From Chloroflexota bacterium (GTDB taxonomy: Bacteria; Chloroflexota; UBA11872): a stretch of DNA of 64,000 nucleotides. Under the pieces are notes generated by a model. The model had not been told where the DNA came from and made no database searches. It saw nothing but the letters and a program-made list of their open reading frames with translations. The position numbers were made by a program, and so were the translations under genes. Shown here one piece after another: positions 1 to 64,000 of the stretch (the first letter of the stretch is position 1; every line of letters starts with the position of its first letter). Location: NCBI GenBank assembly GCA_026707285.1, contig JAPOXD010000034.1, positions 3,807 through 67,806 on the forward strand. Direction: 5' to 3'.

Positions 1-222
1 GTCGACGGGCTGCGGTTCGCCGACGGGGTGCGAGATTGCGTCGACGCCGCCGCGATGTATTTCTGGCTCAGCGGAAAGATCGACGAGTTTCACTACCTGG
101 GCGGTCAGTCGTGGCCCGCGGACATCCTGCTGACCAAGCCCACGCCCGACTCCGACGAACGCGCCCACTACCGCCGTCGCTTCGGCGTGCCAGGCGACAT
201 CACCGATCGAAGGTCGAGGTAA
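1..222 (+). CDS. PhyH-family (phytanoyl-CoA dioxygenase-like) Fe(II)/2OG dioxygenase, 3' fragment (gene begins upstream of window)
   Basis: Frame 1 is open from nt 1. The C-terminus (MRDCVDAAAMYFWLSGKIDEFHYLGGQSWP...RRRFGVPGDITDR) closely resembles the C-terminus of the 690..1598 paralog. Confidence 0.6.
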   Translation, partial: VDGLRFADGVRDCVDAAAMYFWLSGKIDEFHYLGGQSWPADILLTKPTPDSDERAHYRRRFGVPGDITDRRSR

Positions 223-324
223 CTGCAGCGCCTCCGATGAGGTAATCGGCGACCGCCGCCGCGCACCACCGCGAGCTAGGATGGGAGGCGCGAGCGCCAC
301 GGCGCGAACGGCGGAGGTCTGCTG

Positions 325-693
325 ATGAAAGACCTGCGGCAGATGGTTCGGCAGTGCATCGACGAGCTGCGCGAGGGGCGGCTGACCGAAGAGCGCCTGC
401 GCGAGCTGGAGGACGCCGTCGGCGCCGAGAAGCCGCGGCGCTGGGACCTGCTCTATCTCCAGGCGGCCAAGACGTCGGAAGTGTCCGACGTGGTCGGCAT
501 GCGGATGATCCGCGACGGCGAAGTGGTCTATCCGCTGCCGCCGCCCGAGGACTGGCCCTATAAGACGGTCCTCGAGGCCATCAACGACGGCTGGCGGGTG
601 GTGAAGTTTCCCGAGCTATCGCTGCTGATGGACGAGGGCCGCACCTATGGCCTCTCCTGCGAGTTCATCCTGGAACGGAGGGCCACCGCATGA
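325..693 (+). CDS. hypothetical protein (122 aa), translationally coupled to the downstream dioxygenase
   Basis: GGAGG lies 8 nt upstream of the ATG. Composition is protein-like. Its stop overlaps the next ATG as ATGA at 690-693. Confidence 0.5.
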   Translation: MKDLRQMVRQCIDELREGRLTEERLRELEDAVGAEKPRRWDLLYLQAAKTSEVSDVVGMRMIRDGEVVYPLPPPEDWPYKTVLEAINDGWRVVKFPELSLLMDEGRTYGLSCEFILERRATA

Positions 694-1598
694 CGCTGAC
701 CAAGCGCACCTATTCCTGCGCGCCCACCCTGACCGACGACGATGTGATCTGGTTCTGCCGCAACGGCTACTGGATCCTCGAAGGGGTGGTGCCGGACGAG
801 ATCAACCGGCGGGCGATGGACTACCTGGACGCCCATCCGATCTCGGAGCCATCCGAGATCTTGGAAGAGGATTGGTTCGTCGAGAACGTGATCTGCAATC
901 CGGCGGCGGCCGGGGCGGTGCGCTCGCTGCTCGGCGACAACTTCACGCTGCCGGTGCTGATGTCGAATCACCGCGGCACCGCTCCGCGGCATCCGCAGGA
1001 CTGGCACCGCGACGGCGGCTCGCGCTATGGCCCGGAGGTGAATTACCTCCAGGTCTTCTACTACCCGCAAGACGTGCCGCCGGAAATGGGACCCACCGAG
1101 CTGCTGCCGGGCTCGCACTTTCTCTACCAGCGCGAGAAGCACATGGCGCACTACGACGCGATCAAGGGCAGCGTGCTGACGGCGGCGCCGGCGGGCTCGA
1201 TTTTCCTCACGTCGTACAACATCTGGCACCGGCGCGGCGCGCGCACGGCGCCGACCGGGATTCGCAACCTGCTCAAGTACAACTACTGGCGCACGGAGGA
1301 CCCCAAGCGCGACTGGATCCAGGAGCCGGGCTTCGACATCGAGTTCGCCGACTTCGTGGTGGACACTTTGCGCCACTCGGAGCTGATGCGCGACTGCGTT
1401 GACGCCGCCGAGATGTACTTCTGGCTCTGCGGCCGGTCGGACGAGTTCCAATACCTGGGCGGCCAGGGCTGGCCGGGCGACATTCCCGAGAACAAGGCCA
1501 CGCCCGAGGCCATCGAGCGCACGCGCTACCGCCACCGCTACGGGGTGCCGGGCGACATGACCGATCGAGGCAACCGGCGCGCGGCGCGCATCTGGTGA
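690..1598 (+). CDS. PhyH-family Fe(II)/2-oxoglutarate dioxygenase
   Basis: 302 aa with a PhyH-like fold signature (H-x-D...H region, WHRDGG, GSHF). It is a paralog of the genes at 1600, 15711 and 17027. Confidence 0.8.
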   Translation: MTLTKRTYSCAPTLTDDDVIWFCRNGYWILEGVVPDEINRRAMDYLDAHPISEPSEILEEDWFVENVICNPAAAGAVRSLLGDNFTLPVLMSNHRGTAPRHPQDWHRDGGSRYGPEVNYLQVFYYPQDVPPEMGPTELLPGSHFLYQREKHMAHYDAIKGSVLTAAPAGSIFLTSYNIWHRRGARTAPTGIRNLLKYNYWRTEDPKRDWIQEPGFDIEFADFVVDTLRHSELMRDCVDAAEMYFWLCGRSDEFQYLGGQGWPGDIPENKATPEAIERTRYRHRYGVPGDMTDRGNRRAARIW

Positions 1599-1599
1599 C

Positions 1600-2451
1600 A
1601 TGACCTGGGACATCGAGCGGCACGCGGCCGAGCTCGAGCGCGATGGCTACACGATCCTGGAGCGCGTGCTGCCGCAGGACGAGATTGACGCCTCGGTCGC
1701 GGCGATCGAGGAGACGCTGGCCTCGGAGGAGACCATCGGGCGCAAATACGGCCTCCAGAGCGCCAACCTGCGGATGGTGTTCAACGCGCAGGCCAAGCAC
1801 CGGCACTTCCACGGCCTGCCGCTGCGCTACCCGGCCCCGATTGAGGTGGCGCGGCGGGTGCTGGGCGAGGACATGTTCGCCCACGACGTCACCATCCGCG
1901 TGCCCATGCCGACCGGGGAGAAGGACCACAAACGCTTCGGCGGCAACCTGCACGCCGACTGGAGCGACTTCACGGTCAAGCCGTTCGTGGGCGGGCGGCA
2001 CTACCCGCTGGGTATCCAGGCGGCCTGGGCGCTCACGGAGTTTTCAACGACCACCGGCGGGCCGGTGGTCTGGCCGGGGTCGCACCTCTCCACGGAGATT
2101 CCGCCCGAGGACTCGGTCTCGCTGCCGCCCGGATGGAAGATTGCCGAGGCGCCGGCGGGATCGGTGCTGATGTGGGACGCCAGCCTGTGGCACACCGGCG
2201 GCACCAACCGCGGCGACGGCCCGCGTTACTCGCTGATCCTGTTCTTCCAACGCTGGTGGGTGAAGGGCTTCAACGATTCCTATCGCTACATGCCGCCGGA
2301 GATGCGCGCCCAGATGTCGCTGGATGAGCGGAAGCTCTGGGGACAGGAGGCCGGGGTCCCGCCGAACACGCATTTCCGCGGCATGAGCCAGGAGCAGATC
2401 GAGGCCCTGACGCCGGAGGAACAGGCCGTTCTGAACATCGCGGCGTATTAG
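1600..2451 (+). CDS. PhyH-family Fe(II)/2-oxoglutarate dioxygenase
   Basis: 283 aa. It starts 1 nt after the previous stop (TGAcATG). Contains PhyH-like motifs (HADW, GSH, WH.GG.N). Confidence 0.8.
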   Translation: MTWDIERHAAELERDGYTILERVLPQDEIDASVAAIEETLASEETIGRKYGLQSANLRMVFNAQAKHRHFHGLPLRYPAPIEVARRVLGEDMFAHDVTIRVPMPTGEKDHKRFGGNLHADWSDFTVKPFVGGRHYPLGIQAAWALTEFSTTTGGPVVWPGSHLSTEIPPEDSVSLPPGWKIAEAPAGSVLMWDASLWHTGGTNRGDGPRYSLILFFQRWWVKGFNDSYRYMPPEMRAQMSLDERKLWGQEAGVPPNTHFRGMSQEQIEALTPEEQAVLNIAAY

Positions 2452-2477
2452 GACGGGCCGCGGCGGGGACAGGAATT

Positions 2478-2559
2478 GTCATTCCGAACGCAGTGAGGAA
2501 TCTAAGGACGTTGTGCCTGCTTTCTGCCCCTTAGATTCCTCGCCGAGCCTCGGAATGAC
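2478..2559. repeat. REP-like palindromic element (inverted arms GTCATTCCGAACGCAGTGAGGAATCTAAGG / CCTTAGATTCCTCGCCGAGCCTCGGAATGAC)
   Basis: Two 30-nt inverted arms sit in the intergenic gap after the dioxygenase. They carry the GGAATGAC / GTCATTCC terminal motif seen at other spacers. Confidence 0.5.
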
Positions 2560-2662
2560 GCAATCTGGGCACGGAAAAAGCTCTGCGCCGCCCCCGCGTT
2601 GACGCTGGCACTTCGCCGCGCATAGCATCGACCCGCAGCGCCAGCCCCCCGAGGGAGCCGCC

Positions 2663-3352
2663 ATGTCGGTATCCGGGCCGCTCGACGAAGCCACCTTTTC
2701 CGCGCTGAAGGCCGCCGACAGCCCCACGGTGTCGAACGCCATCGAAGAGCTGGGGGTACGCGATCACCGGGTCGGGTTCGCCGGGTCGACCGTGCGCTGC
2801 ATATACCCGGAGCTCGGCGTCACGCTGGGCTATGCCGTCACGGCGCAAATTGACACCACGGGACCCGGTCCGATCGAGGTGGGCCGCGGCATGCGCGAGT
2901 TTGCCGAGCTTTTGGCCGCCGCCCCCAAGCCCGCGATTGTCGTCGTGCAAGATGTCGGTCCGCATAAGGCGCGCGCGGCGATGTTCGGCGACTACGCCGC
3001 CACGCTTTACCGCGCGCTGGGCGCGGTGGCCTTCGTCACCGACGGCGCCATTCGCGACATTGACCAAATGCGCGAGATGCGCTTTCCGTGCTTCGCGGCG
3101 GGCGCGTCGGTTTCCCACGGCAACCCGCGGCGCATCACCATGGACATCCCAATCGAGATCGACGGCATGGTGGTCGAGCCGGGCGACCTGATCCACGGCG
3201 ACGTGAACGGCCTGCTCAACGTGCCGCTGGCGGCTACGGCGGACCTGCCCGCCCAGATCGAGCACGTGCGCGTCACGGAGCGGGCGGCCATGGACGCGCT
3301 GATCGGGCCGAACGCGTCGGTGGACGAGGCGCTCTCCAAGATGGGGCACTGA
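2663..3352 (+). CDS. RraA-family protein (RraA / 4-hydroxy-4-methyl-2-oxoglutarate aldolase-like)
   Basis: 229 aa. SPTVSNAIEELG...GDYAATLYRALGAVAFVTDGAIRD is typical of the RraA/MenG-like fold. Confidence 0.7.
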   Translation: MSVSGPLDEATFSALKAADSPTVSNAIEELGVRDHRVGFAGSTVRCIYPELGVTLGYAVTAQIDTTGPGPIEVGRGMREFAELLAAAPKPAIVVVQDVGPHKARAAMFGDYAATLYRALGAVAFVTDGAIRDIDQMREMRFPCFAAGASVSHGNPRRITMDIPIEIDGMVVEPGDLIHGDVNGLLNVPLAATADLPAQIEHVRVTERAAMDALIGPNASVDEALSKMGH

Positions 3353-3355
3353 GCG

Positions 3356-4240
3356 ATGGCGCTGAAATACTCCGTCGTGCTGGCGACGCTGGCGAGCAGT
3401 CCCGGTGGACAGGTGTGGGAGGACCCGGACACGGTGCTGGGCGCCGTGGCCGACGCGGGTTACGACGGCGTGGACCTGGACGCCGAGCCCGACCGCATCG
3501 ACGAGGCGCTGTTCTATGCCGTGGTCGACAAGGCGCGGGACCTGGGACTGCGGATTCCCTCGCTGCTCGGGGCCTGGGGCGGCTGGCACGCCGGCGAGGA
3601 GCGCGACCTGGCCTCGTCGGACGAGTCGAAGCGCCGCTACGCCGTCGACTACGCCAAGCGCTGCCTGGACCTGGGCGCGACGCTCGACGAGCCTCCAGTC
3701 TACGAGATTTGCGCGGTGTCGTTTGTGCCCGAGTATCCGGTGACCAGCAAGCCGCTGGCGGATTTGCGACGCCAGTTTGAGCAGTCGGCGCGCGAGATCG
3801 CGGCTCACGCCGAGTCCGTGGGCGTGCCGGTGGCCATCGAGCCCGTCAACCGCTTCGAGGGCTACGCCGGGTTCATGAACTCGGTCGTCGAGGCGGTCGC
3901 GGTCGTCGAGGCGGTGGGCTCGGATCACCTGGGCATCGTGGCCGACTTCTTCCATCTCAACATCGAGGACGGCCCGGTCACCGAAGCGCTGCGCACCGCG
4001 GGCAAACACCTCAGGCACATCCACCTGGCCGACAGCAACCGCCAGATGCCCGGGACGGGCCACCTCGACTTCAGCGACATCGTGCGCGTGCTCGACGCCA
4101 TTGGCTACGAGGGCTACCTCTCGATCGACTGCGTGCCGGCCAAGCCCGACTGGCGCACTGTGCTCACCTCCACGCGCGAGTTCATGGGCCAGATCGAGGC
4201 CGGCGTGGACCTGCAGCGGCGCCTGGCGAGCGTCGCATAG
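3356..4240 (+). CDS. sugar phosphate isomerase/epimerase (xylose-isomerase-like TIM barrel)
   Basis: 294 aa with an AP-endonuclease-2 / xylose isomerase-like TIM barrel signature (VAIEPVNRFE, HLADSNRQ.PG.GHLDF). Confidence 0.75.
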   Translation: MALKYSVVLATLASSPGGQVWEDPDTVLGAVADAGYDGVDLDAEPDRIDEALFYAVVDKARDLGLRIPSLLGAWGGWHAGEERDLASSDESKRRYAVDYAKRCLDLGATLDEPPVYEICAVSFVPEYPVTSKPLADLRRQFEQSAREIAAHAESVGVPVAIEPVNRFEGYAGFMNSVVEAVAVVEAVGSDHLGIVADFFHLNIEDGPVTEALRTAGKHLRHIHLADSNRQMPGTGHLDFSDIVRVLDAIGYEGYLSIDCVPAKPDWRTVLTSTREFMGQIEAGVDLQRRLASVA

Positions 4241-4266
4241 CCGCCCGAGCCGATCGAGCGCGAGCC

Positions 4267-5304
4267 GTGTCCTCCACCCCAACCAATGTTCAGGTAGTCC
4301 TGGCCCGCCGGCCGGTGGGCGTGCCGGAGGCTAACGACTTCGAGATCGTCGAGTCGCCGATTCCCCGGCCTTCGGCGGGCGAGGTGTTCGTGCGCACGAT
4401 CTATGTCTCAGTCGATCCCTACATGCGCGGGCGCCTGTGGAGGAAGCCGCTGCGCGGGCAGCCGATTGCCCTCGGCCAGCTGATGATCGGCGAGGGCGTG
4501 GGCGAGGTGGTCTTTTCCAGCGACCCGCGCCTGCGCGAGGGCGAGATCGTGCGCGGCGAGTTCGGTTGGCAGAAATACGCCGTTACGACGCTGGAACACC
4601 TGGAGATCATTGATCGCACCGCCGCCCCGCTCTCGACCGCGCTCGGCATCCTGGGCATGCCCGGCCTGACGGCCTACTACGGCATGCTCGAAGTGGCGCG
4701 GCCGCGCGCGGGCGACACCGTGGTGGTCACGGGGGCCGCCGGGGCCGTGGGCAGCGCCGCCGGCCAGATCGCCAAGCTGCAGGGCTGCCGCGTGGTGGGC
4801 ACCTGCGGCAGCGACGCCAAGTGCATGTACCTGGTCAACGAGTTGGGCTTCGACGCGGCGATCAACTACCGCACCCAGCCGCTGGACGACGCGCTCGCCA
4901 GCGCCTGTCCGGACGGCATCGACGTGATCTTCGAAAACGTCGGCGGCGAGGTGCTGGAGGCCCTGCTGCAGCGCATCAATCTCCACGCCCGCATCGCCCT
5001 CTGCGGCGCGATCTCGCAGTACCACTCCCAAGAGCTTGCGCCGGTGCCGCCGCACTCGCGGACCCTCCACAGCCGCCGGGCGCGCATGGAGGGATTCCTG
5101 GTCAATGATTTCGAGGACCGCGACCCCGAGGCCATGGCCGCACTCACCGAGTGGGTCACGACCGGCCAGCTCACCTACCGCGAAAACATCGTGGCCGGGA
5201 TCGAGAACGCCCCCGCGGCGTTCGTGGGGCTGTTCACCGGCGAAAACACCGGCAAGCAGCTCGTGCGGGTGAGCTCGGAAGAGGTATCGGTCCGCGAGCC
5301 GTAG
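4267..5304 (+). CDS. NADP-dependent oxidoreductase, MDR superfamily (YncB/prostaglandin-reductase-like)
   Basis: 345 aa with GTG start. Has the Rossmann motif GAAGAVGS and the MDR N-terminal domain pattern. Confidence 0.8.
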   Translation: MSSTPTNVQVVLARRPVGVPEANDFEIVESPIPRPSAGEVFVRTIYVSVDPYMRGRLWRKPLRGQPIALGQLMIGEGVGEVVFSSDPRLREGEIVRGEFGWQKYAVTTLEHLEIIDRTAAPLSTALGILGMPGLTAYYGMLEVARPRAGDTVVVTGAAGAVGSAAGQIAKLQGCRVVGTCGSDAKCMYLVNELGFDAAINYRTQPLDDALASACPDGIDVIFENVGGEVLEALLQRINLHARIALCGAISQYHSQELAPVPPHSRTLHSRRARMEGFLVNDFEDRDPEAMAALTEWVTTGQLTYRENIVAGIENAPAAFVGLFTGENTGKQLVRVSSEEVSVREP

Positions 5305-5460
5305 TGAGCGGGCGGTTTAGGAGCGGCTAGTCCGAGTCCACGCGCGCGGCCAACTCGCCGCCCGCCGCGCTAACCTCACTGAGCCGCTCTCACGTGTCTT
5401 TCTACAAAGAGTTGGGCTGTGGAGCGTGGCAATTTCGCGTGAGCTTGGAAAGAGGAAGGC

Positions 5461-6420
5461 ATGGGACTGCCGCCGCCGGATCGAGGCGTGCGACTGGATT
5501 GGGCGGACATGCCCACGCGCGTCCGCGGCGAAATTGAACGGTGGATGGGTGGTGCGGTCGTCGGCGCAGTTACGCAGCCCACCGGCTTTACACCTGGGGT
5601 GGCGGCGCGGGTGACTGTGGACGACGGCCGCCGATTCTTTGTCAAGGCGGCCGGTCCCGAGCCCAACACTGCTACGCCCAAGGCGCACAGGAGCGAGATC
5701 AACATAGTGACCGCCCTGCCTCGTGCGGCACCCGTCCCGCGGCTGCTGTGGTCCCACGACGAGGGACAGGGCGGCTGGGTCGTGCTGGCGTTCGAGGACG
5801 TGGACGGCCGTCACCCGAGGCAGCCGTGGCGGCTTGACGAGTTGGACCGTGTGGTCGCAGCTATGGAGGAACTCAGCTCCCAGCTGACGCCATCGCCGCT
5901 GCCGGCCGCCGTGATCGGGACGGCAGTCGACGACTTCTCCCGGGGGTGGCGGCGACTCCATGAGGAGCGCCCATCCCGGATAGACCGCGTGGATGAGTGG
6001 TCGCGCCGTCACATCGAGGCGCTGGCAGCAATCGAGGACACTGTCGGGCCTGCGCTGGAGGGCGACACGCTCCTGAACCACGACATCCGCGCCGACAACA
6101 TCCTGCTCACGCGCGACCGTGTCTGGTTCGTTGACTGGCCCCATGCCTTTGTCGGTCCTCCGTGGTTGGACGCCGTCGGCTTTGCGCCCAGTGTGACGAT
6201 GCAGGGTGGCCCTCCTCCCGAGGAGGTGATCTCCCGGCACTCTGCATGTCGGAACGCCGATCATGACGCCATTACAGCGGCGGTTGTGGCGCTGGCCGGA
6301 TTCTTTACCCACCGGGCCGTGCAGCCTCCACCGCCCGGCCTGCCCACGGTGCGCGCATTCCAGGATGCGCAGGGCACGATTGCGCGCGAATGGGTCGCCC
6401 AACGCACCGGACTGGCTTGA
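5461..6420 (+). CDS. aminoglycoside-phosphotransferase-like (APH family) kinase
   Basis: 319 aa. Has the kinase catalytic loop HDIRADNILL and a downstream DW motif. GGAAG RBS precedes the ATG. Confidence 0.65.
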   Translation: MGLPPPDRGVRLDWADMPTRVRGEIERWMGGAVVGAVTQPTGFTPGVAARVTVDDGRRFFVKAAGPEPNTATPKAHRSEINIVTALPRAAPVPRLLWSHDEGQGGWVVLAFEDVDGRHPRQPWRLDELDRVVAAMEELSSQLTPSPLPAAVIGTAVDDFSRGWRRLHEERPSRIDRVDEWSRRHIEALAAIEDTVGPALEGDTLLNHDIRADNILLTRDRVWFVDWPHAFVGPPWLDAVGFAPSVTMQGGPPPEEVISRHSACRNADHDAITAAVVALAGFFTHRAVQPPPPGLPTVRAFQDAQGTIAREWVAQRTGLA

Positions 6421-6487
6421 TCCGCAGCGCCGCATAGCAACCCAGCACCGGCGAGAGCCCTCGATTCGTCGGTTGACTTACGGGGAT

Positions 6488-6516
6488 GGATTCCCGCCTT
6501 CGCGGGAATGACGGAC
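6488..6516. repeat. REP-like hairpin GGATTCCCGCcttcGCGGGAATGACGG
   Basis: Perfect 8-bp stem ATTCCCGC/GCGGGAAT in an intergenic spacer between convergent genes. Shares the GGAATGAC family motif. Confidence 0.4.
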
Positions 6517-6565
6517 CCAAAGTGGCCCCCTGCCGCCAACGGCGGAGGTCAGATGGCCGAACGGC

Positions 6566-7219
6566 TCAGCCGGACTTGCCCGAATCCACCCGCGCGGCGA
6601 GCTCGTTCCAGGCGGATTCGACTCTTGCCACGGCGCTGAGGGTGGCGTAGGTGTCGGGCCACATGGCGTCCACGATGGCCTTGGCGCCGGCGTCGTCACC
6701 GGTTGCCGTCAGCTGCTCGATCTCGGCGGTGTGTGCGGCGTGACGGGCGGCGGTGTTGCGTGCGAGCCGGGCCAACTCGCGCGACGCTCGGAAATGCGCG
6801 AGGGCGAGGTCGGCCGTGGAGACCCCCGCGGACGGATCGTGCTCGGCGCGCTCTTCGCTGGTGGAGTGACCGTACTTGGGCGGCAGGCGGGAGCCGTCCT
6901 CGGCGTACATCGTGTGCGTCGGCTCGACGTGCGGCGTCACCGAGAGATACATGATGACGGGCTCGTCGCCGACGACGCGCACCTGGTGCAGCTCGTCGCG
7001 ACCCGCGAAGCACAGCTCGCCCGGACCCAGGACCGCGGTCTCACCCTCGATCTCGAACTCGGCGCGGCCCTGCATGATCAGGAAGACCTCGGCGCCCAGG
7101 TCGTGGCTGTGGCGCGTGGCCACGTCGCCCGGCTCGAACCGCAGAAAGCGCGCGCGGATCTCGGGCGTGATGACGACGTTCTTGATATCGCGGCGATAGT
7201 CGAAGACTTGCAGCGGCAT
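6566..7219 (-). CDS. cupin domain protein
   Basis: 217 aa starting at MPLQVF with a GGAAGGAG RBS. Has a two-His cupin motif region (RHSHD...GPGEL...H). The 650-aa ORF in the track is an artefactual upstream extension through the neighbouring gene. Confidence 0.7.
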   Translation of the reverse strand: MPLQVFDYRRDIKNVVITPEIRARFLRFEPGDVATRHSHDLGAEVFLIMQGRAEFEIEGETAVLGPGELCFAGRDELHQVRVVGDEPVIMYLSVTPHVEPTHTMYAEDGSRLPPKYGHSTSEERAEHDPSAGVSTADLALAHFRASRELARLARNTAARHAAHTAEIEQLTATGDDAGAKAIVDAMWPDTYATLSAVARVESAWNELAARVDSGKSG

Positions 7220-7221
7220 GG

Positions 7222-8313
7222 CTAGGCGGCTCCTTCCAGGTTCGCCAGCACGATATCCCGTACCAGCGTCACGTGCTCGACGGCCTCGCGGCCCGGCGTG
7301 AGCGGCTGCTCGCCGCGTCTGATGCACGCCGCGAAGTGCTCCAGCTCGAGCTTGAACGGGTTGGCCTGCCATGAGCGGGCGGTCGTGGCGGGATGGCCCT
7401 CGGCGTCGATCCACTGCACGGTGACGTCGCTCGGCACGCCGCGGCTCCAGCCCGTGGGGAACGACGCGATGACGCGATCGCGCGAGCCATAGACCGCGAG
7501 CGTTTCCTCGAAGCTGAACAGCTCCGGCAGGTCGATCCAGTTGCACACGGCCCGCGCGCCGTCGGGGTACTCCAGCACGGTGGAAAGGGCGACGCCGCCG
7601 GACCAGATGTCGGTGCTCACCACGCGGCTCGGGCTGCCGAACATGCCGTGCAGATTGCCGATGTCGTGGATCATGCTGCCGTTGATGGCCCCGAAGGCGC
7701 TGAGCGTGGCGGCGTCGACCCGGTCGCGGCCCAGCGCCTCGGCGACGAGCCGGTCCGACTCGGCGCGCCCGGCCTCGATCACGTCGGCGGGCAGGTCGGA
7801 CGGCACGTGGTAGTCGAACGTCGCCAGGTGCAGCGCGTTGTCGGGGTGCAGGTGGTTGACCTGGATGAAGCGCACGTCGTCGATTGCCGCCACCCGCCGC
7901 TGCGCGAATTGGTAGGCCGGGTCGTAGCGCTTCATGTAGGCCGCCTGGTAGACGACGCCGGCGCGGTCCGCGGCGTCGGCCATGGCCTCCGCCTCGGCGA
8001 CCGTGTAGCACACGGGCTTCTCGACCAGGATGTGCTTGCCAGCCTCGGCGGCCGCGATGGCCGGAGGCGCATGCGAGCCGGTGGTGCAGACGATGACCGC
8101 GTCGATGTCCGCCCGCTCGACCAGCTCGCGGTAGTCCACGTGCCGCCGCTCCCGCGGCACGCCGTAGGCGTCGCCGACGTGGTCCAGCAGCTCGCGCGAG
8201 AGGTCGCACAGGCCAGCAATCTCGAACTCGTCCCGCAGCTCCACCAGGTGCGGCAAGTGCTGGATCTGGGCAATGCCCCCACAGCCGATGACGCCGATCC
8301 GAATTCTGCTCAC
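7222..8313 (-). CDS. Gfo/Idh/MocA family oxidoreductase
   Basis: 363 aa. N-terminal Rossmann fold IRIGVIGCGGIA and the EKP motif (LVEKPV). Confidence 0.85.
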   Translation of the reverse strand: MSRIRIGVIGCGGIAQIQHLPHLVELRDEFEIAGLCDLSRELLDHVGDAYGVPRERRHVDYRELVERADIDAVIVCTTGSHAPPAIAAAEAGKHILVEKPVCYTVAEAEAMADAADRAGVVYQAAYMKRYDPAYQFAQRRVAAIDDVRFIQVNHLHPDNALHLATFDYHVPSDLPADVIEAGRAESDRLVAEALGRDRVDAATLSAFGAINGSMIHDIGNLHGMFGSPSRVVSTDIWSGGVALSTVLEYPDGARAVCNWIDLPELFSFEETLAVYGSRDRVIASFPTGWSRGVPSDVTVQWIDAEGHPATTARSWQANPFKLELEHFAACIRRGEQPLTPGREAVEHVTLVRDIVLANLEGAA

Positions 8314-8526
8314 GGTCGGGGGTGCCCCTGGTCTTCGATTCGCACGCCGAGCCTACCGCCTGGTGCCGCCGGTGGAGACCTTTTCCCAAATGATCGACAT
8401 GCCATCCATGTCCAATCCTCGGATCACCCTCTCGCTGCCCCTCTTCCAGCGAAGACCATTGCGGAATCCAACAGGGCTTGGGGATGACCGGGCGCATCCT
8501 GTCCGCCCCCAGGTTCAATGAAGGGT

Positions 8527-8632
8527 GGATTCCCGCCCCGTATCGAGAATGGGGCAGGCTCTTCGCGGGAATGACGAAGGGTTATGCAAAGGTCTCCCTT
8601 CGAGGGGACAGGCTGCGCGGGAATGACGGACT
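8527..8632. repeat. tandem REP-like hairpins (ATTCCCGC...GCGGGAATGACGAAGG and ...CGCGGGAATGACGGA)
   Basis: Two copies of the CGCGGGAATGACG motif with nested hairpins in the 390-bp spacer upstream of the TA pair. Confidence 0.4.
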
Positions 8633-8701
8633 CAAGGTCGCCCTCTGTCCGCTGGACGGTCCCGCCTTACTTGCTATAGGATTTGCGTAAGGAGAAGGCT
8701 C

Positions 8702-8953
8702 ATGCTCGTGAAGATCACGTCCAAGCGCCAGGTCACCTTCCCCAAGCATGTGCTGGACGAACTGGGGGTGGGGCCCGGCGACCGGCTCGAGCTGCGTGAG
8801 GGTCCCGATGGCTACATCCTGAAGCCACGGCGCATCGACTATTCCAAGCTGGGAACGCTCAGGGACAAGATCAAGCCCGGCACTCCGCCGTTCGACATCC
8901 GCAAGTTCCGGGACGAACGGGAGCAAGGGCTTGGACCTGCGCCAGAGAGTTGA
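8702..8953 (+). CDS. AbrB/MazE/SpoVT-family antitoxin (type II TA antitoxin)
   Basis: 83 aa. The N-terminal swapped-hairpin DNA-binding motif is MLVKITSKRQVTFPKHVLDELGVGPGDRL. AAGGAGAAGG RBS precedes the ATG. Confidence 0.7.
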   Translation: MLVKITSKRQVTFPKHVLDELGVGPGDRLELREGPDGYILKPRRIDYSKLGTLRDKIKPGTPPFDIRKFRDEREQGLGPAPES

Positions 8954-9396
8954 CCGCAAGCGACCGGCTTGAGGGCGGTGCCCAGGTAGGCACGGCCCGT
9001 CGCTACGGGGTCGACACCTCGATCCTCGTCAGATTGATCGCCCACGAGCCCCGAGCGGACTTCGAGCGCTGCTTGACCCAGCTCGGTGTCCTGGTAGACG
9101 AACGGGGATGCGAGATATTCGCGTCCAATCAGGCCATTGGCGAAGCCTACGCTGCACTCATCCACCACTACAGCTTGTCCAGCGCCGACGCCAGGGCCGG
9201 GCTTCGGGATGTGCTGACCAGCGGTCTCATAGCTCCCCAGAACGGCCCTGCAGTCCTCGAAGCCCTCGCGGCGACCAGCGACCCCGGCCTGTTCGACCGC
9301 CTGATCGCCATCGACTACGAGCGGGCCGGGATGGACACACTCACCCTGGACCGGCGGATGGCCTCCCTCCGCCACGTGCGCCTCGTCTCCGAGTGA
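8950..9396 (+). CDS. PIN-domain toxin (VapC-like)
   Basis: 148 aa. TTG start overlaps the antitoxin stop (TTGA). Acidic PIN residues are present (GVDTSILV ... D..E). Confidence 0.6.
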   Translation: MTASDRLEGGAQVGTARRYGVDTSILVRLIAHEPRADFERCLTQLGVLVDERGCEIFASNQAIGEAYAALIHHYSLSSADARAGLRDVLTSGLIAPQNGPAVLEALAATSDPGLFDRLIAIDYERAGMDTLTLDRRMASLRHVRLVSE

Positions 9397-9504
9397 GCGA
9401 CTGACCGAGCCGGCCCGCGCCCGACTCCGTGGGGGCGCAGGCGTTCGGTATTCTCGCCGGGCTCGCCGGATGGCGACATTGGTTGGTGCGAGAGGACGAA
9501 CGGC

Positions 9505-10086
9505 GTGTCCCAGGGTCTGGAAGCGAACCAGGGCGACGTTCTGCTGCTGGTGGGGACGCGGAAGGGCGCGTTTCTCCTCGCCTCCGACACGTCGCGCACC
9601 GAGTGGTCGATTTCCGGCCCGAATCACGCCGGTTCGGACGTGTTCCACATGGCGTACGACGAAAGGGACGGGGGAACCGTTTTCGTCGCCATCAACAGCC
9701 CGATTTGGGGTCCGGAGATCCAGCGCAGCCGGGACCTTGGCGCTAGCTGGCAGCCGGCGACGCGAAATCCCAGCTTCGTCGGAGGTTGCAAGGAGCCGGT
9801 CGAGAAGGTCTGGCACCTGGCGCCGGGCCGGTCGAGCGAGCCGGGCGTGGTCTATGCCGGAGTTTCCCCGGCGGCGCTATTCAAGAGCGTGGACGGTGGC
9901 GACGCCTGGGCGGAAGTCGAGTCGTTGACCGCCCAGCCGACGCACGACCGGTGGGAGCCGGGATTCGGGGGCCTCTGTCTCCACAGCATGGTTCTGGACC
10001 CGACCAACAACGACCGCCTGTGGGTGGCCATTTCGGCCGTCGGCGTGTTCGGCACCGACGACGGCGGCGCGACGTGGTCACGATGA
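9505..10086 (+). CDS. BNR/Asp-box repeat (sialidase-like beta-propeller) protein, N-terminal part
   Basis: 193 aa. Asp-box repeats S.D.G.TW are present (SVDGGDAW, GTDDGGATW). It ends at a TGA that overlaps the ATG of the next ORF. Confidence 0.55.
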   Translation: MSQGLEANQGDVLLLVGTRKGAFLLASDTSRTEWSISGPNHAGSDVFHMAYDERDGGTVFVAINSPIWGPEIQRSRDLGASWQPATRNPSFVGGCKEPVEKVWHLAPGRSSEPGVVYAGVSPAALFKSVDGGDAWAEVESLTAQPTHDRWEPGFGGLCLHSMVLDPTNNDRLWVAISAVGVFGTDDGGATWSR

Positions 10087-10634
10087 ACGCCGGCGTGCGG
10101 GCGGACTTCGCGCCGGATCCGTTCCCCGAGTTCGGGCAGTGTCCGCACAAGCTGCTGGCGCATCCGGCCATGCCTGAGCGGCTGTATCAGCAGAACCACT
10201 GCGGCGTCTTTCGCAGCGACGACGGCGGGCGGCAATGGGTCGATTTGAGCGAAGGGCTGCCCTCGCGTTTCGGCTTCGTGCTGGGCATCCACGCCGCGGA
10301 CCCCGACACCATTTACGTTGTGCCGGAGGACAAGGCGCTGGACGGCGAGGTCGGAGGGTTCGTGCGCTATGTGACCGACGCGAAGTTTCGGGTCTACCGC
10401 AGCCGCAACGCCGGGGCCGACTGGGAGCCGCTGACGAACGGCCTGCCCCAGGGCAACGCCTATCTGCACCTCATGCGCGAGGGCATGGCGACCGACCCGT
10501 TGGACGACTGCGGGATCTACCTGGGCACGACGACCGGACAGATCTTCGCCAGCCGCGACGACGGGGACAGCTGGGAACTGCTGGCCGACTACCTGCCGCC
10601 GATCAACTCGGTGGACTGCGCGGTGGTGGCCTAA
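10083..10634 (+). CDS. BNR/Asp-box repeat protein, C-terminal part (probably the same gene, shifted by 1 nt)
   Basis: Frame 0 becomes protein-like exactly at 10083. More Asp-boxes follow (RSDDGGRQW, SRNAGADW, SRDDGDSW). The two ORFs together make about 377 aa, the usual length for this family. Confidence 0.5.
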   Translation: MNAGVRADFAPDPFPEFGQCPHKLLAHPAMPERLYQQNHCGVFRSDDGGRQWVDLSEGLPSRFGFVLGIHAADPDTIYVVPEDKALDGEVGGFVRYVTDAKFRVYRSRNAGADWEPLTNGLPQGNAYLHLMREGMATDPLDDCGIYLGTTTGQIFASRDDGDSWELLADYLPPINSVDCAVVA

Positions 10635-11803
10635 CCGCCGCTCAGGACCTTGTAGCCGTAGTTGTCCTTGGTGCGTTCGGCCACTGGGAGCACCTCGACC
10701 ACGACGCGGGATAGGCCCACGACCTCGCCGTCGGCGTCGAAGCTGTAGTCGTTGCCGAGGGCGCCGCTCCAGGTGATGTCGTAGAGGCAGTCGCGGAATC
10801 CATCGGCGTCCTGGTCGTCGCCGGTTTGGCCGAGGCACTCGGCGGCGATGTAGACGGTGTCGTAGGCGGAGCCGAGGTGCCAGGGCAGGGTGATGTAGTC
10901 GTAGCGCTGCCGAAAGTCGGCGAGCACCGACTGCGTCTTGGCGTTGTTGGGGTCGGGAGCGGCGGTGATGGCCTTGACCCCGGTGGCGGCGTCACCCGCG
11001 ATTTCGAGAGAGGTGGTGCCCACGGTGATGGTGTCGCCGTAGATGGGGCCGGCGTAGCCCAGCTCCCGCGCCTGCTTGATGATGGTACCCGCCGCGAACT
11101 CGGCCTGCGGCGTGACGTGGAGCGCGTCCGGATTGGCCTCGAACAGCTTGGTCAACTGGGACCGGAAGTCCGTGACGTCGGATCCAAACCGCTCCGCCGC
11201 GACGACCGTGCCGCCGTTCTCTTCGAACCGCGCGACGGTCGTGCGCCGAACACCCTCGGCGTAGTCGGTTTCCTCGGTGATGGTGGCCAGCGTGCGGATG
11301 CCGTCGACCCAGAGCGCGTCGCCGGTGCGAATGCCCACTTCGATGTCGCTGATCTGGGTGCGGAAGATGTAGTCGCCGGCGTCGGCGATGTCGGGGTTGC
11401 TGGCCAGCCCGGAGAAGAGGATCACGCCATCGGCCTCGGCCAGCGGGGCGACGCCGAGCATGGCGCCGCTGCACGACGTCCCGAGAATGATCTTCATGCC
11501 GTCGACGTCGGTGAGCTTCTTGTAGGCGTTGATCGCGTCCTGGGCGTTGCACTTCGAGTCCTCGACGACGAGCTCCAGCCGGCGCCCGTCGACGCCGCCG
11601 GCGGCGTTGATCTCGTCCACGGCCATGACCTTGGCCTGATGAGCCACGGTGCCGTAGGTCTCGCCGGCGCCGGTGAGCGATTCCATGACGCCGATGCGAT
11701 AGGGGGTGGCCTCGTCGGCATCCTCGCCGCAGGCTACGAGCACTGAGGCCAAGGCGATCAGCAGCCCGAGCGTGACGGTTCGTTTCCAAATCGAGAGTCG
11801 CAT
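10631..11803 (-). CDS. ABC transporter substrate-binding lipoprotein (branched-chain amino acid / LivK-like type I PBP)
   Basis: 390 aa from MRLSIWK. Has a lipoprotein signal LVAC. YRIGVM...GVDGRRLELVVEDSKCN is typical of Leu/Ile/Val-binding proteins. Confidence 0.75.
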   Translation of the reverse strand: MRLSIWKRTVTLGLLIALASVLVACGEDADEATPYRIGVMESLTGAGETYGTVAHQAKVMAVDEINAAGGVDGRRLELVVEDSKCNAQDAINAYKKLTDVDGMKIILGTSCSGAMLGVAPLAEADGVILFSGLASNPDIADAGDYIFRTQISDIEVGIRTGDALWVDGIRTLATITEETDYAEGVRRTTVARFEENGGTVVAAERFGSDVTDFRSQLTKLFEANPDALHVTPQAEFAAGTIIKQARELGYAGPIYGDTITVGTTSLEIAGDAATGVKAITAAPDPNNAKTQSVLADFRQRYDYITLPWHLGSAYDTVYIAAECLGQTGDDQDADGFRDCLYDITWSGALGNDYSFDADGEVVGLSRVVVEVLPVAERTKDNYGYKVLSGG

Positions 11804-11974
11804 GTATGGATTCCTGAATACTGTCGGGCGCCCGCCGTGTAGTTTAGGCGGCCGGCGCGGGTGGGCGCCGCTTGCGTCACGGGGACCGCGACGGGGCGGT
11901 GCTACCGTCCCCAGACCATCTCCGGCGGCCAGCGGCCGCTGGGGCGATCGATCTACCTCGCCGAAGGGTGAGCC

Positions 11975-12697
11975 GTGCTCGATTTCGACCGCTTTCAATG
12001 GATCAGCTTTGACTGCTACGGCACCCTGATCGATTGGGAGACCGGCATATGCGAGGCCATCGCCCCGGTCCTGGCGTCCCACGGCATTCACAGGTCGAGG
12101 ACCGAGATCCTGTCGCTCTTTGCGGACGTGGAGCCGCGAGTGCAGCGAGCGGGCTACCTGGAATACCGCTGCGTCTTACGTTGCGTGATGGACCTGATCG
12201 GCCGCGAGCTTGGTTTCGAGCCCACCGAGTCCGAGCTGGGCTGCCTCGGCAATTCCCTGCCTCGCTGGCCGGTCTTCCCGGACACCGTGGACGCGCTGCG
12301 GGCGCTGCAATCCCGCTTCAAGCTCGCGGTGATTTCCAACGTAGACGACGACCTTTTCGCCGGGACGGCAGAGGCGCTGGGGATCGACTTCGAGGTCGTG
12401 GTCACGGCGCAGCAGGTCGGAAGCTACAAGCCGAGCCTGGGCAACTTTCACGCCGCCGCCGCGTGCATGGCCGTCGACACAGACGCCTGGCTGCACGTCG
12501 CGGAGAGCCTCTATCACGACATCGCGCCGGCCAACCAATTGGGAATCGCCAGCGTCTGGGTGAATCGCTCGAATCGAGGCGGTGGCACGCGCCGCGTCGA
12601 CGCCATTCCGGATCTGGAGGTGCCTGATCTCGCGATGCTGGCGCGGAAGATGTGCCGCCGTGATCGGCGCCCGGCGCCAGCACCGGACAATCGTTGA
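11975..12697 (+). CDS. HAD-superfamily hydrolase (haloacid dehalogenase type II-like)
   Basis: GTG start. Motif I is FDCYGTLID. SYKP and a downstream D follow. Confidence 0.7.
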   Translation: MLDFDRFQWISFDCYGTLIDWETGICEAIAPVLASHGIHRSRTEILSLFADVEPRVQRAGYLEYRCVLRCVMDLIGRELGFEPTESELGCLGNSLPRWPVFPDTVDALRALQSRFKLAVISNVDDDLFAGTAEALGIDFEVVVTAQQVGSYKPSLGNFHAAAACMAVDTDAWLHVAESLYHDIAPANQLGIASVWVNRSNRGGGTRRVDAIPDLEVPDLAMLARKMCRRDRRPAPAPDNR

Positions 12698-12718
12698 CTC
12701 TAGGAGGGGACTGATCCC

Positions 12719-13159
12719 ATGACTCCGAATAGAAGCATCTTCGTGAACCTGGCGGTGAAGGACGTGGACAAGTCCGTCGTGTTCTTCACGGAGTTGGGGT
12801 TCGAGTTCGATCCCGCGTTCACCAACGACCAGGGCGCTTGCATGATCGTCAGCGAGAACATCTTCGCCATGCTGCTGGCGGAGAGCTTCTTCAGCAGCTT
12901 CATTCCGGGACGGCGGATCGCCGACACGTCGGATACGACCGAAGCCTTGCTCGCCGTGTTCCTGGCCGAGCGGGACGAGGTCGACGCCATGCTCGAGAAC
13001 GCCGTAGCGGCAGGCGGAACGGCCTTCCGGGAACGGTCAGAGTTTCAAGGCATGTACGGCGGCGCGTTCCAGGACCTGGACGGGCACATCTGGGAGATCG
13101 GCCACATGGGGCAAGCCGCAACGGGGGAGGCTCCTGCGGCTGCTGAGAAGGAGTCATGA
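12719..13159 (+). CDS. VOC family (glyoxalase/bleomycin-resistance fold) protein
   Basis: 146 aa with a glyoxalase-like betaalphabetabetabeta pattern (VNLAVKDVDKSVVFF, H.WE). Confidence 0.65.
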   Translation: MTPNRSIFVNLAVKDVDKSVVFFTELGFEFDPAFTNDQGACMIVSENIFAMLLAESFFSSFIPGRRIADTSDTTEALLAVFLAERDEVDAMLENAVAAGGTAFRERSEFQGMYGGAFQDLDGHIWEIGHMGQAATGEAPAAAEKES

Positions 13160-13620
13160 TGCAGGCATCGCCCAAGGTCAGCCCGTTTCTCTGGTTTGAC
13201 GGTCGATCCAAGGACGCCGCCGAGTTCTACGTCTCGGTGTTCCCGAACTCACGGATTCTGAGTGTCTCGGTGATTTCGGAAGGCCCCGCCAACGGCCAGG
13301 CGATCGTCGAATTCGAGCTCGACGGGCAAGAGTTCGGCGCGGTGGACGGCGGGCCGATGTACAGCTTCACGCCGGCAATCTCGTTCGTGATCGCCTGCGA
13401 CTCGCAGGAGGAGATCGACTACTACTGGGACCGGCTTTCGGAAGGCGGCGAACCGGGCCGCTGCGGCTGGCTGGAGGACAAGTTCGGCCTGTCGTGGCAG
13501 GTGACGCCGTCAATGCTTCCCGACTTGATGGAGGGCAACGCATCGAAGGTGACGGAAGCGCTGCTCGCCATGGACAAGATCGACATCGAAACGCTGCGCC
13601 GGGCGGCCGAGAGCGGCTGA
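13156..13620 (+). CDS. VOC family protein (PhnB-like)
   Basis: 154 aa. The PhnB/3-demethylubiquinone-like motif is PFLWFDG...FGLSWQV. It overlaps the previous stop (ATGA). Confidence 0.7.
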   Translation: MMQASPKVSPFLWFDGRSKDAAEFYVSVFPNSRILSVSVISEGPANGQAIVEFELDGQEFGAVDGGPMYSFTPAISFVIACDSQEEIDYYWDRLSEGGEPGRCGWLEDKFGLSWQVTPSMLPDLMEGNASKVTEALLAMDKIDIETLRRAAESG

Positions 13621-13628
13621 GGCCGCCA

Positions 13629-14264
13629 GTGATTGCTGAGCTTGGCGCCCATCCGAGCGATGGACGGCTGCTGCTGCACGCGGAAACTCAGGCCGAGTGG
13701 CGGGCGTGGCTGGAGCGCAATCACGACGCGGCGGACGGCGTGTGGCTCGTTTCGTGGAAGAAGGCCACGGGCAAGCCGTTCATTCCCTATCCCAACACAG
13801 TGGACGAAGCACTGTGCTTCGGCTGGATTGACTCGCGGCCCAACCGGGTGGACGACGAACGGGCGATGCGGCTCTTCACGCCACGCAGGCCGAAGAGCCT
13901 CTGGTCGCGCATCAACCGGGCGAAGGTGGCGCGACTCACGGTGCAGGGCCGGATGGCGCCGGCCGGCATGCGAATGGTCGAGACGGCGAAGGCGAACGGC
14001 TGGTGGACGATCGGCGACGAGATCGAGGACCTGGTCATCCCGCCCGACTTGGGCTCGGCCCTGGCTGCCAACGAGACGGCGAGGGCCTGCTTCGAGCATT
14101 TCGCCGCCTCGCCGAAGAAGAGCATCCTGTGGTGGATCAAATCGGCGCGGAAACCCGAGACCCGGGCCAGGCGCATCGCGCAGACCGTCGAGCTGGCCGC
14201 GGAGAATCTCATGGCCAACCACCCCAAGGGCCGGGACCAGGGGCCGAAACGGCGCTCCGGCTAG
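13629..14264 (+). CDS. YdeI/OmpD-associated family protein
   Basis: About 211 aa from GTG. WLERNHD...WLVSWKKATGKPF...WIKSARKPETRARRI is the characteristic YdeI-like domain. Confidence 0.6.
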   Translation: MIAELGAHPSDGRLLLHAETQAEWRAWLERNHDAADGVWLVSWKKATGKPFIPYPNTVDEALCFGWIDSRPNRVDDERAMRLFTPRRPKSLWSRINRAKVARLTVQGRMAPAGMRMVETAKANGWWTIGDEIEDLVIPPDLGSALAANETARACFEHFAASPKKSILWWIKSARKPETRARRIAQTVELAAENLMANHPKGRDQGPKRRSG

Positions 14265-14312
14265 CGCGTATACGCTGGCGGCACGACAACTGCCCATCGA
14301 CTCACTCCAGAC

Positions 14313-15554
14313 ATGACAACCCGTCGCTCGAGAGTGATAGACACATTGGTACGAGCGTTCGTGCTCTCTGCCCTCGTGGCCCTCGCGTTGTCGGCCTGCG
14401 GCGAGGACGCATCCGAAACGGCCGAGCCTCAGGCGCCGACCGCCGCGACCACCACGGTGCGGGCATCCCCGGCGTCGGCGCAACCCGTGCCCACCGCGAC
14501 CGCGGCGGCGACCTCGGCGGCAACAGCGGTTCCGCCGCCGGCCGCGACGACGGCGGCCACCCTTCCGGCAACGGCGCCCTCGCCCACAGTGACGACGGCC
14601 GTACCGGCTCCTGGCGTTGCGGTCTCCAAATCGCTTGGCGCCGTCGACGCCGCCAACGCGTTCCTCGACGGGCTCACTGCGGACCAACGGGCGGGGGCTG
14701 TGCTCGCTTTCGATTCGCCGCTGCGGCCCAACTGGTCCAATCTGCCGCCGAGCATGACGCGTTTCGAGCACAACGGCGTTCGCATCGGCGACCTGGACGC
14801 CACGCAGACCGAGCTGATGCACGACTTCCTGCGCGTTGCGCTCAGCCCCGACGGGTACGTCAAGGTTGTCGGCATCGTGGGGGCCGAAGACGCGCTGGCC
14901 GCATCGTCCGGACGGCAATTGAGCGCGGACAACTACTGGCTGGCGTTCTTCGGCGAGCCGTCCGCAAACGACCCCTGGGGCTGGCAGTTCGGCGGTCACC
15001 ACCTGGCCGTGAATGTGACCGTTATCGACGGGCGCTCATACCTCTCGCCAACGCTGGTGGCTGTCCAGCCGGCGTCGTACGCGGTCGACGGCGTCACCGT
15101 GACGCCGTTGGCCGCCGAGGTGCAGTCGGGGCTGGCCCTGATGTACGCGCTGGACGACGCTCAGCAGGCGGCGGCGCGGGTGCAGCGGCCCAACGAGCTA
15201 TGGGCCGGCGCGGGCAAGGACGGCGTGACGCCACCGCTGGAAGGCTCGTCGGTGGCGGGGTGGAGCGAGGCCCAGCGAGCCCTGCTGCTGGACGCGGTTG
15301 CACTGTGGGTCGGCCTGCTGCCCGCCGACAGCGCCCAAGCGCGACTGGCCGAGATCGGGTCGGACGTTGCCGATACGTATTTCGCCTGGCACGGCGACGT
15401 CGACGCCGGCCGGCCCATCTACTACCGCATCCAGGGACCGACGCTCATCATCGAGTTCGCCACCCAGAGCCGCGTCGGCGGCGACCGCGCGCACTATCAC
15501 TCGATCTACCGAGACCCGACGAACGAATACGGAACGGCTGCCGCTGCCAGCTGA
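14313..15554 (+). CDS. DUF3500-like secreted lipoprotein with Ala/Thr/Pro-rich linker
   Basis: 413 aa. Signal plus lipobox LSAC, a roughly 80-aa low-complexity A/T/P linker, then a conserved C-terminal domain (GGHHLAVN, HYHSIYRDP). Confidence 0.55.
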   Translation: MTTRRSRVIDTLVRAFVLSALVALALSACGEDASETAEPQAPTAATTTVRASPASAQPVPTATAAATSAATAVPPPAATTAATLPATAPSPTVTTAVPAPGVAVSKSLGAVDAANAFLDGLTADQRAGAVLAFDSPLRPNWSNLPPSMTRFEHNGVRIGDLDATQTELMHDFLRVALSPDGYVKVVGIVGAEDALAASSGRQLSADNYWLAFFGEPSANDPWGWQFGGHHLAVNVTVIDGRSYLSPTLVAVQPASYAVDGVTVTPLAAEVQSGLALMYALDDAQQAAARVQRPNELWAGAGKDGVTPPLEGSSVAGWSEAQRALLLDAVALWVGLLPADSAQARLAEIGSDVADTYFAWHGDVDAGRPIYYRIQGPTLIIEFATQSRVGGDRAHYHSIYRDPTNEYGTAAAAS

Positions 15555-15710
15555 ACGCATCGAGCGAGCTTCCGACCCTGACTACCGGCGATGCTGAGAC
15601 CGTCGACTAGGTCGCATATCCAGCATCTCCAACTTGGGCGGCGGCGGCGAATCCGTCATAATGACTGCCCGTCAATATCGGTTGGATTCGCCTAGCGAGG
15701 CAGGCATTCC

Positions 15711-16769
15711 ATGACGACGGCATCACCCGCCGTGGCGCAGGCGCCGCGGCTGACGACGGACCAGATTGCCCAGTTCAAGCGCGAAGGATTTCTCGTGCTG
15801 CCGGGCGTGGTCGATCCCGAGCTGTGCCGGCTGGCGCGCGATCAGATGTGGGACACGATCGCGCAGTACCGGCCCAGCATGCGGCGTGACGATCCCTCCA
15901 CCTGGACCCCGATCAGCGAGGAGGAAAACGCGAGCTACGTGCGTGAGGAGACCGGCGGCGACCCCTATTTCGGCGGCGGGGGGCACCGGTTCTACATCCG
16001 CAACGGGGCCGAGGACCTGCTGCTGGACATTGGCGCCCGCGTGGTGTGGGACGTCGCCGAGCAGCTGCTGGGCGAGGGCGAGGTGGTCTATCCCGCGGGC
16101 CTGGACGCCACCGGCCACACCACGGGGCCGTGCTACCTGACAGAGGGCGCAGTAAAGGGCATGGAGTCCCACCTGGGCGACAAGACGAGGGAATGGACCG
16201 GTCCGCCGACCAATAGGACCGGACCGCTGCGCCTGCCGAAGACCGGTCCCCACTGGGTGACGGGCCAGGGCACGCGCGGCATGTATTGCACGCTGCCCAA
16301 CGGATCGCCCCGCGGACCGAATTATCCCTCCGCCCATTCCGGCGAGGGCATGGGTTCCGAGAGTCGCTGGAAGGTGCAGACGGCGGTCTACTTCGACGAC
16401 CTGCCGCTGGGCGCGGGCGGCCTGCACCTGTGGCCAGGCAGCCACGCCAGGGTGTGGGAGGCCTACCGGGAGATCAAGCAGAGCGGCTCGGGCGAGACGT
16501 ATGACGGCTACAACCATCCCGTGGTGGCCGACATCAAGGCCGACACGGAGCCGGTGGACACCCACGGTCCGGCGGGCTCGGTGGTGCTGTGGCACTCGAT
16601 CATGCTGCACATGGCGGGCGTCAACACTTCGAGCGACATCATCCGCCAGGCCACCCTGTACGCCTTTGCCAAGACGCCGGAGTCCATGCCGGACGAGAGC
16701 GTGGAGAACGAGACCCTCGACGACATCTGGGCGGACTGGTCGGACGAGGTGCGGGCGGTGGCGGTCTAG
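15711..16769 (+). CDS. PhyH-family Fe(II)/2-oxoglutarate dioxygenase
   Basis: 352 aa. The N-terminus LTTDQIAQFKREGFLVLPGVV and a His motif near the C-terminus (VLWHSIMLHMAG) match the other PhyH paralogs. Confidence 0.75.
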   Translation: MTTASPAVAQAPRLTTDQIAQFKREGFLVLPGVVDPELCRLARDQMWDTIAQYRPSMRRDDPSTWTPISEEENASYVREETGGDPYFGGGGHRFYIRNGAEDLLLDIGARVVWDVAEQLLGEGEVVYPAGLDATGHTTGPCYLTEGAVKGMESHLGDKTREWTGPPTNRTGPLRLPKTGPHWVTGQGTRGMYCTLPNGSPRGPNYPSAHSGEGMGSESRWKVQTAVYFDDLPLGAGGLHLWPGSHARVWEAYREIKQSGSGETYDGYNHPVVADIKADTEPVDTHGPAGSVVLWHSIMLHMAGVNTSSDIIRQATLYAFAKTPESMPDESVENETLDDIWADWSDEVRAVAV

Positions 16770-16828
16770 GGGGCGCTTTCGACGGGGCCGAGGATCCCGT
16801 GCTGCGCGCAGCCCGGGCCACCGGAGAC

Positions 16829-16870
16829 CCTCACCCCAGCCCTCTCCCTTCCAGGGAGAGGGAGTCGGGC
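16829..16870. repeat. hairpin repeat CTCACCCCAGCCCTCTCCC-ttcca-GGGAGAGGGAGTCGGGC (copy 1)
   Basis: Perfect 9-bp stem CCCTCTCCC/GGGAGAGGG. A second copy lies 140 bp downstream. Confidence 0.5.
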
Positions 16871-16912
16871 GGCGGCGGGTATTTCATCCGATGCGCGGAG
16901 GTCGTGCGCTCT

Positions 16913-16940
16913 AGATTCCTCGCTGCGCTCGGAATGACAT
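16913..16940. repeat. REP-like element AGATTCCTCGCTGCGCTCGGAATGAC
   Basis: Same GATTCC...CGGAATGAC family as at 2478-2559. Confidence 0.4.
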
Positions 16941-16969
16941 TTCGGGGGTTGTGGCCTCCGAGGCCCGGC

Positions 16970-17010
16970 CCCTCACCCCGGCCCTCTCCCGATGGGAGAG
17001 GGAGTCGGGC
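16970..17010. repeat. hairpin repeat CCTCACCCCGGCCCTCTCCC-gat-GGGAGAGGGAGTCGGGC (copy 2)
   Basis: Direct copy of the 16829 element, lying between convergent dioxygenase genes. Confidence 0.5.
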
Positions 17011-17026
17011 CGGCGGTTGATTCGGG

Positions 17027-17890
17027 CTAGCCGCTGGCGGCTTGCTGTCGTTCGGCGCGGACTTTGGCGGAGAGCGCGGCCAGGTGGCCGTCGTTGGCGA
17101 GGCGCTGCTCGAGGTGGCGCATGCGCTCCGGCGAGGCCGTTTGGAGCATTATTTCGCCGTAGGCGCGCTCCATCTCGTGCCGTGACAGATTGGCAACCGA
17201 CTTTCGAACGGGCTCCAGGTCGTCGTCGGGCTGCCGCGCCTGCATGTTGATGGTGAACATGCGCCGCCGCGTGCCGCCTCCGAACGACGCGTGCTTGATC
17301 TCGTGATTGAATACCAGGACATCGCCGGGTTCGGTTTCCAGCGCAACGGACGGCACCTCGGCCCCTGACAGGCCCCAGGTCTTCTCGGGCAGCAACGCGC
17401 GCTCGTCGAGCGGCGTGCGGTAGTAGTCGACCGCGCCCAACATCCGCCAGAAGCGGCCGCCCTTGTGGTGGCTGCCCGGAATCACCCGCAGGCTGCCGGA
17501 CGCGGCGTCCAGCGGATCCAGGTAGAACGCGGTCTTGATGGGGAGCCTGGCTCCCCAGCTCGTGTCGGAATGCCAGGGCGTATCGCCGCTGTAGACGTTG
17601 CCGTCGCTGGTCATGTAATTGAAATCCTCACCGCAGATCGAGGACCCGATGCCGAGGACCCGCGGGTCGTCGAGCAGCGAGCTCAGATACGGGTGCTGGT
17701 CGATGAACGGCACCACCACCGTCAGGCGCTCGTTCAAATCGTCCGCCGCCCCGTCCAGCCCGCCGCCATTGGCGGTCCACACCTCGCGGAAGGCGTCGTT
17801 GAGCGCGTCGACCTCGTCGCGGAATAGGCCGCGCAACGCCAGGTAGCCGAAGGTCTCGAAGAATCGCAGTTGTTGCTCGGTGAGTTGCAT
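17027..17890 (-). CDS. PhyH-family Fe(II)/2-oxoglutarate dioxygenase
   Basis: Start taken at MQLTEQQL, which has a GGAGAG RBS; the ORF track begins 27 nt further up at a GTG. The motifs HSDTSW and GSHHKG match the paralogs. Confidence 0.75.
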   Translation of the reverse strand: MQLTEQQLRFFETFGYLALRGLFRDEVDALNDAFREVWTANGGGLDGAADDLNERLTVVVPFIDQHPYLSSLLDDPRVLGIGSSICGEDFNYMTSDGNVYSGDTPWHSDTSWGARLPIKTAFYLDPLDAASGSLRVIPGSHHKGGRFWRMLGAVDYYRTPLDERALLPEKTWGLSGAEVPSVALETEPGDVLVFNHEIKHASFGGGTRRRMFTINMQARQPDDDLEPVRKSVANLSRHEMERAYGEIMLQTASPERMRHLEQRLANDGHLAALSAKVRAERQQAASG

Positions 17891-18050
17891 GGCGCTCTCC
17901 GATCCGCTCGTGCTCACGGCCCGCCTCTAAGAATGCTGCCACCTTCGCAGGCGCCGCGCCAGCCGCGGTCGCGCCTGGCCTGGGGCGTGATCCGCCAGTG
18001 GCCGGAACAGCCCGCCCGGTCGTGGACCGCTATGCTCAAGCGCCCGCCGA

Positions 18051-18632
18051 GTGCCGCCCGGAAGACCGGCCATGCGCTACATCAGCCGGAATGAACTGTT
18101 TGGCTACGGTTTCCTGACCGGTGCGGTGGTGGTGCTGTCGCTGCCGTTGTATCCGTACCAGTGGCACGTGTTCATGCACGTGGCCGGCGCGGTGGTCTTC
18201 CTCGGTAACATCATCGTCACGGGCGTGTGGATGCTGCTGGCAGAGCGAACGCGGAGCATCCCGGTGATCCACTTCTCGGCCAAGGCGGTGATCCGGGCCG
18301 ATTTCCTGTTCACGTTGCCGGGCGTTCTGTTGCTGGTGATCAATGGGGTCGTGATGGTGGTTGCCCGGTGGGGCGGGTGGGACGCGTTTCACCAGATCTC
18401 GTGGGTCACCATTGCGCTGGGGCTGTTCATCGCGTCCGGCGTGATCTGGGTGGGCGCCCTGCTCCCCGCCCAACATCGCATGGCGGTGTTCTCGGACCCG
18501 TCGGCTTATCCGGATTCCCTGCCTCCCCGGTTCGTCTCGGCGATCCGCCAGTGGTATTTCTGGGGCGTGCTGGCGATTCTGCTCCCCGTCGCCTCGCTCT
18601 ACCTGATGGTTCACAAGCCGGCCTTCGGCTGA
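18051..18632 (+). CDS. DUF2269-like integral membrane protein
   Basis: 193 aa with 4-5 predicted TM helices. The start may instead be MRYIS at 18072. Confidence 0.5.
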   Translation: MPPGRPAMRYISRNELFGYGFLTGAVVVLSLPLYPYQWHVFMHVAGAVVFLGNIIVTGVWMLLAERTRSIPVIHFSAKAVIRADFLFTLPGVLLLVINGVVMVVARWGGWDAFHQISWVTIALGLFIASGVIWVGALLPAQHRMAVFSDPSAYPDSLPPRFVSAIRQWYFWGVLAILLPVASLYLMVHKPAFG

Positions 18633-18639
18633 GGCATCC

Positions 18640-18771
18640 TCGTCAGCGCTCGGGGGTCCATGGCAATTGTTGGCGCGGCACGAATCTCAATTAGAAGCAA
18701 ACGTCGTGATATATTGCTTGGGCAATACCGTCGCATTATTTTTTGATTTCCCTACATGAGAGGAGAACGAT
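18640..18771 (+). promoter_or_regulatory. AT-rich promoter/leader region upstream of the carbonic anhydrase gene
   Basis: Sharp drop in GC (TTGGGCAATACCGTCGCATTATTTTTTGATTTCCCTACATGAGAGGAGAACGA). An AGGAGA RBS lies 7 nt before the TTG start. Confidence 0.3.
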
Positions 18772-19269
18772 TTGACTGAAATCGACGACGTCTTGACAAG
18801 CAACGCCAGCTATGCGGCAAACTTTCGCGCGGGGGATTTGACCGCGTCGCCCGGGCGCAGCCTTGCGGTGGTGGCGTGCGCGGACGCGCGCATTGACGTG
18901 CACAGAATCCTGGGGCTCAAGGAGGGCGACGCTCACGTCATCCGAAACGCGGGAGGCGTGATCACCGACGACGTGATTCGGTCGCTGATAATTTCCCAGC
19001 GACTGCTCGGCACCCGCGAGGTCATGCTCATCCATCACACCGACTGCGGCATGCTGAAATTCCGCGACGACGACTTCAAGGACGAGATTGAAGCCGAAAC
19101 TGGGATTCGTCCGGCATTCGCGCTCGAAGCGTTCGCGGATCTCGACCAGAATATGCGGCAGTCCATCGCCCGAATCCACGCCAGCCCGTTTATTCCACAC
19201 AAAGACCAGATTCGGGGGTTCATCTACGATTGCGCCTCGGGAAAGCTCGCGGAGGTCCTGGATTCATAG
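18772..19269 (+). CDS. beta-class carbonic anhydrase
   Basis: 165 aa. Zinc ligand motifs C-A-D-A-R (VVACADARID) and HHTDCGM are present. TTG start with a strong RBS. Confidence 0.8.
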   Translation: MTEIDDVLTSNASYAANFRAGDLTASPGRSLAVVACADARIDVHRILGLKEGDAHVIRNAGGVITDDVIRSLIISQRLLGTREVMLIHHTDCGMLKFRDDDFKDEIEAETGIRPAFALEAFADLDQNMRQSIARIHASPFIPHKDQIRGFIYDCASGKLAEVLDS

Positions 19270-19622
19270 CCAACTTATGGCAGGAGTGTTGGTTTCAATC
19301 GATGAATCTACCTAAGTCGTTATTCATTTTCTATTCTGCACTCTATCGATGGATTTGTTTCATCATCCATGCGAGGATTCCGGCCGCATTGTCCGTAAAG
19401 AAGTTTGGTGCTATAGTTCGGGATCGTTAGGTTTGGCGGGGCCGGGCGGTCCGCCATGCGGCAGCGAGGGAGAGGCACGTTGCCCGCCGTAGCCCCACCC
19501 CGGCAAAAGGCATCGCTGCGGTTGAAACCCCTGCGCAGCGCTTCCAGCCTCACCGCAACCCCGGTGGAATTCGCGGATAGCCGCCGACAGGCGGAAGCGG
19601 GGGATCGATCGGGCACTCGGTC

Positions 19623-21239
19623 GTGAGCTACACCCGCCAGGCCCTTCGCGGAGACCTCTTGGGCGGCGCGACGGCTGCCGTTGTCGGGCTGCCATTCGCG
19701 CTGGCATTCGGCGTGGCGTCGGGTCTTGGACCGATGGCCGGACTCTACGGGGCGATCGCCGTGGGCTTCTTCGCGGCGGTGTTTGGGGGAACGCGGCCGC
19801 AGATTTCGGGCCCCACCGCCCCAATCGCCATGGCCATGGCGGTGGTCGTGGCCACGCACGCCGACAACATGGCCGAAGCGTTCACCGTGGTCATCATGGC
19901 GGGTCTCATTCAGACGCTTCTGGGCGCCATTCGCGTGGGTCGCTTCGTGGCCTACGCGCCGTTTTCCGTGATCTCCGGACTCCTGTCCGGCGTGGGCATC
20001 ATCATCATCCTGGTGCAGACGCTGCCCTTCGTGGGCGCCCCGGTCGCAATCGGCGGTCCCGTGGAGACGGTGCGTGCGTGGCTGGACGCGCGGCACGACG
20101 TCAACTACAGCGCGCTGGCGATCGGGGTGGTCACGCTGGCGGTGGTCGTGGCGTGGCCCAAGCGGCTGCGGACGTATCTGCCGCCGACGCTGATAGCGCT
20201 GCTGGCCGGAACGCTGCTCAGCGCGCTGTGGCTCAGCGATACGCCCGTCGTCGGCGAGGTGCCAATGGGCCTGCCGGAGCTGCAGTTGCCCGACGTGTCC
20301 GTCGACGCCCTGGCCGGCGCGGTGTTGCCCGCGCTGATTATCGCCCTGCTGGGAGCGATCGACAGCCTGCTGACGTCTCGGGTCGCCGACTCGATGACAC
20401 GCACCCGGCACGACCAGAATCGGGAGCTGATCGGCCAAGGCATCGGAAACATGGCCGTGGGATTCATCGGCGGACTTCCGGGCGCCGGGGTGACGCCGGG
20501 CACGATGGCGAACCTCCGCGCCGGGGGGCGCACACCGCTTTCCGGCGCATTGCTCGCGGCCATCCTGCTGGCGTTGGTGCTGGCCCTGGGGCGATACGTC
20601 GAGTTCATCCCCCACGCGGCGCTGGCCGGAATCCTGATCAAGATCGGCTGGGACATCATCGATTGGCAGTTCCTCACCCGCATCCACCGCGTGCAGCCCG
20701 AGCACCTGCTGGTCATGGCCGTCACGCTGGGGTTGACGCTGGTTCTCGACCTGGTCACCGCCGTGGCCATCGGCCTGATCGCCGCCGCCGTGGCAAGCGC
20801 GCGCCAGTTCGAGCGCCTTGACATGGACAGCGTGGTTTCCACGCCGCTGCCGGAGCAGAGCGCTGGTCCCGCTGCGGATGGCTCGGGCACGGTGACCTCA
20901 TTCACCGAACGCGTGGGCCTGGTGTCGCTGACGGGGAGTTTTTCCGTGATCTCGGCAAGCAAGCTGATCAACACGATAAGCGCCGACATTCGCCAGCACG
21001 AGGTCGTGATCCTCGACTTTTCCGACACGGTCTACATGGACGACAGCGCCGCGCTGGTGCTGGAGCGGCTGATCGATATGGCGATTGCCGAAGGCACCAC
21101 GTGCATGGTGATGGGTCTCGGAGGTCGGGCCGCCATCACCCTGCACGCGCTCAACGTGCTGCGGCGCATCCCCGCGGATCGGTTCGTGGCCACCCTGGAC
21201 GACGCGCAGACTACCGCGAGGCGTTTGCTGGAGAGCTAG
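19623..21239 (+). CDS. SulP-family anion transporter with C-terminal STAS domain
   Basis: 538 aa with GTG start. Has a SulP TM core and a STAS domain (VVILDFSDTVYMDDSAALVLERL). Confidence 0.85.
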   Translation: MSYTRQALRGDLLGGATAAVVGLPFALAFGVASGLGPMAGLYGAIAVGFFAAVFGGTRPQISGPTAPIAMAMAVVVATHADNMAEAFTVVIMAGLIQTLLGAIRVGRFVAYAPFSVISGLLSGVGIIIILVQTLPFVGAPVAIGGPVETVRAWLDARHDVNYSALAIGVVTLAVVVAWPKRLRTYLPPTLIALLAGTLLSALWLSDTPVVGEVPMGLPELQLPDVSVDALAGAVLPALIIALLGAIDSLLTSRVADSMTRTRHDQNRELIGQGIGNMAVGFIGGLPGAGVTPGTMANLRAGGRTPLSGALLAAILLALVLALGRYVEFIPHAALAGILIKIGWDIIDWQFLTRIHRVQPEHLLVMAVTLGLTLVLDLVTAVAIGLIAAAVASARQFERLDMDSVVSTPLPEQSAGPAADGSGTVTSFTERVGLVSLTGSFSVISASKLINTISADIRQHEVVILDFSDTVYMDDSAALVLERLIDMAIAEGTTCMVMGLGGRAAITLHALNVLRRIPADRFVATLDDAQTTARRLLES

Positions 21240-21285
21240 TCCGCCCCGAGACTTGGGCTCTGCCGCCCCGTCAACGTCGGACGTG

Positions 21286-21303
21286 GCGTGCCAGGCGGCA
21301 CGA
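21286..21303. terminator. possible bidirectional hairpin CGTGCC-aggc-GGCACG between convergent genes
   Basis: 6-bp GC stem in the 70-bp gap between convergent genes. It has no T-tract, so the call is weak. Confidence 0.2.
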
Positions 21304-21308
21304 TTGCA

Positions 21309-24002
21309 TCACGGGTTTCTTGGGCGTCGCCCTGGGAACCGCAGGGCGGAGCAGCAACGAGAGAAGTCAATACCGGTGACGATGAGGCTCGCCGCCACTC
21401 CTCCGGCGGTGACGGCGGCGATGGCGATGCCGAGGTCATACCAGCGCTGGGGGGCGTACTCGAACGTGATCGCGGAGTCTTCGGAAACCGGCAGGAAATA
21501 GCCGTTCCAGAGTCCGTCCGCGAGCAGCGGGGCGAATGCTTCGCCCTCCACCCAGGCCAGCCAGGCGGGGTCGTAGGCCCGGCGGAGGACGATGAAGGCC
21601 CAGCCGCCGGCGCCGCGCGCGGTGGCTTCGATGCGCGTGGGCTCACGCGTCGAGACTTTCAGGCGCGGCTGGGGCAGCGCGAACGAGGCCGGTGAGATCG
21701 CGGGACGCCAATCGGTGGGCGCGAGGGCCAGGGTGCTCACGGCTTCGAGCCCGGGACCGGCGGTCACGCCGATGTCGCCATCCGTCGCGGCCCCGACCCG
21801 CATCCACCGCCAGCCGGTGGTCGGCGACGTGGTGGCGAGCCGCGCGCTGGAGTTGGCGGTCGCAACGTCGATCCAGGTCGAGCGCGGGCTGGTGAAGACC
21901 CGCAGCCAGACGGCGCGGTCGCGATCGTCGGGAACGCGAATCCGCAGCGCCTCACGCTCGCCTTCGGGCGTGGCGAATGCCAGACCCAGGCCGTAGTCCG
22001 ACGCCCAGTCGTGGAGGTCCTCCCGCCCAAGCCGCTTGAGCCAGGACTGCCGCTCATCCGCGTATGCCCCGCCGCGGGTCCAGCCACCTCGCGAGCCGTG
22101 GTAGCCAAACCAGCCGGTGACGGGCATCAAATCGACGTTGTCGGCGACGGCGAAGACTGCGTCTGTGGTTGGCTGCGCCGGGGAGACCGCGTCGGGCAGC
22201 GACGGACGCACCCGGTGGTTGGCCAGGACGCGCGTGACGCCGGCCGGGGCGGCAACGTCGAGGGTGTCGCTCCAGACCGCGCCGGTGGCTTCGAGCAGCG
22301 GCGCGGCGGCGCCGAGATCAACCGCGAGTGCGTTTGGGCCGGACGCCAGGACGGCAGCGTCGGGCAGTGCGGCGAGGGCCGCGGCCAGCTCGTCACCGCT
22401 CGGCTGGTCGCGCATCACCACCGCGTGGCTGAAACCCGCGCGTTGGGCAGCGGCGAGCGCCTCGGCAGGCTCGACGCCGTAGATGTATTCGATCCATCGA
22501 CCGGGGACGGGCGACGGCGGCGCCGGCGAACGCGTGTCGCCGGTGAGGGATGGGTTTGCCAGGCTCGCCGCCTCCATCAGGCGCAAGGTGCGCGCCGGGT
22601 CCCAAGGCGCGGGCCGGTCGTCGGAGGACGCGACCAGGATTCGACCCTCGGGCCCCGCGGCCGCGTCCGCCGCCCGCAACACGTCGCGATAGTCCGCCGG
22701 CAGGGGACGCGGGACATATCCGGGTTGATCGGTGCTCCACAGGAGCGGCACGGCGGGGACCGCATGGACGCCCAGAGCAAGAACGACATAGCCCGCCAGC
22801 AGTGAAGGGCCGAGCGCGCTTCGCGTCCACCCGCCGGCCCCAATCCGGCTCAATAGATCGGCGACCACAAATCCGGCGCCGAAGGCCTGCGCCATGATCA
22901 GCAGGCCGACCACCCGGTCTGGTTCACGAAAGACCCACAGGCCGGGAACGGCATTCACGGCTGCCTGATAGGTATCCGCCGTGAGCGACCAGTTCGATGC
23001 GGCCGCGACCACGGCCGCCGCATACCCTCCGACGGCCAGAAAAAGCGCGGGCGGTCCCCAGCGGCGGAGGGCAACGGCCGCCAGCGGCATCACCGCCACC
23101 GCCCAGCCGGCGAACTCCCAGGGCAGCCGGCTGGCGGCCGGGGGAATCAAGAGTCCATGCCAGTTGGCATTCGCGGCTCCCTGGAGCGTGGTCGGAAGAT
23201 CCTGGTGATGCGCGAGCACCGTGCGGGTTTGGTCCATGAGGGTGTATGCCGGATCGGGACTGCCCCCGTAGAGCTTGACGGCGACATACGGCGCGATCTG
23301 GTAGGCCAACAGCGGGACGACCGCCGCCGACCACACGAGGCCGTCGGCCAGCGCCCGGCGGCGCTTGACGGGGCACTGCACCATGGTGCCGACGACCCAC
23401 GCGGCAATCATGAGCGTGGTGAAGACCAGGTAGTGGGGCTGCGCGGCGCCCAAGAGCGCGAAGACGAGGGCGGACGCAACCGTCCAGCGCCGCTGCGCGG
23501 TTCGCGTGCCCTCGAGATAGAGCGCCAGGACGAGCGGCGCCGCCGCCCATTGAGCCAGCAGCCAGCTGTGCTCCAGGCGCGCGATGGTCCAGGGATTGAC
23601 CACCAATGCCACCGCCGCGACCATGGCCCCCATGGCTGCGGCGGTGCGAGGAATCTCAGTGCGCCAGCGGGCGAACAGCGCGAAGGCCGCAAAGGCGCTG
23701 ACGTATCCAACGCCCGCGATCCACAGCACGATCAGGCGGGCATACGTCGCGCCGTCCAGGCCAAGCGCTTTGGCAACGCCCACGAGTGTGAGTGTGATCG
23801 GCAGGCGTCCGGTGCCCGCGATGCTCAGCGTGTCGCGCGGCGACCACAGGGGATAGACGCTGTGCTCGACGACGCGATCCAGGAAGAGCGAGGGATAGAG
23901 ATCACGCTGCTGCAAGTCGCCGGGGGTCGTGATGACGGCCCAGAACACGGCCACCACAATCAGCGCGCCGGTGCCGAAGGCCAGCGCCCAGGGGCTGGCC
24001 AT
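21309..24002 (-). CDS. large polytopic membrane protein, distant member of family A (putative GT-C-like glycosyltransferase)
   Basis: About 897 aa from MASPWALAFG; the ORF extends to 24065, but that would collide with the divergent gene. The N-terminal multi-TM region carries the NPW...PL and PHY motifs shared with family A. A large C-terminal extracytoplasmic domain follows. Confidence 0.55.
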   Translation of the reverse strand: MASPWALAFGTGALIVVAVFWAVITTPGDLQQRDLYPSLFLDRVVEHSVYPLWSPRDTLSIAGTGRLPITLTLVGVAKALGLDGATYARLIVLWIAGVGYVSAFAAFALFARWRTEIPRTAAAMGAMVAAVALVVNPWTIARLEHSWLLAQWAAAPLVLALYLEGTRTAQRRWTVASALVFALLGAAQPHYLVFTTLMIAAWVVGTMVQCPVKRRRALADGLVWSAAVVPLLAYQIAPYVAVKLYGGSPDPAYTLMDQTRTVLAHHQDLPTTLQGAANANWHGLLIPPAASRLPWEFAGWAVAVMPLAAVALRRWGPPALFLAVGGYAAAVVAAASNWSLTADTYQAAVNAVPGLWVFREPDRVVGLLIMAQAFGAGFVVADLLSRIGAGGWTRSALGPSLLAGYVVLALGVHAVPAVPLLWSTDQPGYVPRPLPADYRDVLRAADAAAGPEGRILVASSDDRPAPWDPARTLRLMEAASLANPSLTGDTRSPAPPSPVPGRWIEYIYGVEPAEALAAAQRAGFSHAVVMRDQPSGDELAAALAALPDAAVLASGPNALAVDLGAAAPLLEATGAVWSDTLDVAAPAGVTRVLANHRVRPSLPDAVSPAQPTTDAVFAVADNVDLMPVTGWFGYHGSRGGWTRGGAYADERQSWLKRLGREDLHDWASDYGLGLAFATPEGEREALRIRVPDDRDRAVWLRVFTSPRSTWIDVATANSSARLATTSPTTGWRWMRVGAATDGDIGVTAGPGLEAVSTLALAPTDWRPAISPASFALPQPRLKVSTREPTRIEATARGAGGWAFIVLRRAYDPAWLAWVEGEAFAPLLADGLWNGYFLPVSEDSAITFEYAPQRWYDLGIAIAAVTAGGVAASLIVTGIDFSRCCSALRFPGRRPRNP

Positions 24003-24070
24003 CCGCCCGCCAAGCCGCCAGAGGGCCGGCAGCGGCGATCGGCTGCGACCTGGGCGGCGAGTCACGGCCG

Positions 24071-24820
24071 ATGATGTTACGGCGATTTGGGGTGGCGCCG
24101 GGTGTGCTGGCGGCTTTGAGTGTAGTCGCGGCCGTGGCGGCGGCCCTGGCGCTGGGAGGCGCGGAACGCCAGTGGCCGGCGTTCCCGACCTACGCCTTCA
24201 ACCTGGAGTTTGGGCCCGCGTTTGCCGCCGGCAGCCTGGAACAGACATTCGCCGCTCCCGCCACGCCGCTGCGCCGCATCGAGCTGCGCGCGGTCAGCCC
24301 GTGGCCCGAGACCGTCACGGTTCGGGTGCGCGATGTCGGCGATCCGGCGGCCGAGGTGCTGGTCGAGGCCAGCGTTGGGATTGCCGCCGACGGCGCGATA
24401 CGACTTGATCTTCCGGGGACGGTGGATACGAGCGAACGGTTCCTACAGATTCAAGTCGTCAATCCGCCCGAGTCATCCACGCCCTTAGCGCTCCAGGCCA
24501 ATCACACCGACCCCTATGGCGGCGGACAAGCCGCCATCGGCAGCGACCCCGGCACGGGTTCGGTTGACCTGGTGCTACAGACCTGGCGGCGTGTCACGCC
24601 AACGGCGCTTGCGCTGGAGGTGCTGCGCGCAAACGCACTCGGCGCACTCTTCGCGCTGATGTCCCTAGTGGCAGTCGCCGGTCTGGCGCTGGCCTGGGGC
24701 TGGCGTCGGTTTAGCGACCGATCACGATCGGTGGCGGCTGCAGCTACGTTTCTGTGCATCGCGGTGGGACTTGGGCTGCTGCGCGTCGGCTTCGAAGTCC
24801 TCGCGCCCTGGGCGACCTGA
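24071..24820 (+). CDS. membrane-anchored hypothetical protein (companion-like: N-terminal TM, ~180-aa domain, C-terminal TM)
   Basis: 249 aa. AFNLEFGPAFAAGSLEQ after TM1 resembles the F.LGP..GS.TQ motif of the companion family. Divergent from the 21309 gene. Confidence 0.45.
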   Translation: MMLRRFGVAPGVLAALSVVAAVAAALALGGAERQWPAFPTYAFNLEFGPAFAAGSLEQTFAAPATPLRRIELRAVSPWPETVTVRVRDVGDPAAEVLVEASVGIAADGAIRLDLPGTVDTSERFLQIQVVNPPESSTPLALQANHTDPYGGGQAAIGSDPGTGSVDLVLQTWRRVTPTALALEVLRANALGALFALMSLVAVAGLALAWGWRRFSDRSRSVAAAATFLCIAVGLGLLRVGFEVLAPWAT

Positions 24821-24825
24821 CGGCG

Positions 24826-25845
24826 CTAGCCGCCCCACTCGGCGCGGCTGTGCGGCCGTGCCGTCCCCAGCAGGCGTCGCAGCGTCACCGTGCCGTAGAC
24901 GACGAGCGTGATCCAGCACGCGGGCAGGTGGTAGAGCCAGGCGCGATCGCGCCGACGCATCCAGCCAATCGCCGCCTGGACTAGCAGTGGCGCTACGGTC
25001 AGCGTGGCGGCGGCGAATAGCAGGGCGCCGCGCCACGGCGGGGCGGTCGGCCCCGACCGCATGCCGACCGCGCTGAAGTAGAGAAAGTCCTGCGCGCGCC
25101 GCGTTTGCTTGCGGGCGAACTGTCGCAGGGATTGGGCGTAGTGGTGCGCGATGCCAAGGTGCAGCTTGGCGACATGGACGAACGGACCCGAGGTGCCCGA
25201 GTGAAGGATGTCGACATCGAAGAGATATCCGTCGCGCACGGCGGCGGCGGCAACCGACCGCCGGGTGAAGAAGCCGTTGGCTCCCACCGTTGGCAGGCGC
25301 TCGCGACGGAATCGAACTTTGCGGAAGGTGGGAGTCTTCTCGTAGACCTCGTGATCCACGCCGGTCCACTTGCCCGTGACGAGGCATTCGCGATCGTAGG
25401 TCCCGAGGAAGAGGACGAAGGGATCGTTCATGCCGAGCAGCGCGAAGTAGCGGTCGAGCGCGGGCATAGTTTCCAGGGCGGTGAACTGGATCGGCTCGGC
25501 GCCTGCAATCCGTGGATCGGCCAAGGCGTCGACGACGGCCTCCAGGGTGGACGGCGACGGCAACTCGTTGTCCGAGTCGACAAAGCCCACGATGTCGTGG
25601 GACGCGCGCGCCAGACCGGCGGCCTTGCCGGCTTCACCAGTGACCCGTGGGTTTTCGACCACCGTGCAGCCCCACGATTCGGCGACATGCCGCGTCATAT
25701 CGGTTGAGCCGCCGTCGGCGACGATGATTTCCAGCCGATCTGCCGGATATCGCTGGGCGCGAATCGACCGGAGCGAAATTTCAAGACTCCGCGCGCAGTT
25801 GAGCGTGGGAATGACGATCGAGATTCCGGGGACATCCGCCATGGC
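24826..25845 (-). CDS. GT2-family glycosyltransferase with C-terminal TM segment
   Basis: Start at MADVPGISIVIPTLN. Has the GT-A DxD region (VGFVDSDN). Confidence 0.75.
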   Translation of the reverse strand, partial: AMADVPGISIVIPTLNCARSLEISLRSIRAQRYPADRLEIIVADGGSTDMTRHVAESWGCTVVENPRVTGEAGKAAGLARASHDIVGFVDSDNELPSPSTLEAVVDALADPRIAGAEPIQFTALETMPALDRYFALLGMNDPFVLFLGTYDRECLVTGKWTGVDHEVYEKTPTFRKVRFRRERLPTVGANGFFTRRSVAAAAVRDGYLFDVDILHSGTSGPFVHVAKLHLGIAHHYAQSLRQFARKQTRRAQDFLYFSAVGMRSGPTAPPWRGALLFAAATLTVAPLLVQAAIGWMRRRDRAWLYHLPACWITLVVYGTVTLRRLLGTARPHSRAEWGG

Positions 25846-25923
25846 AGCAGTATGCCGAAGCTCCCCCTGAGCGAGTCGACTGGCTACCCGAACCACATCG
25901 CGGGACCCTGGGCGTGAGAACTC

Positions 25924-27159
25924 CTAGGCGTCGTTGCCGGACTTGCCGCCGTTGTCGGCGTCGAATCCATATTGCTGGACGATCACGTCCACGTTTCGCT
26001 CGGAGAACCGGCGCTCAGCCTCGGCGCGCGCTTGCTCGCGGAGCGCGGTCAGACCGGCGCCATCAGCCAGCATGTCCTGCAGTCCGGCCATGAACGCCTC
26101 GGCGCACGGCTCAACGAGCCGGCCGATCTCGGGAGTCACGGCTTCTCGCAGACCACCGAGGTTGCTCGCGACGATTGGCGTTCCAGCCGCGCTGCCCTCG
26201 AGCACTACGATCCCCGCCGCCTCTTCGTACTGCGACGGCACCAGCAGCAGGTCAGCCGCGGCATACATCGACGCGATGGTGTCGAGGCGTTCGGCTGGCG
26301 GGCCGGACGGATCCTGCATGAGCGTCAAGTTTGGCGACGCCGTTGAAGCCTCCGCGACCTCGGCTCCCATGTCACCTTCGGCGCCCAGCATCCGGAATTG
26401 CACGTTGGGCAGCCGCCGCGCGAGATCGAGAACGATGCCCACACCCTTCTTGCGCAGGAGTCGGCCAACAAAGAGACAGGTGGGCGCCGACTCCGGCCAC
26501 CCGAGCTTGGCACGAGCTTCGACTTGGCTGCGCGGCCGAAATACCTCGAGGTCGACCCAGTGCTGGTGGGCGGTGACGCGTGCCGGATCCAGCCCGATGG
26601 CGACAAGCTCCTGCCGGGACGCCTCGCTCACGGTCAGCACCCGATCGGCGCGCCCGAGCAGGGAACGCACGGCTTGCGCCAGCACCCGGCGCTGCCGCAG
26701 CTCGTAGATCGCGTGCATGCTGACGACGATCGGCTGTCGCGCGCCGGTCCAGCGCATGCCCAAGGCGGCCACGGCGGCGGCCAACCCGTGCGCGTGAATG
26801 ACGTCAAAGCTGTCGCTATGACGTATCCGGTGTCGAATGGCGCCCGCCAGCAGGCCGGGCACCAGGTAGGCGAACACCAGCGGCGCGTATGGTTCGATGC
26901 GCGGATGCCATCCGCGCCCAAACCATGGAATGCGGATGACTTCGCCGTTTGGGAGCGGCTCGCGCGATGGGGCCTTCACCGGAGCGACCAGCGGTTGGTG
27001 CGTGAGGAGCGTGACGCGGGTGTTTCGCCGCGCGAGCGCGGCGATGAGCGCGTCGATGTGCGTCTCGACCCCGCCACGATTGGGCGAGGCGAACGGTGAC
27101 AGCATGAGCACACGCCGACGGTCGCGGGGGTGGGCGTCGCGCGCAGCCGGCGTCATGTG
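25924..27159 (-). CDS. GT4-family glycosyltransferase
   Basis: Start at MTPAARD (27159). The GT-B C-terminal domain carries the E-x7-E region (EEAAGIVVLEGSAAGTPIV). Confidence 0.75.
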   Translation of the reverse strand, partial: HMTPAARDAHPRDRRRVLMLSPFASPNRGGVETHIDALIAALARRNTRVTLLTHQPLVAPVKAPSREPLPNGEVIRIPWFGRGWHPRIEPYAPLVFAYLVPGLLAGAIRHRIRHSDSFDVIHAHGLAAAVAALGMRWTGARQPIVVSMHAIYELRQRRVLAQAVRSLLGRADRVLTVSEASRQELVAIGLDPARVTAHQHWVDLEVFRPRSQVEARAKLGWPESAPTCLFVGRLLRKKGVGIVLDLARRLPNVQFRMLGAEGDMGAEVAEASTASPNLTLMQDPSGPPAERLDTIASMYAAADLLLVPSQYEEAAGIVVLEGSAAGTPIVASNLGGLREAVTPEIGRLVEPCAEAFMAGLQDMLADGAGLTALREQARAEAERRFSERNVDVIVQQYGFDADNGGKSGNDA

Positions 27160-27875
27160 ACTGCGGCCGGCCCGTGCATGAGGGCGATGACGAGAGCCGC
27201 GGTCACGCCGCCGCTCAGCGCCAGTGCCGCCGGCCGTCCGAACCGTCGCCGGTCGAGCGACGACCACGCAGCGCGCCCCACCACGGTTCCCACCAGCAGG
27301 GCGACGGCGAGGCCGACGCCGAGATAGAGCGGCGACTCGGTTGCCTGCACTCGAAGTCGTGTGAGCGCACCGGCGTGGCCGGAGGCCGAAAAGGCCAGAT
27401 CGACGTCAATCGGCGATCGGCCCAGCTGATCGACAAGCTGCCCAGCCGCATACGCATCGTTTCCCGTCGCTCCAACATAGAGTTCCGCCGGGGAGTCTTC
27501 GAGCGCGACGACCCGAATGGCCAGCGGTCCGGCCGGAAAGTCTACCGAGGCGATCGAGATTGAAACCTCCTGGAGCTCAGTGCTCGGCGGCGCCTCGATG
27601 CGAGCCGACCGGAGCGGTGGGCCATCCTGGGAACGCAGGAGGTGAATGTCCGCGTGCGCTGCGGCACCACCTTCACTCCGCGCCCAGATGGTCAAGGTGT
27701 CGATGGGGCCGCCAGCGAAGTCGACCGACTGCGTGATCGAGCCAACGAGCGGTCCGAGCCCAAAGCTCGGCGCCACCGGATTCTTAGCGGTGGTCAGCGG
27801 CTTCCATCCCAGGCCGACCGCGGCCCCGAGCATCAACACCAGCACCGTGGCGAGGAGCCAGACGGCGATCCTCAT
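27153..27875 (-). CDS. companion membrane-anchored protein of family-A gene (conserved family; N-terminal TM, extracytoplasmic domain, C-terminal TM)
   Basis: 240 aa from MRIAVWLL. Its ATG overlaps the upstream stop (ATGA at 27872-27875). Motif is PSFGLGPLVGSITQSVD. It is a paralog of 46533..47255. Confidence 0.55.
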   Translation of the reverse strand: MRIAVWLLATVLVLMLGAAVGLGWKPLTTAKNPVAPSFGLGPLVGSITQSVDFAGGPIDTLTIWARSEGGAAAHADIHLLRSQDGPPLRSARIEAPPSTELQEVSISIASVDFPAGPLAIRVVALEDSPAELYVGATGNDAYAAGQLVDQLGRSPIDVDLAFSASGHAGALTRLRVQATESPLYLGVGLAVALLVGTVVGRAAWSSLDRRRFGRPAALALSGGVTAALVIALMHGPAAVT

Positions 27876-29947
27876 GGACGCCAACCACCTGGCCGCGGCC
27901 GGCGCGGCCACAGTGTCCACGCGCCCCATGCGAAGAGACCCGCCCACGCTAGGGCGTGGCCCGCCAGAAACGCCTGGTGCAAGCGATATTCGAGGACCAG
28001 ACGGCCAAAGGCGCCGGCCTCCGTGCGGACGCGCAGCAGGTCACGCTCGGACGGTTCAACCATCGCGGCATGGCCCGGCACGTGAGCGGTCCAGAGTGGA
28101 TCCCAGTGTTCCTGGGTGACAATTTCGCGCGCATGCTCTCCGGCTGGCGGTAGGTCGATGACAAGGCGATGCGTGCCCTCGCGCCTCCACGGTAGCTCAA
28201 TCGGTCCACGGGGACTTGCCACGTAGACCCAGGGATACGCCGGCTCGACCGTGCGAAACAGCTCGTAGTAGTCCGCGGTCAGCTCAAGCGCGAGGCCTTC
28301 GGTCCGGCGCAGAGCTTGGGCAAGCTCCCGACCGCGGAGCGTGCCCGTTGGAACGAGCACCCGGGACACCCCATGGGCGCGAAGAGTGTCGGCGAGGGCG
28401 GGAGGGCCGGCTCCGACTAGCGACACGAGGCGGTCACCGACCAGCGAGTTTTCCGTCGCGTAGGGCGTGGTGACGGAAAGAATCTCGGCGGCGTGCAGGA
28501 CGCGGTGTTGCTCCGACCACTCGGGAAAGCGAAGTGGCCACGCCGCCAACAGCGTGCGCGATGCCTCGGCGGCGTTCTGTCGGTCAATCTCCGCCGGCAC
28601 TGTGCGAAACGACGCCGGGAACCGCTCCGGCACAAGGCTCAGCGACTGATCGTCCCAGAGCATGCGATGGATTCCGGGCGCCATGAAGGCCGCCAGCACG
28701 ATCCCAAGGACGGCAGTCTGAATCGTTGCCGCAACGGGCAGACGGCGCGGAGCGCATCGAACAAATGTCGCTGGAGCGAGGGCCAGTCCGGGTAGATAGG
28801 CCAGGGCCAGCGCGCCGGAGAGCTTGTCCGGCTCTCTGAGCGCCCATCCGAAGGGCGCATTTGCGGCGACGGCCAGGTAGCCGGGCCGCAGCGCCTCGTG
28901 CCAGCTGGCAATTTGAATGAAAACGGTGGCTCCGCCGACGATGGCGGCGTATCCCAGCACGCGGCGCTGACCGGGTTGTCGCCAAAACACCATCGCCAGC
29001 AAGGCAGCCGGAATGAAAGCTGCCATACGCCAGCCGGGTAAGGCCGTCGTCTCGGGCTTTAGGCCCGGACCGAAGAACGTGTGCCCGGTTAGGGTGAGGG
29101 TGTTGATGACGGTTTGGCCGCTCTCGAGCACCGGCTGGACATCGGTTCCTTCGGCGTACCTCGGTCCGGTGGGCGATCCGGCAACCGCCGTGACCAGGAG
29201 CGGTACGAGGATGAAGGCGGCGAAAATGGCAAAGCCGCCGAGGAACACCATGGCCGCGGCGACGATTGGGTGGCGGGGGTCGCGAGTGGTGAAGGCGGCG
29301 TAGGCCAACCACCCGAGGCCCACGAGCAGGCCAATTGCCATGTAGTGCGGCGAGGTGGAGACGGCAAAGGCCAGCACGGCGGCCGCCGCCAGCGCCCGGT
29401 GGACGCGGGAGCGAGCGGTGGGCGCGCGCGTCGCCACCACGACGAGACCGAGCACAAGCGGGAGGAGCACGGCGCTCACGTGCACCCCCAGCTGCTCCCA
29501 TCGCGCCAGAGCCCAGGGATTGAGTGCCCAAAACAGTCCGGCCAGCATCAGGCCGAGGCGTATCGCAACGGGATGCGTGACTCGGATTTCCGGCCCCGCC
29601 ATCAATCGTGCCCCCAGATATCCGGCGAGAAACCCGAGGAGGTGCCAGCTCAGCCAGTGGAACTTGCCCGCCGCCTCCGTGGTCAAATCAAACGCCTGAA
29701 TGAGCAAGCCCCAGGGAACGTAGGAGTAGGTGCGCATGACATTGACAAGCCCGGTGCCGTATGAGGTATCCCAGGCACTGGTGAACCGACGGGTCCAGAA
29801 CTCGTTGGCGAATGGATAGCCGAGATCGCCCTGAATGATTTCGCCCGGGGTCGCGACGACCCGCCAGCCCGCGACGAGGGTGAGTAGCAGACCGAGCACA
29901 ATCCAAGCCGAATCGCGGGCCAGCAGCCGGGCGATGTGGGTGGTCAT
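27872..29947 (-). CDS. family-A polytopic membrane protein A1 (putative GT-C-like glycosyltransferase)
   Basis: 691 aa with about 12-13 TM helices. Has an acidic first loop (GDLGYPFANEFW), the NPWALARWEQLGVHVSAVLLPL and SPHYMAIG motifs, a large C-terminal domain and a C-terminal hydrophobic anchor. Confidence 0.6.
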   Translation of the reverse strand: MTTHIARLLARDSAWIVLGLLLTLVAGWRVVATPGEIIQGDLGYPFANEFWTRRFTSAWDTSYGTGLVNVMRTYSYVPWGLLIQAFDLTTEAAGKFHWLSWHLLGFLAGYLGARLMAGPEIRVTHPVAIRLGLMLAGLFWALNPWALARWEQLGVHVSAVLLPLVLGLVVVATRAPTARSRVHRALAAAAVLAFAVSTSPHYMAIGLLVGLGWLAYAAFTTRDPRHPIVAAAMVFLGGFAIFAAFILVPLLVTAVAGSPTGPRYAEGTDVQPVLESGQTVINTLTLTGHTFFGPGLKPETTALPGWRMAAFIPAALLAMVFWRQPGQRRVLGYAAIVGGATVFIQIASWHEALRPGYLAVAANAPFGWALREPDKLSGALALAYLPGLALAPATFVRCAPRRLPVAATIQTAVLGIVLAAFMAPGIHRMLWDDQSLSLVPERFPASFRTVPAEIDRQNAAEASRTLLAAWPLRFPEWSEQHRVLHAAEILSVTTPYATENSLVGDRLVSLVGAGPPALADTLRAHGVSRVLVPTGTLRGRELAQALRRTEGLALELTADYYELFRTVEPAYPWVYVASPRGPIELPWRREGTHRLVIDLPPAGEHAREIVTQEHWDPLWTAHVPGHAAMVEPSERDLLRVRTEAGAFGRLVLEYRLHQAFLAGHALAWAGLFAWGAWTLWPRRPRPGGWRP

Positions 29948-30139
29948 TGAGGCGGCTTCGGCTGGCCAGCCGGGAAACGCGCCGGCGGCAGCGAGAGACC
30001 ACGTGCGTTGAGTACTATTCCGACCACCAACCCGTCAGGGATCCAGCGCGCTCACCGGCAACGAATGCACCGTCAGGCACCTTACCTTGTGGATTGGCGG
30101 CAGCGATGATTCCGCGTCGGTCGCGCGCCATCGTCGGAC

Positions 30140-31033
30140 ATGCACGACACCGCTGAATCGGCGCCGTCGTTGACGGCGTGGGAGCGGCTCGCCGGCGTAC
30201 TGGCCAATGTCGGGGACCTGTCCTATCGCCGGCGGATCCAGTCCGTTGCGGAGTACCTGGACCCCAAGCCCGAGCACCGCATCCTCGATCTGGGCGCCGG
30301 CGAGGGTTTCGTGAGCTTGGCCCTGCGCGAGGCCTTTGGGTGCCGGATCGTGGCCCTGGACGCCGCGCCACCGATTCTGCACCAGGGCGTGGATCGCGAA
30401 CTCCATGGGTCTGGACAGGTTTGGCTCCTGGGCGACGGCGCCCACTTACCGTTTCGCGACGGGAGCTTCGATGGACTGGTGTGCTCGGAAGTCCTGGAGC
30501 ACGTGCACGATGACGCGAGCGTCGTGCGTGAGATAGCCCGCGTGCTCAAGCCCGGCGGCGTCGCCGCGCTGACCGTGCCCTGTGCGAACTACCCAGCGCT
30601 GTGGGACCCGTTGAATTGGGTGCGTGAGCGACTTGGGCTCGGCCACTTCAGCCCGGACTCGAGCTTCTGGGGCGGGCTGTGGGCCATGCACCTGCGCCTA
30701 TACCGGCCGCAAGAGTTTCGACGAGTGGTTGCCGGCGATGGGCGATTGGAGGTGACGCACTTCGAAGGTCTGACCCGGTGGTGTTTGCCGTTCAACCACA
30801 TGCTGCTGTGGACCGGCAAGCAACTCTACGGACGATTGCCAGAGTCGTCGGCCGCCTATCGCTCAATGGAGAAGTTTGAATACGCGCGCACGCCCCATCG
30901 ACGATTCAGCCTGAACCCGATCACGTGGGGGCTGCGACTGATGCAGCTTATCGATCGTCGCAACGACAGCCTGCGCGACCCCAATGGGCCGAGCACGAAT
31001 CTGGCCATTCGTGCGGTAAGGCGGTCTCCGTAG
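30140..31033 (+). CDS. class I SAM-dependent methyltransferase
   Basis: The motif I region is ILDLGAGEGF, consistent with a Methyltransf_11-like fold. Confidence 0.75.
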   Translation: MHDTAESAPSLTAWERLAGVLANVGDLSYRRRIQSVAEYLDPKPEHRILDLGAGEGFVSLALREAFGCRIVALDAAPPILHQGVDRELHGSGQVWLLGDGAHLPFRDGSFDGLVCSEVLEHVHDDASVVREIARVLKPGGVAALTVPCANYPALWDPLNWVRERLGLGHFSPDSSFWGGLWAMHLRLYRPQEFRRVVAGDGRLEVTHFEGLTRWCLPFNHMLLWTGKQLYGRLPESSAAYRSMEKFEYARTPHRRFSLNPITWGLRLMQLIDRRNDSLRDPNGPSTNLAIRAVRRSP

Positions 31034-31138
31034 CAATCGGCGGCGCAAGCGTCGTCGACTCCCCGGACCCGTCGACTCGGGCGAAGTGCGACGGCGAGAC
31101 AGCGCACAGTCGTCCGCAAGTCTTCGGAACGAGGTCGG

Positions 31139-32305
31139 CTAGCTCCGATTGCCCGAAATCGCCGCGAGTTCGCGCTCGGCGATGTCGGCCCAATCGAGCG
31201 AGCGCACGCGGGCCCGTCCTCGGTCGGCGAGGTTCCGGCGTCCGGCGTCGTCCCCCAGGAGCGCCAAGATTTCGTCGGCAAATGCCGATGTGTCGCCTCT
31301 CGGAACGGCGCGGAAGGCTTCGCCCCAGACCTCCTTGAGTTCCGGCAGATCGAAGGCGATCACCGGCAGGCCAAGCGCCATTGCTTCGCCGATCGCGATG
31401 GCCCAGTTCTCCTTGAACGACGGAAGGAGAAACAGTCTGGCCGTGCGAATTGTGGTGAAAGCCCGACCGGTATCGAGGATGAGGCCAAAGAATTCGATGT
31501 TGCCCTCGAGACCGAGCGCGCGAACTCGCGCCTGGGCCGCCCGCATGTCAATGCCGCCGCCAATGATGGCCAGCTTGGCGGTAGGCGACGCCGCCACGAC
31601 AAGTCTCCACGCGTCGATGAGCGTGAAAACCCCCTTTTCCGCGGAAACGCGCATCATGGTTGCCGCGTCGAAGCAGCGCACTGGTGTATCGCGGTCGATG
31701 GCTGCGAGCGCGGCCAGGTCGACACCGCACGGAACACTGGTGATGCGCCCCTTTGGGAATCTCAAGCGGACAAGCTGCCGCGTCGTGGCGGGAGACACCG
31801 CAAGCACACGATTGGCGCCCAGCGCCGCCAGTAACAGCGACAGCCGCCCGGAAACCAGAAACGCCAGGGACTGGTACCAGTGATGGCCCTCGCGTTGCCA
31901 GAATCTCCATGCCGGGATGTTGTGCGCGACAACCGCCCAGCGCACGCGGCGGCGGTACCAGAGCTTGAGCAGGAATCCAGGCAGGGTGTCGTAGAGCTGC
32001 TCGTTCGCGCTGACGATCACTTCCGGCTGAAGCCGCAGGAGCGACCGCGGAAGTCGCGCGCACACCTTGATGGCGCGCAGCATGAACGACCACCGGCTCT
32101 CGCCGCCGTGCCAGGCAACAATGTGCGGCTGCACCCCGAGGCCGCGCCGCCGGCAGAGATCGGCGCTCGCCGCACTGCCCATCAGGTGGACCTCGTGGCG
32201 GGCCCGCGCCCAATGTTTGGCGACTTCGATGACTCGAATATCACCGCCGGCCACGCCGACGGCCTCTTGCCCGGCGATGCCATTCACGATGAGGAGAATG
32301 CGCAT
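31139..32305 (-). CDS. GT4-family glycosyltransferase
   Basis: 388 aa. Has the E-x7-E region (ENWAIAIGEAMALGLPVIAF). It is a paralog of 45192..46460. Confidence 0.8.
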   Translation of the reverse strand: MRILLIVNGIAGQEAVGVAGGDIRVIEVAKHWARARHEVHLMGSAASADLCRRRGLGVQPHIVAWHGGESRWSFMLRAIKVCARLPRSLLRLQPEVIVSANEQLYDTLPGFLLKLWYRRRVRWAVVAHNIPAWRFWQREGHHWYQSLAFLVSGRLSLLLAALGANRVLAVSPATTRQLVRLRFPKGRITSVPCGVDLAALAAIDRDTPVRCFDAATMMRVSAEKGVFTLIDAWRLVVAASPTAKLAIIGGGIDMRAAQARVRALGLEGNIEFFGLILDTGRAFTTIRTARLFLLPSFKENWAIAIGEAMALGLPVIAFDLPELKEVWGEAFRAVPRGDTSAFADEILALLGDDAGRRNLADRGRARVRSLDWADIAERELAAISGNRS

Positions 32306-32698
32306 GGTTCCGGGCCCTGCCTATCCGTCAAGCTCGTGAAGCTAGCAGAATGGCAGGGCGCGTCGCGGGCGCCGATCGGTGCGAATGCTGGTCCGCCAAC
32401 CGCTCGGCCTCGGTGCTAGACGGGCCAGCGTTGGTACGGCACGATGACGAAAGGACCACCGCCGGCCGCGATGGCATGACGTTCTCCGGCCATGGCCGCG
32501 TCTCTCCAGGCGATGTGCAATTCACCAAATCCCAGGCATCGAGCGCCGCCGCATGCTGCGGGCATGGCCGGCCCGTGGGCCCGGTCGGCGTTCGGACCGT
32601 AACGGTGAACGCACGCTGACGGCTCGCTTCGGCGCAGTGCCGCGACAGTCCAGGTCGCCGTCGCGATGCGCGATCGGCTCGAATCTGAAACACCGCCA

Positions 32699-34498
32699 AT
32701 GACCACCAAGCCAATCGTCACTCTCGGCATTCACGAGGGACTGATGGCCGCGGCCGCCCTTGTGGTGGATGGCGAGCTCCGCGCTGCATGCGCCGAGGAG
32801 CGTCTCACACGCAAAAAGAATCAAGCCGGAATTCCCCTGCGTGCGATCGAGACGGTGCTGGCAACAGCTGGCCTTTCCATCGACGACGTCACCATGATCG
32901 CGCCCAGCACGCAGGACGCCATCATCCCGACGATTGACGACATGCCGACGTCCCAGACGACGTGGCGGTTCTACGATGCCTACGGCCTTGGCGGAAGATT
33001 GCTCGCGTCGATCGAGCGGCGCTGGCCGGCCAGCCGGGCACTGACGGTGCCGTCCGATTTTGCCCGCCGGCTCGGCCGACGATTGCTCCAGCGCACCCGC
33101 GCCGCCGCCATCAGCGCGGCAACCGGCGCCGATGCGCAGCGGATGGTGTCCTACGACCACCACACGTCGCACGTCATGGCGCTGGCGGCGGTAGCCGGTT
33201 CCGAGCAGCAGCTTGTCTTCACGCTGGATGGCGAGGGCGACGGGCTGAGCGGCTCGGTTTCGTGGTTCCGCGCCGGCCAGCGGCCCGAGCTGATCGGCTC
33301 CGTCTCTCGCAATGCTTCGCTCGGGCACATCTATGCCGGCGTGACCGGACACCTGCGCATGAGATCGCACCAGGACGAATTCAAGGTCATGGGCATGGCG
33401 CCATACGCCCACGACAGCGCCCGCGACGCCTGTCGTGACCGTCTGCGATCTCTGCTCTGGGTGGAGCGAGATTCGGCCGGAACACCCGACATCAAGTCCT
33501 CGCGCGGCACGCGCCTCGCGCCGCGATTCATCGGCGACTACGTGCGAGACTTTCGCTTCGACACCCAGTGCGGGGGCGTGCAGGCACTCTGCGAAGAAAC
33601 CATTCTGGAGTGGACGTCGGCTTGGGTACGGCACCTCGGCCTCGACCACGACGGCGTGGACGTCGGACTTGGCGGCGGGGTTTTCATGAACGTCAAGGCC
33701 AACATGCGAATTGCGCAGCAAGCCTGGGCCAACTCGGTCACGCCGGTGCCCAGTTGTGGCGACGAGTCTTGCGCCGTCGGCGCGGCCTTCCTCGCGTACC
33801 TGGACGCCTGCGCGGCGACTGGACGCGACGCGCAGTTTCAGCGGGCCAACGATCTCTATCTCGGTCCCGCGTGGAGCGACGCCGACATCAGGCAGACCGT
33901 CGATCGCGCGAGCGCCGCGCACGGGCTCCACGTGGAACGCCCAGCGGATATTTCGGACCGGACTGCAGCGTTGCTAGCCGACGGCCACGTCGTCGCGCGC
34001 TTTTGTGGACGCATGGAGTGGGGCGCCCGCGCCCTGGGCAACCGCTCCATCCTGGCCGACCCCTCCCGGCACGACAGCGTGCGCGAGATCAACAAGCGCA
34101 TCAAGAGCCGCGACTTCTGGATGCCCTTTGCGGCCACAATTCTCGCCGAGGCGGCGTCCACCTATCTGCAGACGCCGCCCGCCCAGTCTTCGCCGCACAT
34201 GATGCTCGCCTTTGACACCGTACCGGAGCGCTGGCACGAGATCGCTGCCGGGACGCACCCATACGATCGGACCTGCCGGGCGCAGATTCTCGAGCGCCGG
34301 GCAAATCCGGAGTACTACCGTCTGATCGAGCGCTTTCGCGATCGCACCGGAATCGCCGCCGTGCTCAACACCAGCCTGAACTTGCATGGCGAGCCGATGG
34401 TGAACTCACCGGACGACGCGCTTGGAACACTCCTTGACAGCGACCTCGCGTTCCTAACGCTCGAGGACTTCCTCATCAGCAAGCCGACGCCCGCGTAG
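32699..34498 (+). CDS. carbamoyltransferase (NodU/CmcH/NovN family)
   Basis: About 599 aa from MTTKPIVTLGIHEG; the ORF track starts 33 nt earlier. Has Carbam_trans N- and C-domain architecture (YDHHTSH, MNVKANMRI). Confidence 0.75.
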   Translation: MTTKPIVTLGIHEGLMAAAALVVDGELRAACAEERLTRKKNQAGIPLRAIETVLATAGLSIDDVTMIAPSTQDAIIPTIDDMPTSQTTWRFYDAYGLGGRLLASIERRWPASRALTVPSDFARRLGRRLLQRTRAAAISAATGADAQRMVSYDHHTSHVMALAAVAGSEQQLVFTLDGEGDGLSGSVSWFRAGQRPELIGSVSRNASLGHIYAGVTGHLRMRSHQDEFKVMGMAPYAHDSARDACRDRLRSLLWVERDSAGTPDIKSSRGTRLAPRFIGDYVRDFRFDTQCGGVQALCEETILEWTSAWVRHLGLDHDGVDVGLGGGVFMNVKANMRIAQQAWANSVTPVPSCGDESCAVGAAFLAYLDACAATGRDAQFQRANDLYLGPAWSDADIRQTVDRASAAHGLHVERPADISDRTAALLADGHVVARFCGRMEWGARALGNRSILADPSRHDSVREINKRIKSRDFWMPFAATILAEAASTYLQTPPAQSSPHMMLAFDTVPERWHEIAAGTHPYDRTCRAQILERRANPEYYRLIERFRDRTGIAAVLNTSLNLHGEPMVNSPDDALGTLLDSDLAFLTLEDFLISKPTPA

Positions 34499-35572
34499 CC
34501 AGGAGACCGCCGGCACCACCGCTGCGGCCAGCAGCGCCCAAGCGCCAGTGAGGACGGCCAAGGCCGTCGCCACATCAATTGCATCCTGGGTTACCGCCGC
34601 CGCGGCCGCACCGCCGAGCGGCACCGGCGCCAAGTACCAGTGGCGCACCGCCGTGACTGCCGCCTGCCAAAGGGCGCGCACGACGCTCGCCGCGCTGGCG
34701 ACTGCCACTCTCGGCGCTGTGATTAGGATCACCCCGGCGCCAACCAGCACCAGGATCGGGTATGCCACCAGTGCGGCCATGCCGGTCGGCGTCAGCCCGC
34801 GCAGCACACCGATCGGCACACCCGCATCCAGCGGCACACTTAGGTGAATCACCGCCACAAACAGCCAGATCGCCAGCGCGGTCAGACCGATCAGTGCGGT
34901 GACTGCGGCTACGAGGCGCCCGTAGAGGCGCGCCAGCAGCACGGTCGTCATCGCGCCGCCCAGCGCCCCGAGCACTGCCACACCAGCCGCCACGGCCACC
35001 GTCCATCCCTCAATCGCGCCCACCACGGCTTCCAGATGTCGCACCGGCGGCACTCGCTGGAACATCCGGTGGCCCAACGCCAAGAAGCCCCGCAGCGGCT
35101 CCCCCATGATCGTCAGTTGGGTCCGCGCGGTGGCCTCTCCGATGTCGGCGCCCCGCAGCAGCACGCCACCCCCCGGCGCCTCCAACACCCGCACCGCCAG
35201 GCGGTAGCTCGCCCCATCCGTCGGCACCGCAAACGTAGCCACGTACTCCCGCATCCCCTGCCCGGTCAGCCGCAGCCGGTCCGCCCAAAGCACCAGCTCA
35301 CCACGCTCTAGCCGTACCTCCACCAGGGCCGGCCCCACCACATTCCCTGTCGGCTGCGCCTCAAATCCCACGAACAGCTCCGGACCCGCCTCCGGTCGAA
35401 GCTCCTGGCTCAGGCTCCATCCCGGCAGCAATGGTCCAATGCCGAACGGCTCGCCCTGAACCCCGCCAACGATCAGCGGCCCCGCCGGCCAGCTCAGCGC
35501 CGCCACCGCACTGAGAACGGCCAACACCGCCCAAACGAGCGGGGCAATCGGGCGTCGCCGCACCATCGTCAT
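34454..35572 (-). CDS. companion membrane protein of family-B gene B1
   Basis: 372 aa from MTMVRRRP. Its ATG overlaps the upstream stop (ATGA at 35569-35572). Has an N-terminal TM, the PFGIGPLLPGWSLSQ motif, and a C-terminal multi-TM region. Confidence 0.5.
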   Translation of the reverse strand: MTMVRRRPIAPLVWAVLAVLSAVAALSWPAGPLIVGGVQGEPFGIGPLLPGWSLSQELRPEAGPELFVGFEAQPTGNVVGPALVEVRLERGELVLWADRLRLTGQGMREYVATFAVPTDGASYRLAVRVLEAPGGGVLLRGADIGEATARTQLTIMGEPLRGFLALGHRMFQRVPPVRHLEAVVGAIEGWTVAVAAGVAVLGALGGAMTTVLLARLYGRLVAAVTALIGLTALAIWLFVAVIHLSVPLDAGVPIGVLRGLTPTGMAALVAYPILVLVGAGVILITAPRVAVASAASVVRALWQAAVTAVRHWYLAPVPLGGAAAAAVTQDAIDVATALAVLTGAWALLAAAVVPAVSWLRGRRLADEEVLER

Positions 35573-38500
35573 CGCCGCCACCGTTGGCGCGACACCGGCG
35601 CCCATCCGATCACGATCATGCTGAACAGAACGACGAGGTTGGTCATCAATATCCAAAAATAGCCCGCGTTCGGCGTGAAGGTGACCGTCAGCTCATCTCC
35701 AGCCGCCAATTCCGCGAACCAGCCGTTGAAATGCCCGTCGAGCACCACATGACGCTCCTTGCTCACTTCTTCCCCATTGACGTGCAGCACCCAGCGTGGG
35801 TCGAACCGCTCGTCAAGCCGCACCAGCCGTTCCCCCGCCTCCCCCGAATACTCTGCCGAGGCCCAGCCGCGTTCGTCTCCCGTGAGGGACAGCGCACCAC
35901 CTCCGGCGGTGGTTTGCTGTCCCTCATGCGCGAGGATTACGGACAGGCCATGCGGCAACGGCGACGCCTCCACCCGCAGCAACTCGAACCGGAGACCCGG
36001 CAGTCCCTTGCGGATGTGGGCGACATCGAGCGTCGCCACGGACGCTCCGGGATCAAGCGGGACCTCGACTCGCACCTCACGGTCTACCTGATAGGCCTCT
36101 TCGCGCTGAAGCGTGTAGGTGATGTTTGGATACAACTGTTCGCCGATCAGGTGGACGCCGTCGACTCCGGTGTCAACCCGACCGACAAAGGCAACGGTTC
36201 GGCCGTCGGAAGGCACGGTGGCTTCCACGCGCACCGCGCCGTCGCACACCGCCGAGTCACACGCCTGAAAGCCCTCAGCCGCCAGCGGTTGGTGAGTGAC
36301 GCTGACAACCGGCTCGGGCGGCGGCGAGCCCCGCAGCACCAGCCGGTGCGGGCCCGCATCGAGTGTGACCACCCCGGTGAGAATGTCGAAGCCGGCCTCG
36401 GTCTTCGCACGCTCCAGCGGAAGCGGCGCACCGTCGATGGCGAGCGTCGGCTCGAGACCGGGGTGGGCGGCGAGGCGAACCGAATACGTGCCGGAGCGGG
36501 CCAGCCGGAAGTTGCGCTCGCCGCCGGTGGTCCCGAGGTCCGAAAGCACGGTGTAGACCGGCAGCTGGTCAAGCGCCCGCTCCCCCGCCCGCTCGGCAGC
36601 TTCGATTGCCGCCGACGTGAACAGCCCCAGTTGCGAAACCGCATTGAGGCCAAGACCGTCGGATCTGATTTCCACGACGTGCTGGCCGGCGCCGCTCGTC
36701 GGCGCCGCCACCCGCGTCCAGCGATAGCCGTAGCCCGCCGCTTCCCGCGTTTCAATCCGTGCAATGAACTGACCGTTGAGCGAAACCGCAAGGGCGCTTC
36801 CCTCGGGGCTCACGAAGTGGCGGATCCATAGCTCCCTGGTCGCTCCAGTTGTGTCCACGGTGACTGTCAAAGCCACACCGTCGGCGCGCGTCAGGAGCCC
36901 GCGCGTCATGTCCGCGATCTCGGGATCGGCATACCACCAGGCATTCTTGTAGGGGGCCACCCAGTCCAACGTGGCGTCGGGAAGCTCTGGCCACACCTGA
37001 TCCGCCGGACTCACCAGCGCGCCCTCGGGCAGATAGTTAGCCGTCAGGTCCAGCGGATCCGCTCCCAGCCAAACCTCGGAGGCGGCGTGCACGGCGCCGC
37101 CCGGAGCACCATCAATGCCCGCCACGCCCAATTGGCCGCTGGCGGTGGTGACCTTGGCCGGGTCGTCGAACATGTGCCAAGCCGTGACGAGCGGGCGCAA
37201 CGAGGGCGACCCAACAAGAATCCGCACGGGCAGGCTCAGCCGTTGAGCCGGCAGCGTCGTGACCTCGTAAAGCTCAACCTCACCCACCGATAGGTCATCG
37301 AGTCGACGCAGGCCGGGCTGTTGCGCCAGCGCCAGCCGCGGGCGTGGCTGGCGCTCTTGCAATGCCAGCCACGGTTCGCCCGTCGCCTGAATGAAGCCGG
37401 CGTGCGCGCTCACCCAGTGCGGGTCGAGCATGACGTTCCGAAAGCGTCCATGCGCCAGGAGGCGATCAATGGGATACCGGTTAGGGCCATAGAACCCCTG
37501 ATTGAGCGTGGCGATATATGGGCCGTTGAGCGTGGAGGACGCCCCGCCCCAGATCGAACGCTTGGGCGGCTGCAGAACGGGCGGCGGATTGCCCTGGCTG
37601 GAGTTTTGCCCGGTGCGGCTCTCGTAACTGCTCGGCCAAAACATGGGCAAGTGGACCATGCGATCGTTGTGGGGGAGAGCCCGCAGGTTGTCGACGACGG
37701 CGACCGTGTCGGCATCGAATCGGTAGGTGCGCAGGTGACCCGCGAGGTCTCCGCTCCAGAACGGGAGCGTGCTCCCGGCAATCACGGCGCCCACAAAGAC
37801 ATTGCCCGCCGTTCGTTGCAGCGCGGGCGGCCGCGCCACGAGGTGGGCAACCGTTTGCCCCACCAGCAAAGCCAGCAGCAGCCCGGCTGCAGCGGTGAGA
37901 TAGCGGATGTTTCGGAAGATCGCGCCCATCAGCGTGGCGTCAACTCCATCCTGAATGACGGAGAACGGCTCGTTGAACCCCTTGCCGATCAGCACCAACG
38001 CAAGGAACCCGAGCAAGCCCACCATCGCCTGCTGTCGCGCCGGTCCACGCAGCAGGACCGGAGCCGCAAGCGCCAGACCGGTCAGCATGCCGCGGGCAAT
38101 GAGCCGGATGCCACTGACCGGAGCCAGCGGGCCCACCGGATCTTGCGAGTAGTTGTAGGGCGCGCCGGTCAGCGTCAGCGCTTCCGCGAACGTCGGCGCC
38201 GCCCCCTTGATCCACTGCGCGGCAGCTTCGATGCTCCAGGCGGACATGACCTGGTTGGCCGAGGGCACCACGATGAGCTGCCAGGAAATGAAGGCGATGG
38301 CCTGATGCAACAGAATCACGCTCAGGCCCATCGCCGCCACAATCCCCAAGCGCCGCAGCCGCTGGCCGCGCGAGCCGGAGGCGGTGAAGGCTCGGAAGAG
38401 CGCATAGATGCCAACGAGGCCGGTTACGACGAAAGCCATATGGATCGAAGCCGCGGCCAGCCCGATCCACAGGCTGCCGCGAACGAAGCCGCGGCCACTC

Positions 38501-39096
38501 GGCACCCGATCGAACACCTCGTGCGCCACCTGCACCGCTTTGGGAAGAAACGCCACGCCCAGAAGCAGGCCGAAGTAGCCAGCGACGAAGGAATCGAGGA
38601 AGAACGGCGTAGTCATATAGACGGTTGACGCCGAGAAAGCCCCCGGCCGACCCATACCTAGACGCTTGGCCGCCTGGTACATGAACACGCCACCCAGGGC
38701 GATGAAGATGATCGAGATACGGGACGTGAGCCAGCCATCCACGCCGGGGAGGAGCGTGAGGCCTCCCAGAAGGAGCATGAGGTACTGGCTCATCGCCCGC
38801 TCTTCCTCGGACGAACCAAAGAAGTTCGTCTGCCAGGCCGACAGGCGATCGATAGCGAATTCGGTGTTCTGCCAGTCGGTCGGCGGAATGGTCCAGTCGT
38901 CGCGCAGCCCGAGGTAGTCCGGGTTGAAGATCACGCCGCGGTGCCAGATGAGCACCAGCAGCAGAATGGCGATGTAGGCAGCCGCGTCCGGGTGGCGCGC
39001 GATCAATTGCTTGGCCGACGCAAGGGCACGCCGCGCACCCGGGAGAGACGGTGAGCGAACGCCCGGCTCCGCCGTGGAATCGAGACTAACGCTCAC
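35569..39096 (-). CDS. family-B polytopic membrane protein B1 (1175 aa; putative GT-C-like glycosyltransferase)
   Basis: About 13 TM helices in the first ~430 aa. An acidic motif LRDDW sits in the long first extracytoplasmic loop. A ~700-aa extracytoplasmic domain and a C-terminal TM anchor follow. Roughly 80% identical to B2. Confidence 0.65.
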   Translation of the reverse strand: MSVSLDSTAEPGVRSPSLPGARRALASAKQLIARHPDAAAYIAILLLVLIWHRGVIFNPDYLGLRDDWTIPPTDWQNTEFAIDRLSAWQTNFFGSSEEERAMSQYLMLLLGGLTLLPGVDGWLTSRISIIFIALGGVFMYQAAKRLGMGRPGAFSASTVYMTTPFFLDSFVAGYFGLLLGVAFLPKAVQVAHEVFDRVPSGRGFVRGSLWIGLAAASIHMAFVVTGLVGIYALFRAFTASGSRGQRLRRLGIVAAMGLSVILLHQAIAFISWQLIVVPSANQVMSAWSIEAAAQWIKGAAPTFAEALTLTGAPYNYSQDPVGPLAPVSGIRLIARGMLTGLALAAPVLLRGPARQQAMVGLLGFLALVLIGKGFNEPFSVIQDGVDATLMGAIFRNIRYLTAAAGLLLALLVGQTVAHLVARPPALQRTAGNVFVGAVIAGSTLPFWSGDLAGHLRTYRFDADTVAVVDNLRALPHNDRMVHLPMFWPSSYESRTGQNSSQGNPPPVLQPPKRSIWGGASSTLNGPYIATLNQGFYGPNRYPIDRLLAHGRFRNVMLDPHWVSAHAGFIQATGEPWLALQERQPRPRLALAQQPGLRRLDDLSVGEVELYEVTTLPAQRLSLPVRILVGSPSLRPLVTAWHMFDDPAKVTTASGQLGVAGIDGAPGGAVHAASEVWLGADPLDLTANYLPEGALVSPADQVWPELPDATLDWVAPYKNAWWYADPEIADMTRGLLTRADGVALTVTVDTTGATRELWIRHFVSPEGSALAVSLNGQFIARIETREAAGYGYRWTRVAAPTSGAGQHVVEIRSDGLGLNAVSQLGLFTSAAIEAAERAGERALDQLPVYTVLSDLGTTGGERNFRLARSGTYSVRLAAHPGLEPTLAIDGAPLPLERAKTEAGFDILTGVVTLDAGPHRLVLRGSPPPEPVVSVTHQPLAAEGFQACDSAVCDGAVRVEATVPSDGRTVAFVGRVDTGVDGVHLIGEQLYPNITYTLQREEAYQVDREVRVEVPLDPGASVATLDVAHIRKGLPGLRFELLRVEASPLPHGLSVILAHEGQQTTAGGGALSLTGDERGWASAEYSGEAGERLVRLDERFDPRWVLHVNGEEVSKERHVVLDGHFNGWFAELAAGDELTVTFTPNAGYFWILMTNLVVLFSMIVIGWAPVSRQRWRR

Positions 39097-39218
39097 ATGT
39101 GCTCAGCTTGCGTCGTCGCGGCGTCATGACTTCCAGGAACGATCCAGCGTCGAAATCGGACACCACCAAGGGCGGGTCCGGCATGTGGTCCACGGCGGTC
39201 TCGCTGCCCCAAGCTCAC

Positions 39219-39956
39219 CTACTCGGGCTTCGCCACGATGTGATATTCGGGCCCGTAGGGAGCCGGGGAGGATTCGCAGTGGAATCCGAGTGCGCCAAGT
39301 CGCGCAGTGGTGATGCCAGCCAATGCCTCGGAGTGAGCTTCGATCACCAAGGTCGGTCGGTGCTCGCGCAAGGTAGCCGCCGCTCCCCGAAGGACCTCAA
39401 GCTCAAGCCCTTCAACGTCAATTTTGATCAGCGACGGCGGCCGGAACTCATGGCTGAGATGGTCGATCGTTGTGGAAGTCACGGCAGCGTCGGGGACTCT
39501 CGACGAGGGTTCCGAGAGCTCGGCGACGGCGGCCTTGCGCACGACCGTGATGTGACCGAAGCCATTGAGCGCGGCCTGTCCTTCGGTTTCGGCGGCGTTC
39601 GCTGGATCCGGCTCGATCGCGACGACCAGCCCCTCCGGCCCGACGGCGCGAGCGCCCAAGAGGCTGTGAAAACCGCTGTGCGACCCAACGTCAAAGAACG
39701 TCTCCCCGGGTGAGAGACCTTCGACAATTGACTGCTGGACCACCGGTTCGAACGTCCCGAGCCAATACTCGGCCACGCCGTTTCGTTTGGAACGCCGCCA
39801 TCGCAAGCCCCTGGCGTGGCCCAGGTGGACCACAGTCTCGCTGCCATCACGATGGAGCGTGAGGATGCGCAGCACGACCGACCGCAAGAGTCGGTGGCGC
39901 ACGATCCAGGTCCGATGGGGCGCAGCCCAGCGGAGAATTTGGGTCAACACAAGCAC
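39219..39956 (-). CDS. FkbM-family methyltransferase
   Basis: 245 aa with the FkbM motif FFDVGSHSGFHSLL. Confidence 0.7.
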   Translation of the reverse strand: MLVLTQILRWAAPHRTWIVRHRLLRSVVLRILTLHRDGSETVVHLGHARGLRWRRSKRNGVAEYWLGTFEPVVQQSIVEGLSPGETFFDVGSHSGFHSLLGARAVGPEGLVVAIEPDPANAAETEGQAALNGFGHITVVRKAAVAELSEPSSRVPDAAVTSTTIDHLSHEFRPPSLIKIDVEGLELEVLRGAAATLREHRPTLVIEAHSEALAGITTARLGALGFHCESSPAPYGPEYHIVAKPE

Positions 39957-40168
39957 TCATCGTTGCACATGGTTGCGCGCCCTTGACCCAGCCGAACGAC
40001 GGGTGGGCCCTCGCCGCCGCATGCTCGCAGCTTGGCCACGACGCGACTGCCCATCGCACGCGTTGGACTGGCGTCCACACTGGCCCACGGTCGCCGCACG
40101 AGTCCAAAGCGGCTCATGGCCATTGGCAGCCACCGCCAGTGCCGCCGCCAGGTCATTCGGGTCCCGCG

Positions 40169-43100
40169 TCACCGACGCCACCACCGGCGTGGCGCCGGCG
40201 CCCAGGCAACCACAATCATTGCCACCAAGAAGCCCAGGTTCGCCACGAGTATCCAGAAGTAGCCGATGTTTGGCGTGAAGGTGACCGTCACCTCGTCTCC
40301 GGCCGCCAGATCCACGAACCAGCCGTTGAAGTGCCCATCGAGCACCACGTGACGCGCCGCGCTCACTTGGTCGCCGTTGACGTGCAACACCCACCGCGGA
40401 TCAAACCGCTCGTCCAGCCGCACCAGCCGCTCATTCGCCTCGCCTGTGTACGTGGCCGCCGCCCAGCCGCGCTCGTCGCCCGTCAGGACCAGGTCGCCAC
40501 GGCCCGGAGCGGCTCGCCGCCGCTCGTCGGCCAGCACCACGGTTAGGCCATGCGGCAACGGCGATATCGCCACCTCCAGCAACTCAAACTCCAGGCCGGG
40601 CAGCTGCTCGTACAAATGCGCGACATCGAGGGTGGCGGTGCCCGAGCCCGGATCGAGCGGCACCTCGACTCGCACGAGGCGGTTGTGCTGTCCGGCCTCC
40701 ACACGATGGCGTTCGCGCGTGATTTCGGGATAGACCTGGACGCCGCTGGCGTAGGCGTCGTCGGCGCCCGCAGTGACGCGGCCTAGAAAGGAGACCGTGC
40801 GCCCGTCGGACGGCACGTTGGCTTCCACGCGCACCGGGCCCCCGCATACGTCGGTCTCGCAGGGTTGAAACCCCTCCGCCTCCAGCGTGTGGTGGGTCAC
40901 GCTGACGACCGGCGCGGGCGGCGGCGGCGCGCGCAGGGTCAGGCGATGCGCGCCGGGCGCAAGATCCGCCACCCCCTCGAGGATGTCGTAGCCTGCCTCG
41001 GTCCTCACGCGCTCCAGCGGCACTTCCGCGCCATTGATCGCCAACGTCGGGTGCACGTGCGGCGGGGCCGCCAGCCGCACCGTGTACGCCCCGGCCCGTG
41101 CGAGCCGGAACGTACGCTCGCCGTCAGTCGTTCTCAGGTCCGGCAGCACGGTGAACACGGGCAACCGCGACAGCGCCTGCGTCGCCTCCCGCTCGGCGGC
41201 CGCAATCTCTGCCGTCGTCAGCAGGCCCAACTGCGACACAGCGTTGAGACCAGGGCCGTCGCTTCGAACCTCCACGACTCGCTCGCCTGGGCCGCTCGTC
41301 GGCGCCTCCACCCGCGTCCAGCGATAGCCGTAGTCCGCGGCCTCGCGCGTCACAACTCGCGCCACCGGTTGGCCATCGAGCATGATTTCGAGCGCCCCGC
41401 CTTCCGGGCTCACGAAGTGGCGGACCCAGAGCTCACTGGTCGCGCCGGGCGAATCGACGGCGACCGTAAATGCTGCGCCGTCGGCTCGGGTCAGGAGTCC
41501 GCGGGTCATGTCCGCGATCTCGGGATCCGCATACCACCAGGCGTTCTTATAGGGCGCTACCCATTCCCGCGTGGCGTCCGGGACCTCCGGCCACACCTGG
41601 TCCGCCGGACTCACCAGCGCGCGCTCGGGCAGATAGTTGACTGTCAGGTCCAGCGGATCCGCCCCCAGCCAGATCTCCGAAGCGGCGCGAACAGCGCCGC
41701 CCGCAGCCCCGGTGATTCCTCGAACGCCCACCTCGCCGCCGGTGAGCGTCACGGATCTTGCATCGCTGAACATGTGCCAGGCCGTGACGAGCGGACGCAG
41801 CGAGGGCGACCCGACGAGAATCCGCTCGGGAATGCCCAGCCGTTGCGCCGGGGGCGTCACGACGTCGTACAGCTCAACTTCACCCGCGGACAAGTTGTCA
41901 AGGTGGCGCAGTCCGGGTTGTTGCACCAGCGCGAGCCGCGGGCGCGGGCGCTGCTCTTGCGACGCCAGCCACGGCTCACCGGTTGCCAAGATCAGGCCGG
42001 CGGGCGCGCTCACCCAGTGCGGATCGAGCAGAACATTCCGAATCCGGCCAAACGCCAGCAGGCGGTCGATGGGATACCTGCTGGGGCCGTAGAGCCCCTG
42101 ATTGAGCGTGGCGAAATAGGGCCCATTGAGCGTCGAGGACGCCGAGCCCGAGATCGAGCGCTTGGGCGGCTGCACGACCGGCGGGGGGTTGCCGCGGCCG
42201 GAGGAATGGCCGGTGCGGCTCTCGTAGCTGCTCGGCCAGAACATTGGCACGTGCAACATCCGGTCTTCGTGGGGCAGCGCGCGCAGGCTGTCCAGCACCG
42301 CAACCGTATCCGGGTCAATCCTGTACGGGCGAAGGTGGCCGCCGAGGTCGCCGCTCCAAAACGGAAGAGTGCTTAGCGCCGCCAGGACGCCAATCAGAAC
42401 GCCGGCCGCGGCCCGTGGCAGCTCCAATGGCCGCGCGGCGAGGTGGGCCACCGTTTGCCCTACCAGCAGGGCCAGCAGCAGCCCGGCCCCGACGGTGAGA
42501 TAGCGGACATTCCTGAAGATCGCGCCGATCAACGTGCTGTCGAGCACATCCTGAATGACGGGCAGCGGCTCGTTGAAGCCCTTGCCGATTAGCACCAGCA
42601 CGATGAACCCGAGCAGCGCCATCACCGCCTGCCGCCGGGCCGGCCCGCGCAGCAGAACCGGGGCCGCGAGCGCCAGGCCGGCGAGCATGCCGCGGGCAAC
42701 GAGCCCGACGCCACTGACGTGGGCGAGGGGACCCTCGGGACTCTGGGAATAGTTGTAGGGGCTGCCGGTCAGGGTGAGGGCTTCGGCGAGCGTCGGCGCC
42801 GTTCCCTTGATCCATTGGGCGGCGGCTTCAATGCTCCAGGCCGACATGACCTCGTTGGCCGAGGGCACCACGAGGAGTTGCCAAACGATAAAGGCGATCG
42901 CCGGATGCAGGAGGACGACGCTGAGCCCCATGGCGGCGACGAGCCCGAGGCGCCGCAGGCGCTGCTCGCGAGAGCCCGACGCCGTGAACGTGCGGAAGAG
43001 CGCGTAGGCGCCGACCATTGCGGTCGTGATGAAGGTGAGATGTATTGAGCTGGCGGCCAACCCGATCCAGAGGCTGCCGCGGACAAAGCCGCGCACGCCC

Positions 43101-43696
43101 GGCGCGCGATCAAAGGTCTCGTGCGCAACTTGCACCGCCTTTGGCAGCAGCGCGACGCCGATGAGCATGGCGGCATAGCCGCTGATGAACGCGTCGAGAA
43201 AAAAAGGCGTCGTCATGTAGACGACGGCGGCCACGAAGGACCCCGGCCGGCCCATGCCCAGGCGCTTCGCCGCCTGGTACATGAAGACGCCGGCGAGCGC
43301 GAGGAAGACGATCGATACGCGCGACGTCAGCCACCCGTCGACCCCCGGAAGCAGCACCAACGCTCCCAACGTGAGCTGCAGGTATTGGGTCATCGCCCGC
43401 TCTTCCTCGGACTGCCCGAAGTAGTTGGTCTGCCAGGCCGAGAGTCGATCGAGGGCGAAGTCGGTGTTCTGCCAGGCGGCCGGCGGCGTGGTCCAGTCGT
43501 CGCGCAGCCCCAGGTAGCCGGAGTCGAAAATCAGGCCCCGGTGCCAGATCACCACCAGCAGCAGGATGGCCACATAGGCAGTCGCGTCCGGGTGGCGGTC
43601 GATCAGCCGCCCAATCCACGCGGATGCCCGTTTCAGCGCCCCCGCCGGCAGAGAACGACCGCCGTGCTCCGCAGCCGGAGCTGCGCTTACGCGCAT
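40169..43696 (-). CDS. family-B polytopic membrane protein B2 (1175 aa; putative GT-C-like glycosyltransferase)
   Basis: Same length and architecture as B1, with conserved LRDDW, AWWYADPEIADMTRGLLTRADG and a C-terminal anchor. Confidence 0.65.
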   Translation of the reverse strand: MRVSAAPAAEHGGRSLPAGALKRASAWIGRLIDRHPDATAYVAILLLVVIWHRGLIFDSGYLGLRDDWTTPPAAWQNTDFALDRLSAWQTNYFGQSEEERAMTQYLQLTLGALVLLPGVDGWLTSRVSIVFLALAGVFMYQAAKRLGMGRPGSFVAAVVYMTTPFFLDAFISGYAAMLIGVALLPKAVQVAHETFDRAPGVRGFVRGSLWIGLAASSIHLTFITTAMVGAYALFRTFTASGSREQRLRRLGLVAAMGLSVVLLHPAIAFIVWQLLVVPSANEVMSAWSIEAAAQWIKGTAPTLAEALTLTGSPYNYSQSPEGPLAHVSGVGLVARGMLAGLALAAPVLLRGPARRQAVMALLGFIVLVLIGKGFNEPLPVIQDVLDSTLIGAIFRNVRYLTVGAGLLLALLVGQTVAHLAARPLELPRAAAGVLIGVLAALSTLPFWSGDLGGHLRPYRIDPDTVAVLDSLRALPHEDRMLHVPMFWPSSYESRTGHSSGRGNPPPVVQPPKRSISGSASSTLNGPYFATLNQGLYGPSRYPIDRLLAFGRIRNVLLDPHWVSAPAGLILATGEPWLASQEQRPRPRLALVQQPGLRHLDNLSAGEVELYDVVTPPAQRLGIPERILVGSPSLRPLVTAWHMFSDARSVTLTGGEVGVRGITGAAGGAVRAASEIWLGADPLDLTVNYLPERALVSPADQVWPEVPDATREWVAPYKNAWWYADPEIADMTRGLLTRADGAAFTVAVDSPGATSELWVRHFVSPEGGALEIMLDGQPVARVVTREAADYGYRWTRVEAPTSGPGERVVEVRSDGPGLNAVSQLGLLTTAEIAAAEREATQALSRLPVFTVLPDLRTTDGERTFRLARAGAYTVRLAAPPHVHPTLAINGAEVPLERVRTEAGYDILEGVADLAPGAHRLTLRAPPPPAPVVSVTHHTLEAEGFQPCETDVCGGPVRVEANVPSDGRTVSFLGRVTAGADDAYASGVQVYPEITRERHRVEAGQHNRLVRVEVPLDPGSGTATLDVAHLYEQLPGLEFELLEVAISPLPHGLTVVLADERRRAAPGRGDLVLTGDERGWAAATYTGEANERLVRLDERFDPRWVLHVNGDQVSAARHVVLDGHFNGWFVDLAAGDEVTVTFTPNIGYFWILVANLGFLVAMIVVAWAPAPRRWWRR

Positions 43697-43787
43697 GCGG
43701 TCCCTAAGCGCAGCTCCCCCGCGTTATTCGGTCGGTCCGTGGCTGCCGTGGGAGCTCCAGCTTGGTCGGCAAGCACGAGGAACGCAC

Positions 43788-45131
43788 TTACGAACGGCCC
43801 GCGGCTGCCTCCGCCGGCTGACGCGCCGCGTCGGCCCGGTCGCGCCGGAGCACCCAGATGGCCCAACCGAGCATCCCGAGCGCTCCGGCGCCCAAGAACG
43901 CGTCGAGCGTCCACGCCACGGCGGTCAGGCTGTCGTGGCGAAGCCAGAGCGTGACGGCGCAGGCAACGCTGAGCGGGACAAGCACAACCCATACGCGAAG
44001 CGTACCGGCCCCGATGTGGAAGTAGGTAAGCATGGTCACGAGCGCCAGGAGCGATCCGGCAAGGGTGTAGCCCCAGACCAGCTGCGGCACGGGCACGTAG
44101 CGGTCCGCGAAGATGATCTGAAAAACCAGCTCGGGCAGAGCGACGATGATCAAGGCGGCGCCGCCGCTGATGAGGACCGTGAACGCGGCGGTCACCGCGA
44201 AGGTGCGGGTCAACGGCTCGCCGGCGGCTACGTGCCGAATGATGTGGGGGAGCACGACCTGCGCGGCGGGCAACGATGCGAAGAGGACGATGCGCCCAAC
44301 GAGGGCGGAGGCCGCGTACAGCGACGCGCCAGCATCGTCGAAGAAGTGCCGCACGACCAAGACGTCCACGTTTGTCAGGATGGCCAGCGAGAGCGCGAGC
44401 AATCCAACCCGCACGTGCGCCGACACTCCGGTCGCATCCGGGACAGCGCCAACCGGCGATTCCGTCGTCGCCCGCGCGATGTATGGCGCGGCGAGCACCA
44501 CGATCAGTACGCCGAAGAGACCGGAGAGCGCCGAGGCAGCCATGCCGCCGGCCACGCCAAAGCCAAGCGCCACCAATCCAACCCCGATCCCCGCGCGCAG
44601 CGCACCGTCCACCAGATTCGACGCCCCGAGCAGGAGAAACGCGCGCAAGCCGGTCAGCAGCGCCTTGGTGAACGGCACCACAAATCCGATGGCAACCGCA
44701 CAACCCAGCCAAATGACCGCGGCTCGGTTGTCGGTTCCAATCAGCGCTTCGACGACACCACTCGCGACGGCGACGACGATCCACGCGACCAAGCCAACAA
44801 CCCCGGCTCGGACGAGCGCCCGCCGCAAGACGACGAGGGCGGCCCCGCGGCCTCGTGCAACCACGGCGAGGCTGGTGCTGCGCGTGCCGATGGGCAGCAG
44901 CAGTTGCGACGGCACGGAGAGCACGGCAAACAGCGCCAGCACCGCGAACAGATCCGCATATTCTCCTGGCGCCAGCAGGCGCGCCATGGCCCACTGAAAC
45001 CCGAACGACATCAGGCTGGCGAGGAAGCTGAGGCCGCCAAGCACCACGGTATCGCGGGCAACGACGCGCGGCCCGGAGGATTCAGTTCCAGCGGCGCTCG
45101 ACACCGCGGCCGGGCGCGCGCCAGCGTGCAA
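43788..45131 (-). CDS. polysaccharide biosynthesis protein / Wzx-like oligosaccharide flippase (MOP superfamily)
   Basis: 447 aa with about 12-14 TM helices. The Wzx-like N-terminus reads LGGLSFLASLMSFGFQWAMARLL. Confidence 0.65.
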   Translation of the reverse strand: MHAGARPAAVSSAAGTESSGPRVVARDTVVLGGLSFLASLMSFGFQWAMARLLAPGEYADLFAVLALFAVLSVPSQLLLPIGTRSTSLAVVARGRGAALVVLRRALVRAGVVGLVAWIVVAVASGVVEALIGTDNRAAVIWLGCAVAIGFVVPFTKALLTGLRAFLLLGASNLVDGALRAGIGVGLVALGFGVAGGMAASALSGLFGVLIVVLAAPYIARATTESPVGAVPDATGVSAHVRVGLLALSLAILTNVDVLVVRHFFDDAGASLYAASALVGRIVLFASLPAAQVVLPHIIRHVAAGEPLTRTFAVTAAFTVLISGGAALIIVALPELVFQIIFADRYVPVPQLVWGYTLAGSLLALVTMLTYFHIGAGTLRVWVVLVPLSVACAVTLWLRHDSLTAVAWTLDAFLGAGALGMLGWAIWVLRRDRADAARQPAEAAAGRS

Positions 45132-45191
45132 TTGGCTCAGTGGTCTGCCAGGCGCACGAACACGGAGCGGTCGCTTTCAGGGACAAACACC

Positions 45192-46460
45192 CTAGCGGTC
45201 CGCCATCGTCGGAGGCTGCGTGGGCGGCGGGCCGGCCGACGCGCGCGACTTCGGCGATGCTGTCAGCCAAGGGTCCTCACCGGGCGACTCGCCGTCAGCA
45301 ATATCTCCCATGAGCAGTTGTAGCTCTCGCTCCGCCACAAGCGACCAGTCAAGCTCACTCACCCGGGCCAAGCCGCGCTTGGCAAGCTCATGACAGCGGG
45401 GCGTGTCGTCCAAGAGCGAAAGAATAGCGCCGGCAAGCGCCGGGATGTCCCCCTCGGACACGGCGTGGTAGGCATCGCCCCAGACCTCCAGGAGTTCCGG
45501 CAGGTCGTAGGCAACCACCGGAGTGCCAAGGGCCATGGCCTCGCCGATGGCGATTGACCAGTTCTCCTCGTGCGACGGGAGCACAAAGACTCGGGAGGCG
45601 CTTATGCACTGGTCTTTTTCTTCGTTGGTCACGGACCCCGGAAGATCGACGTTCTGTTCGAGGCCGTAGTGGCGAACGCGTTCCCGAACCAAATCCTGAT
45701 CGGGACCGTCACCCATCATCGCTAGCCTGGCGCGTGGACGCTGCGCGACGACAATCACCCACGCCTCAAGAAGACCAAAGACGCCCTTTGAGGCGGCGGT
45801 GCGCCCAACCGATGTGACGTCATACCGAGGCTGCCCCCGGCTCGGAGCGACCGCACGCAAGCCGGCCAAGTCCACACCGCAGGCCACGGCTGCGACCCGG
45901 CGCATCGGGTATCGATTGCGACGAAGCTGGTGCGCAGTCGCACGGGAGACGGCGAGCGTGCAGCTGGCAAAGAAGGCGGCAAAAAACAAAGAGAACCGGT
46001 GGGCGAGGAGAAACGCAAGCGCCTGATACCAGCGTGGTCCCTGACGGCGCCAAAACCGCCAAACCGGTACCAAATGCACGACAACGCCCAAGCGCACGCG
46101 CCGCCACCGCTGCAGCTTGAGCATGACGCCGGGTAACACGTCGTAGGGCTGATCATGCGCGGTAACGATCAGGTCTGGACGGAGGCGCCAGAGCGATCGA
46201 GGAAAAAACAAGCAAACGGCGATCGAGTGCAAGACGATCCACCAACGCCCTTCGCCGACCCGCCACCGCGTCATATGTCTCGTCGTTGTGAGGCCCCATT
46301 GCTCGCAGGTGTTTCCGGCCTGCGCACTCCCCATGAGGTGGATATCGTGCCCGGCTCGCTGCCATTGCTTCGCGATTTCGATGATCCTGACGCACCCGCC
46401 ATCGATCTGCTCGCGAACCAAACCGTTCATGATCAGCAGGATTCGCAATGGCGCAGGCAC
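45192..46460 (-). CDS. GT4-family glycosyltransferase
   Basis: 422 aa. Has the E-x7-E region (ENWSIAIGEAMALGTPVVAY). It is a paralog of 31139..32305. Confidence 0.8.
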   Translation of the reverse strand: MPAPLRILLIMNGLVREQIDGGCVRIIEIAKQWQRAGHDIHLMGSAQAGNTCEQWGLTTTRHMTRWRVGEGRWWIVLHSIAVCLFFPRSLWRLRPDLIVTAHDQPYDVLPGVMLKLQRWRRVRLGVVVHLVPVWRFWRRQGPRWYQALAFLLAHRFSLFFAAFFASCTLAVSRATAHQLRRNRYPMRRVAAVACGVDLAGLRAVAPSRGQPRYDVTSVGRTAASKGVFGLLEAWVIVVAQRPRARLAMMGDGPDQDLVRERVRHYGLEQNVDLPGSVTNEEKDQCISASRVFVLPSHEENWSIAIGEAMALGTPVVAYDLPELLEVWGDAYHAVSEGDIPALAGAILSLLDDTPRCHELAKRGLARVSELDWSLVAERELQLLMGDIADGESPGEDPWLTASPKSRASAGPPPTQPPTMADR

Positions 46461-46532
46461 CGGGGTCGCAAGCGCGGGATGCTACCACCGCCATCGCTGG
46501 GCTCGCGGAGATCGTGAGCGGGTTGACCGCCG

Positions 46533-47255
46533 TCAAAGAAACGCGACCGGTCCCAGCAGCGGCCCCATGATCGTGGCCGCCGCAACTCCACACCCCACCG
46601 TCGACGCGACGAGCCGACCAAAGCGCGCCTGTTCCAGCGTTGACCAGGCGATGCCGCCGGCCGCCACGCCCGCCATTACGGCAAGGACGACGCCGAGGGC
46701 TAGATAGAATGGGGCTTCGCTGGCTTGGGTTCGCAAACGAGCGAGCGCGCCCGCGTGACCGGTAATCGAAAATGCCAGATCGACATCGCGAGGGGCGTAA
46801 CCGAGGCGGTCGACGAATTGCCCATCCACATACGCATTGTTCCGAGTCGCGGCGACGTACAGCGCCGGCGAGCCGGACTCGGGAGCCACGATGCGGAGCG
46901 CCAAGGTCTCGGGCGGCACGTCAATCGGGTCAAACGGGAGGCGAGTTGGCTGAGGGTCGGCGCTTAACGGTGCTTCGAAGACGGCCGAGCGTATGGGCGG
47001 GCCGTCCAACGACCGCAGCAAGTGCGCCTCGGCGCGGGCCGGACGCGAGCCCTCGCTGCGAGTCCAAACGGTCATCGTCTCCACGACGCCTGAAGCAACG
47101 TCGATCGACTGGGTGACCGATCCGACGACCGGACCGAGTGAAAAAGCCGGTGACGGCAGGTTGCTCGGACCTGCGACCGGCACGCGCTCCTGTGCCACCA
47201 CAGCCGCCAAGGCCAGCGCCAACGCCGTCACAACCAGCCACGCGGCAACTCTCAC
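46533..47255 (-). CDS. companion membrane-anchored protein of family-A gene A2
   Basis: 240 aa from GTG (VRVAAWL). It overlaps the upstream stop (GTGA). Motif is PAFSLGPVVGSVTQSID. It is a paralog of 27153..27875. Confidence 0.55.
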   Translation of the reverse strand: MRVAAWLVVTALALALAAVVAQERVPVAGPSNLPSPAFSLGPVVGSVTQSIDVASGVVETMTVWTRSEGSRPARAEAHLLRSLDGPPIRSAVFEAPLSADPQPTRLPFDPIDVPPETLALRIVAPESGSPALYVAATRNNAYVDGQFVDRLGYAPRDVDLAFSITGHAGALARLRTQASEAPFYLALGVVLAVMAGVAAGGIAWSTLEQARFGRLVASTVGCGVAAATIMGPLLGPVAFL

Positions 47256-47570
47256 GAGTAGGCCCGAGGGCGCCACGGCAACTTCGGCCACGCCGACCAA
47301 ACAGCCCACGCAAGCAGCCCGGCCCACGTAATCGCGTGCCCCACGATGAGGGCGCGCTGTAGGCCGGATTCAAGCACCAGGGGTCCGGAGGCGCCGGGGC
47401 CCAGCTGCACGCTCAGCAAACCCAACTCGGAACGCTCAACGGTAGCTTCATGGCCGGGCAGCTGGGCGGTCCACAGAGGGTCCCAATACTCCTGGGTGAC
47501 GATTTCACGCGGCTCATCCGCACCTGGCGGCACGTCGATCACGAGGCGGTGCATGCCCTCGCGCCGCCAC
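47160..47570. repeat. near-identical duplicated block, copy 1 (3' end of A2 plus 5' end of its companion)
   Basis: About 400 bp that is near-identical to 49780-50190. The overlapping antisense ORF translations are identical except for 2 residues. Confidence 0.7.
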
Positions 47571-49396
47571 GAGAGCCCGGCTGGACCCGCCGGTCGACCC
47601 TCGTAGACCCACGGATAGGGAGGGGTCACGGTCCGAAAAACCTCGTGGGCGCCTTCAGTAATTTCGAGCTCCAAGCCGGTGGTCTGGCGCAGACGCCGCG
47701 CGAGGTCGCGACCGTAGGACGTTCCGGTGGGTACGAGCACCCGGGCCACGCCGTGATCGCGGAGGGTACGGTCGAGATTGGGAGAATCAGCCTTGAGCCA
47801 CGTCCAGAGACCGTGACCAACTAATGTATCGCTCGCCACATATGGTGTGGTGATCGAAAGGATCTCGATGCGGTGCAGGACACGGTTGTGCGACGACCAT
47901 TCGGGAAGGCGCTGATCCCAAATCGCCAGGAAGGTGCGCGTCGTGCCGTCGGCGTTGCGTCGGTCAAGCTCCGCCGGCACGGTGTGAAATGAGGCCGGGA
48001 AGCGTTCCGGTACATTCTGGGCCTTCTCGTCGAGCAGGGTCCAATTGATCCCAGGCAGCATGTAGGCCACAAGCCCGACGCCAATCGCGATGGTCTGCAT
48101 GGGGCCTAGGATCGGGAAGCTGCGAGGCGCGTCGCGCGTAAACACGACGGGGGCGAGGGCAATTCCCGGGATATAGGCGAGAGCCAACGAGCCCGAGAGC
48201 TTGTCCGGTTCGATGCCGACCCATCCGAACGGTGCGTCGGCCATCAGCGCCAAATATGTTGGGCGGGACGCTTCATCGAAGGTGGCTATCTGAAAGAGCG
48301 CCGTGACGCCGCCGACGACGACCGCATAGCCCAGCACCTGACGGTGATCCGGCAGGCGGCAAAGCCCCAGCAACAGCAATGCCGCGGGAATCATGCCTGC
48401 CAGACGCCAGCCTGGCAGCGCATCTGGAACCGACTGCTCTCGGAGCGACAGCAAGGATCTCTCGCCGGTGAGGGTGAGGGTGTTGTCGACCGATTTGCCG
48501 GACTGAATCACCGGCAGGGTGTCGCGTGTGGCGAGGTACATAGGCCCGGTCGGCGATCCGGCGATATTGGCGGTGATGTAGGGAACGAGGGTGAATGCGG
48601 CAAGAACGGTGTAGCCAATCAGGAATACCGCAGCGGTGAAGATGATCGGGCGCCGAGGGCCACGGGTCGTCACCAGGGAATAGACCAGCCACCCGGTACC
48701 CGTGAGCGCGCCAATCGCCATGTAGTGTGGCGAGGCCGAAATGGCGAACGCGAGAATTGCCGATGCTGCCAGCGCTCGCCGCACCCTGGCGCGGCGTGTT
48801 TGCGATCGTGTCGCCGAAACGATCAGGCCAAGGAACAGCGGGAGCATCAAAGCGCTCACCCAAACATGCAACTGCTCTGATCGCGCCAGGATCCACGGGT
48901 TGTGAACCCAGAACAGGCCGGCAAGCAGAAGACCGACACGGGCCGCGACCGGGTGCGCGGCGCGCATTTCCGGTCCAAGGAGCAACCGCGCGCCAAAGTG
49001 CCCGGCAAGGAACCCGAGCAGGTGCCAGCTCATCCAGTGGAACTTGCCCGCCACCTCGGTCGAGAGTCCAAATATCCAAACAATGAGACCCCAGGGAGCG
49101 TCCGCATACGTGCGTGACATGAAAACGAGATTGCTGCCACGCGAGGTGTCCCAAGCACCGATGAACTTCCGAAGCCATAGTTCCGCGGCAAACGGATACT
49201 CCCGATCCCCAAGAATGAGTTCGCCCGGCGTCGCCACCACGCGCCAAGCAAGCGCCATGGTGACCAGCAGTCCAAGCGCAATCCAAGCTGCGTCGTGAGC
49301 CACGACGCGCCGCGCACGCTCGGTCACGAACTCCAACCCCCCGAGCCTAGACCTGCACGCGAAGAGGCGTCCCGTTGCGGCGCCATACCCTTGCAA
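47252..49396 (-). CDS. family-A polytopic membrane protein A2 (putative GT-C-like glycosyltransferase)
   Basis: 714 aa from the TTG at 49396. The start is uncertain; a possible GTG lies at about 49330. Motifs are NPWILARSEQLHVWVSALMLPL and SPHYMAIG. Its last 105 aa are identical to A3. Confidence 0.6.
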   Translation of the reverse strand: MQGYGAATGRLFACRSRLGGLEFVTERARRVVAHDAAWIALGLLVTMALAWRVVATPGELILGDREYPFAAELWLRKFIGAWDTSRGSNLVFMSRTYADAPWGLIVWIFGLSTEVAGKFHWMSWHLLGFLAGHFGARLLLGPEMRAAHPVAARVGLLLAGLFWVHNPWILARSEQLHVWVSALMLPLFLGLIVSATRSQTRRARVRRALAASAILAFAISASPHYMAIGALTGTGWLVYSLVTTRGPRRPIIFTAAVFLIGYTVLAAFTLVPYITANIAGSPTGPMYLATRDTLPVIQSGKSVDNTLTLTGERSLLSLREQSVPDALPGWRLAGMIPAALLLLGLCRLPDHRQVLGYAVVVGGVTALFQIATFDEASRPTYLALMADAPFGWVGIEPDKLSGSLALAYIPGIALAPVVFTRDAPRSFPILGPMQTIAIGVGLVAYMLPGINWTLLDEKAQNVPERFPASFHTVPAELDRRNADGTTRTFLAIWDQRLPEWSSHNRVLHRIEILSITTPYVASDTLVGHGLWTWLKADSPNLDRTLRDHGVARVLVPTGTSYGRDLARRLRQTTGLELEITEGAHEVFRTVTPPYPWVYEGRPAGPAGLSWRREGMHRLVIDVPPGADEPREIVTQEYWDPLWTAQLPGHEATVERSELGLLSVQLGPGASGPLVLESGLQRALIVGHAITWAGLLAWAVWSAWPKLPWRPRAYS

Positions 49397-49626
49397 GCGG
49401 CGTGACGCTCATCAGCGAGGAAGCGTTAGATCGACAACGGCCCGAAACCTCAGGAAGGTCTGAACAAGCCCGTGAGCCCCGCCCAATCCGTTCGCCCCGT
49501 ATCAAGTACGGTCAAGCCCTGGGCGAAGTCGAAGGGCGTTCATGGTTGGGCAAACTTACCACGAAGGGATGGATGCCAAGGCCTTCCGACTTGCTCAGAG
49601 GCTCCCTAAGCGTAGGACTCCGATGC

Positions 49627-49878
49627 CTAGGAAAGCTGTGAAGAAGGCAGGGCTGAGGCGCCTGGGCGGACGCACGGCACGGTCTTGGGGCTGGGGAGGC
49701 CCGGTCGGACGGTCGGGGCCGCCGATCCAGGCCCCTGGGACCGCTGGCGGCCCCGCGCCGGGTGCAATGCGCCCACGTCAGGCGGGCTCGGACCTGCGAC
49801 GGGCACGCGCTCCTGTGCCACCACAGCCGCCAAGGCCAGCGCCAACGCCGTCACAACCAGCCACGCGGCAACTCTCAC
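49627..49878 (-). pseudogene. truncated remnant of companion gene downstream of A3
   Basis: The first ~30 codons (VRVAAWLVVTALALALAAVVAQERVPVAGPS) are identical to the A2 companion. It then diverges into non-homologous sequence and stops after 84 aa. Confidence 0.45.
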
Positions 49879-50190
49879 GAGTAGGCCCGAGGGCGCCACG
49901 GCAACTTCGGCCACGCCGACCAAACAGCCCACGCAAGCAGCCCGGCCCACGTAATCGCGTGCCCCACGATGAGGGCGCGCTGTAGGCCGGATTCAAGCAC
50001 CAGGGGTCCGGAGGCGCCGGGGCCCAGCTGCACGCTCAGCAAACCCAACTCGGAACGCTCAACGGTAGCTTCATGGCCGGGCAGCTGGGCGGTCCACAGA
50101 GGGTCCCAATACTCCTGGGTGACGATTTCACGCGGCTCATCCGCACCTGGCGGCACGTCGATCACGAGGCGGTGCATGCCCTCGCGCCGC
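49780..50190. repeat. near-identical duplicated block, copy 2 (3' end of A3 plus companion remnant)
   Basis: Near-identical to 47160-47570. Confidence 0.7.
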
Positions 50191-52034
50191 CACGGGAGTC
50201 CCGTCGGACCCGCCGGTCGACCCTCGTAGACCCACGGATAGGGGGGGTCCAGGGTCCGAAAAACCTCGTGATAGTCCTCGGCAAATTCGAGCTCCAAGCC
50301 ATCGGTCGTCCGCAGACGCTGCGCGGATTCTTGTCCGCGGGTCGTGTCCGTGGCCACCAGCACCCGCTCCACGCCATGGGCGCGCAAGACATCGCTTACG
50401 TTGGGTGCGCCACCTTCCAAGAGCGCCACAAGGCGGTTGCCAACCGGCAGATTGCTCACCGCATACGGCGTGATCACGGAGACGCGCTCGATCAAGGGCA
50501 GGACACGACCCTGCGACGACCATTCGGGAAGGCGCTGATCCCAGATCGCCAGGAGGGTGCGCGACGCCCAGTCGGCGTTGCGCCGGTCAATCTCCGCCGG
50601 CACGGTGTGAAATGAGGCTGGGAAGCGCTCGGGCACATGCTGCGCCCTCTCGTCGAGAAGCCCCCACTGGACCGCCGGCAGCATATAGATCGCCAGCGCG
50701 AGCCCCACGGCAGCCGTCTGGATCGCGCCCACAGCCGGCACGGTGCGGGGCGCGTGCCGGGTGAACATCACCGGTGCCAGGGCAATGCCTGGGAGATAGG
50801 CGAGCGCCAACACGCCGGTGAGCCTATCTGGACTCCTGAGCGCCCATCCGAACGGCGCATTGACCACAAAATCCAAGTACGCCGGGCGCGTTGCTTCAGC
50901 AAATGTGGCGATCTGAAACAGTGCCGTAAGGCCGCAGAGAATCGCGGAATACCCAAGCAGCAGTCGGTGGCTCGGCAGACGCAAGAGCGCAAGCGCCAGC
51001 AGCGCCACGGGCACAAAGGAGGCTATGCGCCATCCCGCGAGCGCGCTTGGCGTGGAAGGTCTGAAAAGCGAATCCCAGCCTTCGTGTCCGGTCAGCGCGA
51101 GGGTGTTGCTGAATGACAAGAACGGGTGTACTGCGGAGAGGTTTTCAATTCCAGATAAGTAGGTGGGACTTGTCGCCGATCCGCCGATGGTTGCGACGAC
51201 ATAAGGCACCAGGAAGAACGCGGCAAGGACGGCGTAACCGCCAATGAACACGGCGGCGGTAATCATGAGCGGGCGACGGCGACCGCGGGCCATCACGGTG
51301 GCATAGACAAACCAGCCGATGCCCGAGAGCACTCCAATTGCCATGTAATGCGGCGATGTCGAGACGACGAACGCGAGCGCGGCCGCTGCCGCCAACGCGT
51401 GTCGCACGCGGCCGCGCCGACTGTTTGAGCGTGCCGCGGATACTGCCAAGCCCACGACGAGCGGAAGCGCCATTGCACTCACGTGAACGTACAACTGGCC
51501 CCAGCGCCCAAGGCTCCAGGGGTTGATGGCCCAGAAGAGGCCCGCCAGCACAAGGCCAGCGCGGACGGCGACCGGGTGCGCAGCGCGCATCTCTGGTCCA
51601 ACCATCAACCGGGCGCCCACGTACCCGGCCAGGAAACCCAGGAGGTGCCAGCTCAGCCAGTGGAGTTTGCCCGCGGATTCCGACGAGAGACCAAGCACCT
51701 GGACTACAAAGCCCCAGGGAGCATCCACGTAGGTACGCACGATCGTGACGAGCGTGCTCCCAGACGAGGTGTCCCAGGCACTGATGAACCAACGAGTCCA
51801 GAACTCGTCAGCGAACGGATATCCGGCGTCCCACCGAGCAAGCTCGCCCGGCGTCGCCACGACGCGCCAGGCCACCGCGACAGCGATCAGCAGCCCTAGC
51901 GCGATCCAGGCCACATCGTGGGCCAAGACGCGCCGCGCAAGTTCGGCAAAGGACGCCGAATCCGGCGCCCAGTAACGCATCCGGAGGAATACTCTTGTGA
52001 AGCGCCCTCTCGCTTCAGGCGAGGTGACGCTCAT
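49875..52034 (-). CDS. family-A polytopic membrane protein A3 (putative GT-C-like glycosyltransferase)
   Basis: 719 aa. ATG at 52032-52034 (MSVTSPEARGRF). Motifs are NPWSLGRWGQLYVHVSAMALPL and SPHYMAIG. Confidence 0.65.
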   Translation of the reverse strand: MSVTSPEARGRFTRVFLRMRYWAPDSASFAELARRVLAHDVAWIALGLLIAVAVAWRVVATPGELARWDAGYPFADEFWTRWFISAWDTSSGSTLVTIVRTYVDAPWGFVVQVLGLSSESAGKLHWLSWHLLGFLAGYVGARLMVGPEMRAAHPVAVRAGLVLAGLFWAINPWSLGRWGQLYVHVSAMALPLVVGLAVSAARSNSRRGRVRHALAAAAALAFVVSTSPHYMAIGVLSGIGWFVYATVMARGRRRPLMITAAVFIGGYAVLAAFFLVPYVVATIGGSATSPTYLSGIENLSAVHPFLSFSNTLALTGHEGWDSLFRPSTPSALAGWRIASFVPVALLALALLRLPSHRLLLGYSAILCGLTALFQIATFAEATRPAYLDFVVNAPFGWALRSPDRLTGVLALAYLPGIALAPVMFTRHAPRTVPAVGAIQTAAVGLALAIYMLPAVQWGLLDERAQHVPERFPASFHTVPAEIDRRNADWASRTLLAIWDQRLPEWSSQGRVLPLIERVSVITPYAVSNLPVGNRLVALLEGGAPNVSDVLRAHGVERVLVATDTTRGQESAQRLRTTDGLELEFAEDYHEVFRTLDPPYPWVYEGRPAGPTGLPWRREGMHRLVIDVPPGADEPREIVTQEYWDPLWTAQLPGHEATVERSELGLLSVQLGPGASGPLVLESGLQRALIVGHAITWAGLLAWAVWSAWPKLPWRPRAYS

Positions 52035-52091
52035 GGGTGAAGTAGCGTTGGGTCTCGTACCGCTCGAAACCTGGCCGCTGGCCGGAAGTGC

Positions 52092-53816
52092 CTAGCCGGC
52101 GCCAACAGCCGGCACCGCCTCGGGTGCGGCGGGTTCCAGCAAGCTGGCGTCGATCGGCGCGGTTGACCCGCCGGCGGTGAAGAGCCTGGCGGGAAGTTCG
52201 GCGACACCCGTGTCGACCGGTGCGGCGCCGGCGTCACCGCCCTCCAGCTGCCCCTTCCGAAAGTCGAGCATGTGGCCGACGATGTAGCGCGACCCGCGCA
52301 CCACATAGTAGCGGAAGTGGTCGCGGCTCTTGCCCGCATGCAGCAGCTTGCGGGTCACATAGCGCGGCGTGAGAAAGCTGGTGTAGAGCGACTGCACCAG
52401 CCCCATGATCTCCGGCGTGGGGATTGGCGACCGCAGCACGGGCTCTCGCATGTCGTAGCGTTCCCAGTGCTCCGGGCCGTCGAACCGGAGCCAGTCGTGC
52501 TCGCGCGCCTGGGCGTAGAGCTGAGTGCCCGGGTAGGGAATGACGATGGTGCCCTGAAGGGTATTGATCCAGCCGCGGTCGAAGGTCTCGCGCGTGAAGT
52601 CGATGGTCCGCTTGGCCTCCTCGAACGTCTCCCACGGGTAGCCGACCATGCACGTCACGTGGGGTTCCAGCCCGGCCTCGCTGGCCCACTTCACCGATTC
52701 CCACTGCTGGCGCACGGTCGTGCCCTTGTTGAGCAGATCGAGGGTGCGCTGATTGGCCGACTCGATGCCGTAGAGAATGAAGCGGAAGTTGCTGTCCCCC
52801 AGCATTTCGTATTCGGCCTGGGACAGGGCATCGGCGCGCATGTTGCAGCCCATCATCAGGACCTTGTGCAGACCGCGCTCGCGGAACCCGGTGCAAAAGT
52901 CGGTGAGCCAGCGCCCCGCGGGGAACGTGCCCGTGTCGTCGAACACTTCCTCGACGCCGAGATCGACGAGCTGCTCCAATTCGTCCAGATAGTCGTCAAC
53001 GGGCCTGACGGACCACGTAGGCAGCATGCTGGTCCAGGAGCAGAAGGTGCACCCGCCGCCGCCGCGCCGCGGCCCCCCGGGCACCCGCCGCCGCCACCAG
53101 CAGTCGGCGCTGGTTGAGCCGGTAGCCCAGCCGTAGGTGCCCTTCTTCAGGAAGTTGCCGTTGCGATAGGCGTAGAGCTCCCACTTGGCGAGCTGACGGT
53201 CGATATGCGGACGAACGGCTTCCCGGACCGGCGGATCGGGCTCTTCGCCGGAATTGACGATCTCGGTCTCGTCATGACGCCAAAACACGCCGCCTCCAAG
53301 GTCGTCGCGACCCTCCAGGAAGTCGGCGAGATTCAAGATGGCAAAGTCGAACTGGCCGCCCCGGATCACATAGTCGACGGGACAAAAGAGAAACGGCTCT
53401 TCGGGAAACGCGGTGACGTGGTCGCCCACCAGCGCGATGGTCATCTCGGGAAACCGCGCCTTGAGGTCGGCGATCGCGTGGTAGAGGGGCGGCGCGCTCG
53501 GCGTCTTGGTTTCGATCATCATCAGGTCGGGACACGCCAGTTCGACCTCGCGGCAGTAGGATTCCCAGTCCCACCCTTCGGCGATCCCATCCAGCCAGAC
53601 GGCCTCGTGGCCATGCCGTTGCAGGAGGGTGGCCGCCAGCGCGGGCAACACGGGAAAAATGACGGTGGCGTTGTCGCCGACGAAGCGGTTCAGCGCACCC
53701 ACGAGCCCATGGCCCTCGCTGCGGCCCGTCGAAAAGACCTGGTATTGCCGATTCTGACTGAGGAGCGGGATGCCCTTGGCGCTCTCGAACGGCGGAAAGC
53801 TGATGGCAACTCTCAC
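52092..53816 (-). CDS. B12-binding domain radical SAM protein (class B rSAM-like)
   Basis: 574 aa. N-terminal B12-binding-like domain (LVGDHVTAFPEE) followed by a radical SAM core. The Cys motif is atypical: C-x17-C-x2-C (ADCWWRRRVPGGPRRGGGGCTFC). Confidence 0.7.
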   Translation of the reverse strand: MRVAISFPPFESAKGIPLLSQNRQYQVFSTGRSEGHGLVGALNRFVGDNATVIFPVLPALAATLLQRHGHEAVWLDGIAEGWDWESYCREVELACPDLMMIETKTPSAPPLYHAIADLKARFPEMTIALVGDHVTAFPEEPFLFCPVDYVIRGGQFDFAILNLADFLEGRDDLGGGVFWRHDETEIVNSGEEPDPPVREAVRPHIDRQLAKWELYAYRNGNFLKKGTYGWATGSTSADCWWRRRVPGGPRRGGGGCTFCSWTSMLPTWSVRPVDDYLDELEQLVDLGVEEVFDDTGTFPAGRWLTDFCTGFRERGLHKVLMMGCNMRADALSQAEYEMLGDSNFRFILYGIESANQRTLDLLNKGTTVRQQWESVKWASEAGLEPHVTCMVGYPWETFEEAKRTIDFTRETFDRGWINTLQGTIVIPYPGTQLYAQAREHDWLRFDGPEHWERYDMREPVLRSPIPTPEIMGLVQSLYTSFLTPRYVTRKLLHAGKSRDHFRYYVVRGSRYIVGHMLDFRKGQLEGGDAGAAPVDTGVAELPARLFTAGGSTAPIDASLLEPAAPEAVPAVGAG

Positions 53817-53917
53817 GCGGGTTTATCGTTCCAAGGGTGGTGAAGCAGCAGCATCAATGGACTGGCGTCAGGCTAGTTCCGCCGCGCGACACGTCGGCTC
53901 TATGATTCTAGAACACT

Positions 53918-54952
53918 ATGGGTGACTCCCAACCCCCGCCCCAAGCGCCCGCCGCAGATCATCACGGACGCCAGGCGCCGCCTGCGTCGGCGTTCGTGGA
54001 CGTGTCCATCATCATCGTCGCGGCGCGCCGGACCGCCTATCTCGACGAGGCGCTGGCGGCCATCGCGCGCCTGAAACGTCCGCCGCGGGAGACGATCGTG
54101 GTCCTTGACGAGGAGCCGCCGGGCGATCTGGGTTCAAGCCGGTGCATCGTGAGTGACCTAACCGGTCCGGCGCAAAAGCGCGACATGGGGGCGGCGGCCG
54201 CCGGCGGAGCCTGGCTGGCGTTCCTCGACGACGACGCGTATCCCGCCCCCGGCTGGCTCGAAGCGTCCGTTCCCCACTTCGAGAGTCCAGCCGTGTCGGC
54301 GGTCGGGGGTCCGGGCGTCACCCCGCCCCACGACGAATTTCGCGCGCAGGTTTCCGGGTGGACCTACGCGTCGTGGATCGTGTCCGGCCCCACGCGTTTC
54401 CGCTATGTGCCGGGTCGGCGACGCGCCGTGGACGACTATCCGTCGATGAATCTGATGGTGCGCCGCTCGGTGTTCGAGGCCGTTGGCGGGTTCGACAGCG
54501 CCTTCTATCCGGGGGAGGACACCAAGCTGTGCCTGGAAGTCGTTCGCCGCGGCGGCGGCATCGTGTATGAGCCCGGCGCGCTCGTCTATCACCATCGGCG
54601 GCCGGTGATGCGCGGTCACCTGCGGCAGATCGCGCACTATGGGCGGCATCGCGGCTATTTCGCCCGCGTGTTTCCGGAAACCTCGCGTCGGCTCCAATAC
54701 TTCATCCCCAGCCTGTGGCTGCTGTGGCTGGTCATCGGCGCGCTGGCGTCGGTTTGGGTCGAGCCGATTCGTTGGATGTTGCTTGGCAGCCTGGCGATCT
54801 ATGGTCTAGCGGTCGCGGGAAGTGCGATACACGCGACGCGCGGCTCTGGCAGCGCCGGGCTCGGAGCGGCGGTTGCACCTGCGATTGTCGCCAGCCACCT
54901 CTGCTATGGCTGGCACTTCTGGCGCGGTCTGCTCGACCCGCGACGACCCTGA
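53918..54952 (+). CDS. GT2-family glycosyltransferase with C-terminal TM segments
   Basis: GT-A fold with a DxD region (LDDDAYPAPGWL) and ED/QxxRW-like residues. The C-terminus is hydrophobic. Confidence 0.75.
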   Translation: MGDSQPPPQAPAADHHGRQAPPASAFVDVSIIIVAARRTAYLDEALAAIARLKRPPRETIVVLDEEPPGDLGSSRCIVSDLTGPAQKRDMGAAAAGGAWLAFLDDDAYPAPGWLEASVPHFESPAVSAVGGPGVTPPHDEFRAQVSGWTYASWIVSGPTRFRYVPGRRRAVDDYPSMNLMVRRSVFEAVGGFDSAFYPGEDTKLCLEVVRRGGGIVYEPGALVYHHRRPVMRGHLRQIAHYGRHRGYFARVFPETSRRLQYFIPSLWLLWLVIGALASVWVEPIRWMLLGSLAIYGLAVAGSAIHATRGSGSAGLGAAVAPAIVASHLCYGWHFWRGLLDPRRP

Positions 54953-54998
54953 AGCAGTTGCCGGCCGGCGGCGGCAGGGTCGGACACTCCGAGGCTGC

Positions 54999-56450
54999 CT
55001 AGCTTGTCAGGGGATCGCCTCGCTCATGTTGACAATGCCAGCACTGCTCAAGGCCACCCGTTCCTTCGCGGAGTCTCTCCGGTTGCGGGCGAACGACCCG
55101 CTGCAAGTACGGGCAGTCATGATGGGTGTGATGCTTGTAACTCGGCAGTGCGGGGCCGCCATCGGGCGCGGCAGCATGCCAAGCATGGGCCGCACTGGCC
55201 CGAGTTTCGGTGAGCACCAGATCGACCACGCGGCGCAGGGCCTCTTCGCGCGCGTCTCCTTCCAGCCGCCGGAGGCGATAGAGATCGAGCTGCCGGTCGG
55301 CCCCTGATCCCTCGCGGATGATGGTGCGCGCGTGGCGCAGCTCCGGCTCGCAGCCAAGCGCGCGGGCGTCGTCGGCGAGGTCCTCCACGAGCTCGTCGGT
55401 CAAGTCGCTGATGTCCTTCCGGCCGCCGCCGCGCTCGTCCCCAAAGAAGGCGAGGACGCCGTAGCGCTGGGCCAGCCAGCGGTTCTCGGCAATGATCTCG
55501 GTCGGCGGCTCCGGCGGCAGGGCTCCGTCCCGGTGCCGGCGGAGCAATCGCCGGACCAGCGATGCGTAGATGGCCACGATGCACATTGCGTCGTCGATAC
55601 GCGTGCAGACATCGCAGATGCGCATCTCGATGGTCGGATGGGCATGGGAGGGGCGAATGTCCCACCACAGCTCGCTGCCGTCGGTGATGAAGTCCATGCG
55701 CCGATAGTCGGCCACCAGCCGGTCGTATTCGGCGCGCGACCACAGGGGGCCGGGCAGGCTGGTCCGCGGCAAGTTGCCCACCAGGTTCAGGCGGTAGGAC
55801 TTGAAGCCGGTGTCGTGGCCTCCGTTGAACGGCGAGTTGGTGGAAAGCGCGTGGATCAGCGGCAGGTAGCGCCGCATGGCGGTCATCACGCGAACCCGCT
55901 CATCCGGGTCGCCAAATCCCGCGTGGACGTGCATGCCGCCGATCAGGAACCGCCGCACGCTCTCCTGATACGTCGTGGTGAATCGCTCGTAGCGCTCGCG
56001 CGGGGTGGTGGCCTGCGCCCTCCAAGCCGCAAACGGATGGGTCGAGGCGGCCATCACCGCCGCCCCATAGGTTTCGGCCGCCTGGGTCACGACCCGTCGC
56101 GTCTCCAGCAGGGCGGCGCGAACCTCGGCCACCGTTGCGCACACCCGGGAGATTGCCTCGACCTGCGTGCGCAGCAGCTCCCGCGAAATCTCGTGCGGCC
56201 CGCTGTGCGCCGCTGCGGTTTCGAAAATGCGAATGTCAGGGTCGGCGAGAAGGTCGCGCGACGCGGGGTCGACGAGAAAAAACTCCTCCTCGACCCCGAG
56301 CGTGATCGCCAGGTCGTCCTGAGAGTCGCTGGGCGTACCGCCCTGCACCGCTAGCCCGATCCTTTCATGGCCGTTACGAACGACAGCGTTGCCAAAGCCC
56401 TCAAAACATACCCTGCGTCCGCGCATGACCAAAACCGCACACGACGGCAC
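54999..56450 (-). CDS. carboxylate-amine ligase, YbdK/GCS2 family
   Basis: LGVEEEFFLVD...NSPF...HVH are GCS2 hallmarks. The start is uncertain; 56426 is a possible alternative. Confidence 0.65.
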   Translation of the reverse strand: MPSCAVLVMRGRRVCFEGFGNAVVRNGHERIGLAVQGGTPSDSQDDLAITLGVEEEFFLVDPASRDLLADPDIRIFETAAAHSGPHEISRELLRTQVEAISRVCATVAEVRAALLETRRVVTQAAETYGAAVMAASTHPFAAWRAQATTPRERYERFTTTYQESVRRFLIGGMHVHAGFGDPDERVRVMTAMRRYLPLIHALSTNSPFNGGHDTGFKSYRLNLVGNLPRTSLPGPLWSRAEYDRLVADYRRMDFITDGSELWWDIRPSHAHPTIEMRICDVCTRIDDAMCIVAIYASLVRRLLRRHRDGALPPEPPTEIIAENRWLAQRYGVLAFFGDERGGGRKDISDLTDELVEDLADDARALGCEPELRHARTIIREGSGADRQLDLYRLRRLEGDAREEALRRVVDLVLTETRASAAHAWHAAAPDGGPALPSYKHHTHHDCPYLQRVVRPQPERLREGTGGLEQCWHCQHERGDPLTS

Positions 56451-56486
56451 AGGTGAGAGCCTCGCGACACGGGATCGGTCGCGGCC

Positions 56487-57263
56487 TTACTCCGGATTGA
56501 ACCGACGCAGGCGGCCCGCCACCATCAGCGTCTCGACGAACATCGTGGCGGCGGTGGTCGGTCGGATTGTGCTCGGATATCGATCACGGACGATCACGGG
56601 CGCCTCCACGATGGTCCGGAACCCGAGTCGAATCGCCAGCGCCAGAGCCTCGATATCGAAGGCGAAGCCCGACGTGCGCACGTGCGGAAACACCTGCTCG
56701 ACGACCGGCGCGGCATAGATTTTCAGCCCAACCTGCGTGTCGCGCACGGCGAGACCGAAGAGCAAGCGCGTGAGCTGCCGGTAGCCCCAGCTATAGACGC
56801 GGCGCGCCAGCGGATATTCGACCACGGACTGGGCGTGCAGCTTTGATCCGACCACGATGTCCGCCCCCGTCTCGACGTGGAGCCGATAGGCCTCCACGAG
56901 GCACTGCGGGGGAATGTCGCCGCCGCCGTCGAGAAACGCCCGCGAGCGCCCGGCAACCGCCAGCAGCCCGCGGCGCACGGCCTCACCCTTGCCCGCGTTC
57001 CGCTCATGCACGGCGACGCGCAGCCGTTCGTGCTCGATTCTTGCGAGCGCTTCCGATGTGCCGTCCTCATCGCCGTCCACGACTACCAGCAACTCATAGC
57101 CGCAGCCAAGGCCGTCCAACGCCCGCAGAACCTCGCCGACCTGATGGCCGATGACGTCGGACTGCCGATAGGTCGGTATGACGACCGAGAGGTCGGGGAG
57201 CTTCTCGGTTGACGTGTCAACTTGCTCGGACGGATCGAGGGACGCGTCGGCCGTCATCACCAC
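56487..57263 (-). CDS. GT2 polyprenyl-phosphate glycosyltransferase (DPM1/GtrB/CsbB-like)
   Basis: 258 aa and soluble-sized. Has LSVVIPTYRQ...ELLVVVDGDEDGTSE, and DxD follows. Confidence 0.75.
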   Translation of the reverse strand: MVMTADASLDPSEQVDTSTEKLPDLSVVIPTYRQSDVIGHQVGEVLRALDGLGCGYELLVVVDGDEDGTSEALARIEHERLRVAVHERNAGKGEAVRRGLLAVAGRSRAFLDGGGDIPPQCLVEAYRLHVETGADIVVGSKLHAQSVVEYPLARRVYSWGYRQLTRLLFGLAVRDTQVGLKIYAAPVVEQVFPHVRTSGFAFDIEALALAIRLGFRTIVEAPVIVRDRYPSTIRPTTAATMFVETLMVAGRLRRFNPE

Positions 57264-57422
57264 TCCTGGCTCTGCGGGGGCATCCAGTTCAGCGCTGGAG
57301 GGTTTTCAACCATGTGGCGCGACGAAGCCCGAGAGCCGACTCTGATTCGACGGATGATACGCAACGGCCTCGGCAGCGGCGGGTCGTGATCGTCGACCTC
57401 CCGCCCCATCCCCAAGTCTCCG

Positions 57423-58760
57423 CTACGACTGGTTCTGGCCGTTGGGCGTCCGGAATCGCCATAGGACGCTGCCGGCGTTGTGCATGACGAGCCGGTCGTC
57501 GTCGATGACGTCGGGCGGAGCCGCTTCGATCTCGCGCGCCACCTGATCCGGGTCCTCGTAGCCCACGTCGAGAGCGCGGCATTCGTCGGGGGACATGCCG
57601 GTGGCCAGGCGAACGTGGATGCGCGGCGCTTCACGCCCGTCGATCATGGGCGCATCACCCTTGATCAACACGCCCAGGGTGAGCGCCAGGGGACTGACGC
57701 CGTGCGGCTGCCAGGCCTCGGGATGGGCCAGCAGGTAGGGCCACCCATGGAGTCCCACCTGGCGGATCGCGCGGCCGTGCGCCGCGGAGATCTCGCGCAC
57801 GCCGGGGGCATAGAGGATGAGCTCGCCGCCGTCGGCCACCGTGTCGTCGCCCCGAAAGACGCCCTTGGCGCCGGTCCAAAGCTCGGGATACATCCACGTG
57901 CCGTCGGGCAGGCGCGGCGTGGCCGCCACCGTGCGTGAGACACGGCGGGTGGTGTAGCGGATGTTGACCTCAGCGCTGAGCGCCGCCGCCGCGCGCGTGA
58001 CCTCGCGCCATCCGTCGGGCTGCACGAACACGCCGCGCGTGGATCCCGAGGCGTCGTCGACCACCAGGGCGATGGTGGTGAGGGGAACCGGAACTTTGCT
58101 GGTCATGTCGTCGATCAGCTCGCGCACGGGGTTGTCGAGCACGCCTTGAATGGCCCGCGCGCCTCGCAAGCTGCCGATGGTGTGGAGCAGGTTGATCATC
58201 TCGGGTCCCGAAACGCCAGGGAAGATCTGCTTGGCGCCTCCGGCGAAGCCCGCTCCCTCGTGCGGCTGCACGCGCGTGATCAGGACGACGCGGTCGTAGT
58301 CGAGCAGCCGGCGGTTGATCCGCACCGGCATGTCGCTGTCGAATCCCAGCCCGGGCGCGAGATCCCCGTAGTCGCCGAAACGGGCCTGCTGTTCGGCCAG
58401 CGACACGGAGCCGATTTCGACCAGGGCGTCCGCCCGCGCCCACTCGTGGTCGAGGATGGGGACCGCGGGATAGGCATCGCCGCCGAATACCCACTGCCGC
58501 TTGGCGGCTTCGGGCATCGAGGCGTGGGTGCCCTGCGCGATCATGACGTCAACCGCGGCAGCACGCCCCTGGAGCGCCTGCCAGACGGCCCGAAACGTTT
58601 GGCTGACGGGGATCTTGCGGGTGTCGTCGGGCGCCAGCACCAGCACCCGGGACGCATCGAGCGGGAGCTCGGACAGCGCATCGGCGATCACGGTCGCGGC
58701 GTCTGAGGCCGTGACGGCGGGCGACGCCTCGGCCTGGAGCACCTGGGATCGGACGTTCAT
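57423..58760 (-). CDS. LarA-like (DUF2088, lactate-racemase-fold) protein
   Basis: 445 aa. Its ATG overlaps the pepF stop (ATGA at 58757-58760). Confidence 0.5.
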   Translation of the reverse strand: MNVRSQVLQAEASPAVTASDAATVIADALSELPLDASRVLVLAPDDTRKIPVSQTFRAVWQALQGRAAAVDVMIAQGTHASMPEAAKRQWVFGGDAYPAVPILDHEWARADALVEIGSVSLAEQQARFGDYGDLAPGLGFDSDMPVRINRRLLDYDRVVLITRVQPHEGAGFAGGAKQIFPGVSGPEMINLLHTIGSLRGARAIQGVLDNPVRELIDDMTSKVPVPLTTIALVVDDASGSTRGVFVQPDGWREVTRAAAALSAEVNIRYTTRRVSRTVAATPRLPDGTWMYPELWTGAKGVFRGDDTVADGGELILYAPGVREISAAHGRAIRQVGLHGWPYLLAHPEAWQPHGVSPLALTLGVLIKGDAPMIDGREAPRIHVRLATGMSPDECRALDVGYEDPDQVAREIEAAPPDVIDDDRLVMHNAGSVLWRFRTPNGQNQS

Positions 58761-60559
58761 GCGTCTCGGGAGGCCAGCGCCTCAGCCTGAGCCACCATGT
58801 CGGCCAATATTGCCACCCCACCCGACCAGAAGCCTGGGTCGTTCAGATCGATGCCCATCGGACGGACCAATGCCTCGGGCGAGACCGAGCCGCCGCGGCT
58901 CAGCATCTCGGTGTAAGCCGGCGCGAAGGCGTCCCCGCGCTCGTCGTAGACCTGGAGCAGCGCCAGGACGAGCAGTTCGCCGAACGCGTAGGCGTAGACG
59001 TAGAACGGCGAGTGCACGAAGTGCGGGATGTAGCTCCACCAGGTGCGGTAATCGTCGGTGAGGGTGACCGCGTCGCCGTGCATCGGCGCGTTGGCCTCGA
59101 TCCACAGCTCGCTCAGGCGCTCCGCGGGCAGCTCCCCCTCGTCGCGGCGGGCCGCGTGGGCGGACTCCTCAAAACGGTGCATGACAATCTGCCGGAACAC
59201 GGTGGCGAAGCTGTCCTCGATCTTGCTCGCCAGCAACGACAGGCGCGCCTGGCCGGACGGCTGGGCCTCCAGCAGACGGCGAAAGACCAGCATCTCCCCG
59301 AACACCGAGGCGGTTTCGGCGGTGGTTAAGGGCGTGTGCGCCTGCAGATAGCCCACGTCGCGCGACAGGAACTGGTGTGCGGCATGGCCCAGTTCGTGGG
59401 CGACGGTCATGACGTCCCGGATGCGATCGGTGTAGTTGCAGAGCACGTAGGGGTGGGTCTGCGTGGTCGACCCGGCGCTGAATGCTCCGCCGCGTTTGCC
59501 GAGGCGCAACTCCGCGTCGATCCAGCGCTCCTCGAACGCCCGCGACGCGATGCGGCCAAGCGTCTCCGAGAATGCGGCGTAGCTATCAACCACGATCTCG
59601 CGGCAACGGTCCCACGCGTAGACGGTGTCGTCGGCCCTGATGGGCGCGTAGCGGTCGTAGTCGAAGAGCTCGTCCAGGCCGAGCAGGCGCCGCTTGAGGC
59701 GGTAGTACCGCTGCACGATGCCGAATCCGGCCTCGCAGGCGGCCACCAGCGCCTCGACGGCGGCCGGCTCGATCTCGTTGGCCAGGTTGCGGGCAGCGAT
59801 GGGCGTCGGATAGTGCCGCAGCCGGTCGTCGATGGCGTGATCCTGCAAGCGAACGTTGAACACGTAGGTGAGCGGATGCTGCTGGGCCGCCAGCGCGGCG
59901 GTGAGTCCGACGGCGGCGCTGCGGCGGGTGTCGCGGTTGGGGTTGTAGAGCTGGGCCAGGGTTTCGGCTTCGGTCAGGGTGCGCCGCTCGCCGTCGATTT
60001 CCACCTCGCAGGTGATGCGGCTGGTGATTTCGTCGAACAGGCGCGACCACGAGCGCGATCCGGTGTTGGCCTTCTCATCCATCACCTGCTCTTCGCCTTC
60101 GGCCAGGCGATGCGGCTTGGTGCGGCGCTCGCGCTCGAGGAGATAAGCGAACTCAGCCAATTGCGGGTCCGCCATCAACTCGGCGGCACGGTCGTCTTCG
60201 AGGTGCACCCACTCGAGGTCGAAGAAGATGAGGTGCCGGCGAATCTCGGTGCTGCGCGCCTGGGTGCTGTTGAGCAGCCGTCCGGCGGCCGGGTCGTCGC
60301 TGTGGGCCGCGTGCTGCAGATGCGCAAAGATCACCGGCGCGTCCATGAGCTCGTAGATGTCTTCAAGCTCCTGGAGAGCCTCGCGAAGGCCGGAGGCGGA
60401 CAGCTCCCCAAGTTTTCCCCGATAGCGGGTGGCGAAGTCCTGGGCGCGGGTGTCGGCGGCCTCGTGGTCGCGCTCGATGCGTGGATCGTCGAGTCCGGCG
60501 TAGAGCGCGGAAAGATCCCAGACGACGCCGTCGGCGGAACTGGATGGCGCGACGGTCAT
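58757..60559 (-). CDS. pepF: M3-family oligoendopeptidase (PepF-like)
   Basis: Start at MTVAPSSS; the ORF track has an artefactual 73-aa extension. The zinc motif is HELGH. Its ATG overlaps the proS stop (ATGA at 60557-60561). Confidence 0.8.
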   Translation of the reverse strand: MTVAPSSSADGVVWDLSALYAGLDDPRIERDHEAADTRAQDFATRYRGKLGELSASGLREALQELEDIYELMDAPVIFAHLQHAAHSDDPAAGRLLNSTQARSTEIRRHLIFFDLEWVHLEDDRAAELMADPQLAEFAYLLERERRTKPHRLAEGEEQVMDEKANTGSRSWSRLFDEITSRITCEVEIDGERRTLTEAETLAQLYNPNRDTRRSAAVGLTAALAAQQHPLTYVFNVRLQDHAIDDRLRHYPTPIAARNLANEIEPAAVEALVAACEAGFGIVQRYYRLKRRLLGLDELFDYDRYAPIRADDTVYAWDRCREIVVDSYAAFSETLGRIASRAFEERWIDAELRLGKRGGAFSAGSTTQTHPYVLCNYTDRIRDVMTVAHELGHAAHQFLSRDVGYLQAHTPLTTAETASVFGEMLVFRRLLEAQPSGQARLSLLASKIEDSFATVFRQIVMHRFEESAHAARRDEGELPAERLSELWIEANAPMHGDAVTLTDDYRTWWSYIPHFVHSPFYVYAYAFGELLVLALLQVYDERGDAFAPAYTEMLSRGGSVSPEALVRPMGIDLNDPGFWSGGVAILADMVAQAEALASRDA

Positions 60560-62349
60560 CACGTGCCCTTCAACGGGTCGTGCGAATTGGCCATGGCTGC
60601 TGTCTCCACCGGGAGCAATCCAACCGGGGCGTCCGGGCTGAGCGCGGCCAGCAGCGCGTCGTGCTCCGCCACGACCCTGGCGACTGCCTCCGCGGACGCC
60701 ACCTGCTCTCGCGGATCTTGGTGCCGCATCTTGATTTCGACGGCGTCTGCCCGCACGGTGCGGCGGCTGACCGTGCACCGAATGGGAATCCCCAGGAGGT
60801 CGGCGTCGTTGAACTTGACCCCCGCGCTCTCATCACGGTCGTCGACCAGCACCGAAAGGCCCGCAGCTTCAAGATCCTGGGCCAGGCGCTCGGCGGCCTG
60901 TGTCACCTCGTCGGCCTGGCCCAGCTGCACGACGTGCACGTTATAGGGAGCCACGCTGGCGGGCCAGATGATCCCATCTTCGTCGTGGTGGAGCTCCACG
61001 ATGGCCGCCGCGAGCCGCGTGATGCCAATGCCGTAGGACCCCATCACGATTGGTTGGGGCGACCCACCCTCGGATAGGTAGGTGGCATTGAGCTTGCCGC
61101 TGTAGTAGGCGCCGAACTTGAACGTGTTGCCGATTTCGATGCCGGTGCGGAGTTCGAGGGCCGTGCCGCACCTGGGGCACGGATCACCGGCGGCGACGTC
61201 GGCGATGTCTTCGACGAGATCAGCGTTGAAGTCGCGCGGGAAGTTCACGTTCACGAGGTGCGCGCCGGGCATATTGGCCCCAGCAACCAGGTTGGCCGCG
61301 CACTCCACCGAGCGATCCACGACGACCAGAACCTCGTCGAGGCCCACCGGCGAGGCGTAGCCCGGCACGAGGCCGGCGGCGGTCAATTCCTGATCGGCCG
61401 CGAGTCGAATGTCGGGCGCGCGCAGCGCCCGGCGCAGCTTGGCTTCGTTGACGTCCAGATCGCCGCGAATGGCCACAAACGCAATCTGCTCGCCGGTCCA
61501 ATAGAACACAGCCTTGAGCGTCCGCTGCGTCGGGATGCCGAGATAGCCCGCCACGGCGGCGATGGTCTCCTGCCCGGGGGTCTCGACCTTCTCCATGGGA
61601 AGCGGCTCGGCGTCGTCCGGCTCGGGCGGCTGCGTGGTCGCCACCTCCTGGTTCGCCCCGTAGTCGCCGGTGGGACACACCACGATCGTGTCTTCGCCCG
61701 CGGAGGTCAGAGCGTGAAACTCGTCCGCGTCCGAACCTCCCATCGCGCCGGCGTCCGACTCGACGACCAGCGGCTCGATCCCGCAGCGGCGGAACGCGCG
61801 CACGTAGGCCGTGACGAACTGCCGGTAGGTCGCGTCCAGGCTCTCCGGCGACGGGTCGAAGGTGTAGGCGTCCTTCATGGTGAACTCGCGGGTCCGCAGC
61901 AGGCCGCCACGGGGGCGAGGCTCGTCGCGGAACTTCGTTTGAAAGTGGTAGACGCTGACGGGGAGCTGGCGATAGGAACCCACGAGTCGCGCGGCGAGGT
62001 CGAGGGCGATCTCCTCATGGGTGAGGGCCAGCACCATGTTGCGTTCGGCGCGATCCTTGAATCGCACGAGCTCAGGCCCGAGCGAGGCGAAGCGGCCGGT
62101 GCGCTCCCACAATGTGGACGGATGCACCACGGGCATGAGGAGCTCTTGGCAGCCGACGGCGTCCATTTCTTCGCGGACGACCTGCTCGATTCGTCGCAAG
62201 GTGCGCCAGCCCAACGGCAGATAGCTGAAGATTCCGGCGCCGAGAGGACGGATGAATGCGCCGCGCACCATGAGCCGGTGGGACGCGATGGTGGCGTCGG
62301 CGGGGTCTTCACGCAGGGTGCGACCGAAGAGCGAGGACAAACGTTGCAC
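60559..62349 (-). CDS. proS: proline--tRNA ligase (bacterial type with INS editing domain)
   Basis: 596 aa with class II aaRS motifs and a ProRS-specific N-terminus (FGRTLREDPADATIASHRLMVRGAFIRPLGAGIFSYLPLG). Confidence 0.9.
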   Translation of the reverse strand: MQRLSSLFGRTLREDPADATIASHRLMVRGAFIRPLGAGIFSYLPLGWRTLRRIEQVVREEMDAVGCQELLMPVVHPSTLWERTGRFASLGPELVRFKDRAERNMVLALTHEEIALDLAARLVGSYRQLPVSVYHFQTKFRDEPRPRGGLLRTREFTMKDAYTFDPSPESLDATYRQFVTAYVRAFRRCGIEPLVVESDAGAMGGSDADEFHALTSAGEDTIVVCPTGDYGANQEVATTQPPEPDDAEPLPMEKVETPGQETIAAVAGYLGIPTQRTLKAVFYWTGEQIAFVAIRGDLDVNEAKLRRALRAPDIRLAADQELTAAGLVPGYASPVGLDEVLVVVDRSVECAANLVAGANMPGAHLVNVNFPRDFNADLVEDIADVAAGDPCPRCGTALELRTGIEIGNTFKFGAYYSGKLNATYLSEGGSPQPIVMGSYGIGITRLAAAIVELHHDEDGIIWPASVAPYNVHVVQLGQADEVTQAAERLAQDLEAAGLSVLVDDRDESAGVKFNDADLLGIPIRCTVSRRTVRADAVEIKMRHQDPREQVASAEAVARVVAEHDALLAALSPDAPVGLLPVETAAMANSHDPLKGT

Positions 62350-62396
62350 GGACGGCCTCAGACGACCTCAAGCAGCCGCTCAGTGTATCGGCCAGC

Positions 62397-63017
62397 TCAG
62401 ATCACGTAGTCGGGCGGGTCGCGCCGCTCGCCAAGCTGACGGATCGGCTGCCGTCGAACCGGCTCGCCACGACGCTCCACGTAGCTTGCGCGAGGGCCGA
62501 CGACCGTGGAGCCGGGGGGCACGTCCTCGGTGACGATGGCCAGCGCGCCAATGCGGCTGCCGGCGCCGATGGTGACCGGGCCAAGGATGCTGGCCCCGAC
62601 GCCGATGGTCACGCCGTCCTCGACGATCGGGTGCCGCCGCATGCCGCCGACACCGTCGTCACGCCACCACCCGGTGGCGCCCAAGGTCACCTGGTGGTAC
62701 AGCATGACGTCGTCGCCCACGCGCGCGGTCTCACCAATCACCACACCCGAGCCGTGGTCGATAAAGAAGCGGCGCCCGATTCGGGCGCCCGGGTGAATCT
62801 CGATGCCTCCGGTCGCCAGCCGCGCGAACTGACTGACGGCGCGGGGCAGGACGGGCACGCCCCGCATATAGAGCCAATGGGCAATGCGATGGAAGAAGAG
62901 CGCGTGCACGCTGGGATAGAGCAAGACCTCCAGCACGTTCCTGGCGGCGGGGTCCTTGTCGAGCACGACGCGCATCCACTCCGGCCCGCGGCGTTTCCCG
63001 GCCGCGGCATCCGGCAT
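62397..63017 (-). CDS. cysE: serine O-acetyltransferase
   Basis: Start at MPDAAAGK. Has left-handed beta-helix hexapeptide repeats and the conserved SAT N-terminus ([18 protein letters not shown]...IHPGARIG). Confidence 0.8.
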
Positions 63018-63445
63018 CTCGCCCGCGCCGCCGTTTCTTGGGTCGATGCTCCAATCCCCCCTCGAACGCGCGAGGAGCGCCCATCCCGAAGGACGGGCGC
63101 TCCCGTGATTCCACCTTCCTGCGCTGCGGCCTCGCGGCACGCAACCTCAGCGGGTGCCAAGGCACCCAAGCCCGTTACCGGGGGCCAACCGGCTCGGCCT
63201 ACCCACGCCATTGCTTCGGCCGAGCGGCTCACGAGGGCAATTCACCGTCCGACGCGCACCGGCCTCGCACCGCCGCCGGCTCGCTGTCCGCGTGAAGGAC
63301 GGCTACTGGTCTCGCTCAGCGCCGCACACTTGCTTGTTCCCCGTACTTACGCCGCGAAGGCGCGGATGTCAACCGTGAGGCCGCGAATTTCGGCGAATGG
63401 GCTGCGTAGAATGCTCAACATGGGCAGCTTGGCGCCGACGCAGCT

Positions 63446-64000
63446 ATGACGGCCACCGATCCGAGCGGGGGAGGCTCAGCCCCCCGACCGACCTCCGGCG
63501 ACGCGGAGCCGCCGAATGTCCCCGGAACGATTGAACGGCTGGCGGACATGGGGCCCATCGCGTCCGAGGCGAAAGGGTCGACGGCTGCTTCACCAGATCT
63601 CGATCGCCCACTGACGCTGGCGGAGACCTGGAGCGACTTCGCGGGGTGGCTGCAGAGCACGCGTTGGCAGCGCCCCATTGCCGCAATCGCGCTCCTCGTC
63701 GCGGGCGCCCTGGCGTGGGCCGTGATTTCGGCAGTCGTGCCCTGGCCGGAGGGAATCCCTGGAACCGTGCAGCGCGTGCTGGCCATGGACGTTGGCTGGG
63801 CGCCGCTGCCGATTCCGGACGATCCGCGTCTCGGCGCCGATCTGAGCCTTATGACCGCGGCCTGGGTGGGGGCGCCGTTGGTCTTGAGCGCGTTCTGGTT
63901 CGCGGCGGCGTATCACCTGGATCGCGAGAGTCGCCGTGCGTTCGGCGTGAGCCGCATCCCCGGCGTGCGGCATTCGACCGGCTATACGGCCATGGCCGTG
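63446..64000 (+). CDS. hypothetical membrane protein, 5' fragment (runs off window end)
   Basis: Open frame from the ATG at 63446 to the window end with GC3-rich codon usage. A hydrophobic segment is IAAIALLVAGALAWAVISAVV. Confidence 0.35.
   Translation, partial: MTATDPSGGGSAPRPTSGDAEPPNVPGTIERLADMGPIASEAKGSTAASPDLDRPLTLAETWSDFAGWLQSTRWQRPIAAIALLVAGALAWAVISAVVPWPEGIPGTVQRVLAMDVGWAPLPIPDDPRLGADLSLMTAAWVGAPLVLSAFWFAAAYHLDRESRRAFGVSRIPGVRHSTGYTAMAV

Follow-up and report, generated by a model that had tools for sequence, protein, structure and literature searches.

A Repeated 3' Block in Two Neighboring GT-C-Like Genes of an Uncultured Chloroflexota Bacterium and Its Probable Origin by Cassette Addition

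Organization of the Locus

The window (the whole stretch of DNA analyzed, 64,000 nt) contains a minus-strand gene cluster in which two related membrane protein genes, A3 and A2, lie between conserved flanks. The upstream flank is a B12-type radical-SAM gene (52092..53816, minus strand; Pfam PF04055), and the downstream flank is a GT4 glycosyltransferase gene (45192..46460, minus strand; Pfam PF00534 and PF13439) that is syntenic in all relatives. A3 (49875..52034, minus strand) is predicted to encode a GT-C-fold membrane glycosyltransferase of 719 amino acids and appears to be the resident cassette type of this backbone. A2 (47252..49396, minus strand) is a chimeric GT-C gene, whose membrane body is A2-type and whose C-terminal module is A3-type. 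Its open reading frame encodes 714 amino acids, and a GTG at 49303, which is likely the start codon, gives the 683-aa form called by NCBI.

An intact companion gene (46533..47255, minus strand) follows A2. In its product of 240 amino acids, a jelly-roll domain is preceded by one membrane helix at the N terminus and followed by two at the C terminus, and the companion GTG start overlaps the stop codon of the A gene as GTGA. Beside A3 there is a companion remnant (49627..49878, minus strand), in which 31 genuine codons are followed by 52 unrelated codons up to the stop and for which no record contains a gene call.

The remnant runs into an orphan spacer of 335 nt (49450..49785, no strand assigned), which lies between an illegitimate joint at 49785/49786 and the upstream region of A2. 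The spacer has no homology to the sequence upstream of A3. With blastn and tblastx, no homologs were found in the window or among more than 30 related loci, and an exact 40-mer scan of JGI metagenome contigs found none either. An Rfam scan of the spacer gave a chance-level match only, a repeat search gave only short weak inverted repeats, and a promoter/terminator scan of 46.4–52.4 kb returned nothing exceeding shuffled expectation. A plus-strand open reading frame of 147 amino acids spans the joint, for which a look-up of independent contigs across the joint gave no record. Between the spacer and A2 is a short A2-type upstream sequence (49397..49449, minus strand); homology to the A2-type loci L003 and L004 starts at 49449, and the ancestral start codon (MSVT..., ATG at 49412) is now out of frame.

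Two Copies of a 409-bp Block

The 3' ends of A2 and A3 lie in a direct repeat of constant offset (2623), with 408 of 409 bases equal. Copy R_b (47163..47571, minus strand) comprises the A2 3' end (105 codons and the stop) plus 31 codons from the start of the intact companion, and copy R_a (49786..50194, minus strand) comprises the A3 3' end plus the same first 31 codons of the truncated companion. The sole mismatch, at 47178/49801, is synonymous in the companion frame, and the longest exact run common to the two copies is 393 nt. The copies are arranged head to tail with a novel junction at 49785/49786, as would be expected of a simple duplication. At the protein level, the last 105 residues of A2 and A3, from WRREG... 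through ...RAYS, are the same; the block thus encodes the beta-sandwich and the C-terminal membrane helix of both GT-C proteins, plus the companion start.

Outside the block, the ungapped identity between A2 and A3 is 69.5% (over 47572–49323), and the bodies have a dS of 0.90 and a dN of 0.29, compared with a dS of 0 in the block. This difference between body and block is far beyond chance, and block identity so far above that of the flanking paralogous sequence is a feature of conversion tracts. These data bear out what a sequence-only reading of this DNA had described, namely that the last 105 codons of the two genes and about 30 companion codons are near-identical, that the genes are otherwise clearly diverged paralogs, and that the companion copy beside A3 breaks off; self-alignment indeed places block identity well above the rest of the A2/A3 alignment, and R_a passes into unrelated sequence. 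R_b runs unbroken into an A3-lineage companion that is 90–98% identical to that of the related locus L002. In a separate pair of 1175-aa paralogs, identity within the genes is 59–88%; this pair has no similar identical tract and no PDB sequence match.

The two edges of the block differ. Its 3' boundary is sharp and its 5' boundary is graded, with a transition zone (47572..47660, minus strand) that contains a PPYPWVYE motif and in which identity to A3 falls from 100% to 92% and then 82%. This edge is also patchy, an 11-nt stretch with A2-like states lying between runs identical to A3. A second A3-like patch in A2 (47889..47940, minus strand), encoding ...LAIWDQRLPEWSS, has two mismatches to the A3 gene of the window and a 32-nt exact run inside, and it shows many mismatches and a 3-nt indel relative to the A2-type loci L003 and L005.

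Predicted GT-C Fold of A2 and A3

No Pfam-A or NCBIfam family was detected for A1, A2, or A3 at E <= 0.01, and Pfam and NCBIfam scans gave no match for the companions and the 1175-aa proteins. The fold model (AF2; pLDDT 75.7, pTM 0.80) has a multi-helix membrane core, and Foldseek searches against PDB identified AftD (5.8e-9), STT3 (5e-6), ArnT (1.4e-4), and AftA (3.5e-4), as well as AglB and PglB, all with probability 1.0. On the basis of this model, A2 and A3 are predicted to have the GT-C glycosyltransferase fold, with AftD, STT3, and ArnT as the nearest solved enzymes. In an alignment of 20 sequences, D64 is invariant and E59 nearly so. Both follow just after a model helix (35–55), that is, in the first extracytoplasmic loop after TM1, where GT-C enzymes have a conserved acidic residue, and they form a candidate catalytic site. 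The companion model (AF2; pLDDT 74) matched CBM36/CBM6/CBM4-like jelly rolls (Foldseek E 1e-4 to 4e-3), and the companion of the window shares 91% amino acid identity with that of L002.

Among known systems, the mycobacterial GT-C arabinosyltransferases (AftD, PDB 6W98; AftA; EmbA/EmbB/EmbC) share the GT-C fold with the window proteins, in that periplasmic domains, a beta-sandwich among them, follow a polytopic membrane domain, and AftD is the best structural match (E 6e-9). The emb genes are also found as tandem paralogs. However, these enzymes are only 11–15% identical to the GT-C proteins of the window and share no Pfam or NCBIfam family with them. The window protein also ends in an extra C-terminal membrane helix and is coupled to a jelly-roll membrane companion.

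Related Loci and the Chimeric Structure of A2

The sequence-only reading had called for comparison with closely related genomes. Seven related loci were found, each with a single GT-C gene in the slot bounded by the radical-SAM and GT4 genes. In L002, L003, L004, L005, and L036 this gene is accompanied by a companion; the other two, L019 and L035, are partial loci. The tandem was not found in any of these loci; only the lineage of the window stacks both A2-type and A3-type genes. A family scan of JGI metagenomes added just two distant or partial loci. The A2-type and A3-type bodies are alternative cassettes in the slot of the relatives.

The A3 body is 94–95% identical at the amino acid level to P0010 of L002, and the region from the radical-SAM gene through the block has 92% nucleotide identity to the same locus. 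The radical-SAM protein is 96–98% identical to those of L002, L005, and L019, and only 82% identical to that of L003. The A2 body, on the other hand, is closest to A2-type loci: residues 45–455 of A2 are 76–86% identical to P0002 and 56–67% identical to A3 types. Residues 608–714 show the opposite pattern, with 99% identity to the A3 of the window, 91% to P0010, and 65–70% to A2-type orthologs. Such phylogenetic incongruence between an A3-like tail and an A2-like body is also what a conversion tract would produce. Because the block, the companion, and the flanks are all of A3 lineage, A2 is a chimera.

Since each body is closer to a gene of another genome than to its neighbor, and the slots of the relatives hold single genes, A2 and A3 would therefore be stacked cassette alleles rather than old in situ paralogs. 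The two copies are mutual closest relatives only within the block and not over the whole unit. Co-residence of the two types with distinct tails before the event was not seen among the seven related loci, a small sampling in which all are single-copy. In L035, a third body type is present on the same flank, and the switch occurs at approximately 47660–47600, at the same motif, so that the zone 47572..47660 appears from sequence to be a recurrent recombination boundary. Moreover, the companion tracks the C-terminal module and not the body in 15 of 15 discordant pairs (Spearman 0.84 vs. 0.67).

This organization resembles that of cassette-type surface-polysaccharide loci (O-antigen and capsule), which recombine in conserved flanks: conserved flanks enclose a hypervariable central gene, one slot is filled by different types across related genomes, and ancestry is mosaic. 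Two differences are evident. The downstream recombination boundary here is inside the GT-C gene, at a domain boundary, instead of being intergenic, and the incoming type was added beside the resident one instead of being substituted for it.

Comparison of Public Assemblies

The same contig has a second public record (ENA ERZ27276916, k141_114216), which equals the window over 41.4 kb except at seven positions, all of them in the A3 copy of the block. In this record the block copies are 401/409 identical, with R_a differing from R_b at 49801, 49882, 49990, 50029, 50034, 50046, 50066, and 50103, and in the window R_a differs from R_b at 49801 alone; this independent assembly thus resolves eight differences where the window has one. 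When polarized with L002, both copies in the k141 record have private derived states, including three substitutions in R_b that are all nonsynonymous (T, Q, S). At k <= 77, shared k-mers enclose these seven sites and no others; the sole unenclosed site is the one retained. The longest exact run between the k141 copies is 107 nt, which is less than 141, and the k141 contig is thus a legitimate unitig path through both copies. The original study used metaSPAdes 3.9 (PMC8163846). The NCBI MAG protein equals the A3 of the window.

Given that these seven sites are precisely where collapse by a short-k assembler is expected, the perfect identity of the copies is probably artefactual: a short-k, repeat-resolving assembler probably collapsed the copy-specific variants and produced the 408/409 identity of the window. 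This pattern resembles known short-read collapse of near-identical repeats (bubble removal followed by repeat threading), in that only k-mer-enclosed copy-specific variants differ and the variant beside the repeat edge survives. Several observations speak against it. The version with identical copies is present in two of three assemblies, and if the samples differ, the seven sites could be genuine conversion polymorphism. The name of the window record is SPIRE-style, and SPIRE reports MEGAHIT, which should not thread a 393-nt exact repeat; the assembler of this record is uncertain. In addition, three Logan contigs (k=31) pass through the block without a break at a 3' fork; they cover the A2 side only and show an in-fork at 47620, but the block lacks an out-fork at its 3' end. 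Assembly collapse, which had been raised as a possible source of the pattern, does not account for the tandem arrangement but probably does account for an identity of 100% rather than 98%. More generally, repeat collapse can create "100% identical" paralog tracts, which calls for caution in scans of metagenome assemblies, and comparison of alternative public assemblies can expose it without reads.

Origin of the Duplicated Block

We consider it fairly probable that a second cassette was added beside the resident A3, duplicating the conserved 3' flank, and that the 408/409 identity arose through assembler collapse. The slot normally holds one GT-C-fold glycosyltransferase and a translationally coupled 240-aa jelly-roll membrane protein. 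The GT-C body (membrane domain and first periplasmic domain) is a hypervariable cassette with at least three types, and the last ~107 codons (beta-sandwich and C-terminal membrane helix) form, together with the companion, a more conserved 3' unit.

We infer that an A2-type body was added downstream of A3 as a cassette, together with 53 nt from upstream of that body and the orphan 335-nt spacer. At the right-hand end of this cassette, recombination may have taken place in the conserved PPYPWVYE region, where the 3' unit begins, and its left-hand end may have been joined illegitimately 31 codons into the companion. The outcome would be a 409-bp stretch of the 3' unit present twice, truncated behind A3 and complete behind the A2 body. 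Near-identity would then reflect a fairly recent flank duplication and not homogenized old paralogs, and since that time the copies would have gained five and three private substitutions (2% divergence in the k141 assembly). Although real, the duplication is of an ordinary kind. The block and the companion remnant described earlier are likewise real, and the locus has rearranged.

Some features fit less well with flank duplication. The searches turned up no source for the spacer from which the left joint could be reconstructed. Doubling host sequence in one step would call for a second chromosome copy or a circular intermediate. For the patchy 5' edge and the patch at 47889–47940, a single crossover is a poorer fit than gene conversion. 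Integration of a circle by a Campbell-type mechanism was also considered; it is less parsimonious and predicts an A2-type tail behind A3, which is absent.

A different and rather unlikely explanation is that A2 and A3 are a long-standing tandem pair under ongoing gene conversion (concerted evolution), whose 3' ends and companion starts have been repeatedly homogenized, with an earlier donation from A3 to A2 and, in the population of the window, a new conversion of R_a by R_b over 222 bp or more. As in gene conversion between tandem bacterial paralogs, a near-identity tract lies inside diverged neighbors and groups by genome, not by gene type. The patchy 5' edge and the second short A3-like patch are consistent with conversion, as is the difference between otherwise identical assemblies at seven clustered sites, where the window state equals the paralog, including the private derived changes of R_b. 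Other sequencing runs carry the 100% identical sequence, and the two assemblies need not share one sample. However, the tandem is present in none of the seven related loci, which leaves long co-residence unsupported, and the converted sites coincide exactly with assembler-collapsible sites. At one end the tract stops at an illegitimate joint, beyond which no homology is left, and the companion and everything downstream are of A3 lineage, which a duplicated flank explains without conversion. Of the two origins offered by the sequence-only reading, a gene-conversion tract is thus not needed to explain the block, but conversion may act on it.

It is very unlikely that the tandem was created in assembly by fusing two co-existing strains that each carry one GT-C gene in the slot. 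In favor of such a chimera, every source is a short-read metagenome assembly, A2-type and A3-type genes are allelic in other genomes, and the Logan in-fork at 47620 without a 3' out-fork fits two single-copy strains with a common tail and companion. On the other hand, gene order agrees in three assemblies, the k141 copies share no 141-mer, and the path A3-R_a-spacer-A2-R_b-companion is unbranched. The joint of companion codon 31 to the spacer must exist in reads, the sequence upstream of A2 is the spacer and not the radical-SAM gene, and strain SNPs are absent elsewhere in the 41 kb.

The other origin offered earlier is that the A-plus-companion unit was recently duplicated in tandem as a whole, after which the bodies diverged rapidly and one companion was lost. 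This would fit the head-to-tail repeat with its constant register (offset 2623) across the gene pair, but it is contradicted by the body dS of 0.90 against 0 in the block and by the split between body and block phylogenies, in which the relative much closer to each body belongs to another genome. The spacer, too, lacks homology to the A3 upstream region.

Possible Functional Significance

The locus is proposed to make a cell-envelope glycan in an uncultured sponge-associated Chloroflexota. Returning to cassette addition, this region offers a worked example of how a surface-glycan locus may diversify in an uncultured sponge symbiont: catalytic bodies of an unannotated GT-C family appear to be swapped, and here stacked, at a domain boundary, with tail and partner protein kept together. 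The linkage between tail and partner points to a putative partner binding site and to natural chimera junctions that tolerate exchange.

Tentatively, the GT-C C-terminal module and the jelly-roll companion might be a co-evolving docking unit, with bodies exchanged as cassettes at the intragenic domain boundary and with two bodies here sharing one companion; selection for companion compatibility would then keep the module homogeneous. By analogy with EmbA-EmbB, the two bodies that share the companion possibly work as a pair.

Shared 3′ Block of A2 and A3

A2 (47252-49396) and A3 (49875-52034), two minus-strand genes for GT-C-fold membrane glycosyltransferases, end in copies of the same block (47163-47571 and 49786-50194), which form a direct repeat with a spacing of 2623. 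In the window the copies match at 408 of 409 bases, with a sole mismatch at 47178/49801 and a longest exact run of 393 nt. The block spans the final 105 codons and the stop of both genes and also takes in the first 31 codons of the following companion gene, which encodes a jelly-roll membrane protein and whose GTG start overlaps the A-gene stop as GTGA. Outside the block, A2 and A3 are 69.5% identical in nucleotides and 67% in amino acids; dS is 0.90 for the gene bodies (dN 0.29) versus 0 in the block. The companion behind A2 is an intact 240-aa ORF (46533-47255, minus strand), and the minus-strand remnant behind A3 enters unrelated sequence at 49785 and reaches a stop at 49627. The sequence-only reading had thus described the shared 3′ ends, companion start, and remnant accurately. 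Elsewhere in the window, two GT4 genes share a short stretch of about 77% identity (45400-45595 versus 31244-31440), and another short pair of ~77% identity was observed at 29-210 versus 1387-1568.

Gene Products

No Pfam or NCBIfam family matched A2, A3, or their third paralog, A1. An AlphaFold2 model of A2, built from a 20-sequence alignment (pLDDT 75.7, pTM 0.80), contains a polytopic membrane domain followed by an alpha/beta periplasmic domain, and ends in a seven-stranded beta-sandwich (about residues 608-677) and a last membrane helix (678-705). By the positions of these last two elements, the block encodes exactly the GT-C beta-sandwich plus the C-terminal helix. Foldseek comparison of the model with PDB returned only GT-C enzymes, including AftD (5.8e-9), yeast and human STT3, ArnT, AftA, AglB, and PglB. 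Both alignment and model place an invariant Asp (D64) in the loop past the first membrane helix. Searching 5.8 billion clusters yielded 45 family members; those with a name are all Chloroflexota MAGs.

The model of the companion (pLDDT 74) begins with a membrane helix and ends with two C-terminal helices; its jelly-roll domain is weakly similar to CBM36, CBM6, and CBM4 (E 1e-4 to 4e-3). Neighboring genes encode GT2 and GT4 transferases, a B12-type radical-SAM enzyme, methyltransferases, and a carbamoyltransferase; the locus is a glycan-assembly locus.

Chimeric Structure of A2 and Origin of the Tandem

Comparison with related genomes, which the sequence-only reading had proposed, revealed two GT-C genes between the radical-SAM and GT4 genes only in the window's organism, among the loci compared. 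Five related loci (L002, L003, L004, L005, and L036) have one GT-C gene and one companion region in this slot, and the partial loci L019 and L035 likewise have a single GT-C. The gene is of A3 type in L002 and L036, of A2 type in L003, L004, L005, and L019, and of a third type in L035. The radical-SAM protein is 92-98% identical to that of the window in L002, L004, L005, and L019, and 82% in L003. In L003 (13354-13704) and L004 (8029-8379), a 117-codon GT4 fragment and a TylF-type methyltransferase gene lie between the companion and the full GT4 gene, a further sign of repeated rearrangement around the slot.

Over the radical-SAM gene, A3, and the block, the window is 92% identical to L002 in nucleotides, and this similarity stops exactly at 49786. 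The intact companion shares 90-98% identity with its L002 counterpart. Body identity of A2 (49220-48020) is 75-95% against L003 and 53-83% against A3 types. At the protein level, A2 matches the A2-type protein P0002 at 76-86% over residues 45-455; over residues 608-714, it reaches 91-99% with A3 types and 65-70% with A2 types. A2 thus combines an A2-type body with an A3-type tail and is a chimera, in which a foreign body is joined to the resident tail. A hypervariable periplasmic segment (residues ~505-560, 47721-47900) has no good match to any family member compared (about 48% to every other member, A2-type orthologs included), and its equivalent in A3 is 88% conserved in the L002 ortholog P0010. 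This poor match suggests that the A2 donor lineage has no representative in the databases.

The ancestral A2 start (ATG at 49412, MSVT..., as in A3 and P0002) no longer lies in frame and runs into a stop after 21 codons, so the start must be further in. NCBI calls a 683-aa protein from the GTG at 49303; the 668-aa form given by another caller would cut into TM1. The N-terminal extension thereby lost varies among sequences and is modeled with low confidence.

The block is a conserved 3′ unit that is present twice, probably because a second cassette was inserted after the resident A3. The added cassette comprises 53 nt of A2-type upstream sequence between an orphan spacer (49450-49785) and the A2 body. 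Its right end lies within a conserved motif (identity to A3 falls from 100% to 92% and 82% along 47571-47660), and on the left, an illegitimate joint cuts abruptly into the companion after 31 codons. The exact recombination pathway is inferred: duplication of 409 bp of host sequence in one step would require two chromosome copies; alternatives would require an additional conversion step. The 5′ edge of the block is patchy, with an 11-nt A2-like stretch flanked by runs identical to A3, and a second A3-like patch lies within A2 at 47889-47940, suggesting that some gene conversion between the neighbors has also occurred.

The spacer (335 nt, 67% GC, the first ~100 nt very GC-rich by eye) has no homolog in the window, the related loci, or the JGI metagenomes searched, and no convincing Rfam match. 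It holds short imperfect inverted repeats (49526-49540/49578-49592 and 49714-49723/49746-49755). The tandem is a genuine structural variant of a surface-glycan locus, specific to this lineage and ordinary in kind.

Intragenic Recombination Boundary

The body of L035 is only 60-70% identical to either the A2 or the A3 type, but from the equivalent of ~47660 on, across tail, companion, and beyond, identity rises to 90-95% with the window and with L002 alike. Among 19 GT-C/companion gene pairs, companion identity correlates with the GT-C tail (Spearman 0.84) more strongly than with the body (0.67). Where tail and body are discordant by at least 13 points, the companion sides with the tail in all 15 pairs, in both directions. 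Thus, the tail and companion behave as one inherited unit, and the 5′ edge of the block coincides with a population-wide intragenic recombination boundary at the conserved PPYPWVYE motif. This boundary is a corollary of modest interest. In the A1 family, too, body and tail are discordant; for example, L011 and L012 are 87% identical in the body, 64% in the tail, and 68% in the companion.

True Identity of the Block Copies

The window record is ENA ERZ23497053, scaffold_203 (BioSample SAMN13943207). We infer from the study code ROBB21 in its name that it comes from the sponge-microbiome study PMC8163846, which used metaSPAdes for assembly. A second, MEGAHIT-named record (ERZ27276916 k141_114216, 378 kb) is the same as the window across 41.4 kb (17872-59258) but for seven positions, all transitions in the A3 copy of the block (49882, 49990, 50029, 50034, 50046, 50066, and 50103). 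The two copies there differ at 8 of 409 sites. As their longest shared run (107 nt) falls short of k = 141, the contig follows a legitimate, unbranched path through both. Polarized with L002, the A3 copy has five private derived states and the A2 copy three, all nonsynonymous (T, Q, S), so both copies have diverged since the duplication, by about 2%, compared with an overall difference of about 8% between the window and L002.

At all seven sites the window's A3 copy shows the A2-copy state, A2 private changes included. The seven sites are precisely those with shared k-mers on either side for any k up to 77. The one difference that survives, 49801, is 15 nt away from the repeat edge, where no bubble can form. 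De Bruijn assemblers that remove bubbles and then thread repeats with paired ends are expected to leave such a signature. The seven collapsible sites and the retained edge site therefore make it quite likely that the perfect identity is artefactual, and the true identity is probably about 98%, "100% identity" being overstated. Of the assembly collapse raised in the sequence-only reading, this part appears to hold, but the tandem itself is real. Less probably, the seven-site difference is a genuine conversion polymorphism: several other runs contain 100% identical flanking sequence, so the two assemblies may stem from different samples.

The A3 protein of the NCBI MAG (OXG43_09370-80) is the same as that of the window. 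The window record's name resembles those of SPIRE, where MEGAHIT defaults are reported; MEGAHIT would not be expected to yield a unitig with a 393-nt exact repeat, as in this record. Three Logan k=31 contigs from three other runs (L029, L030, and L031; 47620/47863 to 45123/45463) begin at or upstream of a shared 38-nt run (47620), are 100% identical to the A2-side copy, and run through the block into the companion, unbroken at the 3′ fork of the block. At least one of these runs also contains A3 (L034, ERR5005007). The missing break may come from poor coverage of the very GC-rich spacer start or from population heterogeneity.

Other GT-C Units and Stacked Genes

A1 and its own companion (27153-29947, minus strand) form a third unit, about 65% identical in nucleotides to the A2 and A3 units and with no near-identical tract; it occurs in almost every related genome, some 20 kb away from the variable slot. 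A minus-strand ORF of 918 aa (21309-24065), called at 897 aa, is distantly related to the GT-C proteins and shares about 26% identity with A3. The second stacked pair of the locus consists of two minus-strand genes for 1175-aa proteins (35569-39096 and 40169-43696), with a minus-strand Methyltransf_21 gene (39219-39902) between them. These proteins have no Pfam, NCBIfam, or PDB sequence match. The pair is 75.7% identical in nucleotides at an offset of 4600, with no near-identical tract (59-88% per 100 nt), and L002 has a single such gene (1167 aa) in its place.
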